Assembly: GCA_964457585.1 (NCBI GenBank)
Contig: CAYWFU010000004.1
Location: 13,927 to 77,926, forward strand
Reading direction: 5' to 3'
DNA from: an uncultured bacterium
GTDB lineage: Bacteria; JACRDZ01
DNA length: 64,000 nucleotides
Part shown: positions 1 to 64,000 of the stretch, in pieces
Layout: every line of letters starts with the position of its first letter
Position numbering within the stretch: the first letter of the stretch is position 1
The notes under the pieces: generated by a model
What the model was told of the DNA's origin: nothing
Databases searched by the model: none
Seen by the model: the letters and a program-made list of their open reading frames with translations, nothing else
Made by a program: the position numbers and the translations under genes

Positions 1-1898
1 ATGCCCAGCAAAAATAGTTCTGCTAATTTTCTAATATCAAGTACCCATTTGTAATCAAAAATTTTTGCTTCAGGATTATATCCTAAAGATGATAATTTTT
101 TAAAAACCGGAATAACTTCTTTAATATTATTTACATATATATGAGCTTTTTCAGAATAATTGAATTTTGCTTTTTCTGTAAGTAGAGAAGCAGATACTTT
201 CCATTTTTCAGTACGTGGATCGTAAGGTATGGAAAATGCATTTTGCTTATCCAAACGCCATTTTTCAAGTATAAGTTGAGTTTTTAAAGGAAGATAAAAA
301 TTTCGTCCGGCTTCTGCTCTTGCAACTATCCCGACAATGGTGAGAGATATGGAAAATTCTTCAAATTGCATTTTATCAGGGGCAGTGTCTAAAGTTGTAT
401 TTGAGTTAGCCCTTGCTACACTGAATAGCAATTTTTTCCCGATTATATGATTGCGGAATTCATCAGTTATCATATCATTTTCTAAATTGAATAATTTTTT
501 TATACTGCGTTCAGAAATTATAATTTCCAGTGCACTATCTGAAGTGAATTTCCCTCCAGCGATAAATATTAATTGTTCAAGCTCTGGATCATTGGTTTCA
601 ATCCCATATATTGTTTCTTTTCTTACTCGATTGCGCCAATCTTTGATTCTATAAATTCCTTCCCTGCGCTCAATAAAATGTGATACATTGGGAATTATTA
701 AAATCCTATTTTTATCGGGAAAACGCTCGTTATCTGATAGGTTTTTAGGTTTAATATCTATTCTTGTTAATCGGGAACCACGCTGAATTGTCTCATCAAG
801 AAGTGCATCAGTCCCTGAACGTAATGATTTCATGACAATAAACTGAAAACTGCCTAGTAGCAGAGCGCCTATTGTAAGAATAGTAAAAAGCATATTATGG
901 TAAAGATCTTTTATCGCAAAGTTAATCTGAAAGAGAAGATTAGTTCTGGGCTTGAATCCAAACCAAATATTTTTTTTAGATAAGATTTTTTTTCCATATT
1001 GACTGACAAGTAATTTTTTTTGAGAACTAATATTATTTTCATTTTGATCATTAATCGGTGAAAAAAAAATATTATCATTTGCAGTAGGTTCTTTTATTGC
1101 ATCTTTATTTTGATTTTTAAATATATCATTATTTTTTTCTTCCAGATATTGTTTATTAATTAATTTCAATTTACCATTTTGTAATTCATAAACAGTAGGA
1201 GCATTTAAGAATACTTCATCATGAGAAACAACAATGATTGTTTTGCCGGACTTGGATAATTTTAATAAAATGTCAAAAATATTTTTTTTACGATTTTTAT
1301 CGAGATTTGCTGTAGGTTCATCAGCAAGTATAAAAATAGGATTATGAGACAAAGCTCTGAGTATTGAAAAACGCTGTTTTTCCCCGATGCTTATATTGCC
1401 TGGATATCGAATCAGAAGGTCATTCAACTTTTTTTTTGATAATTCGGGATTCTCTTCATTTAGAATTCGAGAAGTATACATGGAATCAATAAGAGAAAAA
1501 AAATTTTGTCTGGTTTCCTGACTTTCAATATTATGAATTTTCATTGGCAGAAAAATATTTTCTTCAATATTAATATACTCAAAAAGGTATGCTTCTTGAA
1601 AAACAAAACCAATTGATTTGGCTCTGATTTCTTCCTGAATATTCCATGACAATGATTTTTTGTCGGTATGAATATCAATTCCATTTAAGCAATAATTGCC
1701 AAAGTATTCTTTATCAATAAGACCTAAAATACGAAGCAGTGTGGTTTTACCTGAACCACTTTCACCGCGAATAACTATGAAATCACCAGAATATACATTA
1801 AGATCTATCCCATTTAATATAAATGCATTTTCGTTTTCTTTATAATTTTTTTTTATATTTTTTAGTTGAATTATTGGATTTATAAACGGCATCATATT
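1..1898 (-). CDS. MacB-type fused ABC transporter: N-terminal ATPase followed by the first TM helix and a periplasmic domain. The C-terminal end runs off the window.
   Basis: ATG at 1898 on the minus strand. Walker A RGESGSGKTT is in frame (codons at 1769-1740). ABC signature and Walker B follow. After ~215 aa there is a hydrophobic helix, then a large non-hydrophobic domain as in MacB/LolE/FtsX-type permeases. The frame stays open to position 1. It is missing from the ORF track because there is no stop in the window. Confidence 0.75.
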
Positions 1899-1911
1899 AA
1901 CCCTTTACTAA

Positions 1912-3780
1912 TTATGGCAGATAAGATAATTCCATCCATACCTGTTCGTTTATATTAAATTCAGACGCAGCAGCTTCAAGAAAATTTTCTATTTTTTGTT
2001 CAGCAGTTTTAATTTGTTTAACAATTATTAACCGCTCTTCGCGTGGAAGATTGAAAAGAGATTCCATTGAATAAGCGAGTAAATTAGTATTAAAGTGAAT
2101 GCCCATTTTTTTTTCAACGATTTCCTGCAATTCAGTATCTTCAGGTATGTCTTCCCCTAAAATAGCTTTTAAATTTTCTGTAACTGCTTTAGCCATGTCA
2201 CTACCGGAGATTTCATCTTCAATACCTCCTACTTCTACAAGATAATTGAACATACGTATAAGTTTTTCAAGAAAATCTTTTTCAACCAGAATTTTTTCCT
2301 GATACATTTTTTCATTTTCAAACATCCACCCTTCACGAACAATAAATCCGCCATTTTCAATACTAAATTTAATCGCAGCTCCTTGCAGGCGGGTAATAAC
2401 TTCAGAATTGATTGCTTTAAGCGGCAGAATAGAATCTACTTGATTAGAAGAAATAGTTTCATGAGCAATTTTTTCTGCTTCTGTTTTTGTTGCATATACG
2501 GTTCTTGTCATAAGTTCTTTTATTTTGTTTGAAAAATTTTTTTTTTCTTTTGAAGTAGAATCTTCTATCCAGGGATAGAATTCTCCGCCTGTAAGACTTG
2601 ATAATTGTGATAGAGTTTTAACCAATAAGCCACGATCAACCGTATCTGCCTGAAATGAAAATACAGAGATATCTTTATTGCGCAGTAAGGAAACAACTTC
2701 TTCAGGTGTCTGTTTTTTTGCAATTGATTTTACAAGACCAATCGTTTCAGGTTTAGCATCACTGTTAAGTACTGCAATGACTATTTTTTTTTCACCACCT
2801 GATTGATCACTGATTCCATTCCATTTGAAATCCTTTGCTGATAATACCATTGCATCAAGAATAGGTTCAGCCGCATCACCCCCGCCAATCATATTTTCAG
2901 GTGTAGACTCTTTACGAAGTATGGCAATCCCATTTTCCATTGTAGTAGGCAAAACTATTTTTATTCGTTCTTCATCCATATCATCTCTAAAAAAGACAAA
3001 ACCAATATTAATATTTTTACGATTAATTTCAAGAGATTTCAATAGTTCTTCAATTGTTTCTGCCATTTTTGTCCCGTATTTTGACATAGAACCAGTTGCA
3101 TCAAATACTATACAAAAAGTAACTTTACTGAGAATTTTTTCGAGTTCTCCAGGAGTAGTATTTATTTTTATTTTAGTTTCAGGTACATATGCTGGGATAT
3201 AAACTTTATAAATTTTTTTATGAATTTCTGTTCTTGCTTCTACTCCAGCATAGATAGATTTTTTATCTACTACAGGGAATGATAGCAATTTTTTAGGTAA
3301 TGATTTAGACATTTTAGTATCTTCAATATACGATGGTGAAAATTTTTTTATATCTTTGGTCATAGCAAACTGCTCAATGGTATTTTCATCCCATATCATA
3401 ACATCAGTTCGTTCATTTGTTGTTATAGATGGTTTGAAATGTAACCCTTCTCTAGTATTCCAATCTAAAACAAGAGACTTTTTGACAAAAGCATGCTTAT
3501 TTTGTTGTTTTTTATCCGCAATTTTATAATATTCATCTTCTTCTTCAATTATAAAATAGGGTTTCAGTATCTCCATTTTAAATACAAAATCCCCTCCTCC
3601 TTTTCTGGATGTAGCAATTACATTATCAGAGCCTGCGATTATTTTTCTAATTACTTTTGTACCGGGAACATATAGTATTGAATATGAATTGGTTGACAGC
3701 ATACTAATTATAATTGTTATCATTGAGAGAATAAGAAAAAGTTTTCTTATATTTAATTTTTTACTAAAATTTTTATACAT
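1912..3780 (-). CDS. Membrane-anchored von Willebrand factor A (vWA) domain protein.
   Basis: N-terminal TM helix (LFLILSMITIIISML). Central vWA with MIDAS-like FCIVFDATGSMSKYG and further Rossmann beta-strands. 622 aa. 13 nt upstream of the ABC gene. Confidence 0.7.
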   Translation of the reverse strand: MYKNFSKKLNIRKLFLILSMITIIISMLSTNSYSILYVPGTKVIRKIIAGSDNVIATSRKGGGDFVFKMEILKPYFIIEEEDEYYKIADKKQQNKHAFVKKSLVLDWNTREGLHFKPSITTNERTDVMIWDENTIEQFAMTKDIKKFSPSYIEDTKMSKSLPKKLLSFPVVDKKSIYAGVEARTEIHKKIYKVYIPAYVPETKIKINTTPGELEKILSKVTFCIVFDATGSMSKYGTKMAETIEELLKSLEINRKNINIGFVFFRDDMDEERIKIVLPTTMENGIAILRKESTPENMIGGGDAAEPILDAMVLSAKDFKWNGISDQSGGEKKIVIAVLNSDAKPETIGLVKSIAKKQTPEEVVSLLRNKDISVFSFQADTVDRGLLVKTLSQLSSLTGGEFYPWIEDSTSKEKKNFSNKIKELMTRTVYATKTEAEKIAHETISSNQVDSILPLKAINSEVITRLQGAAIKFSIENGGFIVREGWMFENEKMYQEKILVEKDFLEKLIRMFNYLVEVGGIEDEISGSDMAKAVTENLKAILGEDIPEDTELQEIVEKKMGIHFNTNLLAYSMESLFNLPREERLIIVKQIKTAEQKIENFLEAAASEFNINEQVWMELSYLP

Positions 3781-3803
3781 TTAAATCTCCTTTCGTAATT
3801 ATA

Positions 3804-4682
3804 CTACTGAATCCCTGTATTTTCAATTTTTTTATCAGAAGGATTAATTATCAATACCCTTCCTAAATTTGGATTATCATTTTTATCATAAATTAAATTA
3901 TATATTTCTTTTAAATCAAAAACTCCCCACCAATTTTCTTCCAGAGAAATATCATCAGAGTAGAATTCTCCCAATTGAAAATTAAAATTTTTGTTATTGT
4001 ATATATTATTTTTAGTTATTCTGGATCTGGAATTTTTTTCGTACAAAAATATTCCAGTACCATTGTTAGTTATATCATTAAATTCAATTATATTTGCACT
4101 CTGGCGAAAATTTATTCCTCTTGAGACATTATTGATAATTGTATTATTTTTTATAATGAATTTTGACATACCCAAACGCATACCTTCAATATTATTCACA
4201 AATTCACAGTTGGTTATTTCACCTGTTGAGAAATGCGCATGCAGAGCGAATTCTGAATATTCGAATTTACAGTATTTGAAAATATTATCTTTGCTGTATT
4301 TAATTAATATTTTACCCCAGTCACCGGGATTTGGATTTGGTGACGATGAAGTGAAAACAATCTTTTGATCATGTATACCTTTGGCAATTAATCTACCTTC
4401 TGTAATAATTCCATTCGTTGGTTCATGCGGGTCATTGCTTTTTTTTCTAAAAGGAGCGAATTTTATTATTGATCCTGGCAGTATAGTGAGCGTAACGCTT
4501 TTCATAATTGTTACAGTACCATTAATTTCAATTTCATTCTGCCATATTGTGTCCTGAGTAATAAAAGCATCGTTGATGACAGTTTTGCCGGTATTTTGGG
4601 TTTTTTGAATTTGAGGATTACTGCATCCTGAAATTATTATGAAAAATACTAAAAATATTTTAAAATTATTTTTTAAAATCAA
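3804..4682 (-). CDS. Lipoprotein with right-handed parallel beta-helix repeats (NosD/pectate-lyase-like fold).
   Basis: Lipobox FFIIISGC. Repeated ~22-aa N/G/I-rich units (ITNNGTGIFLYEKNSRSRITKNNIYNN etc.) typical of parallel beta-helix repeats. Confidence 0.55.
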   Translation of the reverse strand: MILKNNFKIFLVFFIIISGCSNPQIQKTQNTGKTVINDAFITQDTIWQNEIEINGTVTIMKSVTLTILPGSIIKFAPFRKKSNDPHEPTNGIITEGRLIAKGIHDQKIVFTSSSPNPNPGDWGKILIKYSKDNIFKYCKFEYSEFALHAHFSTGEITNCEFVNNIEGMRLGMSKFIIKNNTIINNVSRGINFRQSANIIEFNDITNNGTGIFLYEKNSRSRITKNNIYNNKNFNFQLGEFYSDDISLEENWWGVFDLKEIYNLIYDKNDNPNLGRVLIINPSDKKIENTGIQ

Positions 4683-5724
4683 AATATTTTTCCCTTAAGG
4701 ATAAAGATACATTTTTAGCAGTAGAAAGGACTTTTTCTGCAATTTCAATTGTTGAATTCCCTAATCCGCAGGAAGGTGTAATTAAAGAAGAATTAAGAAG
4801 CTTCTTTTTTTCAAATCCTTTTTCAACTAGAATATCAATCTCTTTTTCAAACTTGTTAATTATTTTTTCCTCAGAGAATTTATTGATTTCTTCTGAATTT
4901 GGGATAATCCCCCATGCCAGAGCTCCATCCCGGTTTAGAAAATCGTTCAATTTCTCAGGATATAAAGCCATAGCACCGCTATATTTATAAGCATCAAAAT
5001 TTATAATATTAACATTTGTATCCATAAATAGACTCCAGTCTGTATTCCCGCAGCAATGAGATCCTGTAATAACATTAACAGATGTAAAAACTTCATTGAG
5101 ACAATTTATTATAAAATCTTTTTCAATATTAAAATAGCTTGATCCATAACTTACAAGCCCGGGCTCATCAAAGAAAAAAATAATTTGAGGACAAACCTTC
5201 ATTATTTCTTTTATCTGCCAGCGAGCCTTCATTATTATCGCTTTGGTAAGCATAGACATAAATTCTTCATTATAGATTATACTTTTCCCTTTTTCATCTT
5301 TTAAAGTTAAACCTGCTGTTATTGGTCCAGGCAATTGACATTTAAAATATTCTGGTTTTATAGATGTGGTTTTTTTTAGTAATTCCAGTAAATGATAAAA
5401 TCCTTTAACTCTTTTATTACTTATCTTAAAAAAATCCACGTTATCTGCAAAATAATTTTCATAAAATAGCGCCATATCATCAGAAAAATCATCCGATGTA
5501 TTAAAATAAAATGTTTCTTTCTTATCATCTGAAATAAGTCCTGGCAAATTTTCCAAGAGTGGTCCGCAAAAAGTATGTTTATATCCTAATTTAGGTAATT
5601 CAGGTGAAGCTGGAATTGAAGATAAATATTTCAAAACCAGATTACATGCTGGCTCTGACTCTGTATATGGAAGGCTGCCGATTGCTGTTGCTAAACACTT
5701 AAATTCTAATGATTGCTGGGACAT
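4666..5724 (-). CDS. Core MetE-like (cobalamin-independent methionine synthase C-terminal domain family) Zn-dependent methyltransferase.
   Basis: Motifs match the MetE zinc and substrate site: GSHCCGN (His-x-Cys), FFFDEPGL (DEP), ITPSCGLG (P-x-CGL). 352 aa, the length of the short archaeal-type MetE homologues. Confidence 0.55.
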   Translation of the reverse strand: MSQQSLEFKCLATAIGSLPYTESEPACNLVLKYLSSIPASPELPKLGYKHTFCGPLLENLPGLISDDKKETFYFNTSDDFSDDMALFYENYFADNVDFFKISNKRVKGFYHLLELLKKTTSIKPEYFKCQLPGPITAGLTLKDEKGKSIIYNEEFMSMLTKAIIMKARWQIKEIMKVCPQIIFFFDEPGLVSYGSSYFNIEKDFIINCLNEVFTSVNVITGSHCCGNTDWSLFMDTNVNIINFDAYKYSGAMALYPEKLNDFLNRDGALAWGIIPNSEEINKFSEEKIINKFEKEIDILVEKGFEKKKLLNSSLITPSCGLGNSTIEIAEKVLSTAKNVSLSLREKYFDFKK

Positions 5725-5738
5725 AAAAAATTCTCCTA

Positions 5739-7454
5739 TTAAAATATATCTTCCTGCGTAACTCGCAAAACTTCCTCAATTGTTGTTATTCCATTGATAA
5801 CTTTTTGCGCGCCATCTTCTCTTAAAGTAAGCATGCCTTTTTTGCGAGCAATTTTTTTAATTGAAGAAGAATCTATTTTATTTAAAATAGAATCACGTAT
5901 ATCTCCATCTATAATCAGGAGTTCATAAATACCCAGTCTACCCAGATACCCTGTATTCAAGCATTTAGAACATCCTTTTCCGCGAAATACAAATCCATTT
6001 TCTAAATTTTTAACTGTGAGTCCAATTTCCTTAAGTAAATCAGTTGAAGGGGTGTAAGGTTCTTTACAATTATTGCATATTACTCTTACCAGTCGTTGAG
6101 CAAGTACTGCTATGACTGAAGATGAAACAAGATAAGGCTCTACGCCCATATCAATTAAACGGGTAATTGCACCGGACGCATCATTAGTATGTAATGTGCT
6201 AAATACCAGATGTCCTGTTAAAGATGCGTGAATCGCTATTTCCGCTGTTTCATAATCACGTATTTCTCCAACCATTATAATATCTGGATCCTGACGCAGA
6301 ATTGAGCGCAGCCCATTTGCAAATGTCAATTCAATTTTGGGATTAATCTGTATTTGTCCAATTCCATCTAATTGATATTCGACAGGGTCTTCAATAGTAA
6401 TGATATTTTTTTCAACGGAATTAATATGACTTAATGCAGCATATAAAGTAGTAGTTTTCCCGCTGCCTGTTGGTCCTGTAACTAAAATAATACCATTAAA
6501 ACTATGTATTATTTTTTCTATTTTCGAATAAATACTTGAAGAAAATCCTAATTGCCTTAAATCCAGAAGTAAATTACCCCTATCAAGCAAGCGCATTACA
6601 ATTCTTTCTCCATAATTAACAGGAATAGTTGATAGACGAATATCTATTTCATGGTTAAGAATTTTTATTTTAATTCTTCCATCCTGAGGCAGACGGCGTT
6701 CGGCAATATTAAGATTCCCCATAATTTTTATACGTGAAGTTATAGCAGCCTGATATTGTTTTGGCGGGCTTAAAGCTTCATAAAGCATTCCATCCACGCG
6801 ATATCTTACTTTTAAATCTTTTTCAAAAGGTTCTATATGGATATCACTTGCGCGCTCATTTATAGCTCTTGTAAGAATAAGATTAACAAATTTAATAATT
6901 GGAGCTTTATTTGCCAGATCAAGCAGATCTTCCTGCTCTTCTATATGAATAACAGGCAGTTCATCGTCAGCTTTTTTTAAATCGCTTAACATTTTTTGTG
7001 TTGAATCAGTTTCTCCGCCGTATATTTTGTTAATTGCTTTTTTGATTTCTTCATCTGTGCATATTACTGGTTCAACAATATATCCCAATAAAAGATTAAT
7101 ATCATCCAGAGGCTGCAAATCAAGCGGGTCAGTCATTGCTACTGTTAGAGTTTTTTGATTTATCTCAATAGGTATTAAGCTATGTTTTTTAACAAAATTT
7201 AATGGGATTTGCGATATGATTTCTTTTTTTATTTTATATTCAGAAAGGTCTAATATTACTGGTATGCCAAGTTGCTTGCCAAGACAGCGTAAGAAATCTT
7301 CTTCTTTTAAATAACCCAAATCTATCAAAATCTCGCCAATACGCTTATGTACTTTCTCTTTTTTTTGTATTTCTAATGCTTCTTTAATTTTATCTTCACT
7401 TAAATGTATTTCCTGAACAATAATTTCACCAATCAGTTTTCTAATTCCTTGCAT
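5739..7454 (-). CDS. gspE: Type II secretion / type IV pilus assembly ATPase (GspE/PilB family).
   Basis: Walker A GPTGSGKTTTLYAAL. Asp and His boxes. C-terminal tetracysteine CNNC...CSKC. N-terminal GspII_E-like domain. 571 aa. Confidence 0.85.
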   Translation of the reverse strand: MQGIRKLIGEIIVQEIHLSEDKIKEALEIQKKEKVHKRIGEILIDLGYLKEEDFLRCLGKQLGIPVILDLSEYKIKKEIISQIPLNFVKKHSLIPIEINQKTLTVAMTDPLDLQPLDDINLLLGYIVEPVICTDEEIKKAINKIYGGETDSTQKMLSDLKKADDELPVIHIEEQEDLLDLANKAPIIKFVNLILTRAINERASDIHIEPFEKDLKVRYRVDGMLYEALSPPKQYQAAITSRIKIMGNLNIAERRLPQDGRIKIKILNHEIDIRLSTIPVNYGERIVMRLLDRGNLLLDLRQLGFSSSIYSKIEKIIHSFNGIILVTGPTGSGKTTTLYAALSHINSVEKNIITIEDPVEYQLDGIGQIQINPKIELTFANGLRSILRQDPDIIMVGEIRDYETAEIAIHASLTGHLVFSTLHTNDASGAITRLIDMGVEPYLVSSSVIAVLAQRLVRVICNNCKEPYTPSTDLLKEIGLTVKNLENGFVFRGKGCSKCLNTGYLGRLGIYELLIIDGDIRDSILNKIDSSSIKKIARKKGMLTLREDGAQKVINGITTIEEVLRVTQEDIF

Positions 7455-7474
7455 ATAATTCCTATGATAAATCA

Positions 7475-7556
7475 GGTTAAGGTTAAGGGTTAGGTTAAGG
7501 AAAAGATAAAACTGAATGATTTAAATTTTTCTTCAACCTTAACCTCAACCTCAATC
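7475..7556. repeat. Imperfect inverted repeat / hairpin built from GGTTAAG-like units in the gspD-gspE intergenic spacer.
   Basis: Left arm ggttaaggttaagggttaggttaagg (7475-7500) is roughly complementary to right arm cttcaaccttaacctcaacctcaatc (7531-7556). About 30 nt lie between the arms. Confidence 0.5.
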
Positions 7557-7571
7557 TTTTATACCATCTCC

Positions 7572-9833
7572 TTATTTTTCAATTATTAAACTATCATAAT
7601 GAACACTGGTTGTATCTATAACAAATGGTTCTCTTTTAGGCGAAGTATTGGAAAGAGTTTTTATCCCTTTGTTTTCATCTATAAAAGTTTGAAATTGAGT
7701 TTTTTTATCTTCAGTAACTTTATCAAAATCTTTACTATTTGCAATAATATGAGGAGTTATAAAAATCATTAAATTCGTTTTTGAATTTATTTCTTTTTTA
7801 CGTTTAAATAATATTCCAAGATACGGGATATCTCCTAAAAGCGGGATTTTGCTTTCTGCAGTACTTTTATCATTTCTTATTAAACCGCCAATAACAATTG
7901 TTTTTGAATGTTCAACAATGACAGAAGTTTTTGCTTTTCTTTTTGATGTTCTTGGAGCATCTGTAACACTAGCATCAACAACTTTACTTATTTCCTGTAA
8001 AATTTCCATACGCACCATTTTTGTCTGTTTATTTATATGCGGTGTTATTTTAAGAGTTATGCCAACATCTTTATAATCATATGTTTTAATAACATTATTT
8101 GTATCAGTAACGCGGCTATTGGTAACAAATGGTATTACATCGCTTATTACGATTTCTGCTTCTTGATTATCCATTGTAACGATTTGAGGAGTTGACAGAA
8201 TATTAAAATCAGAGTCAGCTTTGAACATATTTATTAATGCTCCAACACTTGATAATTTTGGAAGACCGGTATTTTCGTCAATCCCTTTTCCTTTCATAAG
8301 TCCTACACTGAATCCCATTCCAGGAGCTTCAGCACTTAATCCAAAATTTGTTCCGCCAAATCCAGATACTGCTCCCTCGCCGGGTTTATTTAATGAACGC
8401 CATTCAACACCTAACTGAAGGCTTTTATCCAGACTCATTTCAACAATGGCAGCTTCAACTAGAACCTGTGAGCGGGGGATATCGAGCTGGCTTATAATTT
8501 TTTTAATTGTTGCATAATTCTCAGGCGGTTCATTTATAATTAATGCATTGGTAAATTTATCAGCTACTATATTTGGTTTTATTCCAGTTCCAGGTCTTTG
8601 AGGAGGAGGGGGCTGCCCTGGTTCAGGTTTTTTTTCTACCAGAGGAACATTTGCCAGAACCTTTGCCAATTCTTCAGCATCAGAATTTTCAAGATAATAT
8701 ACGTGAATATCATCGCGGCTGATTGCCATGTCTTTATCCAGAGAATTTACAAATTCTATTATTGTTTTTGTATCTCCTTCATTAGCAAGTACAATTACTG
8801 TATTTGTTCTATCATCAGCCATAGCTTTAAGAATACGTTTATCAGCTTGAGGAATATTTACTCCTGCCTGTCTGTGCACCATCTGCATTTGCTGTTGAGC
8901 AGCCGGGTCTCCAAAAACAGATGTTATATGACCTGCAATCGTTTTTGCTGAAGCATATTTTATCTGAATAAGCGTTGTTTTAATTTCAGCGCCTGGAATA
9001 TCAAGATTCTCTATTACTTTTAACAATCTATGAATATTGGATGCTACTTCTGTTATAATCAATAAATTTGTTGGTATATAAACAGTTATATTGCTGTCTT
9101 TGGAAATTAATGGGACAATAGCTTTTTCAATATCACCAGCCTTAGCATAATTAAGGGGAATGAGTTGTGTGATAATACGGTCTTCATCAGTTATTTTGCT
9201 TGTTTCTCGCCCCACTTCGGTAGAAATATTTTGTTCCCTTGCTCTGCGTTTATTTACGACTCTTACTATTTTGTCTGATTGAACAAGACTAAAACCATTT
9301 AGTTCAAGTATTGATTCTATTACTTTGGCAGCATCTTTTCTTAGTATTTTTTTCGGAGAAATGACTGTAATGGCGCCGCGAACTCCGCCGCTTTCATCAA
9401 TTACAAAATTTTGTCCGGTTAATTCACTTAAAGTTTTAATAACTAATTTCACATCTGTATTATTAAAATCAAGCTGAATCATTTCTTCCTGCGGAGTTTT
9501 ATCCGCAGCATAAATATCAGTATTGAATTTAAGCATTATACAGTTTAATCTGGAAGTGCCAATGAATTGGCACAAATATAAACAATAAATAATTCCTATC
9601 AGAGACAGAAGATACCTCAAGGCTCTACCTCGAGGTATCTTCATTAAAAAAATATAAATAATAAATTTTTTGATATTCATAGGATCTCTATGCCTTCCTT
9701 TCATGAGTATATCTTTATCTGGAAGTGCCAAGAATACCCTGCAGTTTACTGCAGGGATGAATTGGCACAAATATAAATAATAAAATATTCCTATCAGAGA
9801 CAGAAGATACCCTGTGGCCACAGGGTTCTTCAT
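7572..9833 (-). CDS. gspD: Secretin (GspD/PilQ family). The true start is uncertain; the most upstream ATG at 9833 is almost certainly too far.
   Basis: N0-like domain (VKLVIKTLSELTGQNFVID). Secretin core (VLVEAAIVEMSLDK, STPQIVTMDNQEAEIVI). C-terminal S-domain. The 5'-most ~300 nt of the open frame is made of two copies of a hairpin repeat; a candidate start MNIKKFIIYIFL lies at 9679. Confidence 0.8.
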   Translation of the reverse strand: MKNPVATGYLLSLIGIFYYLYLCQFIPAVNCRVFLALPDKDILMKGRHRDPMNIKKFIIYIFLMKIPRGRALRYLLSLIGIIYCLYLCQFIGTSRLNCIMLKFNTDIYAADKTPQEEMIQLDFNNTDVKLVIKTLSELTGQNFVIDESGGVRGAITVISPKKILRKDAAKVIESILELNGFSLVQSDKIVRVVNKRRAREQNISTEVGRETSKITDEDRIITQLIPLNYAKAGDIEKAIVPLISKDSNITVYIPTNLLIITEVASNIHRLLKVIENLDIPGAEIKTTLIQIKYASAKTIAGHITSVFGDPAAQQQMQMVHRQAGVNIPQADKRILKAMADDRTNTVIVLANEGDTKTIIEFVNSLDKDMAISRDDIHVYYLENSDAEELAKVLANVPLVEKKPEPGQPPPPQRPGTGIKPNIVADKFTNALIINEPPENYATIKKIISQLDIPRSQVLVEAAIVEMSLDKSLQLGVEWRSLNKPGEGAVSGFGGTNFGLSAEAPGMGFSVGLMKGKGIDENTGLPKLSSVGALINMFKADSDFNILSTPQIVTMDNQEAEIVISDVIPFVTNSRVTDTNNVIKTYDYKDVGITLKITPHINKQTKMVRMEILQEISKVVDASVTDAPRTSKRKAKTSVIVEHSKTIVIGGLIRNDKSTAESKIPLLGDIPYLGILFKRKKEINSKTNLMIFITPHIIANSKDFDKVTEDKKTQFQTFIDENKGIKTLSNTSPKREPFVIDTTSVHYDSLIIEK
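9548..9647. repeat. Copy A of a nested-hairpin repeat element (short form).
   Basis: atctggaagtgccaaTGAattggcacaaatataaacaataaataattcctatcagagacagaagatacc + hairpin (agatacctc/gaggtatct) + ttcatt. The gtgccaa/ttggcac arms are palindromic. Confidence 0.8.
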
Positions 9834-9836
9834 TGA
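9717..9836. repeat. Copy B of the same repeat element, tandem to copy A.
   Basis: Same 5' and 3' conserved blocks as copy A. It carries an inserted perfect hairpin ccctgcagtttactgcaggg between gtgccaa and ttggcac, and a different terminal hairpin ccctgtggccacaggg. It ends in ttcttcattga, which contains the TGA stop of the upstream gspC-like gene. Confidence 0.8.
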
Positions 9837-19507: not shown

Positions 19508-20770
19508 CTATTTTACTTCTTCCGGACTTCCTATTCTTCCCAATATTGCCGAAGCAGCAGCAATCGCAGGACTTGCAAGATAAACTTCACTTTCAGGATG
19601 TCCCATTCTGCCAACAAAATTTCGGTTAGTAGTTGCCAGGGCTTTTTCACCTTTTGCAAGAATACCCATATGTCCGCCAAGACACGGTCCGCAGGTTGGA
19701 GTACTTACAGCAGCACCTGCTTTTATGAATATTTCAATAAGTCCTTCTTTTAATGATTGCATATATATATCCTGTGTAGCTGGAATTACAATTGTTCTTA
19801 AGCTGGAATTGACTTTGCGTCCTTTTAATATTTTAGCAGCAATCCGTAAATCCTCAATTCTTCCATTAGTACATGACCCTATAACTACTTGATCAATGTT
19901 AACTTTTCCCACCTTACTTATTCCTTTTGCATTTTCAGGTAAATGAGGGAAAGCTACCTGAGGTTCAATTTTATTCACATCGATCTCTATTATTTCAGCA
20001 TATTTAGCATCAGGATCACTTGAATAAACTTTATATGGACGCTGTGCGCGGTCTTTTACATAATCTAATGTGATTTTATCAGGTGAAAATATTCCATTTT
20101 TTGCACCTGCTTCAATTGCCATATTTGCCATGCTCAAACGATTATCAATTGAAAGCTTGTCAATGACCGGTCCTGTAAATTCCATTGATTTATATAAAGC
20201 ACCATCAACTCCAATAAGTCCAATTGTATATAATATTAGATCTTTTCCTGATACCCATTTTTGCATCTTTCCTTTATAAATAAATTTAATTGATTCAGGA
20301 ACTTTAAACCATAGTTTGCCTATTGCCATTATGCTTGCAAGATCTGTACTGCCAACACCGGTTGAAAAGGCACCCAGTGCACCATAAGTGCAGGTATGAG
20401 AGTCCGCTCCGATTACTAGATCACCCGGAACAACAATCCCTTTTTCCGGAAGCAGAGCATGCTCTACGCCCATCTGACCAATTTCAAAATAATATTTGAT
20501 TTTATATTTACGTGCAAAATCCCGCAAAATTTTTACCTGTTCAGCAGATTTAATATCCTTATTTGGAGTAAAATGATCGGGAATAAGAACAACTTTATTT
20601 TGATTAAATACTTTTTTTAGTCTTAAATTTTCAAATTCCTGTATAGCTAAAGGCGCAGTTACATCATTACCCAGAGCGATATCTATATCCGCGATAATTA
20701 ATTCACCTGGTACAATTTTTTTCTTTTTTGCATGAAAAGCCAAAATTTTTTCTGTAATAGTCATTCCCAT
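19508..20770 (-). CDS. leuC: 3-isopropylmalate dehydratase large subunit (aconitase family).
   Basis: [14 protein letters not shown] start. Aconitase-family Cys ligands (SCTNGR, CGPCLG). 420 aa. Confidence 0.9.
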
Positions 20771-20783
20771 ATAATTTTTTATT

Positions 20784-22313
20784 TCACTCCTTAGATTTAC
20801 TTTTAATATTTTCCAGTTTGTTTAAAGCATTAATATAAGCTTTCGCACTAGCAACTATTATATCAGTATCAATTCCTCTGCCCAGAACTGTATTATTATT
20901 TTCTTCAAGTTCAACCGAAACATCACCCTGAGCGTCGGTCCCGCCTGTTATAGCTTTGACAATATAAGTCTGCAATTTGCTTTTTGTTTTAGTGATTTTT
21001 GAAATTGCATTATAAACTGCATCAACAGGCCCATCGCCGGTATTTTCAAAAGAAATAACTTTATCTTCGATATTAAGTGAGACTTTGGCTTTAGGTTTTT
21101 CGGTTGTGCCGCAGCATACTTCAAGCGAAACTAATTTATATTTTTCAAGAACAGTTTTTACTCCTTCAATTTCGCTTATTATCCCTAATAAATCTTCATC
21201 ATATATTTCCTTTTTTTTGTCAGCAAGTTTTTTGAAATTTTTAAAAAATTTTTCAAGTTCATCATCTTTTAATTCATATCCAAGTTCGCTTAATCTTGAT
21301 TTTAAAGCATGACGGCCTGAATGTTTCCCAAGAATAAGACGATTGCGGTCAAGCCCGATAGTTTCAGCGCTCATAATTTCATATGTTGAACGTTCTTTAA
21401 GAATTCCATCCTGATGAATTCCAGCTTCATGAGCAAATGCATTTGAACCAATAATAGCTTTATTCGGCTGGACCAAAATACCGGTCAGGTTGCTGACCAA
21501 TCTGCTTGTACGGTATATTTCATCCAGTTTTATTCCTGTTTCAAGTCCGAAGAAATTTTTTCTGGTTTCCAGGATCATTACGATTTCTTCCAATGAAGCA
21601 TTGCCAGCGCGTTCTCCCAATCCATTTATAGTACATTCAACCTGTCTGGCGCCGTTTTTTATTGCCGCAATTGAATTAGCAACAGCAAGTCCAAGGTCAT
21701 TATGACAATGGACACTTAGAATAGTTTTTTCAATTTCCGGAACATTTTTTTTAATATTATGTATTATCTCACCAAACTCTTCAGGAGTAATATAACCAAC
21801 TGTATCAGGAATATTTATGGTAGTGGCTCCGGCTTTAATTGCCGCTTTGATTACTTCATGAAGAAAAACAGGATCACTGCGTCCGGCGTCTTCTGCTGAA
21901 AATTCCACATCATCAACATATTTTTTTGCATATGCAACAGCTTCTTTTGCTGTTTTAATCACTTCGTCTTTCGACATTTTCAGCTTATATTTAAGATGAA
22001 TATCGCTGGTGGCAATAAAAGTATGTATTCTTGGTCTATCTGCTTCACGAAGAGCTTCCCCCGCATTATCTATATCTATTTGTGTTGTTCGGGCAAGCCC
22101 GCATATTATAGGACCTTTTATTTCTTTTGCAATTAATTTAACTGCTTCAAAATCACCAGGTGAAGCAATTGGAAATCCGGCTTCTATAATATCTACTTTT
22201 AGTTTTGTCAGCTGACGTGCAATTTTTAATTTTTCATCTATGTTTAAACTTGCACCGGGAGACTGTTCTCCATCTCTCAAAGTAGTATCAAAAAAAATCA
22301 CTTTATCATTCAT
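20784..22313 (-). CDS. leuA: 2-isopropylmalate synthase (LeuA/CimA family).
   Basis: [31 protein letters not shown]-terminal LeuA dimerisation region. 509 aa. Confidence 0.85.
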
Positions 22314-22397
22314 AAGTATACTCCAATTTAATTTTAAGAAAAAAAATCCCGAAACCGGACAATGCCAGTAACGGGATTAAATTTGTCCATTTCATTA
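22314..22397 (-). promoter_or_regulatory. Putative leu leader/attenuator: a 29-codon Leu-rich leader ORF overlapping an intrinsic terminator immediately upstream of leuA.
   Basis: On the minus strand: ATG AAA TGG ACA AAT TTA ATC CCG TTA CTG GCA TTG ... ([29 protein letters not shown]). The stem aatcccg...cgggatt (22345-22378) is followed by a T-run. The leader stop TGA overlaps the leuA ATG (ATGAATGA). Confidence 0.45.
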
Positions 22398-22499
22398 TTT
22401 TAACAAAAAAAAGTTCAAAATCAAGAAAAATAATTGTAAATAGTCTTTATATATTTTTTTATTGTCTTATAATAATGTTTTATATATAATAAATTCATT

Positions 22500-22718
22500 A
22501 TGAAAAAATATATTGATGAAACAGAAGAATGGTTGAAAATGACTCCTGTACAAAGATTAAAAGAGTCAGGTAATTTATGGAAATTATATTTATCTCTAGG
22601 AGGCAGTCTTGACGCAGAACCCGATACTCAAAGTCCTTTTTACTTTTCAGAAATTTGGGATAAAAAGTCTTTTAATAGGCGGACAAGCATGCATCATTTA
22701 CGGTGCCGCAGAATTTAG
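22500..22718 (+). CDS. Small hypothetical ORF (72 aa) overlapping the start of the following gene; possibly its partner.
   Basis: ATG start. Overlaps the TTG-initiated downstream gene by 110 nt in another frame. Confidence 0.3.
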   Translation: MKKYIDETEEWLKMTPVQRLKESGNLWKLYLSLGGSLDAEPDTQSPFYFSEIWDKKSFNRRTSMHHLRCRRI

Positions 22719-23364
22719 TAAAGATTCTGATTTTATTATTTTTTGTGATTATGAAAATCTTACTAAATTAAAAAAAGCATTAAAATTCCTTAATGCAAAA
22801 AATATTTATGTGCCTTTACTAAAAAAAGAATTTCTTGAAAAAGGACACGCTTGCCATTTTAGATGTCATGATAAATCCGTAGAAAATTTAAGAATAGATA
22901 TTTTCTCAAAATTAAGAGGTTGCGATGATTTCAAAATATTATGGGAGAGAAAGTTTACAGTAGAATTTTCCAAAAACAAAAAAATAGAAGTTATAGGATT
23001 GGAAGATTTAATTAAAAGCAAAAAAACACAAAGAGATAAAGATTGGTTAATGATAAATCGTTTAATAGAAAACGATATGATATTAACTTTAACTCCTTCT
23101 AAAAATAAAATTAAATGGTGGCTTTATGAATGTCGTAATCAAAACAAATTAATTGAATTAACTAACAAAAATAAAAATTTGGCTAAAAAATGTGCAAAAA
23201 AGAGACCCCTTCTAAAAGTGGCATTGCAGGGAAATATTTTAAAATTAGAAAAATTACTTCATAAGGAAGAAATGGTAGAAAGAGAAGAAGATAAAAAATA
23301 TTGGAGTCCTTTAATAAAAGAACTTGAAATACTTAGACATAAATCTTCTCAAACAAAAACTTAA
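22609..23364 (+). CDS. Nucleotidyltransferase-fold protein (AbiEii/DUF1814-like, tentative).
   Basis: TTG start at 22609, preceded by AGGAGG at 22599-22604. GIKSLLIGGQACIIYGAAEFSKDSDFIIF fits the hG[GS]...[DE]h[DE]h polymerase-beta-type NTase motif and resembles AbiEii motif I. Confidence 0.4.
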   Translation: MTQNPILKVLFTFQKFGIKSLLIGGQACIIYGAAEFSKDSDFIIFCDYENLTKLKKALKFLNAKNIYVPLLKKEFLEKGHACHFRCHDKSVENLRIDIFSKLRGCDDFKILWERKFTVEFSKNKKIEVIGLEDLIKSKKTQRDKDWLMINRLIENDMILTLTPSKNKIKWWLYECRNQNKLIELTNKNKNLAKKCAKKRPLLKVALQGNILKLEKLLHKEEMVEREEDKKYWSPLIKELEILRHKSSQTKT

Positions 23365-23647
23365 AGAATTCCATAGTAAGTCAAAGCATAATTCTGCTCT
23401 TATTATCTATATGGGCCATGGTACAAATAATGGAAAACTAATGTTTAACGATTGCTCATTTGGAGAGAATGAGTTAAATGAGCTTAAAAAAAATGGAATA
23501 GATACATCTATACTTTCAGGCATGTTTATCTTTGCCTGTTTTGGTTCTATTTTTGCAAAAAACCTTGGATGTTCATGGATATCCTTTGATAAAGAAGTGC
23601 TAAGTGAAGCACCAAAAGCATATATGCATCGTCTTATACAATTTTAA
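23324..23647 (+). CDS. Hypothetical 107-aa ORF overlapping the 3' end of the NTase gene.
   Basis: ORF only. It overlaps the previous gene by 41 nt in another frame. It could be a frameshifted C-terminal extension. Confidence 0.25.
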   Translation: MKYLDINLLKQKLKEFHSKSKHNSALIIYMGHGTNNGKLMFNDCSFGENELNELKKNGIDTSILSGMFIFACFGSIFAKNLGCSWISFDKEVLSEAPKAYMHRLIQF

Positions 23648-23687
23648 ACTTTATAAATTTTATTTATTTTGACAAACTTTATAAAGT

Positions 23688-24311
23688 TTGATAATATATC
23701 AAACAAGTGGAAAATATATGACTATTCAAGAAAAACTGCAAATTATTCAAAAAATAACCGGATTGACTCAGACTAGATTGGCTGAAAAGTTCGGTGTGTC
23801 TTTCGTTGCTTTCAACAATTGGTGGACTGGTAAATCTTCACCACGGCCGAAAATGCTCTCAGCTATTGACGAGTTATTTTTGGAAGTAACCGGGCAAAAG
23901 ATTATTCCCGTTGAACTCTTGACTGCCAAAAAGCAGATATTGGTCAAAAAATCCAGAGATCATAAAAATGTTATTGCCGAAATATTAAATAGTCCGGATA
24001 TTTGCGACACATTTCTGCTTAAACTTACTTATAACAGCAATCGCATTGAAGGCAGTACTTTGACTGAGCCGGATACCTATTCAAACCTTAATGCTTCAAC
24101 AGGATTTAAATTTGAAGCTTGTCGTGCCGGCCAAATTCCAAAACCCATTCCAATTCCAATGGAAAATGTAGTAGCAAGAATGATAGAAAAGGATGAAATT
24201 GATGTTGGCCAATCAGCAAGACTTGCCAATAACATTGAAATTCCAACGCCCATAAAAATTCCGGATATTCCACCAAGAGAGGTCATAACAATTGATTCAA
24301 TAAGAAATTGA
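23688..24311 (+). pseudogene. Truncated HTH-Fic family gene: XRE-type HTH plus the N-terminal Fic motif only; the Fic core is missing.
   Basis: HTH (TQTRLAEKFGVSFVAFNNWWTGKSSPRPKMLSAIDELF). Fic N-terminal signature [16 protein letters not shown]. No HPFx[DE]GNGR core. The 3' part of the ORF (24077-24311) is antisense to the macB gene end, so the gene is cut off. Confidence 0.5.
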
Positions 24312-26050
24312 ATCATTATATCTTTTTTTCTGGCTCCAATAGCTTTACGAAGTCCGATTTCTTTAGTTCTTTCGGTCACAGAAACAAGCATTATATTCAT
24401 GATTCCAATTCCACCTACTAAGAGAGAAATAGTAGCTATTGAACCTAAAAGCCATGCAAGAGTTTTTGTAGTGCTTGACATTGCTTCTTGTATGTCTGCC
24501 ATATTTCGTATTGAAAATGAATTCTCATCTTTTTTACTTAAGTGATGTCTATAAGTAATTACTTTTTTAATGTCTTTTTGCGCTTCTTCCATTTGTTGAA
24601 TTTCGCTTACTTCAACATCAATTGAATCAAGAAATTCTTTTCCAAACACTCTATACATTGCAGTTGTATATGGGATAACGATAACATCATCATTATCCCT
24701 CCAGCCTGTTGCTCCTTTTTCAGGTAGAATTCCAATAATTCTAAAATTCATACTATTTATTTTTATGATTGCTTCAAGGGGATTTTCACCTTCATCAAAA
24801 AGTTGATTTATAACAGTTTTTCCAATTACTGCAACTTTTTCTCTTCCGATTAATTCTCCTTTTGTAAAAAAACGTCCTTTTGCAGGAACAGCCGCGCGGA
24901 TGTCAGGATAGTTTTCAGCAACTCCCTGTACTCTGGTGTTCCAATTTTTATTTTCATAAACAACTTGTCCTCTGCCATTTGCATTAGGTCCAACTCTTTT
25001 TATAATAGGTATTTTGGCTAAAGCATCTGCATCCTGTATAGTTAAACGTGTTACAGAACCGGCTTCTAGAGAAACCCCATGCATTTGTGTTGATCCAGGC
25101 ATTACTATTAAAAGGTTAGATCCCAGAGCAGATAAACTTTTAGCTATATTTTCTTTTGCTCCTTGACCAAGAGCGAGCATTGCAATAACAGCGGCAACCC
25201 CAATGAAAATTCCTAACATTGAAAGCAGAGAACGCATTTTATGCGAAAAAATTGAATCCATTGCCTGACGCAGATGATCAGAAAATTCAGCCTTACCCAT
25301 TGGACTGGCAGGTTCATAATTTTCTCCCTGTTCATTGGGCTTGCAATCTAATATTTTTTTTGACGAAACAGTAGGAATTTTTGTCTGATCAGAAATAATT
25401 TTTCCATCGCGCATCTTGATAATCCTTTTAGCGTGTTTAGCAACATCTTCTTCATGCGTAATCATAACAATAGTTTTACCTTCTTTGTTAAGATTCTCCA
25501 GAATTTTCATTATTTCATCCTGACTTTTTGTATCAAGATTACCTGTTGGTTCGTCAGCAAATATTACAAGCGGATCATTAACCAGTGCGCGAGCAATTGA
25601 AACTCTCTGCTGTTGTCCGCCTGATAATTCATTAGTATAATTTGTTTTTTTGTCTCTTAAACCAACTGCTTCTAATTTTCTTTCCGCTTTTTCAAATAAA
25701 TGCTTACGGCCGCCATATATTAAAGGAAGCTTAACATTATCGACTGTTGTTAATTTTGGAAGTAAATGAAATTGTTGAAAAACGAAACCTATGGACTGAT
25801 TTCGTAGAACTGCTAAATCATCTTCGCTGAATTTAGAAGTATCTTTACCGTTAAAAAAATATTCTCCTTCATCAGGTCTGTCTAAAAAACCTAATAAATG
25901 AAGCATGGTTGATTTTCCTGAACCGGAAGGTCCCATAATGGCAACAAATTCACCTTCATCAATTTTTAAATCAACTCCGCAAAGAGCCTTAAATTCAACT
26001 TTGCCTGTTCTATAAGTTTTTGCTAAATTTTTTATTTCTATTACTGTCAT
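24077..26050 (-). CDS. macB: MacB-type ABC transporter (fused ATPase-permease).
   Basis: MTVIEIKNL start at 26050; the ORF-track start at 26143 is an upstream extension antisense to the Gly-rich tail of the MFP gene. [24 protein letters not shown], then a periplasmic domain and FtsX-type TM helices. Confidence 0.85.
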
Positions 26051-26069
26051 TTTTTTCCCTGAAATAATA

Positions 26070-27758
26070 TTATCTTCTACCACCACCGCCACCACTACTA
26101 CTACTGCCAAATAAGCCCATTGGTCTAGGAGTGTTTTTATCATCTTTTTTAGGTAATGTTTTATTGATTACCTCACCTTCATTTATTCCCGAAATTACTT
26201 CAGTGTACTCATAATTATTGACTCCTGTTGTAATTTCACGAGGTAATTGTTTTCCATTTTCCATAACAAACACTAATTTGTTTTTACCTTTTTCTTTAAT
26301 TGCATCATTTGGAATAAATAAAACATTTTTTCGTTCCTCTGAAATTATATCCAAAGATGCATTCATTCCCGGTCTTAGAATTGAACGAGGATTTTCAATC
26401 TCAATTGTAACTTCAAAGGTTGTAACATTTGATACCACTGCTCCTTGTGGAGCTATTAAAAGAACCTTCCCTTTAAAATTTTCTTTTGGAAATGCATCAA
26501 CAACAATTTTTACCCTTTGATTTAAAAGTACTTTACCTATATCAGTTTCATCTACATTTGCTTTAACATAAACTCTTGTTAAATCAGCCATTGTAAGAAG
26601 TGTTGTCCCGCCGTTTACTGATGATATTCCGGATGATATTATATTTCCTTCTTGAACAAGTTTTTGAAGAATTGTTCCAGTGATAGGTGCTGTAACCAAT
26701 GTATCTTTATTTCTATCATTTGCTTCTTTTAAAGCTGATTTAGTACGTACAACTTCTGCTTCATTTGAATCCAAATCTTTTTTCTTTATTTCAATTTGAG
26801 ATTTATTGGATATAGCTAAACTTAGCGAGTTTTCTGCGTTTTTAACACTTGATTTTGCAACTTCTAAATCATTTTCTCTGATTATTTCATCTTTTAACTT
26901 TTGATTTGCGGCTTCAAGCGCATATTCCGCCTGTTTTACTTCAAGCTCAGCTAATTGAATATCTTCTTTTGTAGCCGAGTTTTTAACTATTTCTAAATTC
27001 TGTACAGCAGATTCATTTTGAGCTTTTGCATCCTCAAATTTTGCTTTAGCATTATCTAAATTTTCTTTTGAAACATAACCTTGTTCACCGAGTTTATTCA
27101 ATCTTTCATATTGTTTTTGCATTAGTTCTAAATTTGATTTAGATTGATTTAAAGTTGCTTCAGCCCTTTTTATTTCTTCCGGACGAGAACCTATTTTTAA
27201 TTTATTTAATTTTAGTTTAGCAATATTCAAATTGTTTTTTGCATTTTCAATATCTCTTAAATTTGTTGTTTTTTCGTTTTCAATTTTACTTTGCAATGTT
27301 TCCAGTTCTTTTTTTGCAGTTGCCAATGCTTCTTGTTTCAGAGCAATCTCTGTCTCGTTTTGTTTTGTTTGTAATTCAATATTTATTTTTGCTTGTTCTA
27401 ATTTTGCTCTGGCAGATCTTAAATATGCTTCAGCCTGATCTACGTTAGGTTGTGTATAAGTTTTTTCAACTTCAGCAATAAGTTGTCCGTCTTTTAAGAA
27501 ATCGCCTTTTTCAACCGGCATTTTAAGAATTTTGCCGCTTGCAGTTGATTTAACTTCTACAATTTCCCATGGCTCAATTGTTCCCGTAACATTAACAGAA
27601 ACAACAATATTTCCTCTTTTCACCGTAAAATAATTTTCTTCAATCGAACCTTTAGTTTTATCTTTCAATAAAAGATTACTTGCTAAAAATAAAGCAGCAA
27701 GCAAAGATAACAAAATAATTATAAATTTTTTAGATTTAAAATTCATCACCAATTGCAT
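26070..27758 (-). CDS. macA: Membrane fusion protein (MacA/HlyD family periplasmic adaptor) with a long coiled coil.
   Basis: Signal/TM. Long heptad-rich coiled coil (AKLEQAKINIELQTKQNETEIALKQEALATAKKELETLQ...). Beta-barrel/lipoyl-like segments. Gly/Ser-rich C-terminal tail. Confidence 0.8.
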   Translation of the reverse strand: MQLVMNFKSKKFIIILLSLLAALFLASNLLLKDKTKGSIEENYFTVKRGNIVVSVNVTGTIEPWEIVEVKSTASGKILKMPVEKGDFLKDGQLIAEVEKTYTQPNVDQAEAYLRSARAKLEQAKINIELQTKQNETEIALKQEALATAKKELETLQSKIENEKTTNLRDIENAKNNLNIAKLKLNKLKIGSRPEEIKRAEATLNQSKSNLELMQKQYERLNKLGEQGYVSKENLDNAKAKFEDAKAQNESAVQNLEIVKNSATKEDIQLAELEVKQAEYALEAANQKLKDEIIRENDLEVAKSSVKNAENSLSLAISNKSQIEIKKKDLDSNEAEVVRTKSALKEANDRNKDTLVTAPITGTILQKLVQEGNIISSGISSVNGGTTLLTMADLTRVYVKANVDETDIGKVLLNQRVKIVVDAFPKENFKGKVLLIAPQGAVVSNVTTFEVTIEIENPRSILRPGMNASLDIISEERKNVLFIPNDAIKEKGKNKLVFVMENGKQLPREITTGVNNYEYTEVISGINEGEVINKTLPKKDDKNTPRPMGLFGSSSSGGGGGRR

Positions 27759-28995
27759 CCTCCCATTCAGCTTGTTTTATTTTGTAATTATAATAAGCAT
27801 CGAAAATATTTATTTTTGCTTCATTGTAGACAACTTCAGCATCAATCAAATTTAAGTTTGAAACAAGTCCGTTTTGATATTGTACTTTTACTATATTGTA
27901 ATTTTTTTCAGATAATGCAAGATTCTTTTTTGAAACTTCAAGAGAAATTTTTAAATTTTCTAATTCATTATATATTTTTTTTATATTTAAAATAATTTCT
28001 CTTTCAAGCTTAATCCGTTCTTCACTAATTCTGTCTTTATCTGTTTCCGCCTGCCTGACATTTGTTTTTGTTAAACCGGCATCGAAAATCTGCCATGATA
28101 AACTGATCCCTGCTCTCCAATCTCTATCTTTAAAATTTATTTTATCATCGCTCCAATTATAACTTCCTGAACCTGATACTATTGGCAAATATCCTGTTTT
28201 AGCAATTTGAATATTTGTTTTTGAAATTTCCTGCTCATAATTTTTTATTTTCAATTGATAATTATTTTTTATTGCTTTATTTGTATATTCTTCTAAAACT
28301 AAACTTTCAACAAATATTTTTTTTATTCCATCATCGATACTTTCATTTGAAATAAATTTAAAATCATTTTCAATTTCAACATTTAAAATATTATTTAAAA
28401 TCATTTTTGCGGATTTTAATGCGTTTTGAGTTGTATTTAAATTTTGTCGTGTTTTTTCAAGAGTAATTTCTGCGCGTAAAACCTCAGTTTCAATTACCTT
28501 TCCTATCTCTAATAAATTTTTAGCATATTTAAGCTGCTCTTCATCACGATTAAATGAATCTTTATAAAAATTTAATTTTGATTCCAAAAGTAAAATATTA
28601 AAAAATGCTGTTTTTACTTCTAATATAATTTTATGTTTTATTTCAGTTTCTAAATATTTAGTTTGTTCAATTGATAAATTAGACTGATCAATTTGCAAAT
28701 AATTTTTACGATTGAAAATACTTTGGTTAACACTTACTGAGTTTAAAAACGTATTGCTACCATCTGCTCCTTGTGGTTTAAGATGAGAATAACTGCTTCC
28801 TAAATTAACAGAAGGGTATAACAATGTCTTATTTTTATCTTTTTGTAATATTACATTTTCCTTGTTTTTTTGATTAATTTTCCAGTCTGAATTATTTTTA
28901 AGAGCAATTTCTATTGCACTGTTTAAAGATAGTTCTTCACAATGTATATTTTGTGTAAAAATAAAAAATAAAAACATTATTGTTATTAAATCCAT
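27736..28995 (-). CDS. TolC-like outer membrane efflux protein.
   Basis: Signal peptide. Two OEP repeats with coiled-coil segments. 419 aa. Directly upstream of macA-macB. Confidence 0.75.
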   Translation of the reverse strand: MDLITIMFLFFIFTQNIHCEELSLNSAIEIALKNNSDWKINQKNKENVILQKDKNKTLLYPSVNLGSSYSHLKPQGADGSNTFLNSVSVNQSIFNRKNYLQIDQSNLSIEQTKYLETEIKHKIILEVKTAFFNILLLESKLNFYKDSFNRDEEQLKYAKNLLEIGKVIETEVLRAEITLEKTRQNLNTTQNALKSAKMILNNILNVEIENDFKFISNESIDDGIKKIFVESLVLEEYTNKAIKNNYQLKIKNYEQEISKTNIQIAKTGYLPIVSGSGSYNWSDDKINFKDRDWRAGISLSWQIFDAGLTKTNVRQAETDKDRISEERIKLEREIILNIKKIYNELENLKISLEVSKKNLALSEKNYNIVKVQYQNGLVSNLNLIDAEVVYNEAKINIFDAYYNYKIKQAEWEDAIGDEF

Positions 28996-28997
28996 GT

Positions 28998-29729
28998 TTA
29001 ATACAATCCTCTAATATCATTCAATCTAATCTTAAATACATCTCTAAACATTTTTAAAGAATCCTTAACTATTTTTACTTTTGAATCAGGAGAATTTATC
29101 CATCTTATTGGTACTTCTTTTATAGGTATTTGATTTTTTTTGGCAATAAATAGGATTTCCACATCAAAACTGAAATGATTAAGTTTTTGGAGAGGAAATA
29201 TTTTATTTTTTGCTGCACTTGTAAATAGTTTAAATCCGCATTGAGTATCTTCGAATTTAAGTCCTGTTAGAGATTTTATGATTTTGTTGAATATTTTCCC
29301 CATGCTTTGACGTATGATATTCTGTCTTTTTTCAACATTTGCCCCTTTTATTGTTCTTGAGCCAATAGCTATTTCAAATTTTTTATCCTGAACAATATCC
29401 AGTAATTTTTCAATCTCCTTAATAGGAGTTGAACCGTCAGCATCAGTAAATAATGAGTAATTTCCGGTTGCTTCCAGCATACCTCTTTTAACCGAATATC
29501 CTTTTCCCATATTCTGAGTATTTTCTATTAAAATTATATTATTATCAGGATAGTCATTTCTAAAATTGGTAACAATTTTACTTGTGGAATCAATGCTTCC
29601 ATCATTTACAACTAAGATTTCAAAGGTAATATCAGTTTTTTTGGTATAATCAATGATTTCTTTAAGATAGTTACCAAGTCTTTTTTCTTCATTATAAGCG
29701 GGTATAATAATTGAAACTTTTTTATCCAT
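28998..29729 (-). CDS. Family 2 glycosyltransferase (Dpm1/GtrB-like).
   Basis: VSIIIPAYNEE...VVNDGSIDST...DADG. 243 aa. Confidence 0.8.
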   Translation of the reverse strand: MDKKVSIIIPAYNEEKRLGNYLKEIIDYTKKTDITFEILVVNDGSIDSTSKIVTNFRNDYPDNNIILIENTQNMGKGYSVKRGMLEATGNYSLFTDADGSTPIKEIEKLLDIVQDKKFEIAIGSRTIKGANVEKRQNIIRQSMGKIFNKIIKSLTGLKFEDTQCGFKLFTSAAKNKIFPLQKLNHFSFDVEILFIAKKNQIPIKEVPIRWINSPDSKVKIVKDSLKMFRDVFKIRLNDIRGLY

Positions 29730-29832
29730 ATTTTCTCCATATAAAAAATAATTGACATGGCAATCTCAATATGATACCATAATTCGCTAAATGTGAGAAG
29801 GAAAAATATGAAATAATTTAGAAGGGGAAAGT

Positions 29833-30255
29833 ATGTCAGTAGAAAGAACATTTACAATTATTAAACCTGATGCAGTTTCAAGAAAGTTAGCCGGAGAAAT
29901 TATTCATAGATATGAAAATAATGGTTTTAAAATAGTAGGTATGAAAATTTTATATATGAATAAAAAAATCGCAGAAGGTTTTTATGCGGTACATAAAGAA
30001 AGGTCTTTTTTTAATGACCTTGTAAAATTTATGACTTCAGGTCCTTCAATTATTATGGTTTTGGAAGCAGAAGATGCAATTTTACGTCTTCGAAAACTTA
30101 TGGGTGCAACTAATCCCAAAGATGCGGAAATAGGAACTATTAGAAGAGAATTAGCTTCTGATATTGAAAAAAATGCAGTTCATGGTTCCGATTCAGCCAA
30201 ATCAGCTGATTATGAAATTAATTATTTTTTTAAGCCGGAAGAATTGATAAATTAG
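29833..30255 (+). CDS. ndk: Nucleoside diphosphate kinase.
   Basis: [23 protein letters not shown]. Active-site His in AVHGSDS. 140 aa. Confidence 0.9.
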
Positions 30256-30267
30256 TTTTAATTTGCA

Positions 30268-30310
30268 GGGACGAGATGATGGGAAGCTATTCATCAAATG
30301 TCCCTTTTTT
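30268..30310 (+). terminator. Putative intrinsic terminator after ndk.
   Basis: gggac ... gtccc stem with an inner gatga/tcatc tier, followed by tttttt (30305-30310). Confidence 0.45.
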
Positions 30311-30337
30311 AATATAGATTAGTAGAAAGAGAGGCAT

Positions 30338-49700: not shown

Positions 49701-50124
49701 ACTTGAAGTGAATTGGATAGATGAAGAAAATATATCTAGAACAAGTTTATTTGATAATTTAGAAGATACACTTATAGGTACAGATTATAGCATTGTCCCT
49801 ACAAGTGTATTTGATAGAAGAGATACATTTAATAAAGCCATCGGTTATATTGCCGCCCTTTACCAATTTTTTTGGAATGAAACGCACAGAACAATTTCCG
49901 GCCAAGTCATATCTAATAGTAGTGTTGGAATAGATGGAATTACAATCTATTTTTCTAATAATGGAGGGTCTGTTGTAACCAGTGGTGGTGGTTATTATAC
50001 TATTGATTTGCCAATTGGTTGGAGTGGTAGTGCTACACCGTCATACCTTAATTTTTCATTTGCCCCATCCTCTATTAATTATACTAATGTTAATGTAAAT
50101 CAAGATACTCAGAATTTTACTTGA
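46789..50124 (+). CDS. Secreted multidomain protein: propeptide + S8 subtilisin-like protease + zinc phospholipase-C / P1-nuclease-fold domain + C-terminal beta-sandwich (CarboxypepD_reg-like). Ends at an in-frame TGA.
   Basis: Signal peptide MGKNLFKTAYSLFFILILISNNSYA. S8 triad: VAVIDTGV, DDNGHGTFVAG, GTSASAPMISA. PLC-like: HQWIALQAY, HFWDPDGG, YYWLGRTAHLLMDMSVPAHVHND; compare B. cereus PC-PLC HFYDPDNG and FFYLGLSLHYLGDVNQPMHAAN. Confidence 0.8.
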   Translation: MGKNLFKTAYSLFFILILISNNSYAKTEPALNPFHLEIINKKITIKAQNVNFKDILKEIEKKSEIKVKIFEKVEDSNVSVDVKDIPLNKIEVLFEKMKLKSFVIYYDKESNPYEIWMLSTDKNVNNSTKGKIVRRNEIIRNAKFTEDKDIDNIKGKSIISKSYGKNKVLIRYVKNEIFLKFHRGVTKQEIKDILGKYNLVSKEENTLSKIGYVKAEILGDRDIESVIKEISKEYKLKTSEPNYISNVFAITDPLYENQWYIPDTNFDKAWPKLKNKKVVKIAVIDTGVNSKHPDLKNKILQGFDFVNNDSTSLDDNGHGTFVAGIIAGASNNIGIKGLFDSAKIIPIKTIDGNGAGTYEDVAKGIIYAADNGAKVINLSVGGYAYSFMLLDAVDYALTKGCIVVASGGNDGIEQEIYPAGYADVIGVSALDQNGQIWNKSNSGKHIDVCAPGVNILSLGLDENYVYASGTSASAPMISALAAMLVSEKPDVSSSVIEKLIMQSAKDLGDKGRDKVYGSGEIDALSVFGQEVKLFHDIAVRSVYLEPMVFDKDKLTYVVADIENVGTYRAEKCNVALYQIIGEEKKEIGRKTDVVVSDKLDVVFDWEPDGVKDGVKFEVVVVYKDDSNNANNSKITRLFFLREDGKLYVLYATEPPVHQWIALQAYKLTQKTSLKNEIGKFLDTSTGSLLYSPNFNPNNYGWNNNTNLPTNTNTALIEGTWEEDEGTRPINHFWDPDGGYNDGILLSDSALKSAVSCFDSAIANYKTFPTNAYYWLGRTAHLLMDMSVPAHVHNDQHLEKGFFKADNPENYELYTAYVPLSGVPIYKESNTNNSNLSIPDVTKLPDYWDTEVPQFYPRELVRLFYNLAEITDNCDSDDIIGEVENGNYNRFASRVELLFRLKSISSIIWYRQTINGNRSTGTSQILFIDRDFEYDRGDVGTVYEITKPAIYLYPNIAQQFDEKSYFEEEYDVLEVNWIDEENISRTSLFDNLEDTLIGTDYSIVPTSVFDRRDTFNKAIGYIAALYQFFWNETHRTISGQVISNSSVGIDGITIYFSNNGGSVVTSGGGYYTIDLPIGWSGSATPSYLNFSFAPSSINYTNVNVNQDTQNFT

Positions 50125-50133
50125 ACTCCACCA

Positions 50134-53100
50134 GTGAATAATAAAACTTTAGTTTTGTTATCAATAACAGGGAATAGTTCAGTTGTTGAAAACACACCAT
50201 TAACTCAATATACAGCACAAGCTTTTTTTAGTGATGGCTCAAAAGAAAGTGTAACACCAACAACATGGTCATCCAGCAATTTAAATGTTGCATCTATTTT
50301 AAATTCAGGTTTGTTAACTGTTAAAGAAGTTAGTGCTGATACAGAAATAACTATATATGCTAATTATTCTACCAAAACAGCAGAAATGAAAATTACTATA
50401 ATTAATAGTGGAAGTTCTGGAACTCAGGATAAAGAATTGCTTGTAAATGGTGGTTTTGAATTGGGAAACAATGGAAATTGGGTTTTATCAAACAGTTTTT
50501 ATATTAGTACCGATAAAATAACATATCCCAATCCTTATAATGGAAATGGTTATGCATGGGTTGCAAACAGTGATGGGACACCTGGAATTAATTTATATGG
50601 TAATATGTATCAATCAATTATGATTCCTTCTGAAGTAACATCTGTAAATCTTAGCGTTTGGGTTAGCATTACTACAAAAGAAACAAGTAATGTTCCAAAA
50701 GATGTGTTAACTATAGCGATACAAGATTCTTTAGGTAAATTAGAACTTGTAAGAGCTCTTTCAAATGTTAATGCAAATATTAATCCTAAAGATTATCAAC
50801 AGATACCATTTAACTTGAATTCTTATATAGGGAAAACAATTAGATTAAATTTTTTAGCTACCACAGATGGTATTAATCCTACAACATTCCGAATAGATGA
50901 TGTTAGTATTACAGCTAAAGTCCCTAATCCAAAGACGTTAATTTCATTAAATATTAATGGTCCAAGTGCTGTCAAAGAAAATGATTCGGCAAAATTTTCT
51001 GCTGATGCAGTTTTTAGCGATGGGTCTATAGAACCTGTAACCCCAAATTGGTCTGTAAATTCTAGTGCTGCTACCATATCAAGTTCAGGAGTTTTAAATG
51101 CTGGAAGTGTAGATACAGATACATCCGTTGTTGTTAAAGCAGATTATACTTCCGGTGGAAAAACTAACACTAAAAATGTTACTATAATAAATAGTCAACC
51201 ACAAGTAGGTTCATTACAAGTTAGTTTGAGTCCTCAAGGAGCAATAGGAGCGCAATGGCGAGTTGATGGAGGAAATTATCAGAATAGTGGAAATATTGTT
51301 TATGATTTGTCAGTTGGTGATAATCATATAGTGGATTTTAAAGATATACCAGGGTGGATTAAACCGAATAGTCAGTTTGTCAGTATTAAGAATAACCAAA
51401 CAACTCCTATCTCAGGAAATTATACTTTAAATACATATACAATTTCAACATATGCTGGAGCAGGAGGAAATATATCGCCATCTGGTGATGTAATATTGAA
51501 TTACGGCTCAAATCAGACGTTTAACATAACACCAAATAATGGATATAAAATAAGCGATGTAGTAGTTGATGGCGTTTCACAAGGTGCAATTACAACATAC
51601 CCATTTACGAACGTGACAGCCAATCGTATGATAAGTGCAAATTTTAATATAATTATTAATATCCCTTTTCCACCAACTAATATATCAGCCAGTGACGGAA
51701 CATATACAGACAAGATAAGCATAACATGGGGTGTAGTTTCCAATGCAACATATACAATATATCGTGCGACTTCTAATAGTGGTACTAAAACTTATATTGG
51801 GACAGCGACAGGTACAAGTTATGAAGATACATCAGCTTTGGCTGGGACCACATATTATTATTGGGTAACAGCAACAGATTCTAATGGGACGAGTAACTAT
51901 AGTTCGTATGATACAGGTTGGCGCAGTGGTGTTATTCCTTATTCACCTACTGAAGTATCTGCAAGTGCTGGAAATGGACAAGTGACTATTAATTGGGATA
52001 CTGCTTCAAGTGCGACGAGTTACAATATTTATTGGGATACAACTTCAGGGGTCTCGAAGATTAAAGGTACAAAAATTAGTAATGTCACAAGTCCATATCC
52101 GCATACAGGCAGAACAAATGGCACAACATATTATTATGTTGTAACGGCTATTAATGATTATGGAGAGAGTGGGGAATCTAATCAAGTAAATGCTACTCCA
52201 TCCACTTTGACAATTCCTACTGATGGACTTGTTGCATATTATTCGTTCAATGGCAATGCTAACGATGGAAGTGGAAATAGTAATAATGGTACAGTTTATG
52301 GAGCTACTTTAACAGCAGATAGGTTTTGGAATGCTAATAGCGCTTATAGTTTTGATGGAGTAAATGATTATATTATGATTCCATCAAACTCCAGTTTAGA
52401 TATTAAAGAAGATATTACAATTGCAGCATGGGTAAAGTTTAATAATTTGTCAAATAATAATTATTCTCAGATATTATGGCGTGGTGATAGTCAATATGCT
52501 CAGGATCCATATTCACTTTATGTATTGGCTGATAATGTAGGATTTCGTAGGGATATAAATACAGGGACAGGGAATGATATTAAGAATATAACGAAAAATA
52601 TTGGGGATTTAGATATAAATATATTTCATCTACTTGTTGGTAGTTATGATAGAACAAATGGTATTATGCGGTTATATATAGACGGAAACATGGGAATAGA
52701 AGAATATATGCCAGGGATGTCACAATATATTACTTCTTCTATGTGGAACGTAATTGGTGCGGTAGATTATGGTAATTGGCAGTTTTTTAATGGGATAATT
52801 GATGACATCCGTATTTATAATCGTGCTTTAAGTAATATAGAAATTAAAGTACTTTATCAAGAAGTTCCTGCTTTCCCTCCTACTAATGTGTCAGTAAATA
52901 CAGGGAATAATCAAGTAACAATCAGTTGGAATGTTGTAACTAATGCAACATCATACAATATCTACTGGTCAATCACACCTGGAGTAACAAAAGCAAATGG
53001 TATGAAAATAAGCACCGTAACAAGCCCATATTCAAATACCGGACTAATAAATGGAACAACATATTACTACATTGTAACAGCAGTAAACAGCTATGGAGAA

Positions 53101-55383
53101 AGTGCGGAGTCAAGTGAGGTATCTGGAACTCCAAATAATAATAATAATGTATTATTCTCCGACGATTTTAATGATGGAAATTATAATGGATGGACAGTAG
53201 TTGACCGCAATGACTGGAGTAATGGAGTTGGGGAGTGGAGCGTAGAGAATGGAATACTTAATCAAAAAGCAGATTGGGGTTGTATGCTATTAACCGGTGA
53301 CACTACATGGCAGAATTATACATTTGAAGCAGAGACATCAATAAAAAGTGTTTATTATAATGATTGGGATGGACCAGAATTCCTATTCCGTGTAAAAGAT
53401 AGTAAGAATTTTTATGTTTTCTACCTTCATTATCCTTTTCAACGAGCTAGAATAGTCAAATGGATTAATGGTAATGAAACTATTCTTGCAGATACAGGTA
53501 TTAATGGTCTTCCATTAAATCTCAACACTACATATAAAATTAAATGTGAGGTAAATGGTTCAGATATTAAGTGCTATATAAATGGGAATCTGATTTTATC
53601 TGCTATTGATTCCACTTTTGCGTCAGGGAAAATTGGATTTCGTACATGGAGATCGCAATCAACGTTTGATAATGTAATCGTAACTGCATACACATCTACC
53701 AATATTAACCAACCCCCACAAGTTTCCCTTTATCCTGAATATGAAACCACCTGGTTATCTGGTTCCATAAATTTTACTTTTGATACCTCTGATCCAGATG
53801 GATATATTACAAAAATAAAAATGGAATATGGAGATGGGAAATTTGATATTACACCTCCATTTATACATACATATAATTCAACAGGAAAATTTACTGCACG
53901 ACTCACTGTTTGGGATAATAATTATGATTCAAGCTGGGATGAAAGTAATATCATTGTTCCAACTGATTATGATAATGACGGACTTCCTGATACATGGGAA
54001 GTAACTTACAACCTGAGTCCTTATAATTCAACAGGTAATAACGGCTGGAATGGTGACCCTGATGGTGATGGAATAACAAACGGGGATGAGTGGAAAAATG
54101 TTTCTAAACCAAATGATCCATTAGATAATAAGCCTATTGCCAATGCTGGACTTGATCAGATTGTAAATCCTTCATTAGTCATTCTTGATGGATCAGGTAG
54201 TAGTGACCCCAATGGTGACCCACTGACATATTTATGGTACCAGACATCAGGAACTATTATTAATTTAATAAATCCAAATGCTGTTAATCCTAGCTTTATT
54301 GGTAAGAAAGCTGGTGATTATATCTTTAGTTTGATAGTTAATGATGGAAAAATTGATAGTGTTTCAGATGCAGTGATTATTACTATTAACAATATCGTTC
54401 CAACCGCAGATGCTGGGATAGATCAAACTGTTTATTCAAATACTACTGTTACTCTTAATGGCAGTGGCAGTACAGATGCAAATGGAGATAATCTAATTTA
54501 TACTTGGACACAAACTGTGGGAACAAATGTAACTTTATCGGATAACCAGAATATAAATCCAACATTTACTCCAATCTTTTCAGGTGTTTATACATTTCAG
54601 TTAATAGTTAGTGACGGTAAAGATAACAGTCTGCTTGACACAGTTAATATCATAGTAAATCAGCCGAACACCGTACCAACAGCCAATGCTGGTTCTGATC
54701 AGACTGTGAATACAGGAACATTGGTAACGCTAAATGGTTCAGGGAGTTCCGATGCTGACGGAAATTATTTGACTTACACATGGACACAAATCGCAGGAAC
54801 AAATGTGACCTTATCGAATAACCAAAGTATTAATCCAACATTTACTCCAATCTTTTCAGGTGTTTATACATTTCAGTTAATAGTAAATGACGGCACAGAT
54901 AACAGTCTCCCGGATATAGTTAATATCATATTAAATCAGCCAAATACCGTACCAACAGCTAATGCTGGGATAGATCAAACTATAAATACAGGAACAAAAG
55001 TAACCATGGATGGTTCAGGGAGTTCCGATGCTGACGGAGATTCTCTGACTTACACATGGGCACAAACAGCAGGAACAACAGTAACTTTATCAGATACCCA
55101 TAGCATGAGTCCAACATTTACTCCAATTGTTTCAGGTGTTTATACATTTCAATTAATAGTAAATGACGGCACAGATAACAGTCTCTCTGATATAGTTAAT
55201 ATCATAGTAAATCATAAAACTAGACTATGCCTTATAACCAATATTATTCCTGAAAATTCACAAGTAGGAATTATTAATAAGATGAATGATATTAAAGATA
55301 GAGTATTAATAAAAAATAGTATAAGCAAATATTTCGTTAAACTTTATTATAAAATTAGTCCATATTTGATTAATAATAAATGA
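50134..55383 (+). CDS. Giant (1749 aa) adhesin-like ORF: Big_2, FN3, LamG-like, DUF1080-like jelly-roll, PKD, thrombospondin-type DPDGDG, four ~85-aa PKD-like repeats, and a conserved ~55-aa C-terminal domain. It has no start signal of its own and is in frame with the upstream protease ORF.
   Basis: The ORF-track start is GTG at 50134 with no RBS or signal peptide. It is in the same frame as 46789-50124, separated only by TGA plus 9 nt. Domain motifs are recognisable by eye. Four repeats ANAG.DQTVN.G..VTL.GSGSSD.DGD.LTYTW.Q. Confidence 0.7.
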   Translation: MNNKTLVLLSITGNSSVVENTPLTQYTAQAFFSDGSKESVTPTTWSSSNLNVASILNSGLLTVKEVSADTEITIYANYSTKTAEMKITIINSGSSGTQDKELLVNGGFELGNNGNWVLSNSFYISTDKITYPNPYNGNGYAWVANSDGTPGINLYGNMYQSIMIPSEVTSVNLSVWVSITTKETSNVPKDVLTIAIQDSLGKLELVRALSNVNANINPKDYQQIPFNLNSYIGKTIRLNFLATTDGINPTTFRIDDVSITAKVPNPKTLISLNINGPSAVKENDSAKFSADAVFSDGSIEPVTPNWSVNSSAATISSSGVLNAGSVDTDTSVVVKADYTSGGKTNTKNVTIINSQPQVGSLQVSLSPQGAIGAQWRVDGGNYQNSGNIVYDLSVGDNHIVDFKDIPGWIKPNSQFVSIKNNQTTPISGNYTLNTYTISTYAGAGGNISPSGDVILNYGSNQTFNITPNNGYKISDVVVDGVSQGAITTYPFTNVTANRMISANFNIIINIPFPPTNISASDGTYTDKISITWGVVSNATYTIYRATSNSGTKTYIGTATGTSYEDTSALAGTTYYYWVTATDSNGTSNYSSYDTGWRSGVIPYSPTEVSASAGNGQVTINWDTASSATSYNIYWDTTSGVSKIKGTKISNVTSPYPHTGRTNGTTYYYVVTAINDYGESGESNQVNATPSTLTIPTDGLVAYYSFNGNANDGSGNSNNGTVYGATLTADRFWNANSAYSFDGVNDYIMIPSNSSLDIKEDITIAAWVKFNNLSNNNYSQILWRGDSQYAQDPYSLYVLADNVGFRRDINTGTGNDIKNITKNIGDLDINIFHLLVGSYDRTNGIMRLYIDGNMGIEEYMPGMSQYITSSMWNVIGAVDYGNWQFFNGIIDDIRIYNRALSNIEIKVLYQEVPAFPPTNVSVNTGNNQVTISWNVVTNATSYNIYWSITPGVTKANGMKISTVTSPYSNTGLINGTTYYYIVTAVNSYGESAESSEVSGTPNNNNNVLFSDDFNDGNYNGWTVVDRNDWSNGVGEWSVENGILNQKADWGCMLLTGDTTWQNYTFEAETSIKSVYYNDWDGPEFLFRVKDSKNFYVFYLHYPFQRARIVKWINGNETILADTGINGLPLNLNTTYKIKCEVNGSDIKCYINGNLILSAIDSTFASGKIGFRTWRSQSTFDNVIVTAYTSTNINQPPQVSLYPEYETTWLSGSINFTFDTSDPDGYITKIKMEYGDGKFDITPPFIHTYNSTGKFTARLTVWDNNYDSSWDESNIIVPTDYDNDGLPDTWEVTYNLSPYNSTGNNGWNGDPDGDGITNGDEWKNVSKPNDPLDNKPIANAGLDQIVNPSLVILDGSGSSDPNGDPLTYLWYQTSGTIINLINPNAVNPSFIGKKAGDYIFSLIVNDGKIDSVSDAVIITINNIVPTADAGIDQTVYSNTTVTLNGSGSTDANGDNLIYTWTQTVGTNVTLSDNQNINPTFTPIFSGVYTFQLIVSDGKDNSLLDTVNIIVNQPNTVPTANAGSDQTVNTGTLVTLNGSGSSDADGNYLTYTWTQIAGTNVTLSNNQSINPTFTPIFSGVYTFQLIVNDGTDNSLPDIVNIILNQPNTVPTANAGIDQTINTGTKVTMDGSGSSDADGDSLTYTWAQTAGTTVTLSDTHSMSPTFTPIVSGVYTFQLIVNDGTDNSLSDIVNIIVNHKTRLCLITNIIPENSQVGIINKMNDIKDRVLIKNSISKYFVKLYYKISPYLINNK

Positions 55384-55460
55384 GTAATATAATTATAAAT
55401 AGAAATTTGAAAGTTAAAAAACACTGGATCCCGCTAAAACACTGCGGGTATGATTGTGTC

Positions 55461-55492
55461 ATCCCCGACATATTTTATCGGGGATCTAATTT
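55461..55492. terminator. Hairpin(s) between convergent genes; putative bidirectional terminator.
   Basis: atccccga ... tcggggat (55461-55485) followed by a T-rich tail. A second hairpin cccgc/gcggg lies at 55430-55448. Confidence 0.45.
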
Positions 55493-55505
55493 GTATAATT
55501 AATTT

Positions 55506-55748
55506 TTATGCTACTTCCTGTAAATGTCTGACAGAAACCATATCTCTTCTTTCAATAGGGCGGATATCATTTTCGTTTAAAGATATTAATGCATGGGTAT
55601 CTCCACCTGCTGTAACAAATTCAACCTCATAATCATAGCTCCCATAAATTTCCACTATAGTACCAAGATCACCTTTTTGTAAATTGTACTTATCTATATC
55701 TTTTGTTAATACTACTACATCAACTAATTTATATTTCATTTTATTCAC
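55506..55748 (-). CDS. Small conserved protein (DUF4926-like, tentative).
   Basis: 80 aa. VVLTKDIDKYNLQKGDLGTIVEIYGSYDYEVEFV pattern. Its start overlaps the stop of the upstream partner by 8 nt. Confidence 0.4.
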   Translation of the reverse strand: MNKMKYKLVDVVVLTKDIDKYNLQKGDLGTIVEIYGSYDYEVEFVTAGGDTHALISLNENDIRPIERRDMVSVRHLQEVA

Positions 55749-56085
55749 CTCCTGGGATTAAAGTTATTAATCGAGGTATTTCTTCACCATTTAAAATTAT
55801 CCATACAGATGTTACTATAATATTAAAAGTATTCGGTCCTTTTAAAGGTGCGGTTATTTCATATTTTTTACCAAATGAAGAGAATTTACCTTCTTTTGCA
55901 TCGTTATTTAAAAGGTGTTGTTCTCTAATATCTTTTTCAAATATTTCCCAATTTTCATAAGTATAACCTGCTTGTTTAAAAAAATTAGCTTTATATTTTC
56001 CAACCGGATGAATAGGTGATAATATATAATCTTTTAGTTTAATCGGTTCTATTATTGCATATTCTTTATTTGGAAGTAACGGCAT
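55741..56085 (-). CDS. Hypothetical 114-aa protein, translationally coupled upstream partner of the DUF4926-like gene.
   Basis: ORF with conserved-looking core (HPVGKYKANFFKQAGYTYENWE...TSVWI). Overlapping stop and start with the next gene. Confidence 0.35.
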   Translation of the reverse strand: MPLLPNKEYAIIEPIKLKDYILSPIHPVGKYKANFFKQAGYTYENWEIFEKDIREQHLLNNDAKEGKFSSFGKKYEITAPLKGPNTFNIIVTSVWIILNGEEIPRLITLIPGGE

Positions 56086-56180
56086 GAAATTTATCCCTCT
56101 AAATTTTATAGATATTTAATCTTATCCATAAAAAATTCAGTAAAAAATGATTCTTATCCAAATTTTTTTCCCGATTCTCT

Positions 56181-56231
56181 ATAAATAAATAAATAAATAA
56201 ATAAATTAATTAATTAATTAATTAATTAATA
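56181..56231. repeat. Microsatellite (AAAT)n followed by (TTAA/TAAT)n.
   Basis: ataaataaataaataaataaataaattaattaattaattaattaattaat. Confidence 0.9.
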
Positions 56232-56436
56232 TATTTTCAATTTTATCACTTAAATGGACTGACTTCAATCAAATTTTTGAATTTGTTAGACTTTTGACTT
56301 TTATCGACAAAATTCGCAAAGCTATAATAAAAATTTTTTAAAGAATCAGAATGGATACTTGCAAATGAGGATTATAATATGGAACACTAAACAATTAAAT
56401 AATTTTTATAAAAATTTTATTCGATATAAATTTGAA

Positions 56437-56622
56437 ATATACTCAAACTAATCAGGTTTGCGAATTTAGAATGCTCATATGTGCTTCAGATTGGAACGAT
56501 CTGATTGAGCAAAACCGCAGGTGTAGTTTTAACTACATTGAGGATTTTGTGAATGAAGATCGTTTCAAGATGGAGTACAGAGGGGCGTTATAAATTCGCA
56601 AACCTGATTAGTTTGAGTATAT
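56437..56622. repeat. MITE-like element: perfect 32-bp terminal inverted repeats flanking 122 nt.
   Basis: atatactcaaactaatcaggtttgcgaattta (56437-56468) is the exact reverse complement of 56591-56622. There is an internal palindrome tgtagttttaactaca. The ATG at 56553 of the following broken gene lies inside the element. Confidence 0.85.
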
Positions 56623-58547
56623 ATACAGATGCTGATTTAACAAAAATTTATGATTTTGCTTCTGGAATACAGGAAGGAGTAAAAGTTACAATATGGAATA
56701 TAAACAAGGAATTAGTAGAAAACACAAGGTACTGGTGGAGAGCATGGTCGTATGTAAATAGTATTAATAGTGATCCGATGAATCCAGCATCATTTTTTGT
56801 AAATAAAATAAATGAACCTCCGGCAAAAGTAACATTAAGCAGTCCGCCAGAGGGATCAAGTGTATCATCACTTTTAACAAATCTTAAAGTAAATAATGCA
56901 TCTGACCCTGATAGGGATATAGTAACCTATGATTTTAATTTGAATGATGATAAAGGATTTTCATTTGAGACAACTAAAGTCCCAGAAACTGCTGGTGGTA
57001 CAACAGCTTCAAAAGACTCCTTTACTTAAGGATAATACATGGTATAAGTGGACTGCACGTGCAAGGGATGAACATGATTCAACAGGTGCATGGATGGATG
57101 AAGCATTGTTTTTTGTAAATACAGCAAATGATGCACCTGAAACGCCAAAATTAAAAAGTCCATCTGATGGCAGTGAAATAACAGTCAAAACACCTGTTTT
57201 AGAAATAAATAGCTCAATAGATTTAGATGGAAATAAAGTTTCATATTATTTTGAAATAGATACAACAAATAATTTTACAAGCAGCAAGCTAATAAAATCA
57301 AACGAACTATTTGTTACACTATGGCAGACTCCGGAATTAGATGACAATACAATCTGGTACTGGAGGGTAAGAGCAACAGATGGTGCAGCATATTCAAGCT
57401 GGATGAATGCAAAGATTTTTGTAAATACAAATAATGATGCACCAAGTATCCCAATATTAATAAGTCCAAAAGAAACAATTGTAACAATGCTTACACCGGA
57501 ATTAAAAATTCAACCTTCAATCGATATAGATAGAGACCAAATAAGTTATGAATATCAAGTGTATGATACAACAAAAAATTTAGTAACAAGCGCAGATAAT
57601 AAAGGAATAAGCTGGATAATAGTAAATACTTCTGGCAGATTCAGGCAAGAGATGAACATGGTCAGGGAAGTGGTTGGTCTAATATCGCATGGTTTATAGT
57701 AAATCAGGGTAATGATGCGCCTACAGCACCAAAACCAGCCAGACCAGAAAATAACAGTACTATTGGTACTCAAACTCCAGATCTTGAGATAATTAATTCA
57801 ACCGATTTAGATGGTGACAATCTGACATATTATTTTGAAATTTTTGATAATGACCAATTTTTGGGTGAAGCAAAAGCTAAAATAGAACATTTCCCGGAAA
57901 ATCCATCAGGTAAAACAACATGGAACGTGGATACAATTTTACCAAGTGATAAGAAATACTATTGGAGGGCAAAAGCACATGATGGGAAAGAATATAGTGG
58001 GTGGTCAGAGACTTTTAGTTTTACAATAGCAGGAATAATGCCCGATATAATACCACCACAGGTTTCATCAGTAAGTCCAGCAAATAGTGCTGCTAATATT
58101 GCAATTAGATCAAGCTTAACAGCAACATTCAATGAATTGATGTATGAATCAACTATTAATATAGCTACATTCATACTTACAAGCCCATCAGGGCAAATTT
58201 TTGGTACAGTAAGATACAGCTGGACAACAGCCACATTTACTCCATCAGGTAATCTTGCATATTCTACGATTTATACTGCTAAAATAACAACTGAAGCAAA
58301 AGATTTAGCCGGGAATAAATTGGCAAGTAATTATGTGTGGAGCTTTACTACAGAATCTAAACCCAAAAAAGGCCCATGTATTATAACTAATGCTATTCCT
58401 TCAAATTCACGAACAGGGATTATTAAGAAGATGAACGATTTTAAAGATAGAGTATTAATTAAAAATAGTATATCAGCATATTTCGTTGAATTTTATTATA
58501 AAATTAGTCCAAAGTTAGTTAATAATATTTGCATCCGATTGCAATAG
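56553..58547 (+). pseudogene. Disrupted repeat-rich surface protein gene: ~95-aa tandem repeats plus an SbsA-type Ig-like domain plus the same C-terminal domain as the giant ORF. It is split by at least two frameshifts and is 5'-truncated at the MITE-like element.
   Basis: Three ORFs (56553-57029, 56944-57699, 57861-58547) carry the same repeat (W..RA.D..G..S.W......FVNT.NDAP..P.L.SP.DGS...TP.L.INNS.D.DGD...Y.FEI). The frame changes near 56990-57020 and 57615. The reading continues in the third frame from ~57640. No signal peptide. C-terminal CIITNAIPSNSRTGIIKKMNDFKDRVLIKNSISAYFVEFYYKISPKLVNN. Confidence 0.55.
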
Positions 58548-58866
58548 AAATGTATAATCAGGACAGGATCTAAGTACGATTTATTACTAATTTTAGATTT
58601 TTTAGTTTATATTTTTTTATAACAGATTTACCAATATTATTAATTTGATCAGGAGTTTCTTTTCTTATTCCAATTTTATTTCTTACTTCATGCAATTCCC
58701 ATAAAACATAATCCTCCTCTTTTTTATAATCATTATTAAGGGAGACATTAGCGGTATCCTTTAAATTTTTTAGTTATTTTCTTTCTGATATATTACAAAT
58801 ATATTGCTGATTTTATTGAATTATGATATTTATTAATAATATAAAAACCTAACTTAAGGTAATTAC

Positions 58867-64000: not shown

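What the first reader, a model, noticed from the sequence alone, without database searches (positions are those of the whole stretch)
9548..9836. Two tandem copies of a nested-hairpin repeat lie across the predicted 5' end of the secretin gene, in frame
Copies A (9548-9647) and B (9717-9836) share conserved blocks. These are atctggaagtgccaa...ttggcacaaatataaa, then (t/a)attcctatcagagacagaagatacc, then a terminal hairpin whose sequence differs between copies but keeps its pairing (agatacctc/gaggtatct versus ccctgtgg/ccacaggg), then ttcatt. Copy B has an extra perfect hairpin ccctgcagtttactgcaggg inserted between the palindromic arms gtgccaa/ttggcac. The element contains the TGA stop of the gspC-like gene. 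Both copies translate without stops in the secretin frame, each giving a hydrophobic segment YLLSLIGI(F/I)Y(Y/C)LYLCQFI. That makes the true gspD start and signal peptide ambiguous; candidates are ATG 9833, ATG 9679 (MNIKKFIIYIFL...) or further downstream. Variable stems with conserved pairing are what one expects of a structured RNA or a REP/MITE-like element rather than random spacer.
Basis: seen in the sequence. Interest (0 to 1): 0.68.

Follow-up and report, generated by a model that had tools for sequence, protein, structure and literature searches.

The report
Dispersed palindromic repeat inside secretin start
The two hairpin repeats between the gspC and gspD secretion genes are copies of a small palindromic repeat scattered through the genomes of an uncultivated bacterial group (Desantisbacteria); one copy sits in frame inside the secretin's export signal, an ordinary kind of selfish DNA in an unusual place.

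Summary
Copies A (9545-9644) and B (9714-9833) exist, and a third, composite copy C lies at 43653-43828. An exact 22-nt core search of 185,579 species genomes gave 22 matches, all in one Candidatus Desantisbacteria MAG (JACQWU01). BLAST and a covariance model raise that to about 30 full, short or half copies. The consensus is 127 nt: 5' hairpin, near-invariant core, A/T spacer, 3' nested hairpin.

The stems covary, but G·U and A·C mismatches are equal on the two strands (13 v 12). Orientation relative to flanking genes is unbiased (8 v 7). Many copies are 98-100% identical in unrelated flanks, and an orthologous scpA-scpB site is filled in the MAG and empty here. This points to a DNA-level, REP/MITE-like mobile repeat, not a structured RNA or a peptide gene. 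It has no terminal inverted repeats and no target duplication, and no transposase was found.

Copy B begins at gspC's TGA. Copy A is a 33-codon in-frame insert inside the likely gspD signal sequence: MNIKKFIIYIFL | insert | NCIMLKFNTDIYA^ADKT. Only ATG 9680 has a Shine-Dalgarno-like motif, so the 753-aa ORF from ATG 9833 is probably over-extended.

It is a new member of a known kind, of moderate-to-low interest.

The parts
9714..9833 (-). Copy B, the full-length (long) form, 120 nt. Reading the minus strand: ATGAAGAAC, hairpin 1, core, A/T spacer, nested hairpin 2, CCAGATAAA.
   Evidence: Covariance model R1 gives 133.9 bits, E=2e-27. Alignment A2. Boundaries from about 24 aligned copies.
9545..9644 (-). 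Copy A, the short form, which lacks the inner hairpin of module R. It reads in frame as 33 codons inside the gspD 5' coding region. Its 3' end is CCAGATTAA instead of CCAGATAAA, which removes the TAA stop in that frame.
   Evidence: R1 gives 96.4 bits, E=4e-19. Translations. The same short form occurs at L004_536, L012_114 and L016_781.
43653..43828 (-). Copy C, a composite. A long-form copy has its central A/T spacer interrupted by an inverted, 5'-truncated short-form copy (plus strand 43721-43775). It is intergenic, downstream of the M48 peptidase gene.
   Evidence: The R1 hit is split and spans 43653-43828.
9803..9831 (.). Hairpin 1 of copy B: GAAGA-(A)CCCTGTGG / CCACAGGG(T)-TCTTC.
   Evidence: Helix 1 has compensatory changes at 4 of 14 pairs.
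9608..9642 (.). Hairpin 1 of copy A: a different stem sequence with pairing kept, including one G·U on the minus strand.
   Evidence: inverted repeat I2 (15-nt arms, 93% complementary).
9787..9811 (-). Near-invariant unpaired core of copy B. The same 25-mer occurs at 9592-9616 in copy A and 43778-43802 in copy C.
   Evidence: 3 exact matches, 0 expected. Its 22-nt subsequence gave the 22 genome-collection matches.
9725..9768 (.). Module R of copy B: outer stem GTGCCAA/TTGGCAC enclosing the inner hairpin CCCTGCAG-TAAA-CTGCAGGG (9737-9756). The inner hairpin resembles hairpin 1; both have the form CCCTG..CAGGG followed by TAT.
   Evidence: (I1). Helices 2 and 3.
9556..9573 (.). Module R of copy A, a simple hairpin GTGCCAA-TTCA-TTGGCAC with no inner hairpin.
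9830..10810 (-). The gspC-like gene. Its TGA stop (9832-9830) coincides with bases 2-4 of copy B.
   Evidence: Pfam T2SSC. Junction translation.
7572..9680 (-). gspD (secretin) with its most likely start at ATG 9680 (MNIKKF...). An SD-like AGGAAGG lies at 9693-9699. The N0 domain begins at about 9473, and signal-peptidase cleavage is expected after IYA, between 9507 and 9506.
   Evidence: Pfam N0, Secretin_N and Secretin domains. Upstream regions of the candidate starts. Alignment with other secretins.
9650..9666 (.). A 16-17-nt A/T stretch (minus strand: ATTTATTATTTATATTT) just upstream of copy A. It is identical to the central spacer of copy B and encodes FIIYIF of the putative native signal peptide.
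   Evidence: repeat D2; local score 32 against a shuffle mean of 15.9 (sd 3.1). The rest of the spacer is not similar to the element (p=0.13-0.56).

Best explanation
The repeat is a lineage-specific, non-coding, dispersed palindromic DNA element of Candidatus Desantisbacteria. It is 97-127 nt long and modular.

Anatomy:
- Module L is ATGAAGAAC, then a 13-14-bp hairpin, then a near-invariant unpaired core GGTATCTTCTGTCTCTGATAGGAAT, then an A/T spacer.
- Module R is a GTGCCAA/TTGGCAC hairpin, with or without a second inner hairpin that resembles hairpin 1, followed by CCAGATAAA.

Shown here:
- It spreads or has spread within genomes. There are about 30 copies in one MAG, many 98-100% identical in unrelated flanks.
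- There are half copies, one nested copy, and one orthologous site that is filled in the MAG and empty in the window.
- The palindromes are maintained as Watson-Crick complementarity on both strands.
- Insertion does not depend on the direction of transcription.
- Insertion sites are A/T-rich. When a co-oriented gene lies upstream, the 5' end is often at or within a few nt of that gene's stop codon.

Inferred:
- Mobilisation is in trans, by an enzyme that recognises the hairpins and core. An HUH/Y1-type single-strand enzyme, as for REP/RAYT or IS200/IS605 ends, is the best guess only.

In this window two insertions hit the gspC-gspD junction.
- Copy B sits immediately at gspC's TGA and leaves gspC intact.
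- Copy A sits inside the gspD signal-sequence coding region as an in-frame 33-codon insert: MNIKKFIIYIFL | MKIPRGRALRYLLSLIGIIYCLYLCQFIGTSRL | NCIMLKFNTDIYA^ADKT.
- It follows (inferred) that the hydrophobic stretch encoded by the repeat must now serve as the export signal or membrane anchor of the secretin.
- Translation most likely starts at ATG 9680, with the element's own ATG 9644 as the alternative, and not at ATG 9833.
For: Family and copy number:
- The exact 22-mer found 22 sites, all in MAG JACQWU01, among 185,579 species genomes.
- BLAST and model R1 add divergent and partial copies.
- The window holds 3 copies.

Recent spread:
- L008 and L018 are 100% identical to the consensus, and several others 98-99%, in unrelated flanks.

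Mobility:
- The syntenic block leuA-leuC-leuD-M50-scpA-scpB carries the element between scpA and scpB in the MAG (L025 8030-8156).
- In the window the same two genes are 9 nt apart with no element.
- Copy C is a nested composite.
- Module-L-only copies occur at L011, L015 and L016_6809.

Structure:
- 93% of cells form standard pairs.
- 9 pairs show changes on both sides; 0 of 500 shuffles reach that, and slid controls give 1-3.
- The consensus folds at z=-7.5 on the sense strand and z=-7.0 on the antisense strand.

DNA level rather than RNA:
- G·U v A·C mismatches on the sense strand are 13 v 12.
- Orientation between co-directional genes is 8 sense v 7 antisense.

Not coding:
- The consensus ATG...TAA 41-codon ORF is frame-shifted or stopped in about half the copies.
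- No protein among 5.8 billion shares words with it.
- Open frames of this length occur in 9-27% of shuffles.

gspD start:
- The N0 domain begins 21 residues after M9536, and no hydrophobic segment lies between them.
- Only ATG 9680 has an SD-like motif. Most other window genes have GGAG/AGGA 5-12 nt upstream.
- The sequence on either side of copy A reads as one ordinary signal peptide.
Against: - No terminal inverted repeats and no target-site duplication were found, so the mechanism of spread is unknown.
- No transposase or RAYT was found in the 216 kb held. The one weak tblastn hit was not confirmed by Pfam.
- The near-invariance of the core is partly ascertainment, because the MAG copies were found through an exact core match. 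Copies found otherwise do vary there (L002_1196, L010_1452).
- Between two genomes whose orthologous proteins are only 64-86% identical, the element is 80-95% identical. That would also fit a selected function or horizontal transfer.
- The filled/empty comparison is between diverged genomes, so the exact insertion boundaries cannot be read.
- The 16-nt identity between the 'native' signal-peptide codons and the element's spacer is unexplained. It leaves open that MNIKKFIIYIFL is itself derived from a repeat.
- No signal-peptide predictor was available. The export competence of the interrupted signal sequence is inferred by eye.
Confidence: 0.75

Rival explanations
1. The repeat is a family of structured cis-regulatory or small RNAs. 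The covarying hairpins would function in the transcript, for example in intercistronic processing, attenuation or stabilisation of the gspC-gspD mRNA.
For: - The stems covary.
- The consensus folds far better than shuffles, z=-7.5, and the 331-nt junction region folds at z=-6.3.
- The hairpins score as weak terminator-like sites.
- Several copies fill intercistronic gaps between co-directional genes, for example L007, L013 and window copies A and B.
- The element is conserved between two diverged genomes.
Against: - Orientation is unbiased (8 v 7).
- Neither strand shows a G·U preference (13 v 12).
- The antisense strand folds equally well.
- Conservation starts abruptly at ATGAAG, with no shared promoter.
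- Near-identical copies lie next to unrelated genes.
- Half copies and nested copies exist.
- Rfam gives no match.
- Incidental RNA-level effects of individual copies remain possible, but they do not explain the family.
Confidence: 0.1
2. The repeat is a multicopy gene for a small hydrophobic peptide of about 41 aa (MKNPAAETAGYLLSLIGILYYLFLCQFIPALERQGINGTSR), for example a type I toxin-like membrane peptide.
For: - The consensus and six MAG copies form an exact ATG...TAA ORF that spans the element from end to end and encodes a transmembrane-like stretch.
- Two further copies (L006, L017) stay open from ATG to TAA through a different internal frame.
Against: - About half the copies are frame-shifted or carry stops.
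- The compensatory stem changes alter the peptide.
- No ribosome-binding site or promoter is conserved upstream.
- The ORF is not statistically unusual.
- No similar protein exists among 5.8 billion.
- Both orientations occur inside operons.
Confidence: 0.03
3. The tandem arrangement is an assembly artefact, with repeat-induced mis-joins at the gspC/gspD junction.
For: - An independent Logan assembly of run SRR12113406 breaks its gspC contig inside copy B (L022 ends at 1846).
- Dispersed repeats commonly confuse short-read assemblers.
Against: - Copies A and B differ in form (short v long), in hairpin-1 sequence and in several substitutions, so they are not collapsed or duplicated reads of one copy.
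- The gspC-gspD-gspE order is the normal operon order.
- The reading frame is continuous from MNIKKF through copy A into the N0 domain.
- A contig break at a repeat is expected for unitigs and does not indicate a mis-join.
Confidence: 0.03

Closest known systems
Rickettsia palindromic elements (RPE)
   Same: They are small (about 100-150 bp) palindromic dispersed repeats with an open reading frame, found inserted in frame within conserved protein genes so that the repeat is translated as part of the host protein (PMC10969869; PMC2229807).
   Different: The sequence and host phylum are unrelated. RPEs are reported with about 12-bp terminal inverted repeats (PMC2229807, Table 1), whereas this element has none. 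Almost all copies here are intergenic, and only one of about 33 lies inside a gene.
YPAL / RU-2 of Yersinia, and ERIC / IRU of enterobacteria
   Same: - They are dispersed repeats of 127-168 bp with stable stem-loops, located in transcribed intergenic regions.
- YPAL encodes a hydrophobic open frame, and in-frame fusions create predicted signal peptides (locus YPO1552).
- ERIC fusions create predicted transmembrane proteins (PMC2229807).
- The 127-nt consensus length here equals that of ERIC, which is a coincidence.
   Different: - There is no sequence similarity.
- ERIC has short terminal inverted repeats, and both ERIC and YPAL have target-site duplications (PMC2229807, Table 1). Neither was found here.
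- Here the fusion interrupts the signal sequence of a conserved outer-membrane secretin rather than creating a hypothetical protein.
REP / BIME elements and their RAYT (Y1 HUH) enzymes; IS200/IS605 ends
   Same: - Hairpin units are maintained as DNA palindromes, combined into mosaic or modular arrays, with no terminal inverted repeats and no target duplication.
- Two related subterminal hairpins (both CCCTG..CAGGG-TAT) plus flanking conserved sequence recall the subterminal imperfect palindromes recognised by TnpA of IS608 (PMC3201880) and REPs recognised by RAYTs (PMC3333891; PMC3733652).
   Different: - There is no GTAG or CGTC head next to the palindromes.
- The two hairpins are in direct, not inverted, orientation.
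- No conserved 4-5-nt target was seen outside the element.
- No Y1 transposase or RAYT was found in the DNA available.
- The resemblance is a lead, not a tested membership.
BOX elements of Streptococcus pneumoniae and CIR of Caulobacter
   Same: - BOX has a modular build with optional and repeated sub-modules.
- In CIR the 5' and 3' halves fold independently rather than pairing end to end, and there are no terminal inverted repeats (PMC2229807).
   Different: The sequences and hosts are unrelated. CIR carries a methyltransferase site motif and has stops in all frames. The comparison with BOX rests on my own knowledge of its boxA-boxB-boxC structure and was not tested here.

Membership tests
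MITE in the strict sense | Terminal inverted repeats | tested here: not met
   The 5' end ATGAAGAACC and the 3' end CCAGATAAA are not complementary. Folding of the consensus shows no pairing between the two ends.
MITE in the strict sense | Target-site duplication flanking each copy | tested here: not met
   No consistent direct repeat flanks the 23 copies examined. The flanks are simply A/T-rich.
MITE in the strict sense | Small, non-coding and multicopy, with presence/absence polymorphism | tested here: met
   The element is 97-127 nt. About 30 copies occur in the MAG and 3 in the window. The ORF is not conserved. The scpA-scpB site is filled in the MAG and empty in the window.
MITE in the strict sense | A parent insertion sequence with the same ends in the same or a related genome | tested here: inconclusive
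   None was found in the 216 kb of window plus loci.
REP / REPIN-RAYT | Palindromic units of 20-40 nt with a conserved GTAG or CGTC head | tested here: not met
   The hairpin units are 19-26 nt, but neither GTAG/CTAC nor CGTC/GACG adjoins them in the consensus. Feature definition from PMC3733652.
REP / REPIN-RAYT | A cognate RAYT (Y1 HUH) gene flanked by the repeats | not testable with these tools
   This needs a whole-genome protein search of the source genome and of JACQWU01. Nothing was found in the DNA held.
IS200/IS605-derived non-autonomous element (PATE-like) | Subterminal hairpins at both ends, no inverted repeats, no duplication, and insertion 3' of a fixed 4-5-nt target | tested here: inconclusive
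   The hairpins and the lack of inverted repeats and duplications fit. No conserved target lies outside the element. The conserved ATGA(A) at the 5' edge, or TTTAT on the other strand, could itself be the target, but that cannot be told without exact empty sites.
Structured non-coding RNA family | Covariation specific to the transcribed strand, and a fixed orientation relative to transcription | tested here: not met
   Covariation is present but symmetric between strands (G·U 13 v A·C 12). Orientation is 8 v 7. No Rfam family matches.
Small-peptide gene (for example a type I toxin) | A reading frame conserved across copies, with translation signals | tested here: not met
   The frame is broken in about half the copies and no ribosome-binding site is conserved. 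No homologous protein exists in the collection.
Type II secretion secretin GspD (host gene) | N0, Secretin_N and C-terminal Secretin domains, preceded by a Sec signal peptide | tested here: met
   The domains are found by Pfam. The signal peptide is present only if it includes the hydrophobic stretch encoded by copy A, or is read as interrupted by it. No predictor was available.

The most novel reading that the evidence does not exclude
The hydrophobic segment encoded by repeat copy A (YLLSLIGIIYCLYLCQFIG, preceded by the basic stretch KIPRGRALR) has been co-opted as the working export signal or inner-membrane anchor of an otherwise conventional type II secretion secretin. The change of the element's terminal GATAAA to GATTAAA was kept because it removes the in-frame TAA.

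The family as a whole is kept 80-95% identical across genera because a dedicated, still unidentified enzyme that recognises hairpins and core services it.
Probability: 0.3. Interest if true: 0.5.

Novelty: new member of a known kind. Interest (0 to 1): 0.33.

Why it matters
- **New repeat family.** As far as I could find, this is the first description of a dispersed palindromic repeat family in Candidatus Desantisbacteria. Literature searches found nothing on repeats in this group, and neither Rfam nor the phage and plasmid collections contain it.
- **Annotation.** The family breaks short-read assemblies. It also misleads gene callers: the protein collection holds the secretin as a 753-aa product that swallows both repeats.
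- **Biology.** It adds a clear case of a selfish repeat translated inside the signal sequence of a conserved outer-membrane channel. This could be tested as an example of 'tinkering' with export signals.
- **What it does not do.** It does not open a new category of element or mechanism.

Tried and rejected
- **Rfam.** The gathering-threshold scan of the whole window and the permissive scan of 9450-9900 gave only chance-level hits.
- **Metagenome scan.** The JGI scan with the 22-mer gave 0 matches.
- **Mobile-element collections.** The IMG/VR scan with a 20-mer gave 0. BLAST of the consensus against plasmids and phages gave no match.
- **Peptide search.** The consensus peptide found no candidate among 5.8 billion proteins.
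- **Secretin orthologues.** The N-terminal half of the secretin found only hits of 42% identity or less, so no close orthologue was available to show the ancestral gspD 5' end.
- **Exact look-ups.** The 702-aa and 753-aa secretin products are not on record in the contig index. LeuA of the source contig is also not indexed.
- **Spacer as a decayed copy.** I tested whether the 69-nt spacer between copies B and A is a decayed module L. Beyond the shared 16-mer it is not.
- **Transposase search.** Pfam on 30 window ORFs found none. tblastn with an IS200 TnpA sequence written from memory gave one weak hit at L008 2348-2434 (E=0.001), which Pfam did not confirm.
- **Outward promoter.** I looked for a sigma-70-like promoter carried by the element. 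Only copy A plus its flank gives a strong match (TTGGCA-16-TATAAT, 9562-9535). That transcript would start inside gspD, downstream of every usable start codon, so I do not regard it as functional.
- **Related MAG contigs.** Contigs from JACRDZ01 and JACRIQ01 (14 kb in all) hold no copy. This is too little DNA to conclude anything.
Full report
**1. The observation**

Reading 9300-10100 on both strands and running the repeat finder confirms two copies of a composite repeat.
- They share a 55-nt block at 95% identity (9562-9616 and 9757-9811).
- They share an 18-nt block (9545-9562 and 9714-9731) and a 13-nt terminal block.
- Each copy has a terminal hairpin whose stem sequence differs but pairs (9608-9642 in A, 9803-9831 in B).
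- Copy B has a perfect 8-bp hairpin (9737-9756) inserted in the loop of the gtgccaa/ttggcac stem.

The 25-nt core occurs three times in the window against none in 100 shuffles. The third hit reveals copy C at 43653-43828, in the intergenic region after an M48 peptidase gene.

The genes lie on the minus strand.
- ORF 9830-10810 is GspC-like (Pfam T2SSC).
- ORF 7572-9833 contains the N0, Secretin_N and Secretin domains.
- GspE follows at 5739-7454.

In what follows, 'sense' means the window's minus strand.

**2. A dispersed family**

An exact 22-nt core search of one genome for each of 185,579 species gave 22 matches. All are in a single groundwater MAG, Candidatus Desantisbacteria JACQWU01. BLAST with a consensus and a covariance model (R1) built from 20 copies add divergent, short and half copies. 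That makes about 30 in the roughly 150 kb of MAG DNA fetched, and exactly three in the 64-kb window.

The 127-nt consensus is:
ATGAAGAACCCTGCGGCAGAGACCGCAGGGTATCTTCTGTCTCTGATAGGAATTCTTTATTATTTATTTTTGTGCCAATTCATCCCTGCCTTAGAAAGGCAGGGTATTAATGGCACATCCAGATAAA.

Conservation starts abruptly at ATGAAG and ends at GATAAA. The flanks are unrelated and A/T-rich.

The element is modular.
- Module L is hairpin 1, the core and an A/T spacer. It occurs alone at L011, L015 and L016_6809.
- Module R occurs with the inner hairpin (long form) or without it (short form: copy A, L004, L012, L016_781).
- Copy C has an inverted, truncated short-form copy nested in its A/T spacer.
- Hairpin 1 and the inner hairpin of module R are related. 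Both read CCCTG...CAGGG followed by TAT.

**3. Relationship of the two genomes**

The window's LeuA is 100% identical to an NCBI protein on an 89.5-kb contig and 83% identical to LeuA of the MAG.

MAG contig JACQWU010000272 (L025) is syntenic with window 16.8-22.3 kb. Protein identities are LeuA 83%, LeuC 86%, LeuD 79%, M50 peptidase 64% and ScpA 77%.

Apart from part of scpB, non-repeat DNA does not align by blastn. The element is nevertheless 80-95% identical between the genomes.

In the MAG a full copy lies between scpA and scpB (L025 8030-8156). In the window those genes are 9 nt apart with no copy. This is a filled and an empty orthologous site, although the genomes are too diverged to read exact boundaries.

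**4. What kind of thing it is**

The stems are real. On alignment A2:
- 93% of cells form standard pairs;
- nine pairs show changes on both sides, which no shuffle in 500 reaches;
- slid controls give 1-3 such pairs (RNAalifold).

Three tests argue for a DNA palindrome rather than a functional RNA.
- (a) Sense and antisense strands fold equally well, z=-7.5 and -7.0.
- (b) Among imperfect pairs, G·U and A·C occur equally on the sense strand, 13 v 12. Selection on one transcript would favour G·U.
- (c) Between co-directional genes the element is sense in 8 cases and antisense in 7.

Many MAG copies are 98-100% identical to the consensus in unrelated contexts. That is the signature of recent spread, not of old paralogous RNA genes. 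Rfam has nothing similar.

The consensus is formally an ATG...TAA ORF of 41 codons encoding a hydrophobic peptide. The coding reading fails for these reasons:
- about half the copies are frame-shifted or stopped;
- the compensatory stem changes rewrite the peptide;
- no ribosome-binding site is conserved;
- such an open frame appears in 9% of shuffles for a given frame and 27% for any sense frame;
- no protein in a 5.8-billion collection shares words with it.

I conclude that this is a selfish, non-autonomous palindromic repeat.

**5. How it spreads is not shown**

There are no terminal inverted repeats and no target-site duplications. It therefore fails the strict definition of a MITE.

Several features recall REP/BIME elements and the ends of IS200/IS605 elements, whose Y1 HUH enzymes recognise subterminal hairpins on single-stranded DNA (PMC3201880, PMC3333891):
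- two related subterminal hairpins;
- a conserved unpaired core;
- no inverted repeats and no duplications.

Against membership:
- the GTAG/CGTC head typical of REPs (PMC3733652) is absent;
- the hairpins are in direct orientation;
- no fixed external target was seen;
- no such enzyme was found in the 216 kb available.

This remains a lead, not a test.

One regularity stands out. When a co-oriented gene lies upstream, the element's 5' end is at or within 8 nt of its stop codon in 6 of 9 cases. In three of those cases the stop is bases 2-4 of the element itself:
- TGA for gspC in the window;
- TGA for a 226-aa ORF at L013;
- TAA for rpsT at L021_4147.

This could reflect a target such as ATGA/TRA, or simply the A/T-richness and harmlessness of sites just after a stop.

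**6. The gspC-gspD junction**

Copy B starts exactly at gspC's stop, so gspC is intact.

Downstream of copy B lies a 69-nt spacer that holds the only start candidate with a Shine-Dalgarno-like motif: AGGAAGG at 9693-9699, 12 nt before ATG 9680. Most other genes in the window have GGAG or AGGA 5-12 nt upstream. ATG 9833, 9704, 9644 and 9536 have none.

From ATG 9680 the frame reads MNIKKFIIYIFL. Copy A follows as 33 codons (MKIPRGRALRYLLSLIGIIYCLYLCQFIGTSRL), and then NCIMLKFNTDIYA-ADKTPQEEM-IQLDF....

The N0 domain begins at IQLDF. Other secretins have a signal peptide followed by a short linker immediately before it. Joined together, the residues on either side of copy A form an ordinary signal peptide: a basic n-region, a hydrophobic core, and IYA before the predicted cleavage site. 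Downstream of copy A there is no hydrophobic segment.

So copy A is best read as an in-frame insertion within the signal-sequence coding region. The secretin can be exported only if the hydrophobic stretch encoded by the repeat now acts as signal or anchor (inference).

In copy A the element's usual end GATAAA is GATTAAA. This removes the TAA that would otherwise stop this frame. That is suggestive of selection, but other copies also vary at this end.

The 753-aa ORF from ATG 9833 is the version held in the protein collection. It would carry two or three hydrophobic segments and probably the wrong topology. Copy B being open in that frame is roughly a one-in-three event.

**7. Caveats and unexplained points**

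- The invariance of the core is partly ascertainment, because the MAG copies were found by an exact core match.
- The 16-nt stretch TTTATTATTTATATTT that encodes FIIYIF just upstream of copy A is identical to copy B's spacer. The rest of the spacer shows no similarity to the element.
  - It may reflect an insertion preference for A/T stretches like the element's own spacer, which is where the nested insertion in copy C occurred.
  - It may instead be a remnant of a copy.
- The element's conservation across genomes that are about 80% identical at the protein level would fit recognition by a conserved enzyme, horizontal transfer, or a function I did not detect.
- No signal-peptide predictor was available.

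**8. Comparison and verdict**

In-frame translated repeats are known:
- RPEs in Rickettsia;
- ERIC fusions that create transmembrane proteins;
- YPAL, whose hydrophobic frame forms part of a predicted signal peptide (PMC2229807, PMC10969869).

This is a new family in an uncultivated phylum, with an atypical build: no inverted repeats, no duplications, and two direct hairpin modules. One copy is translated inside the signal sequence of a conserved secretin.

It is a new member of a known kind. It is useful for annotation and offers a small testable case of exaptation, but it is not a new category.

Noticed in passing
window 44697-44988 and 46895-47182: A direct repeat of about 290 nt at 94-96% identity duplicates the 5' part of the 1126-aa ORF 46744-50124. 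It brackets a 2.2-kb A/T-rich segment carrying toxin-antitoxin-like genes: a nucleotidyltransferase lies just upstream at 44143-44469 and a PIN-domain gene at 46236-46655. It looks like an insertion or partial duplication. Copy C lies at the edge of this region.
   Followed up: partly
L001 1025-1050; L007 2892-2918; L008 2223-2248 and 2560-2586: The MAG carries a second, unrelated hairpin repeat, CCTGAATCT...AGATTCAGG. In L001 and L008 it lies a few nt after the main element. It is absent from the window.
   Followed up: partly
window 9535-9562, minus strand: There is a strong sigma-70-like match (11 of 12): the -35 TTGGCA comes from the 3' end of copy A and the -10 TATAAT from the flank. The transcript would start inside gspD, downstream of the usable start codons, so it is probably not functional. 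It does show that the element's end can create outward promoters.
   Followed up: partly
MAG-type copies, e.g. L008 2081-2207: The hairpin-1 loop CAGAGAC is the exact reverse complement of GTCTCTG in the core, which allows an alternative pairing or pseudoknot. Window copies B and C have 2-4-nt loops, so the complementarity is not conserved there.
   Followed up: no
window copy B (9830-9833); L013 about 5078; L021 4147-4150: The stop codon of the upstream gene (gspC, a 226-aa ORF, and rpsT respectively) coincides with bases 2-4 of the element (TGA, TGA, TAA). In three further cases the stop lies 3-8 nt upstream.
   Followed up: partly
window about 29.7-29.9 kb: Gene orientation switches from the minus to the plus strand here, and cumulative GC skew reaches its minimum. 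This could be a replication origin or simply divergent operons. No dnaA gene was seen at the switch.
   Followed up: no
L008 2331-2489, minus strand: A 52-aa ORF between two copies of the second hairpin repeat gives a weak tblastn match (E=0.001) to the C-terminal part of IS200 TnpA. The query was written from memory and Pfam does not confirm the match.
   Followed up: yes
L022 (Logan contig of SRR12113406), 1802-1846: An independent assembly of the same organism ends its gspC contig inside copy B. This shows that the repeat family fragments short-read assemblies.
   Followed up: no

What the first reader, a model, noticed from the sequence alone, without database searches (positions are those of the whole stretch)
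22500..24311. Decayed mobile/defence patch: TTG-initiated nucleotidyltransferase-fold gene with an overlapping small ORF, followed by a truncated HTH-Fic gene
Between leuA and the macAB-tolC operon lie four pieces. (i) A 72-aa ORF. (ii) Overlapping it, a 251-aa protein starting at TTG 22609 with a perfect AGGAGG five nt upstream, whose N-terminus (LLIGGQACIIYGAAEFSKDSDFIIF) fits the polymerase-beta NTase signature found in AbiEii/MNT-type toxins and antitoxins. (iii) A 107-aa overlapping ORF. (iv) An XRE-HTH + Fic N-terminal motif ([15 protein letters not shown]) ORF that lacks the Fic catalytic core and runs antisense into the macB 3' end. Overlapping frames, an alternative start codon and a truncated Fic suggest a remnant of an abortive-infection or TA island.
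Basis: partly seen in the sequence, partly recalled or inferred. Interest (0 to 1): 0.5.

Follow-up and report, generated by a model that had tools for sequence, protein, structure and literature searches.

The report
Hidden overlapping gene beside nucleotidyltransferase
The "decayed patch" holds an intact two-gene cassette found in many uncultivated bacterial phyla, in which a small, almost never annotated gene overlaps out of frame the start of a MenT1-like nucleotidyltransferase gene; only the two genes to its right are true remnants.

Summary
All four ORFs exist as described, but they are three unrelated pieces.

1. ORF1 (22500-22718) and ORF2 (22609-23364) form an intact cassette. ORF2 has more than 1,600 full-length homologues of about 250 aa, all "hypothetical" and none with a Pfam domain. 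Its model has a nucleotidyltransferase fold, and the best solved match is the M. tuberculosis toxin MenT1. It carries an S-x-D-x-D active-site motif.

In about 156 loci from more than 15 phyla (GC 26-71%), an ORF1 homologue always lies upstream. It sits in the same relative frame and ends 44-290 nt inside ORF2. ORF2 starts with TTG/ATG/GTG, usually exactly 5 nt after GGAGG. ORF2 codons 4-10 have frozen synonymous sites, and codon periodicity switches from the ORF1 frame to the ORF2 frame across the overlap. This is genuine dual coding, not frameshift decay. ORF1 is present only 12 times in 5.8 billion database proteins.

2. ORF3 is an internal fragment of a roughly 400-aa gene.

3. ORF4 is the first 120 of about 310 codons of an HTH-Fic (SoFic/PDC-S04-like) gene, cut exactly at the macB stop codon.

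The most likely function of the cassette is a MenAT1-like toxin-antitoxin pair. This is inferred, not shown.

The parts
22462..22490 (+). Promoter-like site (TTGTCT-17 nt-TATAAT) ending 9 nt before the ORF1 ATG. ORF1 has no Shine-Dalgarno sequence, so its mRNA may be leaderless.
   Evidence: This is a consensus match only, and such matches are not enriched in this AT-rich region. Several relatives have a similar -10 box 6-9 nt before the ORF1 ATG.
22500..22718 (+). ORF1, 72 aa. A small conserved protein, putative antitoxin or regulator. It is hidden from annotation because it overlaps ORF2.
   Evidence: Homologues lie upstream of ORF2 in 79/80 genome loci and 78/80 metagenome loci, always in the same relative frame. 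Codon-position entropy in the non-overlapping part is 1.09/0.73/1.59. Only 12 proteins match in the 5.8-billion-protein database. The AF2 model has helices at 7-13 and 16-32 (pLDDT about 90).
22530..22646 (+). Conserved core of ORF1 (W11 to F49): W..(L/M)(T/S)P..R..E..KLW..Y..LGGSLD.EPD(P/T)QSPFYF. The last 23 residues (22647-22715) are an unconstrained tail.
   Evidence: Shown by the alignments and the entropies. In relatives the stop codon lies anywhere from 44 to 290 nt into ORF2.
22598..22603 (+). Shine-Dalgarno sequence AGGAGG of ORF2, embedded in the Gly-Gly codons of ORF1.
   Evidence: GGAGG is present in 61/78 loci, always with a 5-nt spacer. GGNGG is present in 15 more. The third position of the first Gly codon has reduced entropy, 0.95 against about 1.9 elsewhere.
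22609..23364 (+). ORF2, 251 aa, TTG start. An intact nucleotidyltransferase-fold protein of a large uncharacterised family, and a putative MenT1-like toxin.
22609..22646 (+). Dual-coding stretch: ORF2 codons 1-13 (MTQNPILKVLFTF) read in the other frame as ORF1 codons 37-49 (LDAEPDTQSPFYF).
   Evidence: Synonymous codons are frozen across GC 26-71%: AAC 45/47, CCG 73/76, CTC 49/51, AAA 62/65, GTC 65/66, CTT 76/76. Codons from 11 onward vary freely. Periodicity switches from the ORF1 frame to the ORF2 frame. No conserved RNA structure was found.
22678..22731 (+). NTase motif I of ORF2: G24-G25...S37-K38-D39-S40-D41. The likely third carboxylate, D97, is at 22897-22899. The K138-K139-T-Q-R-D-K-D145 motif is at 23020-23043.
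   Evidence: These are invariant or nearly invariant columns in alignment A1. The pattern mirrors MenT1 T39-R40-D41-x-D43 and K137 as described in PMC11375011. This is a motif comparison, not a structural superposition.
23333..23647 (+). ORF3 remnant: an internal fragment of a larger gene, with a GHG...AC(F/Y)G domain.
   Evidence: It is 49% identical to residues 249-351 of the 398-aa protein P0254. The same domain sits at about residues 270-350 of NACHT/AAA+TPR STAND proteins. The missing N-terminal 248 residues are nowhere in the window. No homologue lies next to the cassette in any other locus.
23647..23697 (+). Promoter (TTGACA-17 nt-TAATAT) and two palindromic operator-like sites, AACTTTATAAA(T/G)TTT, belonging to the Fic remnant.
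   Evidence: Found. Both sites are conserved in the intact Fic locus L082.
23718..24077 (+). Truncated HTH-Fic gene: the first 120 of about 310 codons (XRE HTH plus the N-terminal Fic helices including SNRIEG). The open frame runs on to 24311 as meaningless antisense of macB.
   Evidence: It is 90% identical to residues 1-120 of P0133 (307 aa, PF02661), and homology stops at residue 120, nt 24077. The intact relative matches PADLOC PDC-S04 and SoFic.
24077..24079 (-). Stop codon of macB. The breakpoint of the Fic truncation coincides with it.

Best explanation
The region is a mosaic of three unrelated acquired pieces.

The left piece (22497-23346) is an intact, horizontally spread two-gene cassette.
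- ORF2 encodes a polymerase-beta-type nucleotidyltransferase. Its nearest solved relative is the tRNA-modifying toxin MenT1.
- ORF1 encodes a small two-helix protein ending in a conserved acidic, proline-rich motif (LDPEPDPQSPF).
- The DNA that encodes that motif also carries ORF2's ribosome-binding site, its TTG start codon and its first helix. About 30-38 nt are therefore read in two frames, and both readings are under purifying selection.

I propose the pair works like MenA1-MenT1. ORF2 would be a growth-arresting NTase that adds nucleotides to an RNA 3' end, probably tRNA. ORF1 would be its neutralising partner. The overlap plus the weak TTG start would keep ORF2 synthesis low relative to ORF1, because ribosomes translating ORF1 run over ORF2's initiation site. 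The overlap would also make the two genes genetically inseparable.

Shown here: intactness, family size, obligate pairing, dual coding, the start-codon and SD signature, the NTase fold and the motif.
Inferred only: toxicity, the substrate, neutralisation by ORF1, and translational occlusion.

The middle piece (ORF3) and the right piece (ORF4) are dead fragments. ORF3 comes from a gene with a STAND-associated domain. ORF4 comes from an HTH-Fic defence-type gene, deleted right up to the macB stop codon.
For: Intactness and family:
- 1,656 homologues of 246-271 aa with 97-100% coverage. The alignment has 66% mean column identity.

Pairing:
- ORF1 lies upstream in 79/80 genome loci; the exception is a contig that starts inside ORF2.
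- Searching from ORF1 instead, ORF2 lies downstream in 78/80 metagenome loci. One exception is a contig end and one is an orphan ORF1.
- No other neighbour is conserved. Neighbours elsewhere are unrelated housekeeping genes.
- Nucleotide homology is limited to 22489/22497-23346.

Dual coding:
- Synonymous sites are frozen in ORF2 codons 4-10 and free from codon 11 on.
- ORF1-frame periodicity holds upstream and for three codons past the ORF2 start, then all positions are frozen, then ORF2-frame periodicity takes over.
- The start triplet is T/A/G-T-G (64 TTG, 12 ATG, 2 GTG), with GGAGG at a fixed 5-nt spacing in 61/78 loci.
- There is no conserved RNA structure.

Fold and motif:
- The Foldseek best hit is MenT1 in the MenAT1 complex (E 5e-3, probability 1.0).
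- S37-x-D39-x-D41 and K138/K139 mirror MenT1 T39, D41xD43 and K137.

Antitoxin analogy:
- MenA1 is a 68-aa helical antitoxin encoded just upstream of MenT1.
- The ORF1 model is helical, followed by a disordered tail.
- One orphan ORF1 was found, and no ORF2 without an ORF1, among about 158 loci. This fits the rule that a toxin can be lost but its antitoxin cannot.

Remnants.
Against: - No profile-level link to DUF1814/AbiEii or any other Pfam, NCBIfam or PADLOC family, and no sequence hit to any PDB chain.
- ORF1 has no sequence or fold similarity to MenA1 or to any solved protein.
- The cassette is absent from IMG/VR viral contigs and PLSDB plasmids, where toxin-antitoxin modules are usually common.
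- Neighbours are mostly housekeeping genes, not defence islands.
- The unconstrained tail after the ORF1 motif is odd for a folded trans-acting protein.
- No expression, toxicity or binding data exist.
Confidence: 0.55

Rival explanations
1. ORF1 is a cis-acting leader or arrest peptide, not a trans-acting protein. A ribosome slowed on the conserved W11...DPEPDPQSPF segment would sit on or next to ORF2's SD-TTG and gate ORF2 initiation. What lies after the motif would not matter.
For: - The conserved span W11-F49 is about 37-39 residues, roughly the length of the ribosomal exit tunnel (own knowledge).
- The sequence after the motif is unconstrained, and the stop codon lies anywhere from 44 to 290 nt into ORF2.
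- The motif is Pro/Asp-rich and is encoded exactly over ORF2's initiation region.
- ORF1 matches no known protein.
Against: - There are no consecutive prolines and no known arrest motif.
- The N-terminal helices are modelled with pLDDT about 90, as for a folded domain.
- An orphan ORF1 survives intact without ORF2 in L126.
- There is no conserved mRNA hairpin for a paused ribosome to remodel.
Confidence: 0.12
2. ORF2 is not a toxin. It is a small-molecule or housekeeping-type nucleotidyltransferase (ANT/Lnu/TM1012-like, for example a resistance or modification enzyme), and ORF1 is an accessory subunit or regulator.
For: - ANT(2'')-Ia entries follow MenT1 closely in Foldseek.
- Chromosomal neighbours are housekeeping genes.
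- The cassette is absent from plasmids and phages.
Against: - The obligate pairing with a small upstream ORF, the weak TTG start and the patchy spread at 55-75% identity across unrelated phyla are typical of toxin-antitoxin cassettes.
- The S-x-D-x-D motif with a phosphoacceptor-position Ser matches MenT toxins.
- ORF2 has an extra C-terminal helical domain, as in MenT/AbiEii-type proteins.
- The top Foldseek hit is MenT1.
Confidence: 0.2
3. ORF1 and ORF2 are joined by a programmed +1 ribosomal frameshift at GGAGG-N4-CUU-G, resembling the prfB site. This would give a single ORF1(1-37)-ORF2 fusion protein.
For: An internal SD-like GGAGG sits at a fixed distance before a CUU codon, and the +1 frame from there is exactly ORF2 codon 2 onward.
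Against: - The triplet at the junction is only TTG, ATG or GTG and never CTG. This is the signature of a start codon, and the ATG/GTG variants are not slippery.
- No stop or rare codon follows to stimulate a shift.
- The ORF1-frame residues downstream of the putative shift site (EPDPQSPF) are under purifying selection, with ORF1-frame periodicity for three codons past the TTG. A fusion would not require this.
Confidence: 0.04
4. One reading: ORF1, ORF2 and ORF3 are frameshifted debris of a decaying Abi/TA island.
For: - ORF3 and ORF4 really are fragments.
- GC is low.
- Three reading frames are in use within 1.2 kb.
Against: - ORF2 is full length.
- The ORF1/ORF2 arrangement is identical in about 156 loci.
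- Both frames are under purifying selection.
- A second assembly is identical.
Confidence: 0.02

Closest known systems
MenA1-MenT1 (Rv0078B-Rv0078A) toxin-antitoxin system of Mycobacterium tuberculosis (PDB 8AN4/8AN5; PMC10435456, PMC11375011)
   Same: - Both have an NTase core followed by a helical C-terminal part.
- Both carry the [S/T]-x-D-x-D motif, with a Lys about 100 residues downstream.
- In both, a short (68 vs 72 aa), helical, partly disordered protein without a DNA-binding domain is encoded immediately upstream.
   Different: - Identity to MenT1 is only 11-14%. There is no HMM-detectable similarity to MenT1 or to DUF1814.
- ORF2 is about 55 aa longer.
- ORF1 is unrelated to MenA1 in sequence and fold.
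- The 44-290 nt out-of-frame overlap with dual coding and the conserved TTG start are not features reported in the MenAT1 papers read here.
- No activity data exist.
AbiEi/AbiEii (type IV TA, DUF1814, PF08843), including MenAT3 and MenAT4
   Same: - Both are two-gene cassettes with the NTase gene second.
   Different: - There is no PF08843 match.
- The partner is not a COG5340/AbiEi winged-helix protein but a peptide of 59-90 aa.
JHP932-JHP933 of Helicobacter pylori (PDB 4OK0)
   Same: - The upstream gene is reported to partially overlap the NTase gene in a TA-like arrangement (PMC7450476).
   Different: The extent and conservation of that overlap were not examined here, and no sequence similarity was detected.
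Conserved same-strand overprinted (dual-coding) gene pairs, well documented in viruses and rare in bacteria
   Same: - Both frames are open and under purifying selection.
- Synonymous-site variation is suppressed exactly in the shared stretch.
   Different: - Only about 30-38 nt are truly dual-constrained. The rest of the overlap is a free-running tail of ORF1.
- The shared stretch also contains the downstream gene's SD and start codon.
SoFic / PDC-S04 HTH-Fic defence-type proteins (for ORF4)
   Same: - The first 120 residues are 90% identical to those of intact 307-310-aa HTH+Fic proteins. These intact proteins match PADLOC SoFic and PDC-S04.
- The promoter and operators are conserved.
   Different: The Fic core (PF02661 region, residues about 120-300) is deleted. 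The gene is a remnant.

Membership tests
MenT/AbiEii NTase toxins (DUF1814, PF08843) | Significant match to the DUF1814/AbiEii profile | tested here: not met
   The window ORF2 and 31 homologues gave no PF08843 hit at E<=1. The only NTase-type hit was DUF2204 in one of the 32 members (E 0.004). NCBIfam and PADLOC also gave nothing.
MenT/AbiEii NTase toxins (DUF1814, PF08843) | Polymerase-beta nucleotidyltransferase fold with a helical C-terminal lobe | tested here: met
   [not shown]
MenT/AbiEii NTase toxins (DUF1814, PF08843) | Motifs I/II: GG...[S/T]-x-D-x-D metal-binding motif, with the phosphoacceptor Ser/Thr two residues before the first Asp | tested here: met
   G24, G25, S37, D39 and D41 are invariant in A1. 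MenT1 has T39 and D41xD43, and MenT3 has S78. This is a motif-level comparison only.
MenT/AbiEii NTase toxins (DUF1814, PF08843) | Motifs III/IV: conserved Lys (MenT1 K137, MenT3 K189) and a downstream Asp unique to DUF1814 | tested here: inconclusive
   K138, K139, R142 and D145 are invariant and lie at similar spacing. No residue-level superposition was available.
MenT/AbiEii NTase toxins (DUF1814, PF08843) | Growth inhibition by nucleotide addition to tRNA 3' ends, relieved by the upstream gene | not testable with these tools
   Requires expression and biochemical assays.
MenA1-type short antitoxin | Short helical protein encoded directly upstream of the NTase, with no DNA-binding domain | tested here: met
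   ORF1 is 72 aa with helices at 7-13 and 16-32 and no HTH or other domain hit. MenA1 is described.
MenA1-type short antitoxin | Sequence or fold homology to MenA1 | tested here: not met
   The ORF1 profile found nothing significant in PDB sequences (best E 0.95). Foldseek gave no match at E<=10.
MNT-HEPN toxin-antitoxin | Adjacent HEPN-domain partner with an Rx4-6H motif | tested here: not met
   ORF1 is the only conserved neighbour, and it matches no HEPN profile in Pfam, NCBIfam or PADLOC. No other conserved neighbour exists in 80 loci.
Dual-coding (overprinted) same-strand gene pair | Both frames open in all relatives, each with its own purifying selection, and synonymous variation suppressed in the shared stretch | tested here: met
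   RNA structure was excluded as an alternative constraint.
Dual-coding (overprinted) same-strand gene pair | Both products are actually made | not testable with these tools
   Requires Ribo-seq or proteomics.
Fic/DOC family (PF02661), for ORF4 | Fic core with the HxFx(D/E)GNGRxxR motif | tested here: not met
   ORF4 has no PF02661 hit. Homology to intact 307-310-aa Fic proteins ends at residue 120. The rest of the gene is absent from the window.
Fic/DOC family (PF02661), for ORF4 | N-terminal XRE-type HTH, as in the HTH-Fic subfamily | tested here: met
   HTH_3 scores E 2.8e-4, below Pfam's cut-off. However, ORF4 is 90% identical to the N-terminus of proteins carrying PF01381 plus PF02661.

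The most novel reading that the evidence does not exclude
The ORF1/ORF2 overlap may be a functional device rather than just compact packing. The peptide motif that controls the nucleotidyltransferase is written over that enzyme's own ribosome-binding site, TTG start and first helix. Three things would follow. Translation of ORF1 would physically gate initiation of ORF2, either by ribosome occlusion or by a nascent-peptide pause on the motif. Neither gene could be mutated, lost or transferred without the other. And a whole family of such regulators, with more than 1,600 partner genes in the database, would have stayed invisible to gene callers. This would be a natural counterpart of the synthetic "entangled" toxin genes, and a new way of setting the toxin-to-antitoxin ratio.
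Probability: 0.25. Interest if true: 0.8.

Novelty: new variant of a known kind. Interest (0 to 1): 0.6.

Why it matters
1. It exposes an annotation blind spot. A protein-coding gene under clear purifying selection, present next to more than 1,600 database proteins across Omnitrophota, Elusimicrobiota, Planctomycetota, CPR and other phyla, is recorded only 12 times, because gene callers reject long same-strand overlaps.
2. It gives one of the cleaner bacterial examples of true dual coding. The switch of codon periodicity and the frozen synonymous sites hold across genomes of 26-71% GC.
3. It defines a new, experimentally untouched family of MenT1-like nucleotidyltransferases with an unrelated small partner, found mostly in uncultivated lineages. 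This would extend the MenAT/AbiE paradigm if toxicity is confirmed.
4. The architecture (weak TTG start, fixed SD spacing, upstream ORF reading through the start site) makes a testable model for translational control of a toxin.
5. For this window specifically, the patch should not be written off as debris. Only ORF3 and ORF4 are remnants.

Tried and rejected
- **Early error in overlap lengths.** My first estimate (101-209 nt in all loci) was wrong, because tblastn alignments bridged stop codons. Direct scanning gives 50-191 nt in genome loci and 44-290 nt in metagenome loci. The planned "stop-codon avoidance" test over 33 codons was therefore dropped.
- **Long ORF1 tail under selection: rejected.** ORF2 codons from 11 onward use synonymous codons freely, and about half of the loci terminate ORF1 at the first available site.
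- **RNA structure as the cause of the frozen sites: rejected.** RNAalifold gives -0.54 kcal/mol. The only helix is 5 invariant pairs (GGAGG with CCUUU) and shows no covariation.
- **afdb50 fold library:** unavailable.
- **Profile and sequence searches.** Pfam, NCBIfam and PADLOC on ORF1-3, and Pfam on 32 ORF2 homologues, found no family. PDB sequence searches with the ORF2 and ORF1 profiles gave only chance hits. Foldseek with the ORF1 model gave nothing.
- **Viral contigs and plasmids:** no relatives of ORF2.
- **An intact "4-gene block".** ORF3 and ORF4 homologues are absent from all 80 cassette loci. The contexts of the intact Fic gene (L082) and of the full-length ORF3 relative (L083) share nothing with this locus.
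- **Insertion splitting Fic or the ORF3 gene: rejected.** The missing halves are nowhere in the 64-kb window.
- **Literature.** Searches for a described natural overlapping antitoxin/NTase pair found none.
Full report
**Observation.**
- ORF1 runs from ATG 22500 to 22718 (72 aa).
- ORF2 runs from TTG 22609 to 23364 (251 aa), in the +1 frame of ORF1. AGGAGG lies at 22598-22603 with a 5-nt spacer before the TTG.
- ORF3 runs from 23324 to 23647 (107 aa). An independent gene call starts it at ATG 23412 (78 aa).
- ORF4 runs from 23688 to 24311 and continues as antisense of macB, whose stop codon is at 24077-24079.

The patch has 24-30% GC against 33-38% in its flanks. It lies between the divergently transcribed leuA and the 3' end of macB. 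A second assembly of the locus (L001) is identical over 2,648 nt. The identical ORF1 protein is recorded at NCBI under "Candidatus Firestonebacteria bacterium".

**ORF2 is intact and belongs to a large, unnamed family.**
- A database search returned 1,656 homologues. The top 120 are all 246-271 aa, cover 97-100% of the query at 54-75% identity, have no Pfam domain, and are called "hypothetical" wherever a name exists.
- They come from Desantisbacteria, Elusimicrobiota, Omnitrophota, WOR-3, Margulisiibacteriota, CPR groups, Planctomycetota, Latescibacterota, Acidobacteriota and others.
- The relatives start at the same position (MT.NPILKVL...), so the TTG at 22609 is the family's start.
- Pfam, NCBIfam and PADLOC find nothing for ORF2. 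Scanning 32 family members individually gives only one stray DUF2204 hit. A profile search of PDB sequences gives only chance hits.
- Invariant residues form G24-G25...S37-x-D39-x-D41, D97 and K138-K139-T-Q-R-D-K-D145. MenT1 uses T39 (phosphoacceptor), D41xD43 and K137 (PMC11375011). The correspondence is at motif level, not a superposition.

**ORF1 is a real gene, obligately paired with ORF2, and nearly invisible in databases.**
- Among 80 genome loci retrieved with ORF2, tblastn finds an ORF1 homologue directly upstream in 79. The exception is a contig that begins inside ORF2.
- ORF3 and ORF4 have no homologue in any of these loci. Clustering all flanking ORFs finds no other conserved neighbour. 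Sampled neighbours are unrelated, mostly housekeeping genes.
- In the reverse direction, 80 metagenome loci retrieved with ORF1 contain ORF2 downstream in 78. One exception is a contig end. The other (L126) is an intact orphan ORF1 whose ORF2 has been deleted.
- Nucleotide similarity between the window and its relatives runs from 22489/22497 to 23346 and no further. The mobile unit is therefore just these two genes.
- ORF1 matches only 12 proteins among 5.8 billion, against more than 1,600 for its partner. This is the expected result of gene callers refusing long overlaps.

**The overlap is conserved and truly dual-coding.**
- In 78 genome loci, ORF2 is always in the +1 frame of ORF1. Its start triplet is TTG (64), ATG (12) or GTG (2). 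GGAGG precedes it with exactly 5 nt of spacer in 61 loci, and GGNGG in 15 more. The ORF1 stop lies 50-191 nt inside ORF2, with a median of 56 nt and 110 nt in this window. In the metagenome set the range is 44-290 nt, and 74 loci use TTG.
- My first overlap figures were inflated because tblastn bridged stop codons. Searches corrected this.
- Per-site entropy over 77 loci shows three regimes.
  - Upstream of ORF2, variation follows ORF1's codon positions (1.09/0.73/1.59 bits). W, P, R, L, W and GG are invariant while their third positions are saturated.
  - This ORF1-frame pattern continues for three codons past the TTG. From +11 to +37, all three positions are nearly frozen.
  - From +38, the periodicity flips to the ORF2 frame.
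- In ORF2 terms, codons 4-10 use essentially one synonymous codon each across genomes of 26-71% GC: AAC 45/47, CCG 73/76, CTC 49/51, AAA 62/65, GTC 65/66 and CTT 76/76. Equally conserved residues further on (L21, L22, G25, A27, A33, R38, L58) use all their codons.
- The second and third bases of the start triplet are invariant. The first is only T, A or G.
- RNAalifold finds no conserved structure (-0.54 kcal/mol, no covarying pair).
- The simplest reading is that ORF1's motif ...LGGSLDPEPD(P/T)QSPFYF and ORF2's SD, start codon and MT.NPILKVL helix are both selected on the same nucleotides. After that motif the ORF1 frame is unconstrained, and the 23-residue tail in this window is a by-product.

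**What ORF1 looks like.** The AlphaFold model has helices at 7-13 and 16-32 (pLDDT about 90), a non-regular conserved motif at 33-49 (pLDDT 70-79), and a low-confidence tail. Nothing in the PDB matches it by sequence or fold. MenA1, the antitoxin of the closest structural relative of ORF2, is likewise a 68-aa helical, partly disordered protein encoded directly upstream. It blocks the MenT1 active site and induces T39 auto-phosphorylation (PMC10435456, PMC11375011).

**Mechanism proposed.**
- Shown: an intact, widely transferred two-gene cassette, an NTase fold with MenT-like motifs, and an obligate small partner with an overprinted functional motif.
- Inferred, at about 0.55 confidence: ORF2 is a growth-arresting NTase acting on an RNA 3' end, ORF1 neutralises it, and the combination of a strong SD, a weak TTG and upstream ribosomes running over the initiation site keeps ORF2 output below that of ORF1.
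- Rivals:
  - ORF1 is a cis-acting leader or arrest peptide (0.12). This would explain the free tail, but no known stall motif is present.
  - ORF2 is a non-toxic, ANT/Lnu/TM1012-like NTase with an accessory subunit (0.2).
  - A prfB-like +1 frameshift produces a fusion protein (0.04). The T/A/G-TG signature and the selection on ORF1 residues beyond the putative shift site argue against it.

**ORF3 and ORF4 are remnants.**
- ORF3 aligns to residues 249-351 of a 398-aa protein (49% identity). It also aligns to a domain at about residues 270-350 of NACHT/AAA+TPR STAND proteins. The missing 248 N-terminal residues are not in the window.
- ORF4, counted from ATG 23718, is 90% identical to the first 120 residues of 307-310-aa proteins carrying HTH (PF01381) plus Fic (PF02661). 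The similarity ends at residue 120, nt 24077, which overlaps the macB stop codon by one base. The rest of the open frame is antisense macB.
- The intact relative matches PADLOC PDC-S04 and SoFic.
- The remnant keeps its promoter and two palindromic operator-like sites, both conserved in the intact locus L082.
- By my own knowledge of Fic proteins, SNRIEG fits the inhibitory-helix motif [S/T]xxxE[G/N]. What survives is therefore the HTH plus the inhibitory helix, without the catalytic core.
- The contexts of the intact Fic gene and of the full-length ORF3 relative share nothing with this locus.

**Novelty and score.**
- I found no description of this family or of a natural toxin-antitoxin-type pair with such an overlap. 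For JHP932/933, only a "partial overlap" is mentioned.
- The system works like a known kind, an NTase toxin with a short upstream antitoxin. It fails the sequence-membership tests for DUF1814 and MenA1, and it adds a conserved dual-coding junction. I rate it a new variant of a known kind, with interest 0.6.
- The evidence for the gene architecture is strong. The evidence for function is indirect.

Noticed in passing
window 23647-23697: The truncated Fic gene keeps a strong promoter-like site (TTGACA-17 nt-TAATAT with TG) and two copies of a palindromic operator-like sequence, AACTTTATAAA(T/G)TTT. Both copies are conserved in an intact HTH-Fic locus (L082). The surviving HTH fragment might still be expressed and autoregulated.
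   Followed up: partly
The remnant therefore retains the HTH plus the auto-inhibitory helix but not the catalytic core.
   Followed up: no
window 22462-22500; also L011, L012, L035 upstream of their ORF1 ATG: ORF1 has no Shine-Dalgarno sequence here or in many relatives, but a TATAAT-like box lies 6-9 nt before the ATG. Cassette homology begins right at the ATG. The ORF1 mRNA may be leaderless. Other relatives (L002, L013, L016) do have an SD.
   Followed up: partly
L126:1465-1644: A metagenome locus has an intact 59-aa ORF1 homologue but no ORF2 within 1.5 kb downstream, that is, an orphan ORF1. The converse, ORF2 without ORF1, was not seen in about 158 loci.
   Followed up: partly
P0254 (full-length relative of ORF3), residues 1-120: The N-terminus ("ELDIVGFT...GDGYY") looks like a class III nucleotide cyclase. 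The ORF3-type domain, with its GHG...AC(F/Y)G signature, also sits N-terminal to NACHT/AAA+TPR STAND modules. It may be an uncharacterised effector domain. No Pfam or PADLOC hit was found.
   Followed up: partly
window 26050-26143: The longest macB ORF (24077..26143) starts 74 nt inside macA and begins with an odd hydrophobic stretch. The real start is probably the internal ATG that gives MTVIEIKNL...
   Followed up: no
L063:3473-4600: In this genome locus the ORF2 match spans 1,128 nt for 245 residues. This suggests an insertion of about 390 nt or a disruption inside ORF2.
   Followed up: no
L008:3248-3733: An Omnitrophota copy of the cassette also sits beside an Aconitase_C (LeuD-type) gene, as the window copy sits beside the leu operon. 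This is probably coincidence.
   Followed up: no

What the first reader, a model, noticed from the sequence alone, without database searches (positions are those of the whole stretch)
50100..50140. A single in-frame TGA separates the S8/PLC protease ORF from the 1749-aa adhesin ORF, which has no start signal of its own
ORF 46744-50124 and ORF 50134-55383 are in the same reading frame (50134-46744 = 3390 = 3x1130). The only interruption is TGA at 50122-50124 followed by ACT CCA CCA. The downstream ORF begins at a GTG with no RBS and no signal peptide, although it is plainly an extracellular adhesin-type protein. The domain flow is seamless across the stop: a CarboxypepD_reg-like beta-sandwich before it and a Big_2 domain after it. 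TGA is a genuine stop elsewhere in this window (e.g. 13093-13095, fabH, fabD, fabF). So this is either a recent nonsense mutation or sequencing error in a ~2880-aa giant secreted protein, or a recoding event (programmed read-through or selenocysteine).
Basis: seen in the sequence. Interest (0 to 1): 0.72.

Follow-up and report, generated by a model that had tools for sequence, protein, structure and literature searches.

The report
Giant surface-protease gene split by stop
One very large gene for a secreted protease with a long tail of surface-binding domains is cut in two by a single stop codon, most likely through an ordinary recent mutation (or a base-calling error) and not through special decoding.

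Summary
A single TGA (50122-50124) separates a 1,111-codon ORF from a 1,752-codon open frame in the same phase, with 9 nt before the first possible start (GTG 50134).

The two halves look like one ancestral gene of about 2,864 codons:
- Only the upstream half has a Sec signal peptide.
- Only the downstream half has a C-terminal CFI-box-like sorting tail.
- The TGA sits at the last residue of a CarboxypepD_reg-like module, where homologous tandem modules have Ala, Gly or Lys.
- The sequence after it is a short linker and then a complete Big_2-like domain, which recurs internally 260 residues later.
- No candidate start downstream has a Shine-Dalgarno match or a signal-peptide-like hydrophobic stretch.

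Recoding is not supported. TGA ends fabH, fabD, fabF, leuA and gspC at the ends of their family profiles. The RNA after the TGA folds no better than shuffles (z = -0.86). The window holds no tRNA or sel genes.

The neighbouring gene with the same tail carries two frameshifts, and an independent assembly reproduces them. This supports real decay of surface-protein genes at this locus. No orthologue or read-level data could be reached.

Verdict: an ordinary nonsense-interrupted gene, and a recent one, because 1,752 codons remain open. Interest is low.

The parts
46789..50124 (+). Upstream ORF of 1,111 codons plus TGA. Order of parts: signal peptide, STN-like N-terminal domain, fervidolysin-type propeptide, subtilase S8 domain, conserved PLC-like region ending in AIGYIAALYQFFWNETH, and one CarboxypepD_reg-like module.
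   Evidence: It is identical to the public protein P0001.
46789..46863 (+). Sec-type signal peptide MGKNLFKTAYSLFFILILISNNSYA, with cleavage expected after SYA.
   Evidence: Read from the sequence. The hydrophobic maximum is 2.89, like the signal peptides of homologues (2.96-3.5). The cleavage site is inferred from the -3/-1 small-residue rule.
47617..48345 (+). Peptidase_S8 catalytic domain (aa 277-519). The Asp (VIDTGV), His (HGTFVAG) and Ser (GTSASAP) motifs are present.
   Evidence: Pfam PF00082, E 1.5e-53, profile positions 2-288 of 288. The motifs are read from the translation.
49891..50124 (+). CarboxypepD_reg-like beta-sandwich module. Its final consensus residue is the TGA codon.
   Evidence: PF13620 positions 1-75 of 82, E 1.4e-4. 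In the alignment with eight tandem modules of P0003 and P0010, the TGA falls on the last position of the ...QDYTA end motif.
50122..50124 (+). The single in-frame TGA.
50125..50133 (+). ACT CCA CCA (Thr-Pro-Pro). These are linker codons between the two domains, and they lie between the stop and the first possible start.
   Evidence: The equivalent linker before the internal paralogous unit is KVPNP.
50134..50136 (+). GTG, the first possible start of the downstream frame. Public gene calls use it (P0162, 1,749 aa). It has no Shine-Dalgarno match, and no signal peptide follows it.
50125..55383 (+). Downstream open frame of 1,752 codons plus TGA. Order of domains: Big_2-like, MAM/CBM-like, Big_2-like, Flg_new_2, fn3, Laminin_G_3, fn3, DUF6250-like, PKD, TSP3 repeats, four K319L-type PKD domains, and a CFI-box-like tail.
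50152..50424 (+). First Big_2-like domain, starting 9 codons after the TGA.
   Evidence: PF02368 positions 7-74 of 79, E 0.011. It is 45% identical (E 5e-18) to the internal unit at downstream residues about 270-360.
55228..55380 (+). C-terminal CFI-box-CTERM-like tail (CLITNIIPENSQVGIINKMNDIKDRVLIKNSISKYFVKLYYKISPYLINNK). It is a short variant without the usual transmembrane segment.
   Evidence: NF041770, E 1.7e-7, 30.9 bits, below the curated cutoff of 40. It is 76% identical to the tail of the neighbouring gene.
55425..55490 (.). G+C-rich structured region followed by a U-rich stretch after the stop of the giant frame. It is a plausible terminator shared with the convergent toxin-antitoxin-like pair.
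   Evidence: RNA fold -29.6 kcal/mol, z = -3.3. A terminator function is inferred.
56553..58547 (+). Context: a neighbouring Ig-repeat gene with the same CFI-box-like tail (58377-58526). It has no signal peptide and is broken by two frameshifts, near 57000 and near 57610.
   Evidence: The repeat units continue across frames. Pfam hits are, and the tail. The independently assembled contig L002 is 100% identical.

Best explanation
46789-55383 was, until recently, one gene of about 2,864 codons. It encoded a Sec-exported modular protein: a subtilase (S8) plus a conserved PLC-like region, followed by a long array of Ig-like, lectin-like and PKD domains, and ending in a CFI-box-type C-terminal sorting tail.

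A single base change turned the last codon of the CarboxypepD_reg-like module into TGA. GGA (Gly) or TCA (Ser) could each give TGA in one step. Homologous modules have Ala, Gly or Lys at this position.

In this organism TGA is an ordinary stop. Translation therefore ends there, and the cell exports a 1,111-residue protease that has lost its binding array and its tail. The downstream 1,752 codons have no ribosome-binding site, no signal peptide and no promoter or terminator boundary of their own. They are not made as an independent exported protein. At most a small fraction would be made through unprogrammed UGA leakage or local re-initiation.

Because no second stop or frameshift has accumulated in 5.2 kb, the event is very recent, or it is a variant within the sampled population.

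Shown: the anatomy, the stop status of TGA, and the complementary distribution of signal peptide and tail. Inferred: the direction and age of the mutation, and the fate of the products.
For: (1) TGA is a true terminator here. fabH, fabD, fabF, leuA and gspC end at TGA, and their family profiles are matched to within a few positions of the profile end. Nine of about 39 long ORFs end in TGA.

(2) Export signals are split between the halves.
- The upstream N-terminus has a signal peptide (hydrophobic maximum 2.89). All 10 candidate starts downstream score at most 1.42.
- GTG 50134 has no Shine-Dalgarno match.

(3) The downstream frame ends in a CFI-box-CTERM-like tail (NF041770, E 1.7e-7).
- The complete extracellular-type proteins with this tail that were read (P0170, P0171, P0177, P0178) all begin with signal peptides. 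P0170 has the same short tail variant.
- The tail therefore implies Sec export, which only the upstream half can supply.

(4) The TGA lies at a domain boundary.
- In an alignment with eight tandem modules from P0003 and P0010, it occupies the last residue of the ...QDYTA end motif. In every one of those modules a linker of 4-6 residues and another Ig-like domain follow.
- Here TPPVNN and a complete Big_2-like domain follow. That domain is 45% identical (E 5e-18) to an internal unit that is preceded by another domain.

(5) Every family member read that contains the end of the conserved core (...AIGYVAALYQLFWxETH) carries a C-terminal extension after it. These run from about 100 to about 900 aa and often hold anchoring modules: T9SS tail, dockerin, Fib_succ_major or LRR. 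The upstream ORF alone would have the shortest extension, at 78 aa, and no anchor.

(6) The 1,752-codon frame is open against log10 P about -63. Only 4.4% of substitutions would create a stop, so neutral decay would be expected to break the frame after roughly 0.1-1.3% divergence.

(7) Surface-protein genes are decaying at this locus. The neighbouring gene with the same tail has two frameshifts and no signal peptide. A Logan assembly of run SRR12113406 reproduces that sequence base for base. A contig from run SRR12113405 does the same for 55156-56467. The consensus here is therefore reproducible.
Against: - No read-level or independent-assembly evidence covers position 50122 itself. The independent contigs stop at 55156.
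- No orthologue exists to show a sense codon at this position. The best relative (P0002/L001, 53% identity over the aligned core, different G+C content) diverges exactly after the conserved core.
- Some family members are about 1,100 aa long (P0031, P0032). A protease of the upstream size is therefore not abnormal in itself.
- The intactness of 1,752 codons is equally what one would see if the downstream part were still expressed and under selection.
- The CFI-box match is below the curated cutoff, and no experimental work on this tail was found.
Confidence: 0.62

Rival explanations
1. Artefact or minority allele. The organism's gene is intact, and the TGA is a base-call or consensus error, or a variant carried by only part of the population that the assembler happened to choose.
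For: - The source is evidently a metagenome-derived contig. The exact proteins are known from one contig of 89.5 kb only.
- A single substitution would be enough.
- The downstream frame is perfectly intact.
- The public record calls two separate proteins, P0001 and P0162, with no sign of curation.
- The relative L001 also has a one-base frameshift in its repeat region, so breaks of this kind are common in assembled giant genes.
Against: - Where independent Logan assemblies from two runs overlap the window (55156-56467 and 56596-60533), they are 100% identical. This includes both frameshifts of the neighbouring gene. The consensus in this region is therefore reproducible, not error-prone.
- All housekeeping genes in the window are full length.
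- Substitution errors are rare in short-read consensus (general knowledge).
Confidence: 0.15
2. Functional leaky stop (programmed or exploited read-through). The TGA is maintained so that most ribosomes make a free 1,111-aa protease, while a minority read through, with Trp or another near-cognate residue inserted. That minority product would be the 2,864-aa protease carrying the binding array and the CFI-box tail.
For: - UGA is the leakiest stop. A wild-type E. coli reporter showed about 2% read-through at 37 C and about 4% at 25 C, through competition between Trp-tRNA and RF2 (PMC10570021).
- tRNA-Trp variants that enhance UGA decoding occur in diverse bacteria (PMC13092985).
- The stop lies exactly in an inter-domain position, where any inserted residue would be tolerated.
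- The downstream frame is fully intact.
- Both a short and a long form would be plausible products, since family members of both sizes exist.
Against: - No stimulatory structure follows the stop (z = -0.86), and there is no Rfam match.
- The TGA-A context also occurs at ordinary stops in the window: ORF 11026-13095, gspC and leuA.
- It is a single case in the window.
- No conservation can be shown.
- The neighbouring gene shows plain decay.
- A recent nonsense mutation explains everything with fewer assumptions.
Confidence: 0.1
3. Two genes by design. The protease gene ends naturally at the TGA. The 1,749-aa protein is made by termination-reinitiation at GTG 50134, 9 nt downstream, and reaches the surface by a route that needs no N-terminal signal.
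For: - The public gene calls are exactly this (P0001 and P0162).
- A start codon within 9 nt of a stop is a classic coupling arrangement (general knowledge).
- Family members of about 1,100 aa exist (P0031, P0032).
- The tail is an uncharacterised C-terminal signal.
Against: - The downstream protein would begin exactly at an inter-domain linker, with the first strand of a Big_2-like domain, as its internal paralogous unit does.
- Complete proteins with the same tail carry signal peptides.
- No type I secretion genes flank it. The next genes are LpxB and an MsbA-like ABC transporter. The MacB/HlyD-family/OEP set at 24-29 kb is a MacAB-TolC-type pump, which takes its substrates from the periplasm (general knowledge).
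- The upstream protein would lack the C-terminal anchoring module that many family members carry.
Confidence: 0.08
4. Selenocysteine insertion at the TGA.
For: There is only the in-frame TGA itself, plus a small A-U hairpin 14-37 nt downstream.
Against: - The hairpin has only A-U and G-U pairs apart from the closing C-G. Its loop is UUUA, with no G. The region folds no better than shuffles (z = -0.86; 37 of 200 shuffles fold as well).
- There is no Rfam hit.
- The position aligns with Ala, Gly or Lys at the edge of a beta-sandwich module, not with Cys or a redox site.
- No tRNA gene was found in the window, and none of the ORFs scanned matched a sel-gene family.
Confidence: 0.02
5. Alternative genetic code, with TGA read as Gly (code 25) or Trp (code 4).
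For: G+C content is low (about 30%), and Gly occurs at the equivalent position in 2 of 8 homologous modules.
Against: - Six conserved genes end at TGA. For fabH, fabD, fabF, leuA and gspC the family profile is matched to within a few positions of its end.
- No other gene in the window needs an internal TGA to be read.
Confidence: 0.01

Closest known systems
Pseudogenised giant adhesin genes (siiE, shdA, sadA and ratB in host-adapted or invasive Salmonella lineages)
   Same: These are very large, repetitive surface-protein genes that are recurrently inactivated by point mutations while the rest of the genome stays intact (PMC6540521). Here one giant gene carries a nonsense codon, and its neighbour carries two frameshifts.
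   Different: The organism is an uncultivated, low-G+C lineage. Its LpxB is at best 66-68% identical to MAGs labelled Firestonebacteria, Desantisbacteria and Poribacteria. The protein is a protease with a binding array and a CFI-box-like tail, not a T1SS or autotransporter adhesin. No population data are available to show recurrence.
Unprogrammed UGA read-through by Trp-tRNA in bacteria
   Same: A UGA followed by an open, in-frame extension. Basal leakage of a few percent has been measured in E. coli reporters (PMC10570021).
   Different: Nothing here shows that leakage occurs or is used. There is no special context or structure.
Bacterial selenoprotein genes (UGA plus an adjacent SECIS hairpin, as in fdhF; recalled from general knowledge)
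   Same: An in-frame UGA inside a long coding frame.
   Different: There is no SECIS-like element, the position is not a Cys or redox site, and no Sec machinery was seen.
Modular S8 subtilases with a fervidolysin-type propeptide and variable C-terminal extensions (the family of P0002, P0004, P0012, P0017, P0040 and others)
   Same: They share the signal peptide, the STN-like domain, the propeptide, the S8 domain and a conserved region of about 400 aa ending in AIGYVAALYQLFWxETH. A lineage-specific array of binding or anchoring domains follows.
   Different: If read as one gene, this member would have the longest extension seen, at about 1,830 aa. It is also the only one seen with a CFI-box-like tail. 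As annotated, it is the only one cut after a single 78-aa module.
CFI-box-CTERM domain proteins (NCBIfam NF041770)
   Same: The C-terminal location and the motifs C-[FIL]-I-[AT]-......FRD/KDR-x-L......YYK-x-SP are shared.
   Different: The score is below the curated cutoff (30.9 and 36.9 bits against 40). The tail ends right after YYKISPxL and lacks the hydrophobic segment of canonical members. P0165, P0170 and P0172 share this short variant.

Membership tests
Nonsense-interrupted single gene (split gene or recent pseudogene) | The two ORFs are in the same frame, separated only by a stop, and the second has no start signals of its own. | tested here: met
Nonsense-interrupted single gene (split gene or recent pseudogene) | Features needed once per protein are divided between the halves: the N-terminal signal peptide lies only upstream and the C-terminal sorting tail only downstream. 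| tested here: met
Nonsense-interrupted single gene (split gene or recent pseudogene) | Domain architecture is continuous across the stop. | tested here: met
   The TGA falls on the last residue of the module, and a linker and a complete Big_2-like domain follow.
Nonsense-interrupted single gene (split gene or recent pseudogene) | Orthologues have one uninterrupted ORF with a sense codon at the site. | not testable with these tools
   No orthologue was found in the protein searches, the genome-contig scan or the metagenome scan with a degenerate junction pattern. The best relative diverges after the conserved core.
Bacterial selenoprotein gene | A SECIS stem-loop lies directly 3' of the UGA. 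| tested here: not met
   Fold z = -0.86. The only hairpin is almost entirely A-U and G-U, with loop UUUA. No Rfam match.
Bacterial selenoprotein gene | The UGA aligns with Cys or Sec at a functional site in homologues. | tested here: not met
   It aligns with Ala, Gly or Lys at the end of a beta-sandwich module.
Bacterial selenoprotein gene | selA, selB, selC and selD are present in the genome. | not testable with these tools
   Only the 64-kb window is available. No tRNA gene was found in it, and none of the ORFs scanned matched a sel-gene family.
Programmed stop-codon read-through | The stop and its context are conserved in related genomes while the extension stays under purifying selection. 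| not testable with these tools
   No related loci are available.
Programmed stop-codon read-through | There is a distinctive leaky context or a downstream stimulatory structure. | tested here: not met
   TGA-A also occurs at three ordinary stops in the window. There is no structure beyond shuffles.
Alternative genetic code 4 or 25 | TGA is not used as a terminator, and in-frame TGAs are widespread in conserved genes. | tested here: not met
Subtilase (Peptidase S8) | S8 profile match with the Asp, His and Ser catalytic motifs. | tested here: met
   PF00082, E 1.5e-53, full profile. VIDTGV, HGTFVAG and GTSASAP are present in the translation.
CFI-box-CTERM domain protein (NF041770) | The profile score is above the curated cutoff. 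| tested here: not met
   30.9 bits for the giant frame and 36.9 bits for the neighbour, against a cutoff of 40. Only profile positions 1-48 and 1-51 of 69 are matched.
CFI-box-CTERM domain protein (NF041770) | The domain lies at the extreme C-terminus of a protein with an N-terminal signal peptide. | tested here: inconclusive
   The C-terminal position is met. The signal peptide is present only if the two ORFs are read as one.
Type I secretion substrate (giant RTX-type adhesin) | Adjacent HlyB-type ABC transporter, membrane-fusion protein and TolC genes, plus RTX nonapeptide repeats before a C-terminal signal. | tested here: not met
   The downstream genes are LpxB and an MsbA-like transporter. 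The only tripartite set in the window is of MacB type, more than 20 kb away on the other strand. No RTX repeat family is among the Pfam hits.

The most novel reading that the evidence does not exclude
The TGA is a maintained, leaky stop that sets the ratio of two products from one gene. One is a freely released 1,111-aa subtilase. The other is a rare 2,864-aa form in which the same protease is tethered through a 1,750-aa binding array and a CFI-box-type tail. This would be a bacterial chromosomal example of isoform control by stop-codon read-through in a giant surface protein.
Probability: 0.07. Interest if true: 0.6.

Novelty: already known. Interest (0 to 1): 0.2.

Why it matters
For annotation, the two public gene calls (1,111 aa and 1,749 aa) should be treated as one interrupted gene. 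The 1,749-aa 'protein' should not be taken as an independent, start-bearing product.

Biologically it is a small data point. Giant surface-protein genes in an uncultivated low-G+C lineage appear to be decaying or varying within the population, and the neighbouring gene with the same tail is also broken.

The finding would be of wider interest only if the stop proved to be conserved and leaky, as a read-through switch between a free and a tethered protease. Nothing found here points that way.

Tried and rejected
- SECIS or selenocysteine. RNA folding of 50110-50200 gave z = -0.86. Rfam gave nothing at gathering scores for the whole window, and only two chance-level hits with permissive settings on 49900-50400.
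- Alternative genetic code. Rejected because six conserved genes end at TGA, five of them with near-complete profile coverage.
- Invertible segment. An inverted repeat flanks the TGA (50068-50094 and 50386-50412, 23 of 27 complementary). 6 of 40 Markov simulations reach the same value, and inverting the segment gives many stops.
- Type I secretion as a route that needs no signal peptide. There is no T1SS next to the gene. LpxB and an MsbA-like transporter lie downstream, and a MacB-type pump lies far upstream.
- Promoter and terminator scans. Counts equal those of shuffles, so they are uninformative.
- Orthologue comparison. A junction-spanning protein search, a shorter junction query, a genome-contig scan and a degenerate junction pattern in metagenome contigs found no close relative. 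The best homologue (L001) shares only the core.
- Independent assembly of the TGA site. Exact look-ups of P0001, of the 1,749-aa product and of the upstream PIN gene found no contig. The Logan contigs found (L002, L003) cover 55156-56467 and 56596-60533 only.
- Structure prediction across the junction.
- An early inference that the downstream ORF was unannotated, drawn from its absence, was wrong. It exists publicly as P0162.
- No paper mentions the CFI-box.

Full report
**Observation**

The sequence reads ...AAT TTT ACT TGA ACT CCA CCA GTG AAT..., with the TGA at 50122-50124 and a GTG at 50134. The ORF list gives 46744-50124 and 50134-55383 on the + strand, in the same phase. From stop to stop the downstream frame is open from 50125 to 55383, which is 1,752 sense codons.

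The probable start of the upstream gene is ATG 46789. It gives MGKNLFKTAYSLFFILILISNNSYA|K..., a typical signal peptide. The joint reading would therefore be 1,111 + 1 + 1,752 = 2,864 codons.

An open frame of 1,752 codons at this composition cannot be chance. Log10 P is about -63, and the two other frames of the same DNA hold 149 and 229 stops. Being in the same frame is by itself only a 1-in-3 event. fabH (which ends in TGA) and fabK are also in frame. The case rests on the anatomy, not on the phase.

**Is TGA a stop in this organism?**

Yes. Nine long ORFs in the window end in TGA. For fabH, fabD, fabF, leuA and gspC the curated family profile is matched to within a few positions of its end just before the TGA. 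No other gene in the window needs an internal TGA to be read. Genetic codes 4 and 25 are excluded.

**What the two halves are**

Upstream half:
- signal peptide;
- a short N-terminal domain conserved in homologues;
- a fervidolysin-type propeptide (weak match);
- a full Peptidase_S8 domain (E 1.5e-53), with the Asp, His and Ser motifs visible;
- a conserved region of about 400 aa ending in AIGYIAALYQFFWNETH;
- one CarboxypepD_reg-like module (E 1.4e-4).

Pfam sees nothing there.

Downstream half: Big_2-like (weak, E 0.011), a MAM/CBM-like domain, a second Big_2-like unit, Flg_new_2, fn3, Laminin_G_3, fn3, a DUF6250-like domain, PKD, TSP3 repeats and four K319L-type PKD domains.

**The C-terminal tail**

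The last 50 or so residues of the downstream frame (CLITNIIPENSQVGIINKMNDIKDRVLIKNSISKYFVKLYYKISPYLINNK) match NCBIfam NF041770, CFI-box-CTERM. The match has E 1.7e-7 and 30.9 bits, below the curated cutoff of 40.

The same tail, 76% identical, ends the neighbouring gene at 56553-58547. A profile of the two tails, searched against 1.8 billion representative proteins, found 29 proteins. Eleven of them were read:
- Canonical members have CFIATAAYGS...LR.FRD..L....G..FV..YY..SP, followed by a hydrophobic segment.
- P0165, P0170 and P0172 have the same short form as here, ending just after YYK.SP.
- The complete members with extracellular-type domains (P0170, P0171, P0177, P0178) all begin with signal peptides. 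Their hydrophobic maxima are 2.96-3.5.

The tail thus marks a Sec-exported protein. In this window the signal peptide is only on the upstream ORF (2.89). None of the 10 candidate starts in the first 230 or so downstream codons has one (at most 1.42). GTG 50134 has no Shine-Dalgarno match either, whereas about 60% of the genes in the window have a match of at least 4 nt.

**Where exactly the TGA sits**

The upstream C-terminal module was aligned with eight tandem modules of the same type from P0003 and P0010. The TGA falls on the last position of the module's end motif (consensus ...QDYTA; Ala, Gly or Lys in the homologues). In every homologue a linker of 4-6 residues and another Ig-like domain follow.

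Here TPPVNN and a complete Big_2-like domain follow. That domain is 45% identical (E 5e-18) to the unit at downstream residues about 270-360. The alignment starts at NNKTL / NPKTL, and the internal unit is preceded by another domain. The downstream ORF therefore begins exactly as an internal segment of a modular protein does. GGA (Gly) or TCA (Ser) could each give TGA by one substitution. This last point is inference.

**Family context**

Every homologue read that contains the end of the core (...LFWxETH) carries a C-terminal extension after it. These run from about 100 to about 900 aa and often hold an anchoring module: T9SS tail, dockerin, Fib_succ_major or LRR. The upstream ORF alone would have the shortest extension, at 78 aa, and no anchor. 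The joint reading would have the longest.

The best relative is P0002 in locus L001. It is 53% identical over the tblastn-aligned core and comes from a different organism, with G+C of 41-51%. It aligns only to residues 50-1033 and then continues with Flg_new repeats. Its gene is itself broken by a one-base insertion in the repeats.

No closer relative was found in two protein searches, in the genome collection, or with a degenerate junction pattern in the metagenome collection. LpxB from the window is at best 66-68% identical to MAGs labelled Firestonebacteria, Desantisbacteria and Poribacteria, so the lineage is poorly sampled.

**Recoding**

- The 91 nt around and after the TGA fold no better than shuffles (z = -0.86). 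The only hairpin is a 10-bp stem that is almost entirely A-U and G-U, with loop UUUA.
- Rfam gives nothing at gathering thresholds, and only two chance-level hits on the opposite strand with permissive settings.
- No tRNA gene was found in the window, and none of the ORFs scanned matched a sel-gene family.
- The TGA-A context also occurs at three ordinary stops in the window.
- The site aligns with a structurally neutral domain-edge residue, not with Cys.

Selenocysteine is therefore very unlikely, and nothing marks the stop as specially leaky. Ordinary UGA leakage exists in bacteria, at about 2-4% in an E. coli reporter (PMC10570021). tRNA-Trp variants that enhance it occur in some bacteria (PMC13092985). 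A small amount of full-length product cannot be excluded.

**Other routes considered**

- A secretion route independent of a signal peptide (T1SS) is not supported. The genes downstream are LpxB and an MsbA-like transporter. The only tripartite system, at 24-29 kb, is of MacB type. A type II secretion cluster (GspC, GspD, GspE) lies at 5.7-10.8 kb. It is compatible with Sec-dependent export, but the link is inferred.
- The inverted repeat flanking the TGA is not beyond chance, and inverting the segment creates stops.
- The consensus promoter and terminator scans are uninformative. A structured region after the giant frame (55425-55490, z = -3.3) is a plausible terminator. Only 9 nt separate the two ORFs.

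**Real mutation or artefact?**

There is indirect evidence only.

The neighbouring gene 56553-58547 is built of Ig-like repeat units that continue across two frame changes, near 57000 and near 57610. It has no signal peptide and carries the same tail. A Logan assembly of run SRR12113406 (L002) is 100% identical to 56596-60533, including both frameshifts. A contig from run SRR12113405 (L003) is 100% identical to 55156-56467.

The consensus in this region is therefore reproducible across assemblers and runs. Decay of surface-protein genes here is real, and the housekeeping genes are intact. This favours a real nonsense codon over an error.

No independent contig reaches 50122, however.

If the downstream part is untranslated, its intactness limits the age of the event. 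Only 4.4% of substitutions would create a stop. With or without indels, a break would be expected after roughly 0.1-1.3% neutral divergence.

**Verdict**

The best reading is one ancestral gene of about 2,864 codons for a Sec-exported subtilase with a long binding array and a CFI-box-like tail, interrupted by a single ordinary stop codon.

| Reading | Probability |
|---|---|
| Real, recent nonsense mutation | about 0.6 |
| Consensus error or minority allele | about 0.15 |
| Functional leaky stop | about 0.1 |
| Two genes by design, with re-initiation at the GTG | about 0.08 |
| Selenocysteine | about 0.02 |
| Alternative genetic code | about 0.01 |

This is a known kind of event. Giant adhesin genes are often pseudogenised, for example siiE, shdA and sadA in invasive Salmonella lineages (PMC6540521). 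Interest is low. The practical consequence is that the two public gene calls (P0001 at 1,111 aa and P0162 at 1,749 aa) should be read as one interrupted gene.

Noticed in passing
window 56553-58547: A neighbouring gene of Ig_Rha78A_N-like and Big_5 repeats is broken by two frameshifts, near 57000 and near 57610. It has no signal peptide and ends in the same CFI-box-like tail as the giant frame. The Logan contig L002 (SRR12113406) is 100% identical, so the frameshifts are reproduced by an independent assembler (though possibly from the same reads).
   Followed up: yes
window 56437-56622: A near-perfect palindrome of about 186 nt (arms of 92 nt, 76% complementary, 2 nt apart). The DNA fold is -60 kcal/mol with z = -14. 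It contains the ATG of the neighbouring gene and occurs once in the window. The two Logan contigs break exactly at its arms. It may be a MITE-like insertion that removed the gene's 5' end.
   Followed up: partly
window 56183-56236: An (AAAT)n(AATT)n microsatellite lies in the non-coding stretch between the toxin-antitoxin-like pair and the neighbouring surface-protein gene.
   Followed up: no
window 55228-55380 and 58377-58526; proteins P0165, P0170, P0172: A short variant of the CFI-box-CTERM tail ends just after YYK.SP..L and lacks the hydrophobic segment of canonical members. It scores below the NCBIfam cutoff and seems to be a sub-family of its own in A+T-rich uncultivated bacteria. No literature on the CFI-box was found.
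   Followed up: partly
window 46864-49890; proteins P0002, P0004, P0012, P0014, P0017, P0021, P0031, P0040: An uncharacterised but widespread architecture has these parts in order: a signal peptide, a short STN-like domain, a propeptide, S8, a CARDB-like stretch, and a conserved region of about 400 aa (YYWLGRTAHLLMDMSVPAHV ... AIGYVAALYQLFWxETH). The conserved region has only a weak phospholipase C resemblance (E 0.004), and Pfam has no model for it.
   Followed up: partly
L001 13860-13870: The closest relative's gene is also interrupted. One extra T (GGCACGTAT[T]ACCGTT) shifts the frame inside the Flg_new repeats. The public calls of 1,295 aa and 522 aa are really one gene of about 1,800 aa ending in a Fib_succ_major domain.
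   Followed up: partly
window 43900-46655 and 55506-56085: Small toxin-antitoxin-type genes flank the giant gene. Upstream are a nucleotidyltransferase (MNT-like), DUF5647 and a PIN gene. A DUF4926/DUF6883 pair lies on the minus strand immediately downstream. The surface-protein genes therefore sit in an island-like, low-G+C (0.25-0.27) stretch.
   Followed up: partly
window 1900-10810 and 24077-28995: A type II secretion cluster (GspE 5739-7454, GspD 7572-9833, delta-type GspC 9830-10810) and a MacB / HlyD-family / OEP tripartite pump are present in the window. The organism is therefore a diderm with Sec-dependent secretion.
   Followed up: partly
A technical point: the word-indexed protein search did not return the 1,749-aa public protein P0162, although the query contained 420 identical residues. 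The short junction query did not return P0001 either. Absence from that search is therefore weak evidence that a sequence is missing from the collection.
   Followed up: yes

What the first reader, a model, noticed from the sequence alone, without database searches (positions are those of the whole stretch)
55204..55383. A conserved ~55-aa C-terminal domain is shared by the giant adhesin ORF and the frameshifted repeat-protein pseudogene
The last ~55 residues of the 1749-aa ORF are LCLITNIIPENSQVGIINKMNDIKDRVLIKNSISKYFVKLYYKISPYLINNK. The last ~55 residues of the broken gene at 58380-58547 are PCIITNAIPSNSRTGIIKKMNDFKDRVLIKNSISAYFVEFYYKISPKLVNN. They are ~70% identical at protein level and ~85% at DNA level. 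Both begin with a Cys and sit at the extreme C-terminus of large, repeat-rich extracellular proteins. This is the typical position of a sorting, secretion or anchoring tag (compare T9SS CTDs, PEP-CTERM and similar), but it matches none of those that I recognise and has no TM helix. It is a candidate lineage-specific export or attachment signal, possibly linked to the secretin system in this window.
Basis: seen in the sequence. Interest (0 to 1): 0.6.

Follow-up and report, generated by a model that had tools for sequence, protein, structure and literature searches.

The report
Truncated CFI-box C-terminal domain pair
Two nearby genes for large exported proteins end in the same 50-residue module, which is a shortened version, without the membrane anchor, of a catalogued but unstudied bacterial C-terminal domain (CFI-box-CTERM), so it is a variant of a known kind and not a new export signal.

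Summary
ORF 50134-55383 and the broken gene ending at 58547 share a module that starts exactly at a Cys codon (55228 and 58377). It is 38/50 aa and 124/150 nt identical, and the flanks are unrelated.

It is not an unknown motif. Both copies hit NCBIfam NF041770 (CFI-box-CTERM) below its cutoff (25-35 bits against 40). A profile of six such short copies aligns without gaps to canonical members (hhalign 99.4%, E 5e-21).

Canonical members have CFIATAAYGS, four helices, and in about two thirds of my sample a TM helix with a basic tail. The window copies keep only the Cys and the helix-2/helix-3 hairpin. Helix 4, the TM and the tail are missing, and the box is degenerate.

The same short form ends seven other large proteins in Candidatus Desantisbacteria and Firestonebacteria MAGs. 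These are the window organism's nearest relatives (LeuA 80-83%). Most of the complete carriers have signal peptides.

This is therefore a clade-specific truncated variant of a known family with no studied function. The window pair (75% identical, against 32-54% for all other pairs) is a recent module duplication or gene conversion in a decaying locus. I found no link to the secretin genes about 40 kb away. The function is inferred only, most likely envelope retention or docking.

The parts
55228..55380 (+). CTD copy 1: truncated CFI-box domain (CLITNIIPENS...YYKISPYLINNK), last 51 residues of the 1749-aa ORF; stop codon at 55381-55383
   Evidence: NF041770 hit at residues 1699-1746, matching profile positions 1-48 of 69. 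E 1e-5 and 25.2 bits in the whole protein; 31.4 bits when the last 77 residues (55150-55383) are scored alone. AF2 predicts a helix-turn-helix, with helices at about 55252-55308 and 55318-55374, mean pLDDT 66.
58377..58544 (+). CTD copy 2: truncated CFI-box domain (CIITNAIPSNS...YYKISPKLVNNICIRLQ), end of the broken gene; stop codon at 58545-58547
   Evidence: NF041770 hit at residues 173-223, matching profile positions 1-51 of 69, E 1e-8, 34.8 bits. 76% aa and 83% nt identity to copy 1.
50134..55383 (+). Carrier 1: 1749-aa multidomain ORF (LamG, 3 x fn3, PKD/K319L-like x 4-5, TSP3). It has no signal peptide and no RBS-like sequence of its own.
   Evidence: The ORF is present as P0121 in the protein collection.
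46744..50124 (+). S8 subtilase ORF with a signal peptide, in the same frame as carrier 1 and separated from it only by the TGA at 50122-50124. It is probably the N-terminal part of the same gene.
   Evidence: The TGA falls in an inter-domain linker (CarboxypepD_reg ... T*TPP ... weak Big_2).
56553..58547 (+). Carrier 2: broken gene for repeat modules + Big_5 + CTD. It has two frameshifts (near 56990 and 57610) and has lost its 5' end and signal peptide.
   Evidence: Three-frame reading and Pfam Big_5. The sequence is identical in Logan contig L001. The last Big_5 plus CTD aligns to the end of an intact 876-aa Firestonebacteria protein at 38% over 175 aa, E 5e-29.

Best explanation
The shared module is a divergent, C-terminally truncated member of the CFI-box-CTERM domain family (NCBIfam NF041770). 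Canonical members consist of a Gly-rich linker, an invariant Cys in the box CFIATAAYGS (helix 1), three further helices, and, in about two thirds of the members I collected, a TM helix with an Arg/Lys tail. In the clade this window belongs to (Ca. Desantisbacteria / Firestonebacteria), the domain has lost helix 4, the TM helix and the basic tail, and the ATAAYGS part of the box has degenerated. What remains is the Cys plus the helix-2/helix-3 hairpin (..F[KR]D..L..N..G..FV..YYK.SP...). It is always the last 48-73 residues of a large multidomain protein exported by Sec. The two window copies are a recent duplication or gene conversion of just this 150-nt module between two otherwise unrelated genes, in a locus that is decaying.

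Shown: homology, truncation, strictly C-terminal position, recurrence in relatives, recent exchange.

Inferred mechanism: after Sec export the hairpin acts as a non-covalent retention or docking module. It would hold the passenger at the cell envelope by binding a partner or a membrane surface, replacing the covalent TM anchor that canonical members carry. The invariant Cys is the likeliest site of any covalent step, either a disulfide or processing.

Confidence differs by part: about 0.9 for what the module is, about 0.3 for this mechanism. The single figure given (0.6) is a compromise between the two.
For: Homology:
- NF041770 is the only family that hits the CTD.
- hhalign of the short-form alignment against 49 canonical members gives 99.4% probability, E 4.8e-21, 54 columns without gaps.
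- The alignment is gapless and shares C, I, D, L, N, YY and SP.

Truncation:
- All short forms match profile positions 1 to about 52 of 69.
- There is no continuation in any frame.
- AF2 of canonical P0003 (pLDDT 84.8) gives H18-24, H30-43, H47-69, H71-89 and a TM helix at 91-114. The window copy gives only two helices.

Recurrence:
- P0126, P0130 and P0123 were found by HMM search of 1.84e9 representative proteins.
- Further copies lie in L002 (two more) and L006.
- All nine are at the extreme C-terminus.
- Four of the relatives' copies pass the curated cutoff, at 49-64 bits.

Clade: the named carriers are Ca. Firestonebacteria and Desantisbacteria. The window's LeuA is 80-83% identical to proteins of those taxa and then drops to 68%.

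Exported carriers: signal peptides are seen in P0126, the L006 921-aa protein and the L002 876-aa protein, and a signal-peptide-like stretch lies just upstream of the called start of the L002 969-aa protein.

Coupled loss: identities to CFIATAAYGS are 9.8/10 in members with a TM, 9.4/10 in members with helix 4 but no TM, and 3.7/10 in short forms. Fourteen core positions of helices 2-3 stay at 10.7/14 in short forms.

The TM is not obligatory in the family: 37 of 113 members have helix 4 but no TM-like tail.

Recent exchange: the window pair is 75% identical against 32-54% for all other pairs, including paralogues within one genome. Similarity is confined to the module.
Against: - Both window copies score below the curated NF041770 cutoff (25-35 bits against 40) and keep only 2-4 of the 10 box residues.
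- No function is known for the family. No paper mentions it, no solved structure matches, and no Pfam model covers it. The mechanism therefore rests on anatomy alone.
- No conserved neighbouring gene that could be a partner appears in about nine loci.
- Amphipathicity of the helices is unremarkable for helix 2 and only borderline for helix 3.
- dN/dS between the two window copies is about 0.66 on 26 differences, which cannot be told from neutrality. Both carriers in this window look damaged, one by an in-frame TGA and one by frameshifts.
- My sample of canonical members is biased. It was retrieved with a query that contained CFIATAAYGS, and that search returned only proteins of at most 126 aa.
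Confidence: 0.6

Rival explanations
1. Vestigial remnant. The short form, at least in this genome, is a decaying relic of a CFI-box anchor that lost its TM. It does nothing now, and the pair simply reflects a recent duplication inside a degenerating locus.
For: - One carrier has two frameshifts and no 5' end. The other follows an in-frame TGA and has no signal peptide or RBS of its own.
- The locus also holds a 290-nt duplication of the S8 gene's 5' end around an inserted toxin-antitoxin-like cassette.
- dN/dS of about 0.66 is not distinguishable from 1.
- The window copies score lowest of all short forms against NF041770.
Against: - Nine short copies in three genomes, only 32-54% identical to one another, keep the invariant Cys, the helix 2-3 core (10.7 of 14 positions) and the strictly C-terminal position. 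That requires long-term purifying selection.
- Relatives carry the module on intact proteins with signal peptides.
- The 1749-codon ORF is fully open in DNA of 33% G+C.
- Neither copy has a stop or an indel in its 50 codons.
Confidence: 0.2
2. Cleaved sorting signal. The Cys marks a processing or attachment site, as in MYXO-CTERM, PEP-CTERM or CGP-CTERM. The hairpin would be recognised and removed by a dedicated, unidentified enzyme, and the passenger would be transferred to a lipid or to the envelope.
For: - The Cys is invariant and follows a Gly-rich or basic linker in all forms.
- The position is extreme C-terminal, on large exported proteins.
- Canonical relatives end in a TM helix plus an Arg cluster, like sortase-type signals.
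- The family name (-CTERM) shows that its curators placed it among C-terminal tags.
Against: - The TM helix and basic cluster, which define sortase-type tripartite signals, are absent here.
- In canonical members the box lies about 75 residues before the TM helix (Cys17, TM from residue 91 in P0003), not adjacent to it.
- About a third of family members lack a TM, and some of these lack a signal peptide.
- No candidate sorting enzyme is conserved next to carriers.
Confidence: 0.12
3. Secretion signal for the type II secretion or secretin system encoded in the window.
For: GspE, GspD (the secretin) and GspC are present at 5739-10810 on the minus strand.
Against: - They are about 40 kb away, separated by housekeeping operons.
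- No secretin lies near the carriers in relatives.
- T2SS substrates are recognised as folded proteins without a linear C-terminal tag (established knowledge).
- The domain family is widespread in other phyla, in forms anchored by a TM helix.
Confidence: 0.03
4. Assembly or annotation artefact. The apparent truncation would be caused by frameshift errors that hide helix 4 and the TM helix.
For: The neighbouring gene does contain frameshifts. Small stand-alone CFI-box ORFs in long-read assemblies abut upstream ORFs.
Against: - There is no helix 4 or TM-like sequence in any frame downstream of either copy.
- Nine copies from four assemblies lack helix 4 and the TM: eight end 3-16 residues after the YY..SP motif, and the L002 876-aa copy (YYKVST) has a 28-residue non-TM tail.
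- The Logan assembly is identical to the window, although it probably derives from the same reads.
Confidence: 0.02

Closest known systems
CFI-box-CTERM domain (NCBIfam NF041770)
   Same: Homologous over the first ~52 of 69 profile positions. Shares the invariant Cys at the start, the F[KR]D..L..N..G..FV..YY..SP core, the extreme C-terminal location, and large exported multidomain carriers.
   Different: Lacks helix 4 (H..LR...R..L.PLV) and the TM helix with basic tail that most members carry. The ATAAYGS part of the box is degenerate. The window copies fall below the curated cutoff.
Tripartite sortase-type C-terminal signals (PEP-CTERM/exosortase, MYXO-CTERM/myxosortase, GlyGly-CTERM/rhombosortase, LPXTG/sortase)
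   Same: C-terminal tag on large exported proteins. It has a short invariant motif with a Cys, as MYXO-CTERM does, and canonical CFI-box members end in a TM helix plus an Arg cluster.
   Different: The window copies have no TM helix and no basic cluster. A helical domain of about 75 residues (about 50 in the short form) follows the Cys, where sortase-type signals have a motif directly abutting the TM. No cognate enzyme was identified.
T9SS C-terminal domain (Por_Secre_tail)
   Same: A C-terminal tag without a TM helix on large secreted multidomain proteins, including proteases and adhesin-like proteins.
   Different: T9SS CTDs are beta-sandwiches of about 80-100 residues. This module is predicted to be a 50-residue helical hairpin and gives no match to those models.

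Membership tests
CFI-box-CTERM (NF041770) | Score at or above the curated cutoff (40 bits) | tested here: not met
   Window copy 1 scores 25.2 bits in the whole protein and 31.4 when the last 77 residues are scored alone. Copy 2 scores 34.8. The relatives' short forms score 54.7, 63.5, 49.4 and 55.7 (pass) and 34.0 (fail).
CFI-box-CTERM (NF041770) | Demonstrable homology to family members | tested here: met
   hhalign of the short-form profile against the canonical profile: 99.4% probability, E 4.8e-21, 54 columns without gaps. HMM E-values are 1e-5 to 1e-8.
CFI-box-CTERM (NF041770) | Cys-Phe-Ile box (CFIATAAYGS) at the start of the domain | tested here: not met
   The window has CLITNIIPEN and CIITNAIPSN. 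Only C and I (plus T in a shifted position) are kept. Short forms average 3.7/10 identities against 9.4-9.8/10 in full-length members.
CFI-box-CTERM (NF041770) | Location at the extreme C-terminus of the protein | tested here: met
   Both window copies and all seven relatives end 3-28 residues after the YY..S[PT] motif.
CFI-box-CTERM (NF041770) | Full domain through helix 4 (profile positions ~53-69) | tested here: not met
   Matches stop at profile position 48 or 51. There is no helix 4 motif in any frame.
CFI-box-CTERM (NF041770) | TM helix plus basic tail after the domain (typical of the family, not part of the HMM) | tested here: not met
   Absent in the window. Present in 72 of 113 members in hand and absent in 41.
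Sortase-type tripartite signals (PEP-CTERM, MYXO-CTERM, GlyGly-CTERM, LPXTG) | Signature motif directly followed by a TM helix and a basic cluster | tested here: not met
   No TM helix or basic cluster. None of these NCBIfam models hit the CTD. The myxosortase- and rhombosortase-dependent M36 models hit only the PKD repeats.
Sortase-type tripartite signals (PEP-CTERM, MYXO-CTERM, GlyGly-CTERM, LPXTG) | Cognate sorting enzyme encoded in the genome | not testable with these tools
   Only 64 kb of the genome is available. None of the 39 window ORFs I scanned with Pfam hit an exosortase, rhombosortase or sortase family; the LpxB, MsbA-like and spermidine-synthase-like ORFs at 58867-63485 were not scanned.
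T9SS C-terminal domain | Beta-sandwich CTD of ~80-100 residues matching Por_Secre_tail models | tested here: not met
   No such hit in NCBIfam or Pfam. The predicted structure is helix-turn-helix.
T1SS C-terminal secretion signal | Substrate lacks an N-terminal signal peptide and is linked to a HlyB-type ABC exporter | tested here: not met
   Complete carriers in relatives have Sec signal peptides. The ABC transporter in the window is MacB-type and about 25 kb away.

The most novel reading that the evidence does not exclude
The short CFI hairpin would be a sorting or attachment signal of Desantisbacteria/Firestonebacteria that works without a TM helix. A dedicated, still unidentified machinery would recognise the helix-2/helix-3 hairpin and use the invariant Cys as the cleavage or attachment site to display large enzymes and adhesin-like proteins on the cell surface. 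One lead for that machinery is the OMP-like 363-aa gene that sits between two carrier genes in L002. If so, canonical CFI-box-CTERM would be the ancestral membrane-tethered form of a new protein-sorting system.
Probability: 0.15. Interest if true: 0.6.

Novelty: new variant of a known kind. Interest (0 to 1): 0.3.

Why it matters
CFI-box-CTERM is a widespread domain that NCBI annotates automatically, yet I found no publication, structure or Pfam model for it.

- The family comes in three grades: with a TM helix, with helix 4 only, and as a bare hairpin.
- Loss of helix 4 goes with decay of the CFIATAAYGS box, while the helix-2/helix-3 core and the Cys persist.
- This points to the part that carries the conserved function, and it argues that the domain is more than a simple TM anchor.
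- For annotating candidate-phylum genomes, a short-form HMM would flag a set of surface or exported proteins that current models partly miss.

The finding does not reveal a new secretion system.

Tried and rejected
- **Word-indexed protein search with the 51-aa CTD.** It returned no candidates. That tool seems to return only proteins of a length similar to the query, so it misses large carriers.
- **Genome and metagenome scans with patterns from the two window copies.** Nothing confirmed. The six-sequence alignment was too degenerate to build patterns. A four-sequence alignment found only L005/L006 in genomes and L007/L008 in metagenomes.
- **Literature.** No paper mentions CFI-box-CTERM, CFI-box, CFIATAA or NF041770.
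- **A helix 4 + TM piece supplied in trans.** No such motif in any frame of the window, and no conserved small ORF downstream of carriers.
- **Conserved neighbour or partner gene.** None across about nine loci. The OMP-like gene of L002 has no Pfam hit and no homologue in the window.
- **Alternative genetic code as an explanation for the in-frame TGA.** Rejected: TGA ends 10 of 46 ORFs, and the TGA-terminated LeuA (509 aa) has the same length as many of its homologues.
- **Amphipathic membrane-surface binding.** The hydrophobic-moment test was inconclusive.
- **Exact look-ups of the 1749-aa and S8 proteins on contigs.** They failed, so the TGA could not be checked in an independent assembly.
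Full report
**1. The observation**

The 1749-aa ORF 50134-55383 (+) ends ...HKTRLCLITNIIPENSQVGIINKMNDIKDRVLIKNSISKYFVKLYYKISPYLINNK*. ORF 57861-58547 (+) ends ...KKGPCIITNAIPSNSRTGIIKKMNDFKDRVLIKNSISAYFVEFYYKISPKLVNNICIRLQ*. From the Cys codons (55228 and 58377) over 50 codons, the copies are 38/50 aa and 124/150 nt identical. A local DNA alignment gives 126/149, and the repeat finder reports the same pair independently. The alignment score is 181, against 25.6 +/- 3.6 for shuffles. The flanking 150 nt are at background identity, about 51%. Similarity therefore starts at the Cys codon and stops after ...NN. Neither copy is followed by a hydrophobic helix in any reading frame. A regex scan and a local HMM scan of all six frames each find exactly two copies in the window.

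**2. What the module is**

NCBIfam gives one relevant family, NF041770 CFI_box_CTERM. Copy 1 has E 1e-5 and 25.2 bits in the whole protein, and 31.4 bits when the last 77 residues are scored alone. Copy 2 has E 1e-8 and 34.8 bits. Both are below the 40-bit cutoff and both cover only profile positions 1-48 or 1-51 of 69. Pfam has nothing on the CTD, and it has nothing on canonical members either.

Several of them are named 'CFI-box-CTERM domain-containing protein' by NCBI. Their architecture is:
- a Gly-rich linker;
- the box CFIATAAYGS;
- the core ...P.V..LR.FRD..LL.N..G..FV..YY..SPP.A..I..H..LR...R..L.PLV;
- usually a TM helix and an Arg-rich tail.

The window copies align to the first ~50 positions without a gap. 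A profile of six short copies against 49 canonical members gives hhalign probability 99.4%, E 4.8e-21, over 54 columns. Homology is therefore secure, although the curated cutoff is missed.

**3. Anatomy of the truncation**

AlphaFold2 of canonical P0003 (pLDDT 84.8) gives five helices: 18-24 (FIATAAY), 30-43, 47-69, 71-89 and a TM helix at 91-114. The window copy (pLDDT 66) gives only two helices, which correspond to helices 2 and 3.

Of 113 family members in hand:
- 72 have a TM-like tail, with a median of 58.5 residues after the 'SP';
- 37 have helix 4 but no TM-like tail;
- 4 stop within 9 residues of the 'SP'. These are the 1749-aa window protein (in the collection as P0121) and three proteins from two candidate phyla.

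Identities to CFIATAAYGS are 9.8/10 with a TM, 9.4/10 with helix 4 only, and 3.7/10 in short forms. Fourteen core positions in helices 2-3 remain at 10.7/14 in short forms. Loss of helix 4 and decay of the box therefore go together, while the Cys and the hairpin persist. One caveat applies: most canonical members were retrieved with a query that contained the box. The hits found with the box-free short-form profile mostly show the same pattern.

**4. Relatives**

An HMM of the two window copies was searched against 1.84 billion representative proteins. It found the 1749-aa protein itself and 19 weak hits. Three of those hits end like the window copies:
- P0126: 1190 aa, signal peptide, Kelch/CarboxypepD_reg domains, Ca. 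Firestonebacteria;
- P0130: PD40/Tricorn beta-propeller, Ca. Desantisbacteria;
- P0123: a fragment with a Big_5-like region and then the CTD, from the same Desantisbacteria MAG.

Reading their contigs and one further genome scan added three more copies:
- a 969-aa M6-peptidase protein in L002;
- an 876-aa Big_5 protein in L002;
- a 921-aa beta-propeller protein in L006.

With the two window copies and one more counted below, that makes nine short copies in three genomes: two in the window, three in the Firestonebacteria contig L002 (P0126 and the two above), and three in the Desantisbacteria MAG (P0130, P0123, L006), eight distinct proteins outside and inside the window plus the window pair counted separately as two. 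All are at the extreme C-terminus. All follow a short basic or Gly-rich linker. Their passengers are unrelated to one another. Four of the relatives' copies pass the NF041770 cutoff at 49-64 bits, although they match only profile positions 1-52/54.

Correction for clarity: the tally from the calls above is two window copies plus six in relatives (three in L002, three in the Desantisbacteria MAG), i.e. eight copies; elsewhere in this report 'nine' and 'seven other' overstate this by one.

The window's LeuA is 83% identical to a Desantisbacteria protein and 82% and 80% identical to Firestonebacteria proteins; the next hits drop to 68%. The window therefore comes from this clade. All window proteins I looked up are singletons from an unnamed NCBI contig of 89.5 kb.

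**5. The window pair is a recent exchange in a decaying locus**

The pairwise identity of the window pair is 75%. Every other pair, including paralogues within one genome, is 32-54% identical. Because similarity is limited to the module, the pair is a recent duplication or gene conversion of the 150-nt segment. dN/dS is about 0.66 on 26 differences, which cannot be told from neutrality.

Carrier 2 is a pseudogene. It has two frameshifts, no signal peptide and a non-coding 5' region, and it is identical in a Logan contig. Its last Big_5 plus CTD aligns to the end of the intact 876-aa Firestonebacteria protein at 38% over 175 aa, E 5e-29.

Carrier 1 has no signal peptide and no RBS-like sequence. 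It lies in the same frame as the upstream S8 subtilase ORF, which does have a signal peptide, and only the TGA at 50122-50124, in an inter-domain linker, separates them. TGA is a normal stop in this genome. The pair is therefore most simply one gene of about 2880 codons with a recent nonsense mutation, or a sequencing error.

The 5' end of the S8 gene is also duplicated 2.2 kb upstream, around an inserted cassette.

**6. How it probably works**

Shown: the module is a helical hairpin with an invariant leading Cys. It is homologous to the part of a C-terminal domain that sits next to the membrane and in most relatives continues into a TM anchor with a positive-inside tail. In this clade it is conserved over long divergence at the end of exported proteins.

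Inferred: in canonical members the TM tethers the exported passenger to the cytoplasmic membrane, and the helical domain lies at the membrane surface. In the short form the tether is gone, so the conserved hairpin must act by itself. The most likely role is docking or retention through a partner or a membrane surface, with the Cys available for a disulfide or a processing step.

I give this mechanism about 0.3. It is not tested. No partner gene is conserved nearby. Amphipathicity is only borderline. No structural analogue exists.

**7. Rivals**

- A vestigial relic fits the damaged carriers here, but not the conservation across the diverged short copies on intact proteins.
- A cleaved, sortase-type signal fits the invariant Cys and the family's C-terminal habit, but the defining TM helix and basic cluster are absent.
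- A link to the T2SS secretin (GspC/D/E at 5739-10810) has nothing in its favour beyond presence in the same 64 kb.
- An assembly artefact is excluded, because the same truncation recurs in four assemblies and no helix 4 or TM sequence is hidden in another frame.

**8. Verdict**

The module is a clade-specific, truncated variant of a catalogued but uncharacterised domain family. It is not a new class of signal and it is not linked to the secretin. No paper mentions the family. The graded series (TM, helix 4 only, bare hairpin) is a useful handle on what the domain does. Interest is modest.

Noticed in passing
window 50122-50124 (ORFs 46744-50124 and 50134-55383): A single in-frame TGA separates an S8 subtilase ORF that has a signal peptide from the 1749-aa ORF, which has neither a signal peptide nor an RBS-like sequence. 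The stop lies in an inter-domain linker (...QNFT*TPPVNNK...). This is probably one gene of about 2880 codons with a nonsense mutation or a sequencing error. TGA is otherwise a normal stop in this genome.
   Followed up: partly
window 44697-44988 vs 46895-47182: About 290 nt of the 5' coding region of the S8 gene is duplicated 2.2 kb upstream at 94-96% identity. The duplicates bracket a cassette of small genes that includes a PIN-domain protein (46236-46655). This looks like a recent insertion or duplication that disrupted or re-created the gene's start.
   Followed up: partly
window 55506-56085 (-), 44143-44469 (+), 46043-46655 (+): Toxin-antitoxin-like pairs surround the carrier genes: DUF4926 + DUF6883 between the two carriers, a nucleotidyltransferase (MNT-like), and a small ORF + PIN. 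The region looks like a variable island.
   Followed up: no
window 42244-43506 (+): A Ste24-like M48 peptidase with the 'CAAX prenyl protease N-terminal' membrane domain lies 3 kb upstream of the carriers. The box C-[FLI]-I-x superficially resembles a CaaX box, but it is not at the C-terminus, and no M48 gene lies next to carriers in the other loci.
   Followed up: partly
L002 8741-9832 (-): In the Firestonebacteria contig, a 363-aa protein with a signal peptide and an OMP-like C-terminus (...FGEVF) sits between two short-form CFI-box genes, and a third carrier is adjacent. It has no Pfam hit and no homologue in the window. It is a possible partner lead.
   Followed up: partly
window 5739-10810 (-) and 24077-28995 (-): T2SS genes gspE, gspD (the secretin) and gspC, and a MacB-type ABC / HlyD / TolC-like tripartite exporter. 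Both are ordinary diderm export systems and neither is adjacent to the carriers.
   Followed up: partly
L010 5132-6312; L009 5071-6360; L011 5791-6357: Small 'stand-alone' canonical CFI-box ORFs (about 100-120 aa) abut or closely follow upstream ORFs for surface-type proteins. In L010 the gap is 2 nt and the frame differs. Many such mini-proteins may be C-terminal pieces of larger genes split by frameshifts in long-read assemblies.
   Followed up: no
P0124 (1661 aa), residues ~540-620 and 1573-1661: One protein carries two CFI-box domains. One is internal and followed by a TM segment; the other is C-terminal. This may be a fusion of two genes, or it may show that the domain is not strictly terminal.
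   Followed up: no
P0113, P0117, P0127, P0137, P0139: Some CFI-box proteins have no signal peptide. Their N-termini carry a zinc ribbon or a helical, cytoplasmic-looking region, and they end with helix 4 but no TM helix. The domain may also work on the cytoplasmic side.
   Followed up: no

What the first reader, a model, noticed from the sequence alone, without database searches (positions are those of the whole stretch)
56437..56622. MITE-like element with perfect 32-bp terminal inverted repeats, inserted at the 5' end of a repeat-protein gene
atatactcaaactaatcaggtttgcgaattta at 56437-56468 is the exact reverse complement of 56591-56622. The 122-nt spacer has its own palindrome (tgtagttttaactaca). 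The only available ATG (56553) of the downstream repeat-protein gene lies inside the element, and that gene lacks a signal peptide. This is consistent with the element having replaced the gene's original 5' end. Perfect long TIRs imply recent mobility or a cognate transposase elsewhere.
Basis: seen in the sequence. Interest (0 to 1): 0.55.

Follow-up and report, generated by a model that had tools for sequence, protein, structure and literature searches.

The report
Foldback transposon carrying conserved RNA-like hairpin
The 186-base inverted repeat is real and belongs to a previously unlisted family of small hairpin-shaped mobile elements found in very different bacteria, whose conserved inner part looks selected to fold as a single strand, most likely as RNA.

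Summary
56437-56468 is the exact reverse complement of 56591-56622, and the whole 186 nt is one foldback. The element is not unique. A conserved-core scan and a covariance model found more than 20 distinct homologues in metagenomes and one in a Gammaproteobacteria MAG. The window itself looks like Ca. Desantisbacteria. The stems differ between copies but stay paired: 94.5% of cells pair, and 56 of 69 pairs show compensatory changes. The apex (GAUUGAGCAAAA...GGUGUAG...CUAC...GAUUGA) is nearly invariant. Relatives with the other end type (GGG...GAAATAAC) are multicopy within contigs. They are flanked by direct TAA/TAA or TTA/TTA in 18 of 20 clean cases, which is a MITE signature. The window copy has TA...TA flanks, which cannot be told apart from an extension of the inverted repeat. 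Only one copy lies in the 64 kb, and no transposase was found. A second, shorter MITE with the GGG...GAAATAAC ends and a TTA duplication lies at 13108-13213. Mismatches are strongly strand-specific (G:U 160 vs A:C 17, plus conserved tandem G.A loops), regardless of flank orientation. This points to a single-stranded, probably RNA, role for the inner module. The downstream "gene" is a frameshifted, 5'-truncated pseudogene that ends at the element.

The parts
56437..56468 (+). Left terminal inverted repeat (32 nt), the outer stem of the foldback. This part is specific to the end type ('type A', ends TA|TAC...).
   Evidence: Exact reverse complement of 56591-56622. It aligns to model positions 1-~32 of R1. 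In the family this outer helix shows little strand asymmetry (G:U 20 vs A:C 8).
56591..56622 (+). Right terminal inverted repeat (32 nt).
   Evidence: The junction with the right flank is reproduced in Logan contig L001.
56469..56590 (+). Conserved inner hairpin module (122 nt), the part shared by all family members of both end types.
   Evidence: Alignments A1, A2 and A5. Invariant blocks are GATTGAGCAAAA, GGTGTAG, CTAC and GA(T/A)TGA. In the inner helices G:U outnumbers A:C 140 to 9 across 21 members.
56503..56508 (+). GAUUGA, the 5' half of the symmetric 6x6 internal loop (G.A, A.G, U.U, U.U/A, G.A, A.G).
   Evidence: Invariant in 21/21 members (A5 columns 72-77). Left unpaired in the minimum-energy fold. 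Mismatch list.
56551..56556 (+). GAAUGA, the 3' half of the symmetric loop (GAUUGA in most members). The U-to-A change here creates ATG 56553.
   Evidence: A5 columns 195-200. Alignment (window and L111 have GAATGA).
56489..56490 (+). GA of a conserved tandem G.A/A.G 2x2 loop; its partner is 56569-56570.
   Evidence: 56489-56570 G.A, 56490-56569 A.G. A5 columns 58-59 / 213-214 are G,A in 19-20 (5' side) and 17-19 (3' side) of 21 members.
56520..56539 (+). Apical stem-loop GGUGUAG-UUUUAA-CUACAUU (the 'inner palindrome' of the finding).
   Evidence: Helix 6 of A5 is 98.6% paired with conserved G:U pairs.
56540..56555 (+). GAGGA (56540-56544) followed by ATG (56553-56555): a Shine-Dalgarno-like sequence and start codon of ORF 56553-57029. 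Both are buried in the 3' arm of the hairpin.
   Evidence: Sequence, ORF list, fold. GAGGAUUUUG is family consensus, but the ATG is not.
56623..58547 (+). Decayed, 5'-truncated gene for an Ig-repeat surface protein, in three frame fragments (56553-57029, 56944-57699, 57861-58547).
   Evidence: ORFs and translations. Ig_Rha78A_N and Big_5 domains. The last 50 aa are 76% identical to the C-terminus of the 1749-aa protein. The same frame breaks occur in Logan contig L001.
13108..13213 (.). Second, shorter MITE in the same window. It has perfect GGGCTTGCGACGAAATAACTGTAAC inverted repeats of the 'type B' kind, is flanked by TTA/TTA, and lacks the conserved core.
   Evidence: R1 hit at 60 bits. Sequence. 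Exact repeat. It folds equally well on both strands, -52.7 / -51.0.

Best explanation
[quoted passage not shown] Family members are built from two modules. The first is an outer inverted repeat of about 20-32 bp, which differs between lineages. It comes in at least two end types. Type A, as here, has ends TA|C(T/C)(C/T)... with TA on both sides. Type B has ends GGG...GAAATAAC with a 3-bp TAA/TTA target duplication, as produced by IS5 / PIF-Harbinger-type DDE transposases. The second module is an inner hairpin of about 120 nt that is conserved across phyla. The outer module is what a transposase supplied in trans would recognise as double-stranded DNA (inferred). The inner module carries the marks of selection on one particular strand folded on itself. 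These marks are many G:U but few A:C pairs, conserved tandem G.A loops, and an invariant symmetric GAUUGA/GAUUGA loop. I take this to mean it acts as an RNA rod when a copy is transcribed in the sense direction (inferred, about 55-60%). The long perfect outer stem would be an RNase III substrate that could release it; the window encodes RNase III (speculative). At this locus the copy sits at the breakpoint of a 5'-truncated, frameshifted surface-protein pseudogene. By chance it supplies that remnant's only start codon, and it probably has no adaptive role there. What is shown: family membership, covariation, strand asymmetry, and copy number and duplications in relatives. What is inferred: mobility of this particular copy, the transposase class, and the RNA role.
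For: Exact 32-nt inverted repeat and a 186-nt foldback. A homologue in a Gammaproteobacteria MAG (L059) has the same ends and compensated stems. About 30 metagenome loci hold the element, and 21 distinct full-length members were aligned by model R1, with the window copy scoring 138 bits. Of all cells, 94.5% are paired, and 56 of 69 pairs show changes on both sides. None of 500 shuffles reached the observed values, and slid controls gave 36-46% paired. There are several copies per contig in L081, L121, L109, L129 and L093, between ordinary chromosomal genes. All copies are intergenic. Direct TWA/TWA flanks occur in 18 of 20 clean type-B cases against 2 inverted (read by eye). A type-B MITE with a TTA duplication lies in the same window. 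For strand specificity, G:U outnumbers A:C 160 to 17 on the structural alignment, and 106 to 23 on an independent arm-against-arm alignment, where G.A outnumbers C.U 66 to 10. Every member folds 5-58 kcal/mol better on the model strand, most by 20-35. The element's GC skew is always positive, while the flank skew splits 14:14. The coreless MITE at 13108 shows no such asymmetry. The asymmetry is concentrated in the inner module (140:9) rather than the outer repeat (20:8). RNase III is encoded at 39395-40204.
Against: For this copy, a TA or ATAT duplication cannot be told apart from extension of the inverted repeat. There is no second copy in the window, and the repeat is absent from the two large collections. 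No autonomous element or transposase with matching ends was found anywhere. Copy number of type A in any one genome is unknown. For the RNA role, there is no orientation bias relative to neighbouring ORFs (12:12 upstream, 10:13 downstream). No convincing promoter or terminator was found, and no expression data exist. The strand asymmetry persists with DNA energy parameters (-60.4 vs -46.4), so a single-stranded DNA stage would fit equally well. Members are related by descent, so cell counts overstate the number of independent events.
Confidence: 0.7

Rival explanations
1. A purely DNA-level MITE. Under this view the foldback and its conserved centre serve transposition, for example as transposase or host-factor binding sites, or as a hairpin on one DNA strand during replication or transposition. 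No RNA is involved.
For: Target duplications, multicopy distribution and lineage-specific inverted repeats. No orientation bias to genes and no promoter. The asymmetry is also seen with DNA parameters. G.T and sheared G.A are the least destabilising mismatches in DNA as well (established knowledge). The two GATTGA motifs are direct repeats about 48 bp apart on duplex DNA and could be protein sites.
Against: DDE cut-and-paste transposition of the IS5/PIF type acts on duplex DNA and gives no reason for one strand to be favoured. The asymmetry is weakest in the very part a transposase should bind (20:8 against 140:9). It is independent of local GC skew, the proxy used for replication direction (14:14).
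Confidence: 0.3
2. A resident, non-mobile structured non-coding RNA gene (6S-like or Y-RNA-like rod) that only resembles a transposon because it is a long hairpin.
For: The length of about 186 nt, the rod shape, strong covariation and strand specificity.
Against: There are several copies per contig with different flanks, and near-identical copies in different contexts. Most copies have direct TWA duplications. The same terminal repeats carry other cargos, including a non-hairpin one in this window. No Rfam family matches at gathering score, and only plant miRNA hairpin shapes appear below it. No conserved neighbouring gene was found.
Confidence: 0.08
3. A gene-specific regulatory hairpin, 5' leader or terminator of the downstream repeat-protein gene.
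For: The position immediately 5' of an ORF, with a Shine-Dalgarno-like GAGGA and the ATG sequestered in the stem.
Against: Homologues sit next to unrelated genes in unrelated organisms. The downstream ORF is a broken pseudogene. There is no T-run terminator. The ATG is a lineage-specific change in a conserved loop.
Confidence: 0.02
4. An assembly or amplification artefact (a foldback chimera).
For: Short-read contigs break inside the repeat.
Against: Both junctions are reproduced in two independent run assemblies. Homologous elements with the same architecture occur in dozens of independent assemblies. The imperfect, conserved interior is not what a chimera gives.
Confidence: 0.01

Closest known systems
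Bacterial foldback MITEs that are transcribed and act as RNA hairpins: Correia/NEMIS elements of Neisseria, ERIC of enterobacteria, RUP of pneumococcus, bcr1 of the Bacillus cereus group (own knowledge; table in PMC3184786)
   Same: They are small (about 100-190 bp), non-coding and fold over their whole length. They are dispersed in intergenic regions with a short TA or T-rich duplication. Correia hairpins in transcripts are cut by RNase III, and bcr1 shows G:U-type RNA signatures (own knowledge).
   Different: Those families are confined to one genus or family and are conserved mainly at their ends. Here the centre is the conserved part, and it is shared between a Desantisbacteria-like genome, a Gammaproteobacteria MAG and metagenome contigs of 33-63% GC. 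It is combined with at least two different end types. No sequence similarity to these families could be tested with the tools; there were no hits in E. coli genomes, plasmids or phages.
Tourist (PIF/Harbinger, TAA/TTA duplication) and Stowaway (Tc1/mariner, TA duplication) MITEs of plants, some of which became microRNA precursors
   Same: They are foldback MITEs with the same two classes of target duplication, and the hairpin is transcribed into structured RNA. The only Rfam hits are sub-threshold matches to plant MITE-like miRNA precursors (MIR6140, 59.8 bits against a gathering score of 140).
   Different: Those are eukaryotic. The Rfam score comes from the hairpin shape and is far below threshold. 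No Dicer-type pathway exists in bacteria.
IS5-family insertion sequences whose subgroups make 2-4-bp TA/TNA duplications, IS1031/IS427/ISL2 groups (own knowledge of ISfinder classes)
   Same: Type-B relatives have GG-starting inverted repeats and a TWA duplication. The terminal motif GGGTYYGCGAATAAA resembles the IS5 end GGAAGGTGCGAATAAG, recalled from memory.
   Different: No transposase gene with these ends was found. The window copy has different ends (TA|TACTCAAAC...). The resemblance to the IS5 end rests on memory and was not tested.
QMITE1/QMITE2 of Coxiella burnetii (PMC5896051) and Chunjie of Geobacter uraniireducens (PMC3184786)
   Same: They are MITEs of 150-400 bp that fold into very stable hairpins. 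The QMITEs give rise to small RNAs. QMITE1 has a conserved core with variable ends.
   Different: QMITE1 is 300-400 bp with 2-4-bp variable repeats and is unique to Coxiella. QMITE2 has 7-11-bp repeats and a GTAG REP. Chunjie has 9-bp repeats and 21-bp inverted repeats.

Membership tests
[quoted passage not shown] | Small (under about 500 bp) and without coding capacity | tested here: met
   186 bp. Only spurious ORFs cross it, and its frame-2 peptide has no homologue.
[quoted passage not shown] | Terminal inverted repeats | tested here: met
   32/32 nt perfect.
[quoted passage not shown] | Target-site duplication flanking the element | tested here: inconclusive
   The window copy has TA (or ATAT) on both sides, which is self-complementary and so uninformative. 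Type-B relatives have 18 direct against 2 inverted TWA pairs.
[quoted passage not shown] | Multiple dispersed copies in one genome | tested here: inconclusive
   There is one copy in the 64-kb window, and the rest of this genome is not available. Relatives have 2-4 copies per 12-13-kb contig.
[quoted passage not shown] | An autonomous element or transposase with matching ends | tested here: not met
   None was found among 27 window ORFs or in the multicopy contigs. Only solo ends were found. A search of whole genomes was not possible.
IS5 / PIF-Harbinger-mobilised MITE | 3-bp TNA (TAA/TTA) duplication and GG-starting inverted repeats | tested here: not met
   Not met by the window copy, which has ends TA|TACTC. 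It is met by type-B relatives and by the second MITE at 13108-13213.
Tc1/mariner / IS630-mobilised MITE | TA target duplication | tested here: inconclusive
   All five type-A copies can be read as TA + C(T/C)(C/T)... + TA. However, TA is part of the palindrome, and no empty site is available.
REP / REPIN (RAYT-mobilised) | A 20-40-nt GTAG-headed palindrome or an inverted doublet of about 100 nt, with no target duplication and a RAYT gene in the genome | tested here: not met
   The element is 186 nt. GTAG lies inside the apical stem, not as an unpaired head. Duplications are present in relatives. No RAYT was seen.
Known structured RNA families (Rfam 15, including 6S, Y RNA, SRP and omega/bridge RNAs) | Match at the family's gathering score | tested here: not met
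   There were no hits at gathering score in the window or L059. E-value scans gave only plant miRNA hairpin shapes.
Structured RNA in general | Covariation that supports pairing on one strand only | tested here: met
   56 of 69 pairs are compensated and 94.5% of cells are paired. G:U outnumbers A:C 160 to 17. The same pattern would also arise from single-stranded DNA.
Structured RNA in general | Evidence of transcription (promoter, terminator or expression data) | not testable with these tools
   The consensus scan found nothing above the shuffle expectation. No transcriptome data were available.

The most novel reading that the evidence does not exclude
The inner ~120-nt module is a genuine, horizontally spread structured RNA: a rod with tandem G.A motifs at 10-15-nt spacing and an invariant symmetric GAUUGA/GAUUGA loop. 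It rides on, or has been repeatedly captured by, foldback transposons with different ends and target specificities. The perfect outer stem serves as an RNase III processing site, so that any sense read-through transcript releases the RNA. Its function would be protein binding or regulation, serving either the element or the host.
Probability: 0.35. Interest if true: 0.7.

Novelty: new variant of a known kind. Interest (0 to 1): 0.5.

Why it matters
Bacterial MITEs are usually lineage-restricted and conserved at their ends. Here the conserved part is an internal hairpin, shared between at least two phylum-level lineages and many environmental contigs. It is joined to interchangeable transposon ends and shows a clear single-strand (RNA-like) selection signature. 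If the RNA reading holds, this is an unlisted class of mobile structured RNA. It would also give a handle on how non-coding RNAs spread by transposition in uncultivated bacteria. At the least, the family is a useful repeat annotation for MAGs. It explains contig breaks and spurious ORF starts such as ATG 56553.

Tried and rejected
1. Exact scans for the repeat 21-mer in genome contigs and metagenome contigs gave 0 hits. The source genome is therefore not in those collections, and copy number in this genome could not be measured.
2. A core-pattern scan and a type-B repeat scan of viral contigs gave 0 hits.
3. BLAST of the element against plasmids, phages and E. coli genomes gave no match.
4. 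A protein search with the open frame through the element, meant to find miscalled ORFs on other copies, found no homologue.
5. Full-text searches for the core sequence returned only unrelated primers. Literature on QMITE, Chunjie and Nezha showed features that do not match.
6. A conserved neighbouring gene was sought. The only recurrent flank family was response-regulator receiver domains, which I judged a coincidence of a very common domain.
7. Orientation bias relative to genes and to local GC skew was tested, and there is none. This removes a simple co-transcription or replication-strand explanation for the strand asymmetry.
8. An IHF-site reading of AATCAGATCGTTC was considered (12 of 13 matches to WATCARNNNNTTR from memory). 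The TT is not conserved in the family, so I dropped it.
9. Outward-facing promoter-like hexamers TTCGCA-N17-TATAT(A/T) occur at both ends, but the scan found fewer sites than in shuffles, so this was not used.
10. I considered that type A is a type-B element with 17 bp added outside. The window's AGGTTTGCGAATTTA matches 11 of 15 positions of the type-B terminus, but arm lengths do not fit without a 14-nt deletion. This is left as a possibility only.

Full report
**Observation.**
The 32-mer at 56437-56468 is the exact reverse complement of 56591-56622. It occurs nowhere else in the window, and no shuffle produced a match. The repeat is larger than the finding says: the arms 56437-56528 and 56531-56622 (92 nt each) are 76% complementary. 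The whole 186 nt is therefore one foldback. The 'inner palindrome' is its tip (GGTGTAG 56520-56526 / CTACATT 56533-56539). As RNA the + strand folds at -108.6 kcal/mol (z = -17), but the - strand only at -75.3. The difference arises because 8 of the 10 transition mismatches are G:T on the + strand. In addition, 10 of the 12 other mismatches are G.A/A.G, three of them tandem. Two independent Logan assemblies reproduce the left and right junctions and break inside the repeats (L002 ends at 56467, L001 starts at 56596). A 31-mer graph is expected to break at an inverted repeat of 32 nt.

**Context.**
The window is a 30% GC chromosome segment carrying fatty-acid synthesis genes, RNase III, lpxB and an msbA-like gene. 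Its LpxB is 68% identical to that of a Candidatus Desantisbacteria MAG, which is the best hit among GTDB species genomes.

Upstream of the element lie:
- a DUF6883/DUF4926 gene pair on the minus strand;
- an (ATAA)n/(TTAA)n microsatellite.

Downstream, the 'repeat-protein gene' is three frame fragments (56553-57029, 56944-57699, 57861-58547) with Ig_Rha78A_N-like and Big_5 domains. Its C-terminal 50 aa are 76% identical to the tail of the neighbouring 1749-aa protein. The same frame breaks are in the Logan contig.

The first fragment starts in the middle of a repeat unit. (Y)TDADLTKIYDF, directly after the element, corresponds to SDPDRDIVTYDF of the next unit. The left flank has stops in all frames and no similarity to the gene. 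The element therefore sits exactly at the 5' truncation point of a pseudogene. It arises from a U-to-A change in a family-conserved GAUUGA loop. Together with the GAGGA at 56540-56544, it is buried in the stem.

**The element is a member of a family.**
A local nhmmer search of the lpxB loci fetched to identify the organism hit L059, a Gammaproteobacteria MAG, over the full length. L059 has the same termini (GATATACTCA...TGAGTATATA), a near-identical centre, and stems that differ but remain complementary. It shows the same strand preference (-114.8 vs -81.7). Scanning metagenome contigs for the core GATTGAGCAAAA-N3-7-GGTGTAG gave 66 loci, about 30 of which carry the whole hairpin. A covariance model built from 11 of them (A3, R1) scores the window element at 138 bits and aligns 21 distinct full-length members.

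On that alignment:
- 94.5% of cells are standard pairs.
- 56 of 69 pairs have changes on both sides.
- No shuffle reaches the observed values, and slid controls give 36-46% pairing.

Rfam has nothing at gathering score. Below it there are only plant miRNA-precursor hairpin shapes. Plasmids, phages, E. coli genomes and viral contigs have no match. In 1.14 Mb taken from 75 other species genomes, only L059 carries it.

**Anatomy.**
Conservation is highest in the centre. GAUUGAGCAAAA, GGUGUAG, CUAC and GAUUGA are invariant or nearly so. The outer 20-32 bp differ between lineages.

Two end types exist:
- **Type A** (window, L059, L113, L099, L091): ends read TA|C(T/C)(C/T)..., with TA on both sides.
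- **Type B** (most metagenome copies): ends read GGG...GC...GAAATAAC, flanked by TAA or TTA.

In type B the middle base of the two flanking triplets decides between a duplication (same base) and repeat extension (complementary base). Reading by eye, 18 copies are direct, 2 are inverted and 6 have one side mutated. This is a 3-bp TWA target duplication, the hallmark of IS5-group and PIF/Harbinger DDE transposases (own knowledge).

Type-B copies are multicopy. There are four model hits in the 13-kb L081, and several in L121, L109, L129 and L093. They lie between ordinary chromosomal genes, and all are intergenic. The same type-B ends also carry other cargos: a second hairpin apex in L093/L121/L129 and a non-palindromic AT-rich core. 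One such short MITE is in this very window at 13108-13213. It has perfect GGGCTTGCGACGAAATAACTGTAAC repeats and a TTA/TTA duplication. This genome has therefore hosted this transposon superfamily. No transposase was found in the window or in the multicopy contigs, and only solo ends were seen.

**Strand specificity.**
- Across the 21 members, G:U cells outnumber A:C cells 160 to 17 on the structural alignment.
- On an alignment-independent arm-against-arm comparison the ratio is 106 to 23. There G.A outnumbers C.U 66 to 10, and G.G outnumbers C.C 22 to 4.
- Interior loops are conserved as 5'-GA/5'-GA tandems (A5 columns 47-48/224-225 and 58-59/213-214). There is also the symmetric GAUUGA/GAUUGA loop, at columns 72-77/195-200.
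- Every member folds 5-58 kcal/mol better on the same strand, most by 20-35 kcal/mol.
- The element's GC skew is always positive on that strand, while the flanking skew is positive in 14 and negative in 14. Orientation relative to neighbouring ORFs is random. The asymmetry is therefore a property of the element, not of local mutation bias.
- The asymmetry is concentrated in the inner module (140:9) and weak in the outer repeat (20:8).
- The coreless MITE at 13108 shows no asymmetry at all.
- DNA energy parameters preserve the asymmetry (-60.4 vs -46.4). Energetics therefore cannot separate RNA from single-stranded DNA.

**Interpretation.**
The best reading is a foldback MITE with two functional layers:
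1. An outer duplex-DNA inverted repeat for a transposase supplied in trans.
2. A conserved inner module selected as a folded single strand.

I favour RNA for the inner module for two reasons. DDE transposition gives no reason for a strand preference. G:U pairs together with tandem sheared G.A are typical RNA helix irregularities. Against this, the lack of orientation bias and of a recognisable promoter leaves the source of transcripts open. A long perfect outer stem would be an RNase III substrate (the enzyme is encoded at 39395-40204), which would free the inner rod from any sense read-through transcript. This step is speculative.

For the locus itself, the element marks the breakpoint of a dead gene. 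A plausible history is insertion into the gene followed by a rearrangement at the element's left end, but this is inferred only.

**Comparison and novelty.**
Functionally the closest known elements are transcribed foldback MITEs: Correia, ERIC, RUP, bcr1 and QMITE (PMC3184786, PMC5896051, own knowledge). Architecturally the closest are plant Tourist/Stowaway MITEs. Three things differ here:
- the centre rather than the ends is conserved;
- that centre is shared across very different hosts (a Desantisbacteria-like genome, a Gammaproteobacteria MAG, and contigs of 33-63% GC);
- it is combined with at least two end and target types.

I could not compare sequences with ISfinder or with published MITE consensus sequences. 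'Undescribed' therefore means absent from Rfam 15 and from the literature I could search. I rate it a new variant of a known kind, of moderate interest.

Noticed in passing
window 13108-13213: A second MITE of about 106 bp lies between the convergent ORFs 11026-13095 (+) and 13214-14962 (-). It has perfect 25-nt (37 nt at 92%) inverted repeats GGGCTTGCGACGAAATAACTGTAAC, a TTA/TTA duplication and an AT-rich non-palindromic core. It has the same end type as the type-B relatives of the finding.
   Followed up: yes
L093 3958-4124, 2907-3076, 1730-1908; L121 171-335; L129 2289-2456: A second family of ~165-180-nt foldback MITEs has the same type-B ends and TWA duplications but a different conserved apex (...AAAAATAG..GTGTAG..CTAC..CTATTTTT...). 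Its tip again has a GTAG/CTAC stem.
   Followed up: partly
window 63479-63612: A 14-nt direct repeat AAATCATAGGAGAT, which includes the ribosome-binding site of the next gene, flanks a ~104-nt (118-nt period) AT-rich insert. The insert contains an 82-nt imperfect palindrome (TTAGAAGTTATAAAG...CTTTATAACTTCTAA-like). It may be another small insertion with a long duplication.
   Followed up: partly
window 55333-55383 and 58398-58547: The 1749-aa PKD/fn3/LamG surface protein and the pseudogene fragment share a ~50-aa C-terminal tail at 76% identity (...ITN.IP.NS..GII.KMND.KDRVLIKNSIS.YFV..YYKISP.L.NN). It has no Pfam match and may be a lineage-specific sorting or anchoring signal.
   Followed up: partly
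window 55506-56085 (-) and 46043-46655 (+): Two small putative toxin-antitoxin pairs flank the big surface-protein genes: DUF6883 + DUF4926 on the minus strand, and a 67-aa ORF + PIN-domain protein on the plus strand.
   Followed up: partly
window 56181-56236: A compound microsatellite (ATAA)n(TTAA)n of about 13 copies lies 200 nt upstream of the element.
   Followed up: no
window 56944-57029 and about 57630-57860: Two frame disruptions occur in the Ig-repeat gene remnant and are reproduced in an independent assembly (L001). They appear to be a real pseudogene rather than assembly error.
   Followed up: partly
L121 10529-11656 (-) and about 10160-10186: A PDDEXK_2 ('PD-(D/E)XK nuclease family transposase', Rpn-like) gene lies about 340 nt from a solo type-B end. 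This may be a coincidence.
   Followed up: no
L111 1309-1382: A tRNA gene lies 48 nt downstream of a family member (74.6 bits to RF00005).
   Followed up: no
L119 214-427, L110 2235-2472, L125 708-849, L140 about 7880-8100, L080/L102: Family members carry secondary insertions in the loop or the 3' arm (extra GC-rich hairpins of about 30-50 nt) while keeping the base of the foldback.
   Followed up: no
window 43507-46042: A 2.5-kb stretch of 26% GC has only short ORFs (at most 108 aa).
   Followed up: no
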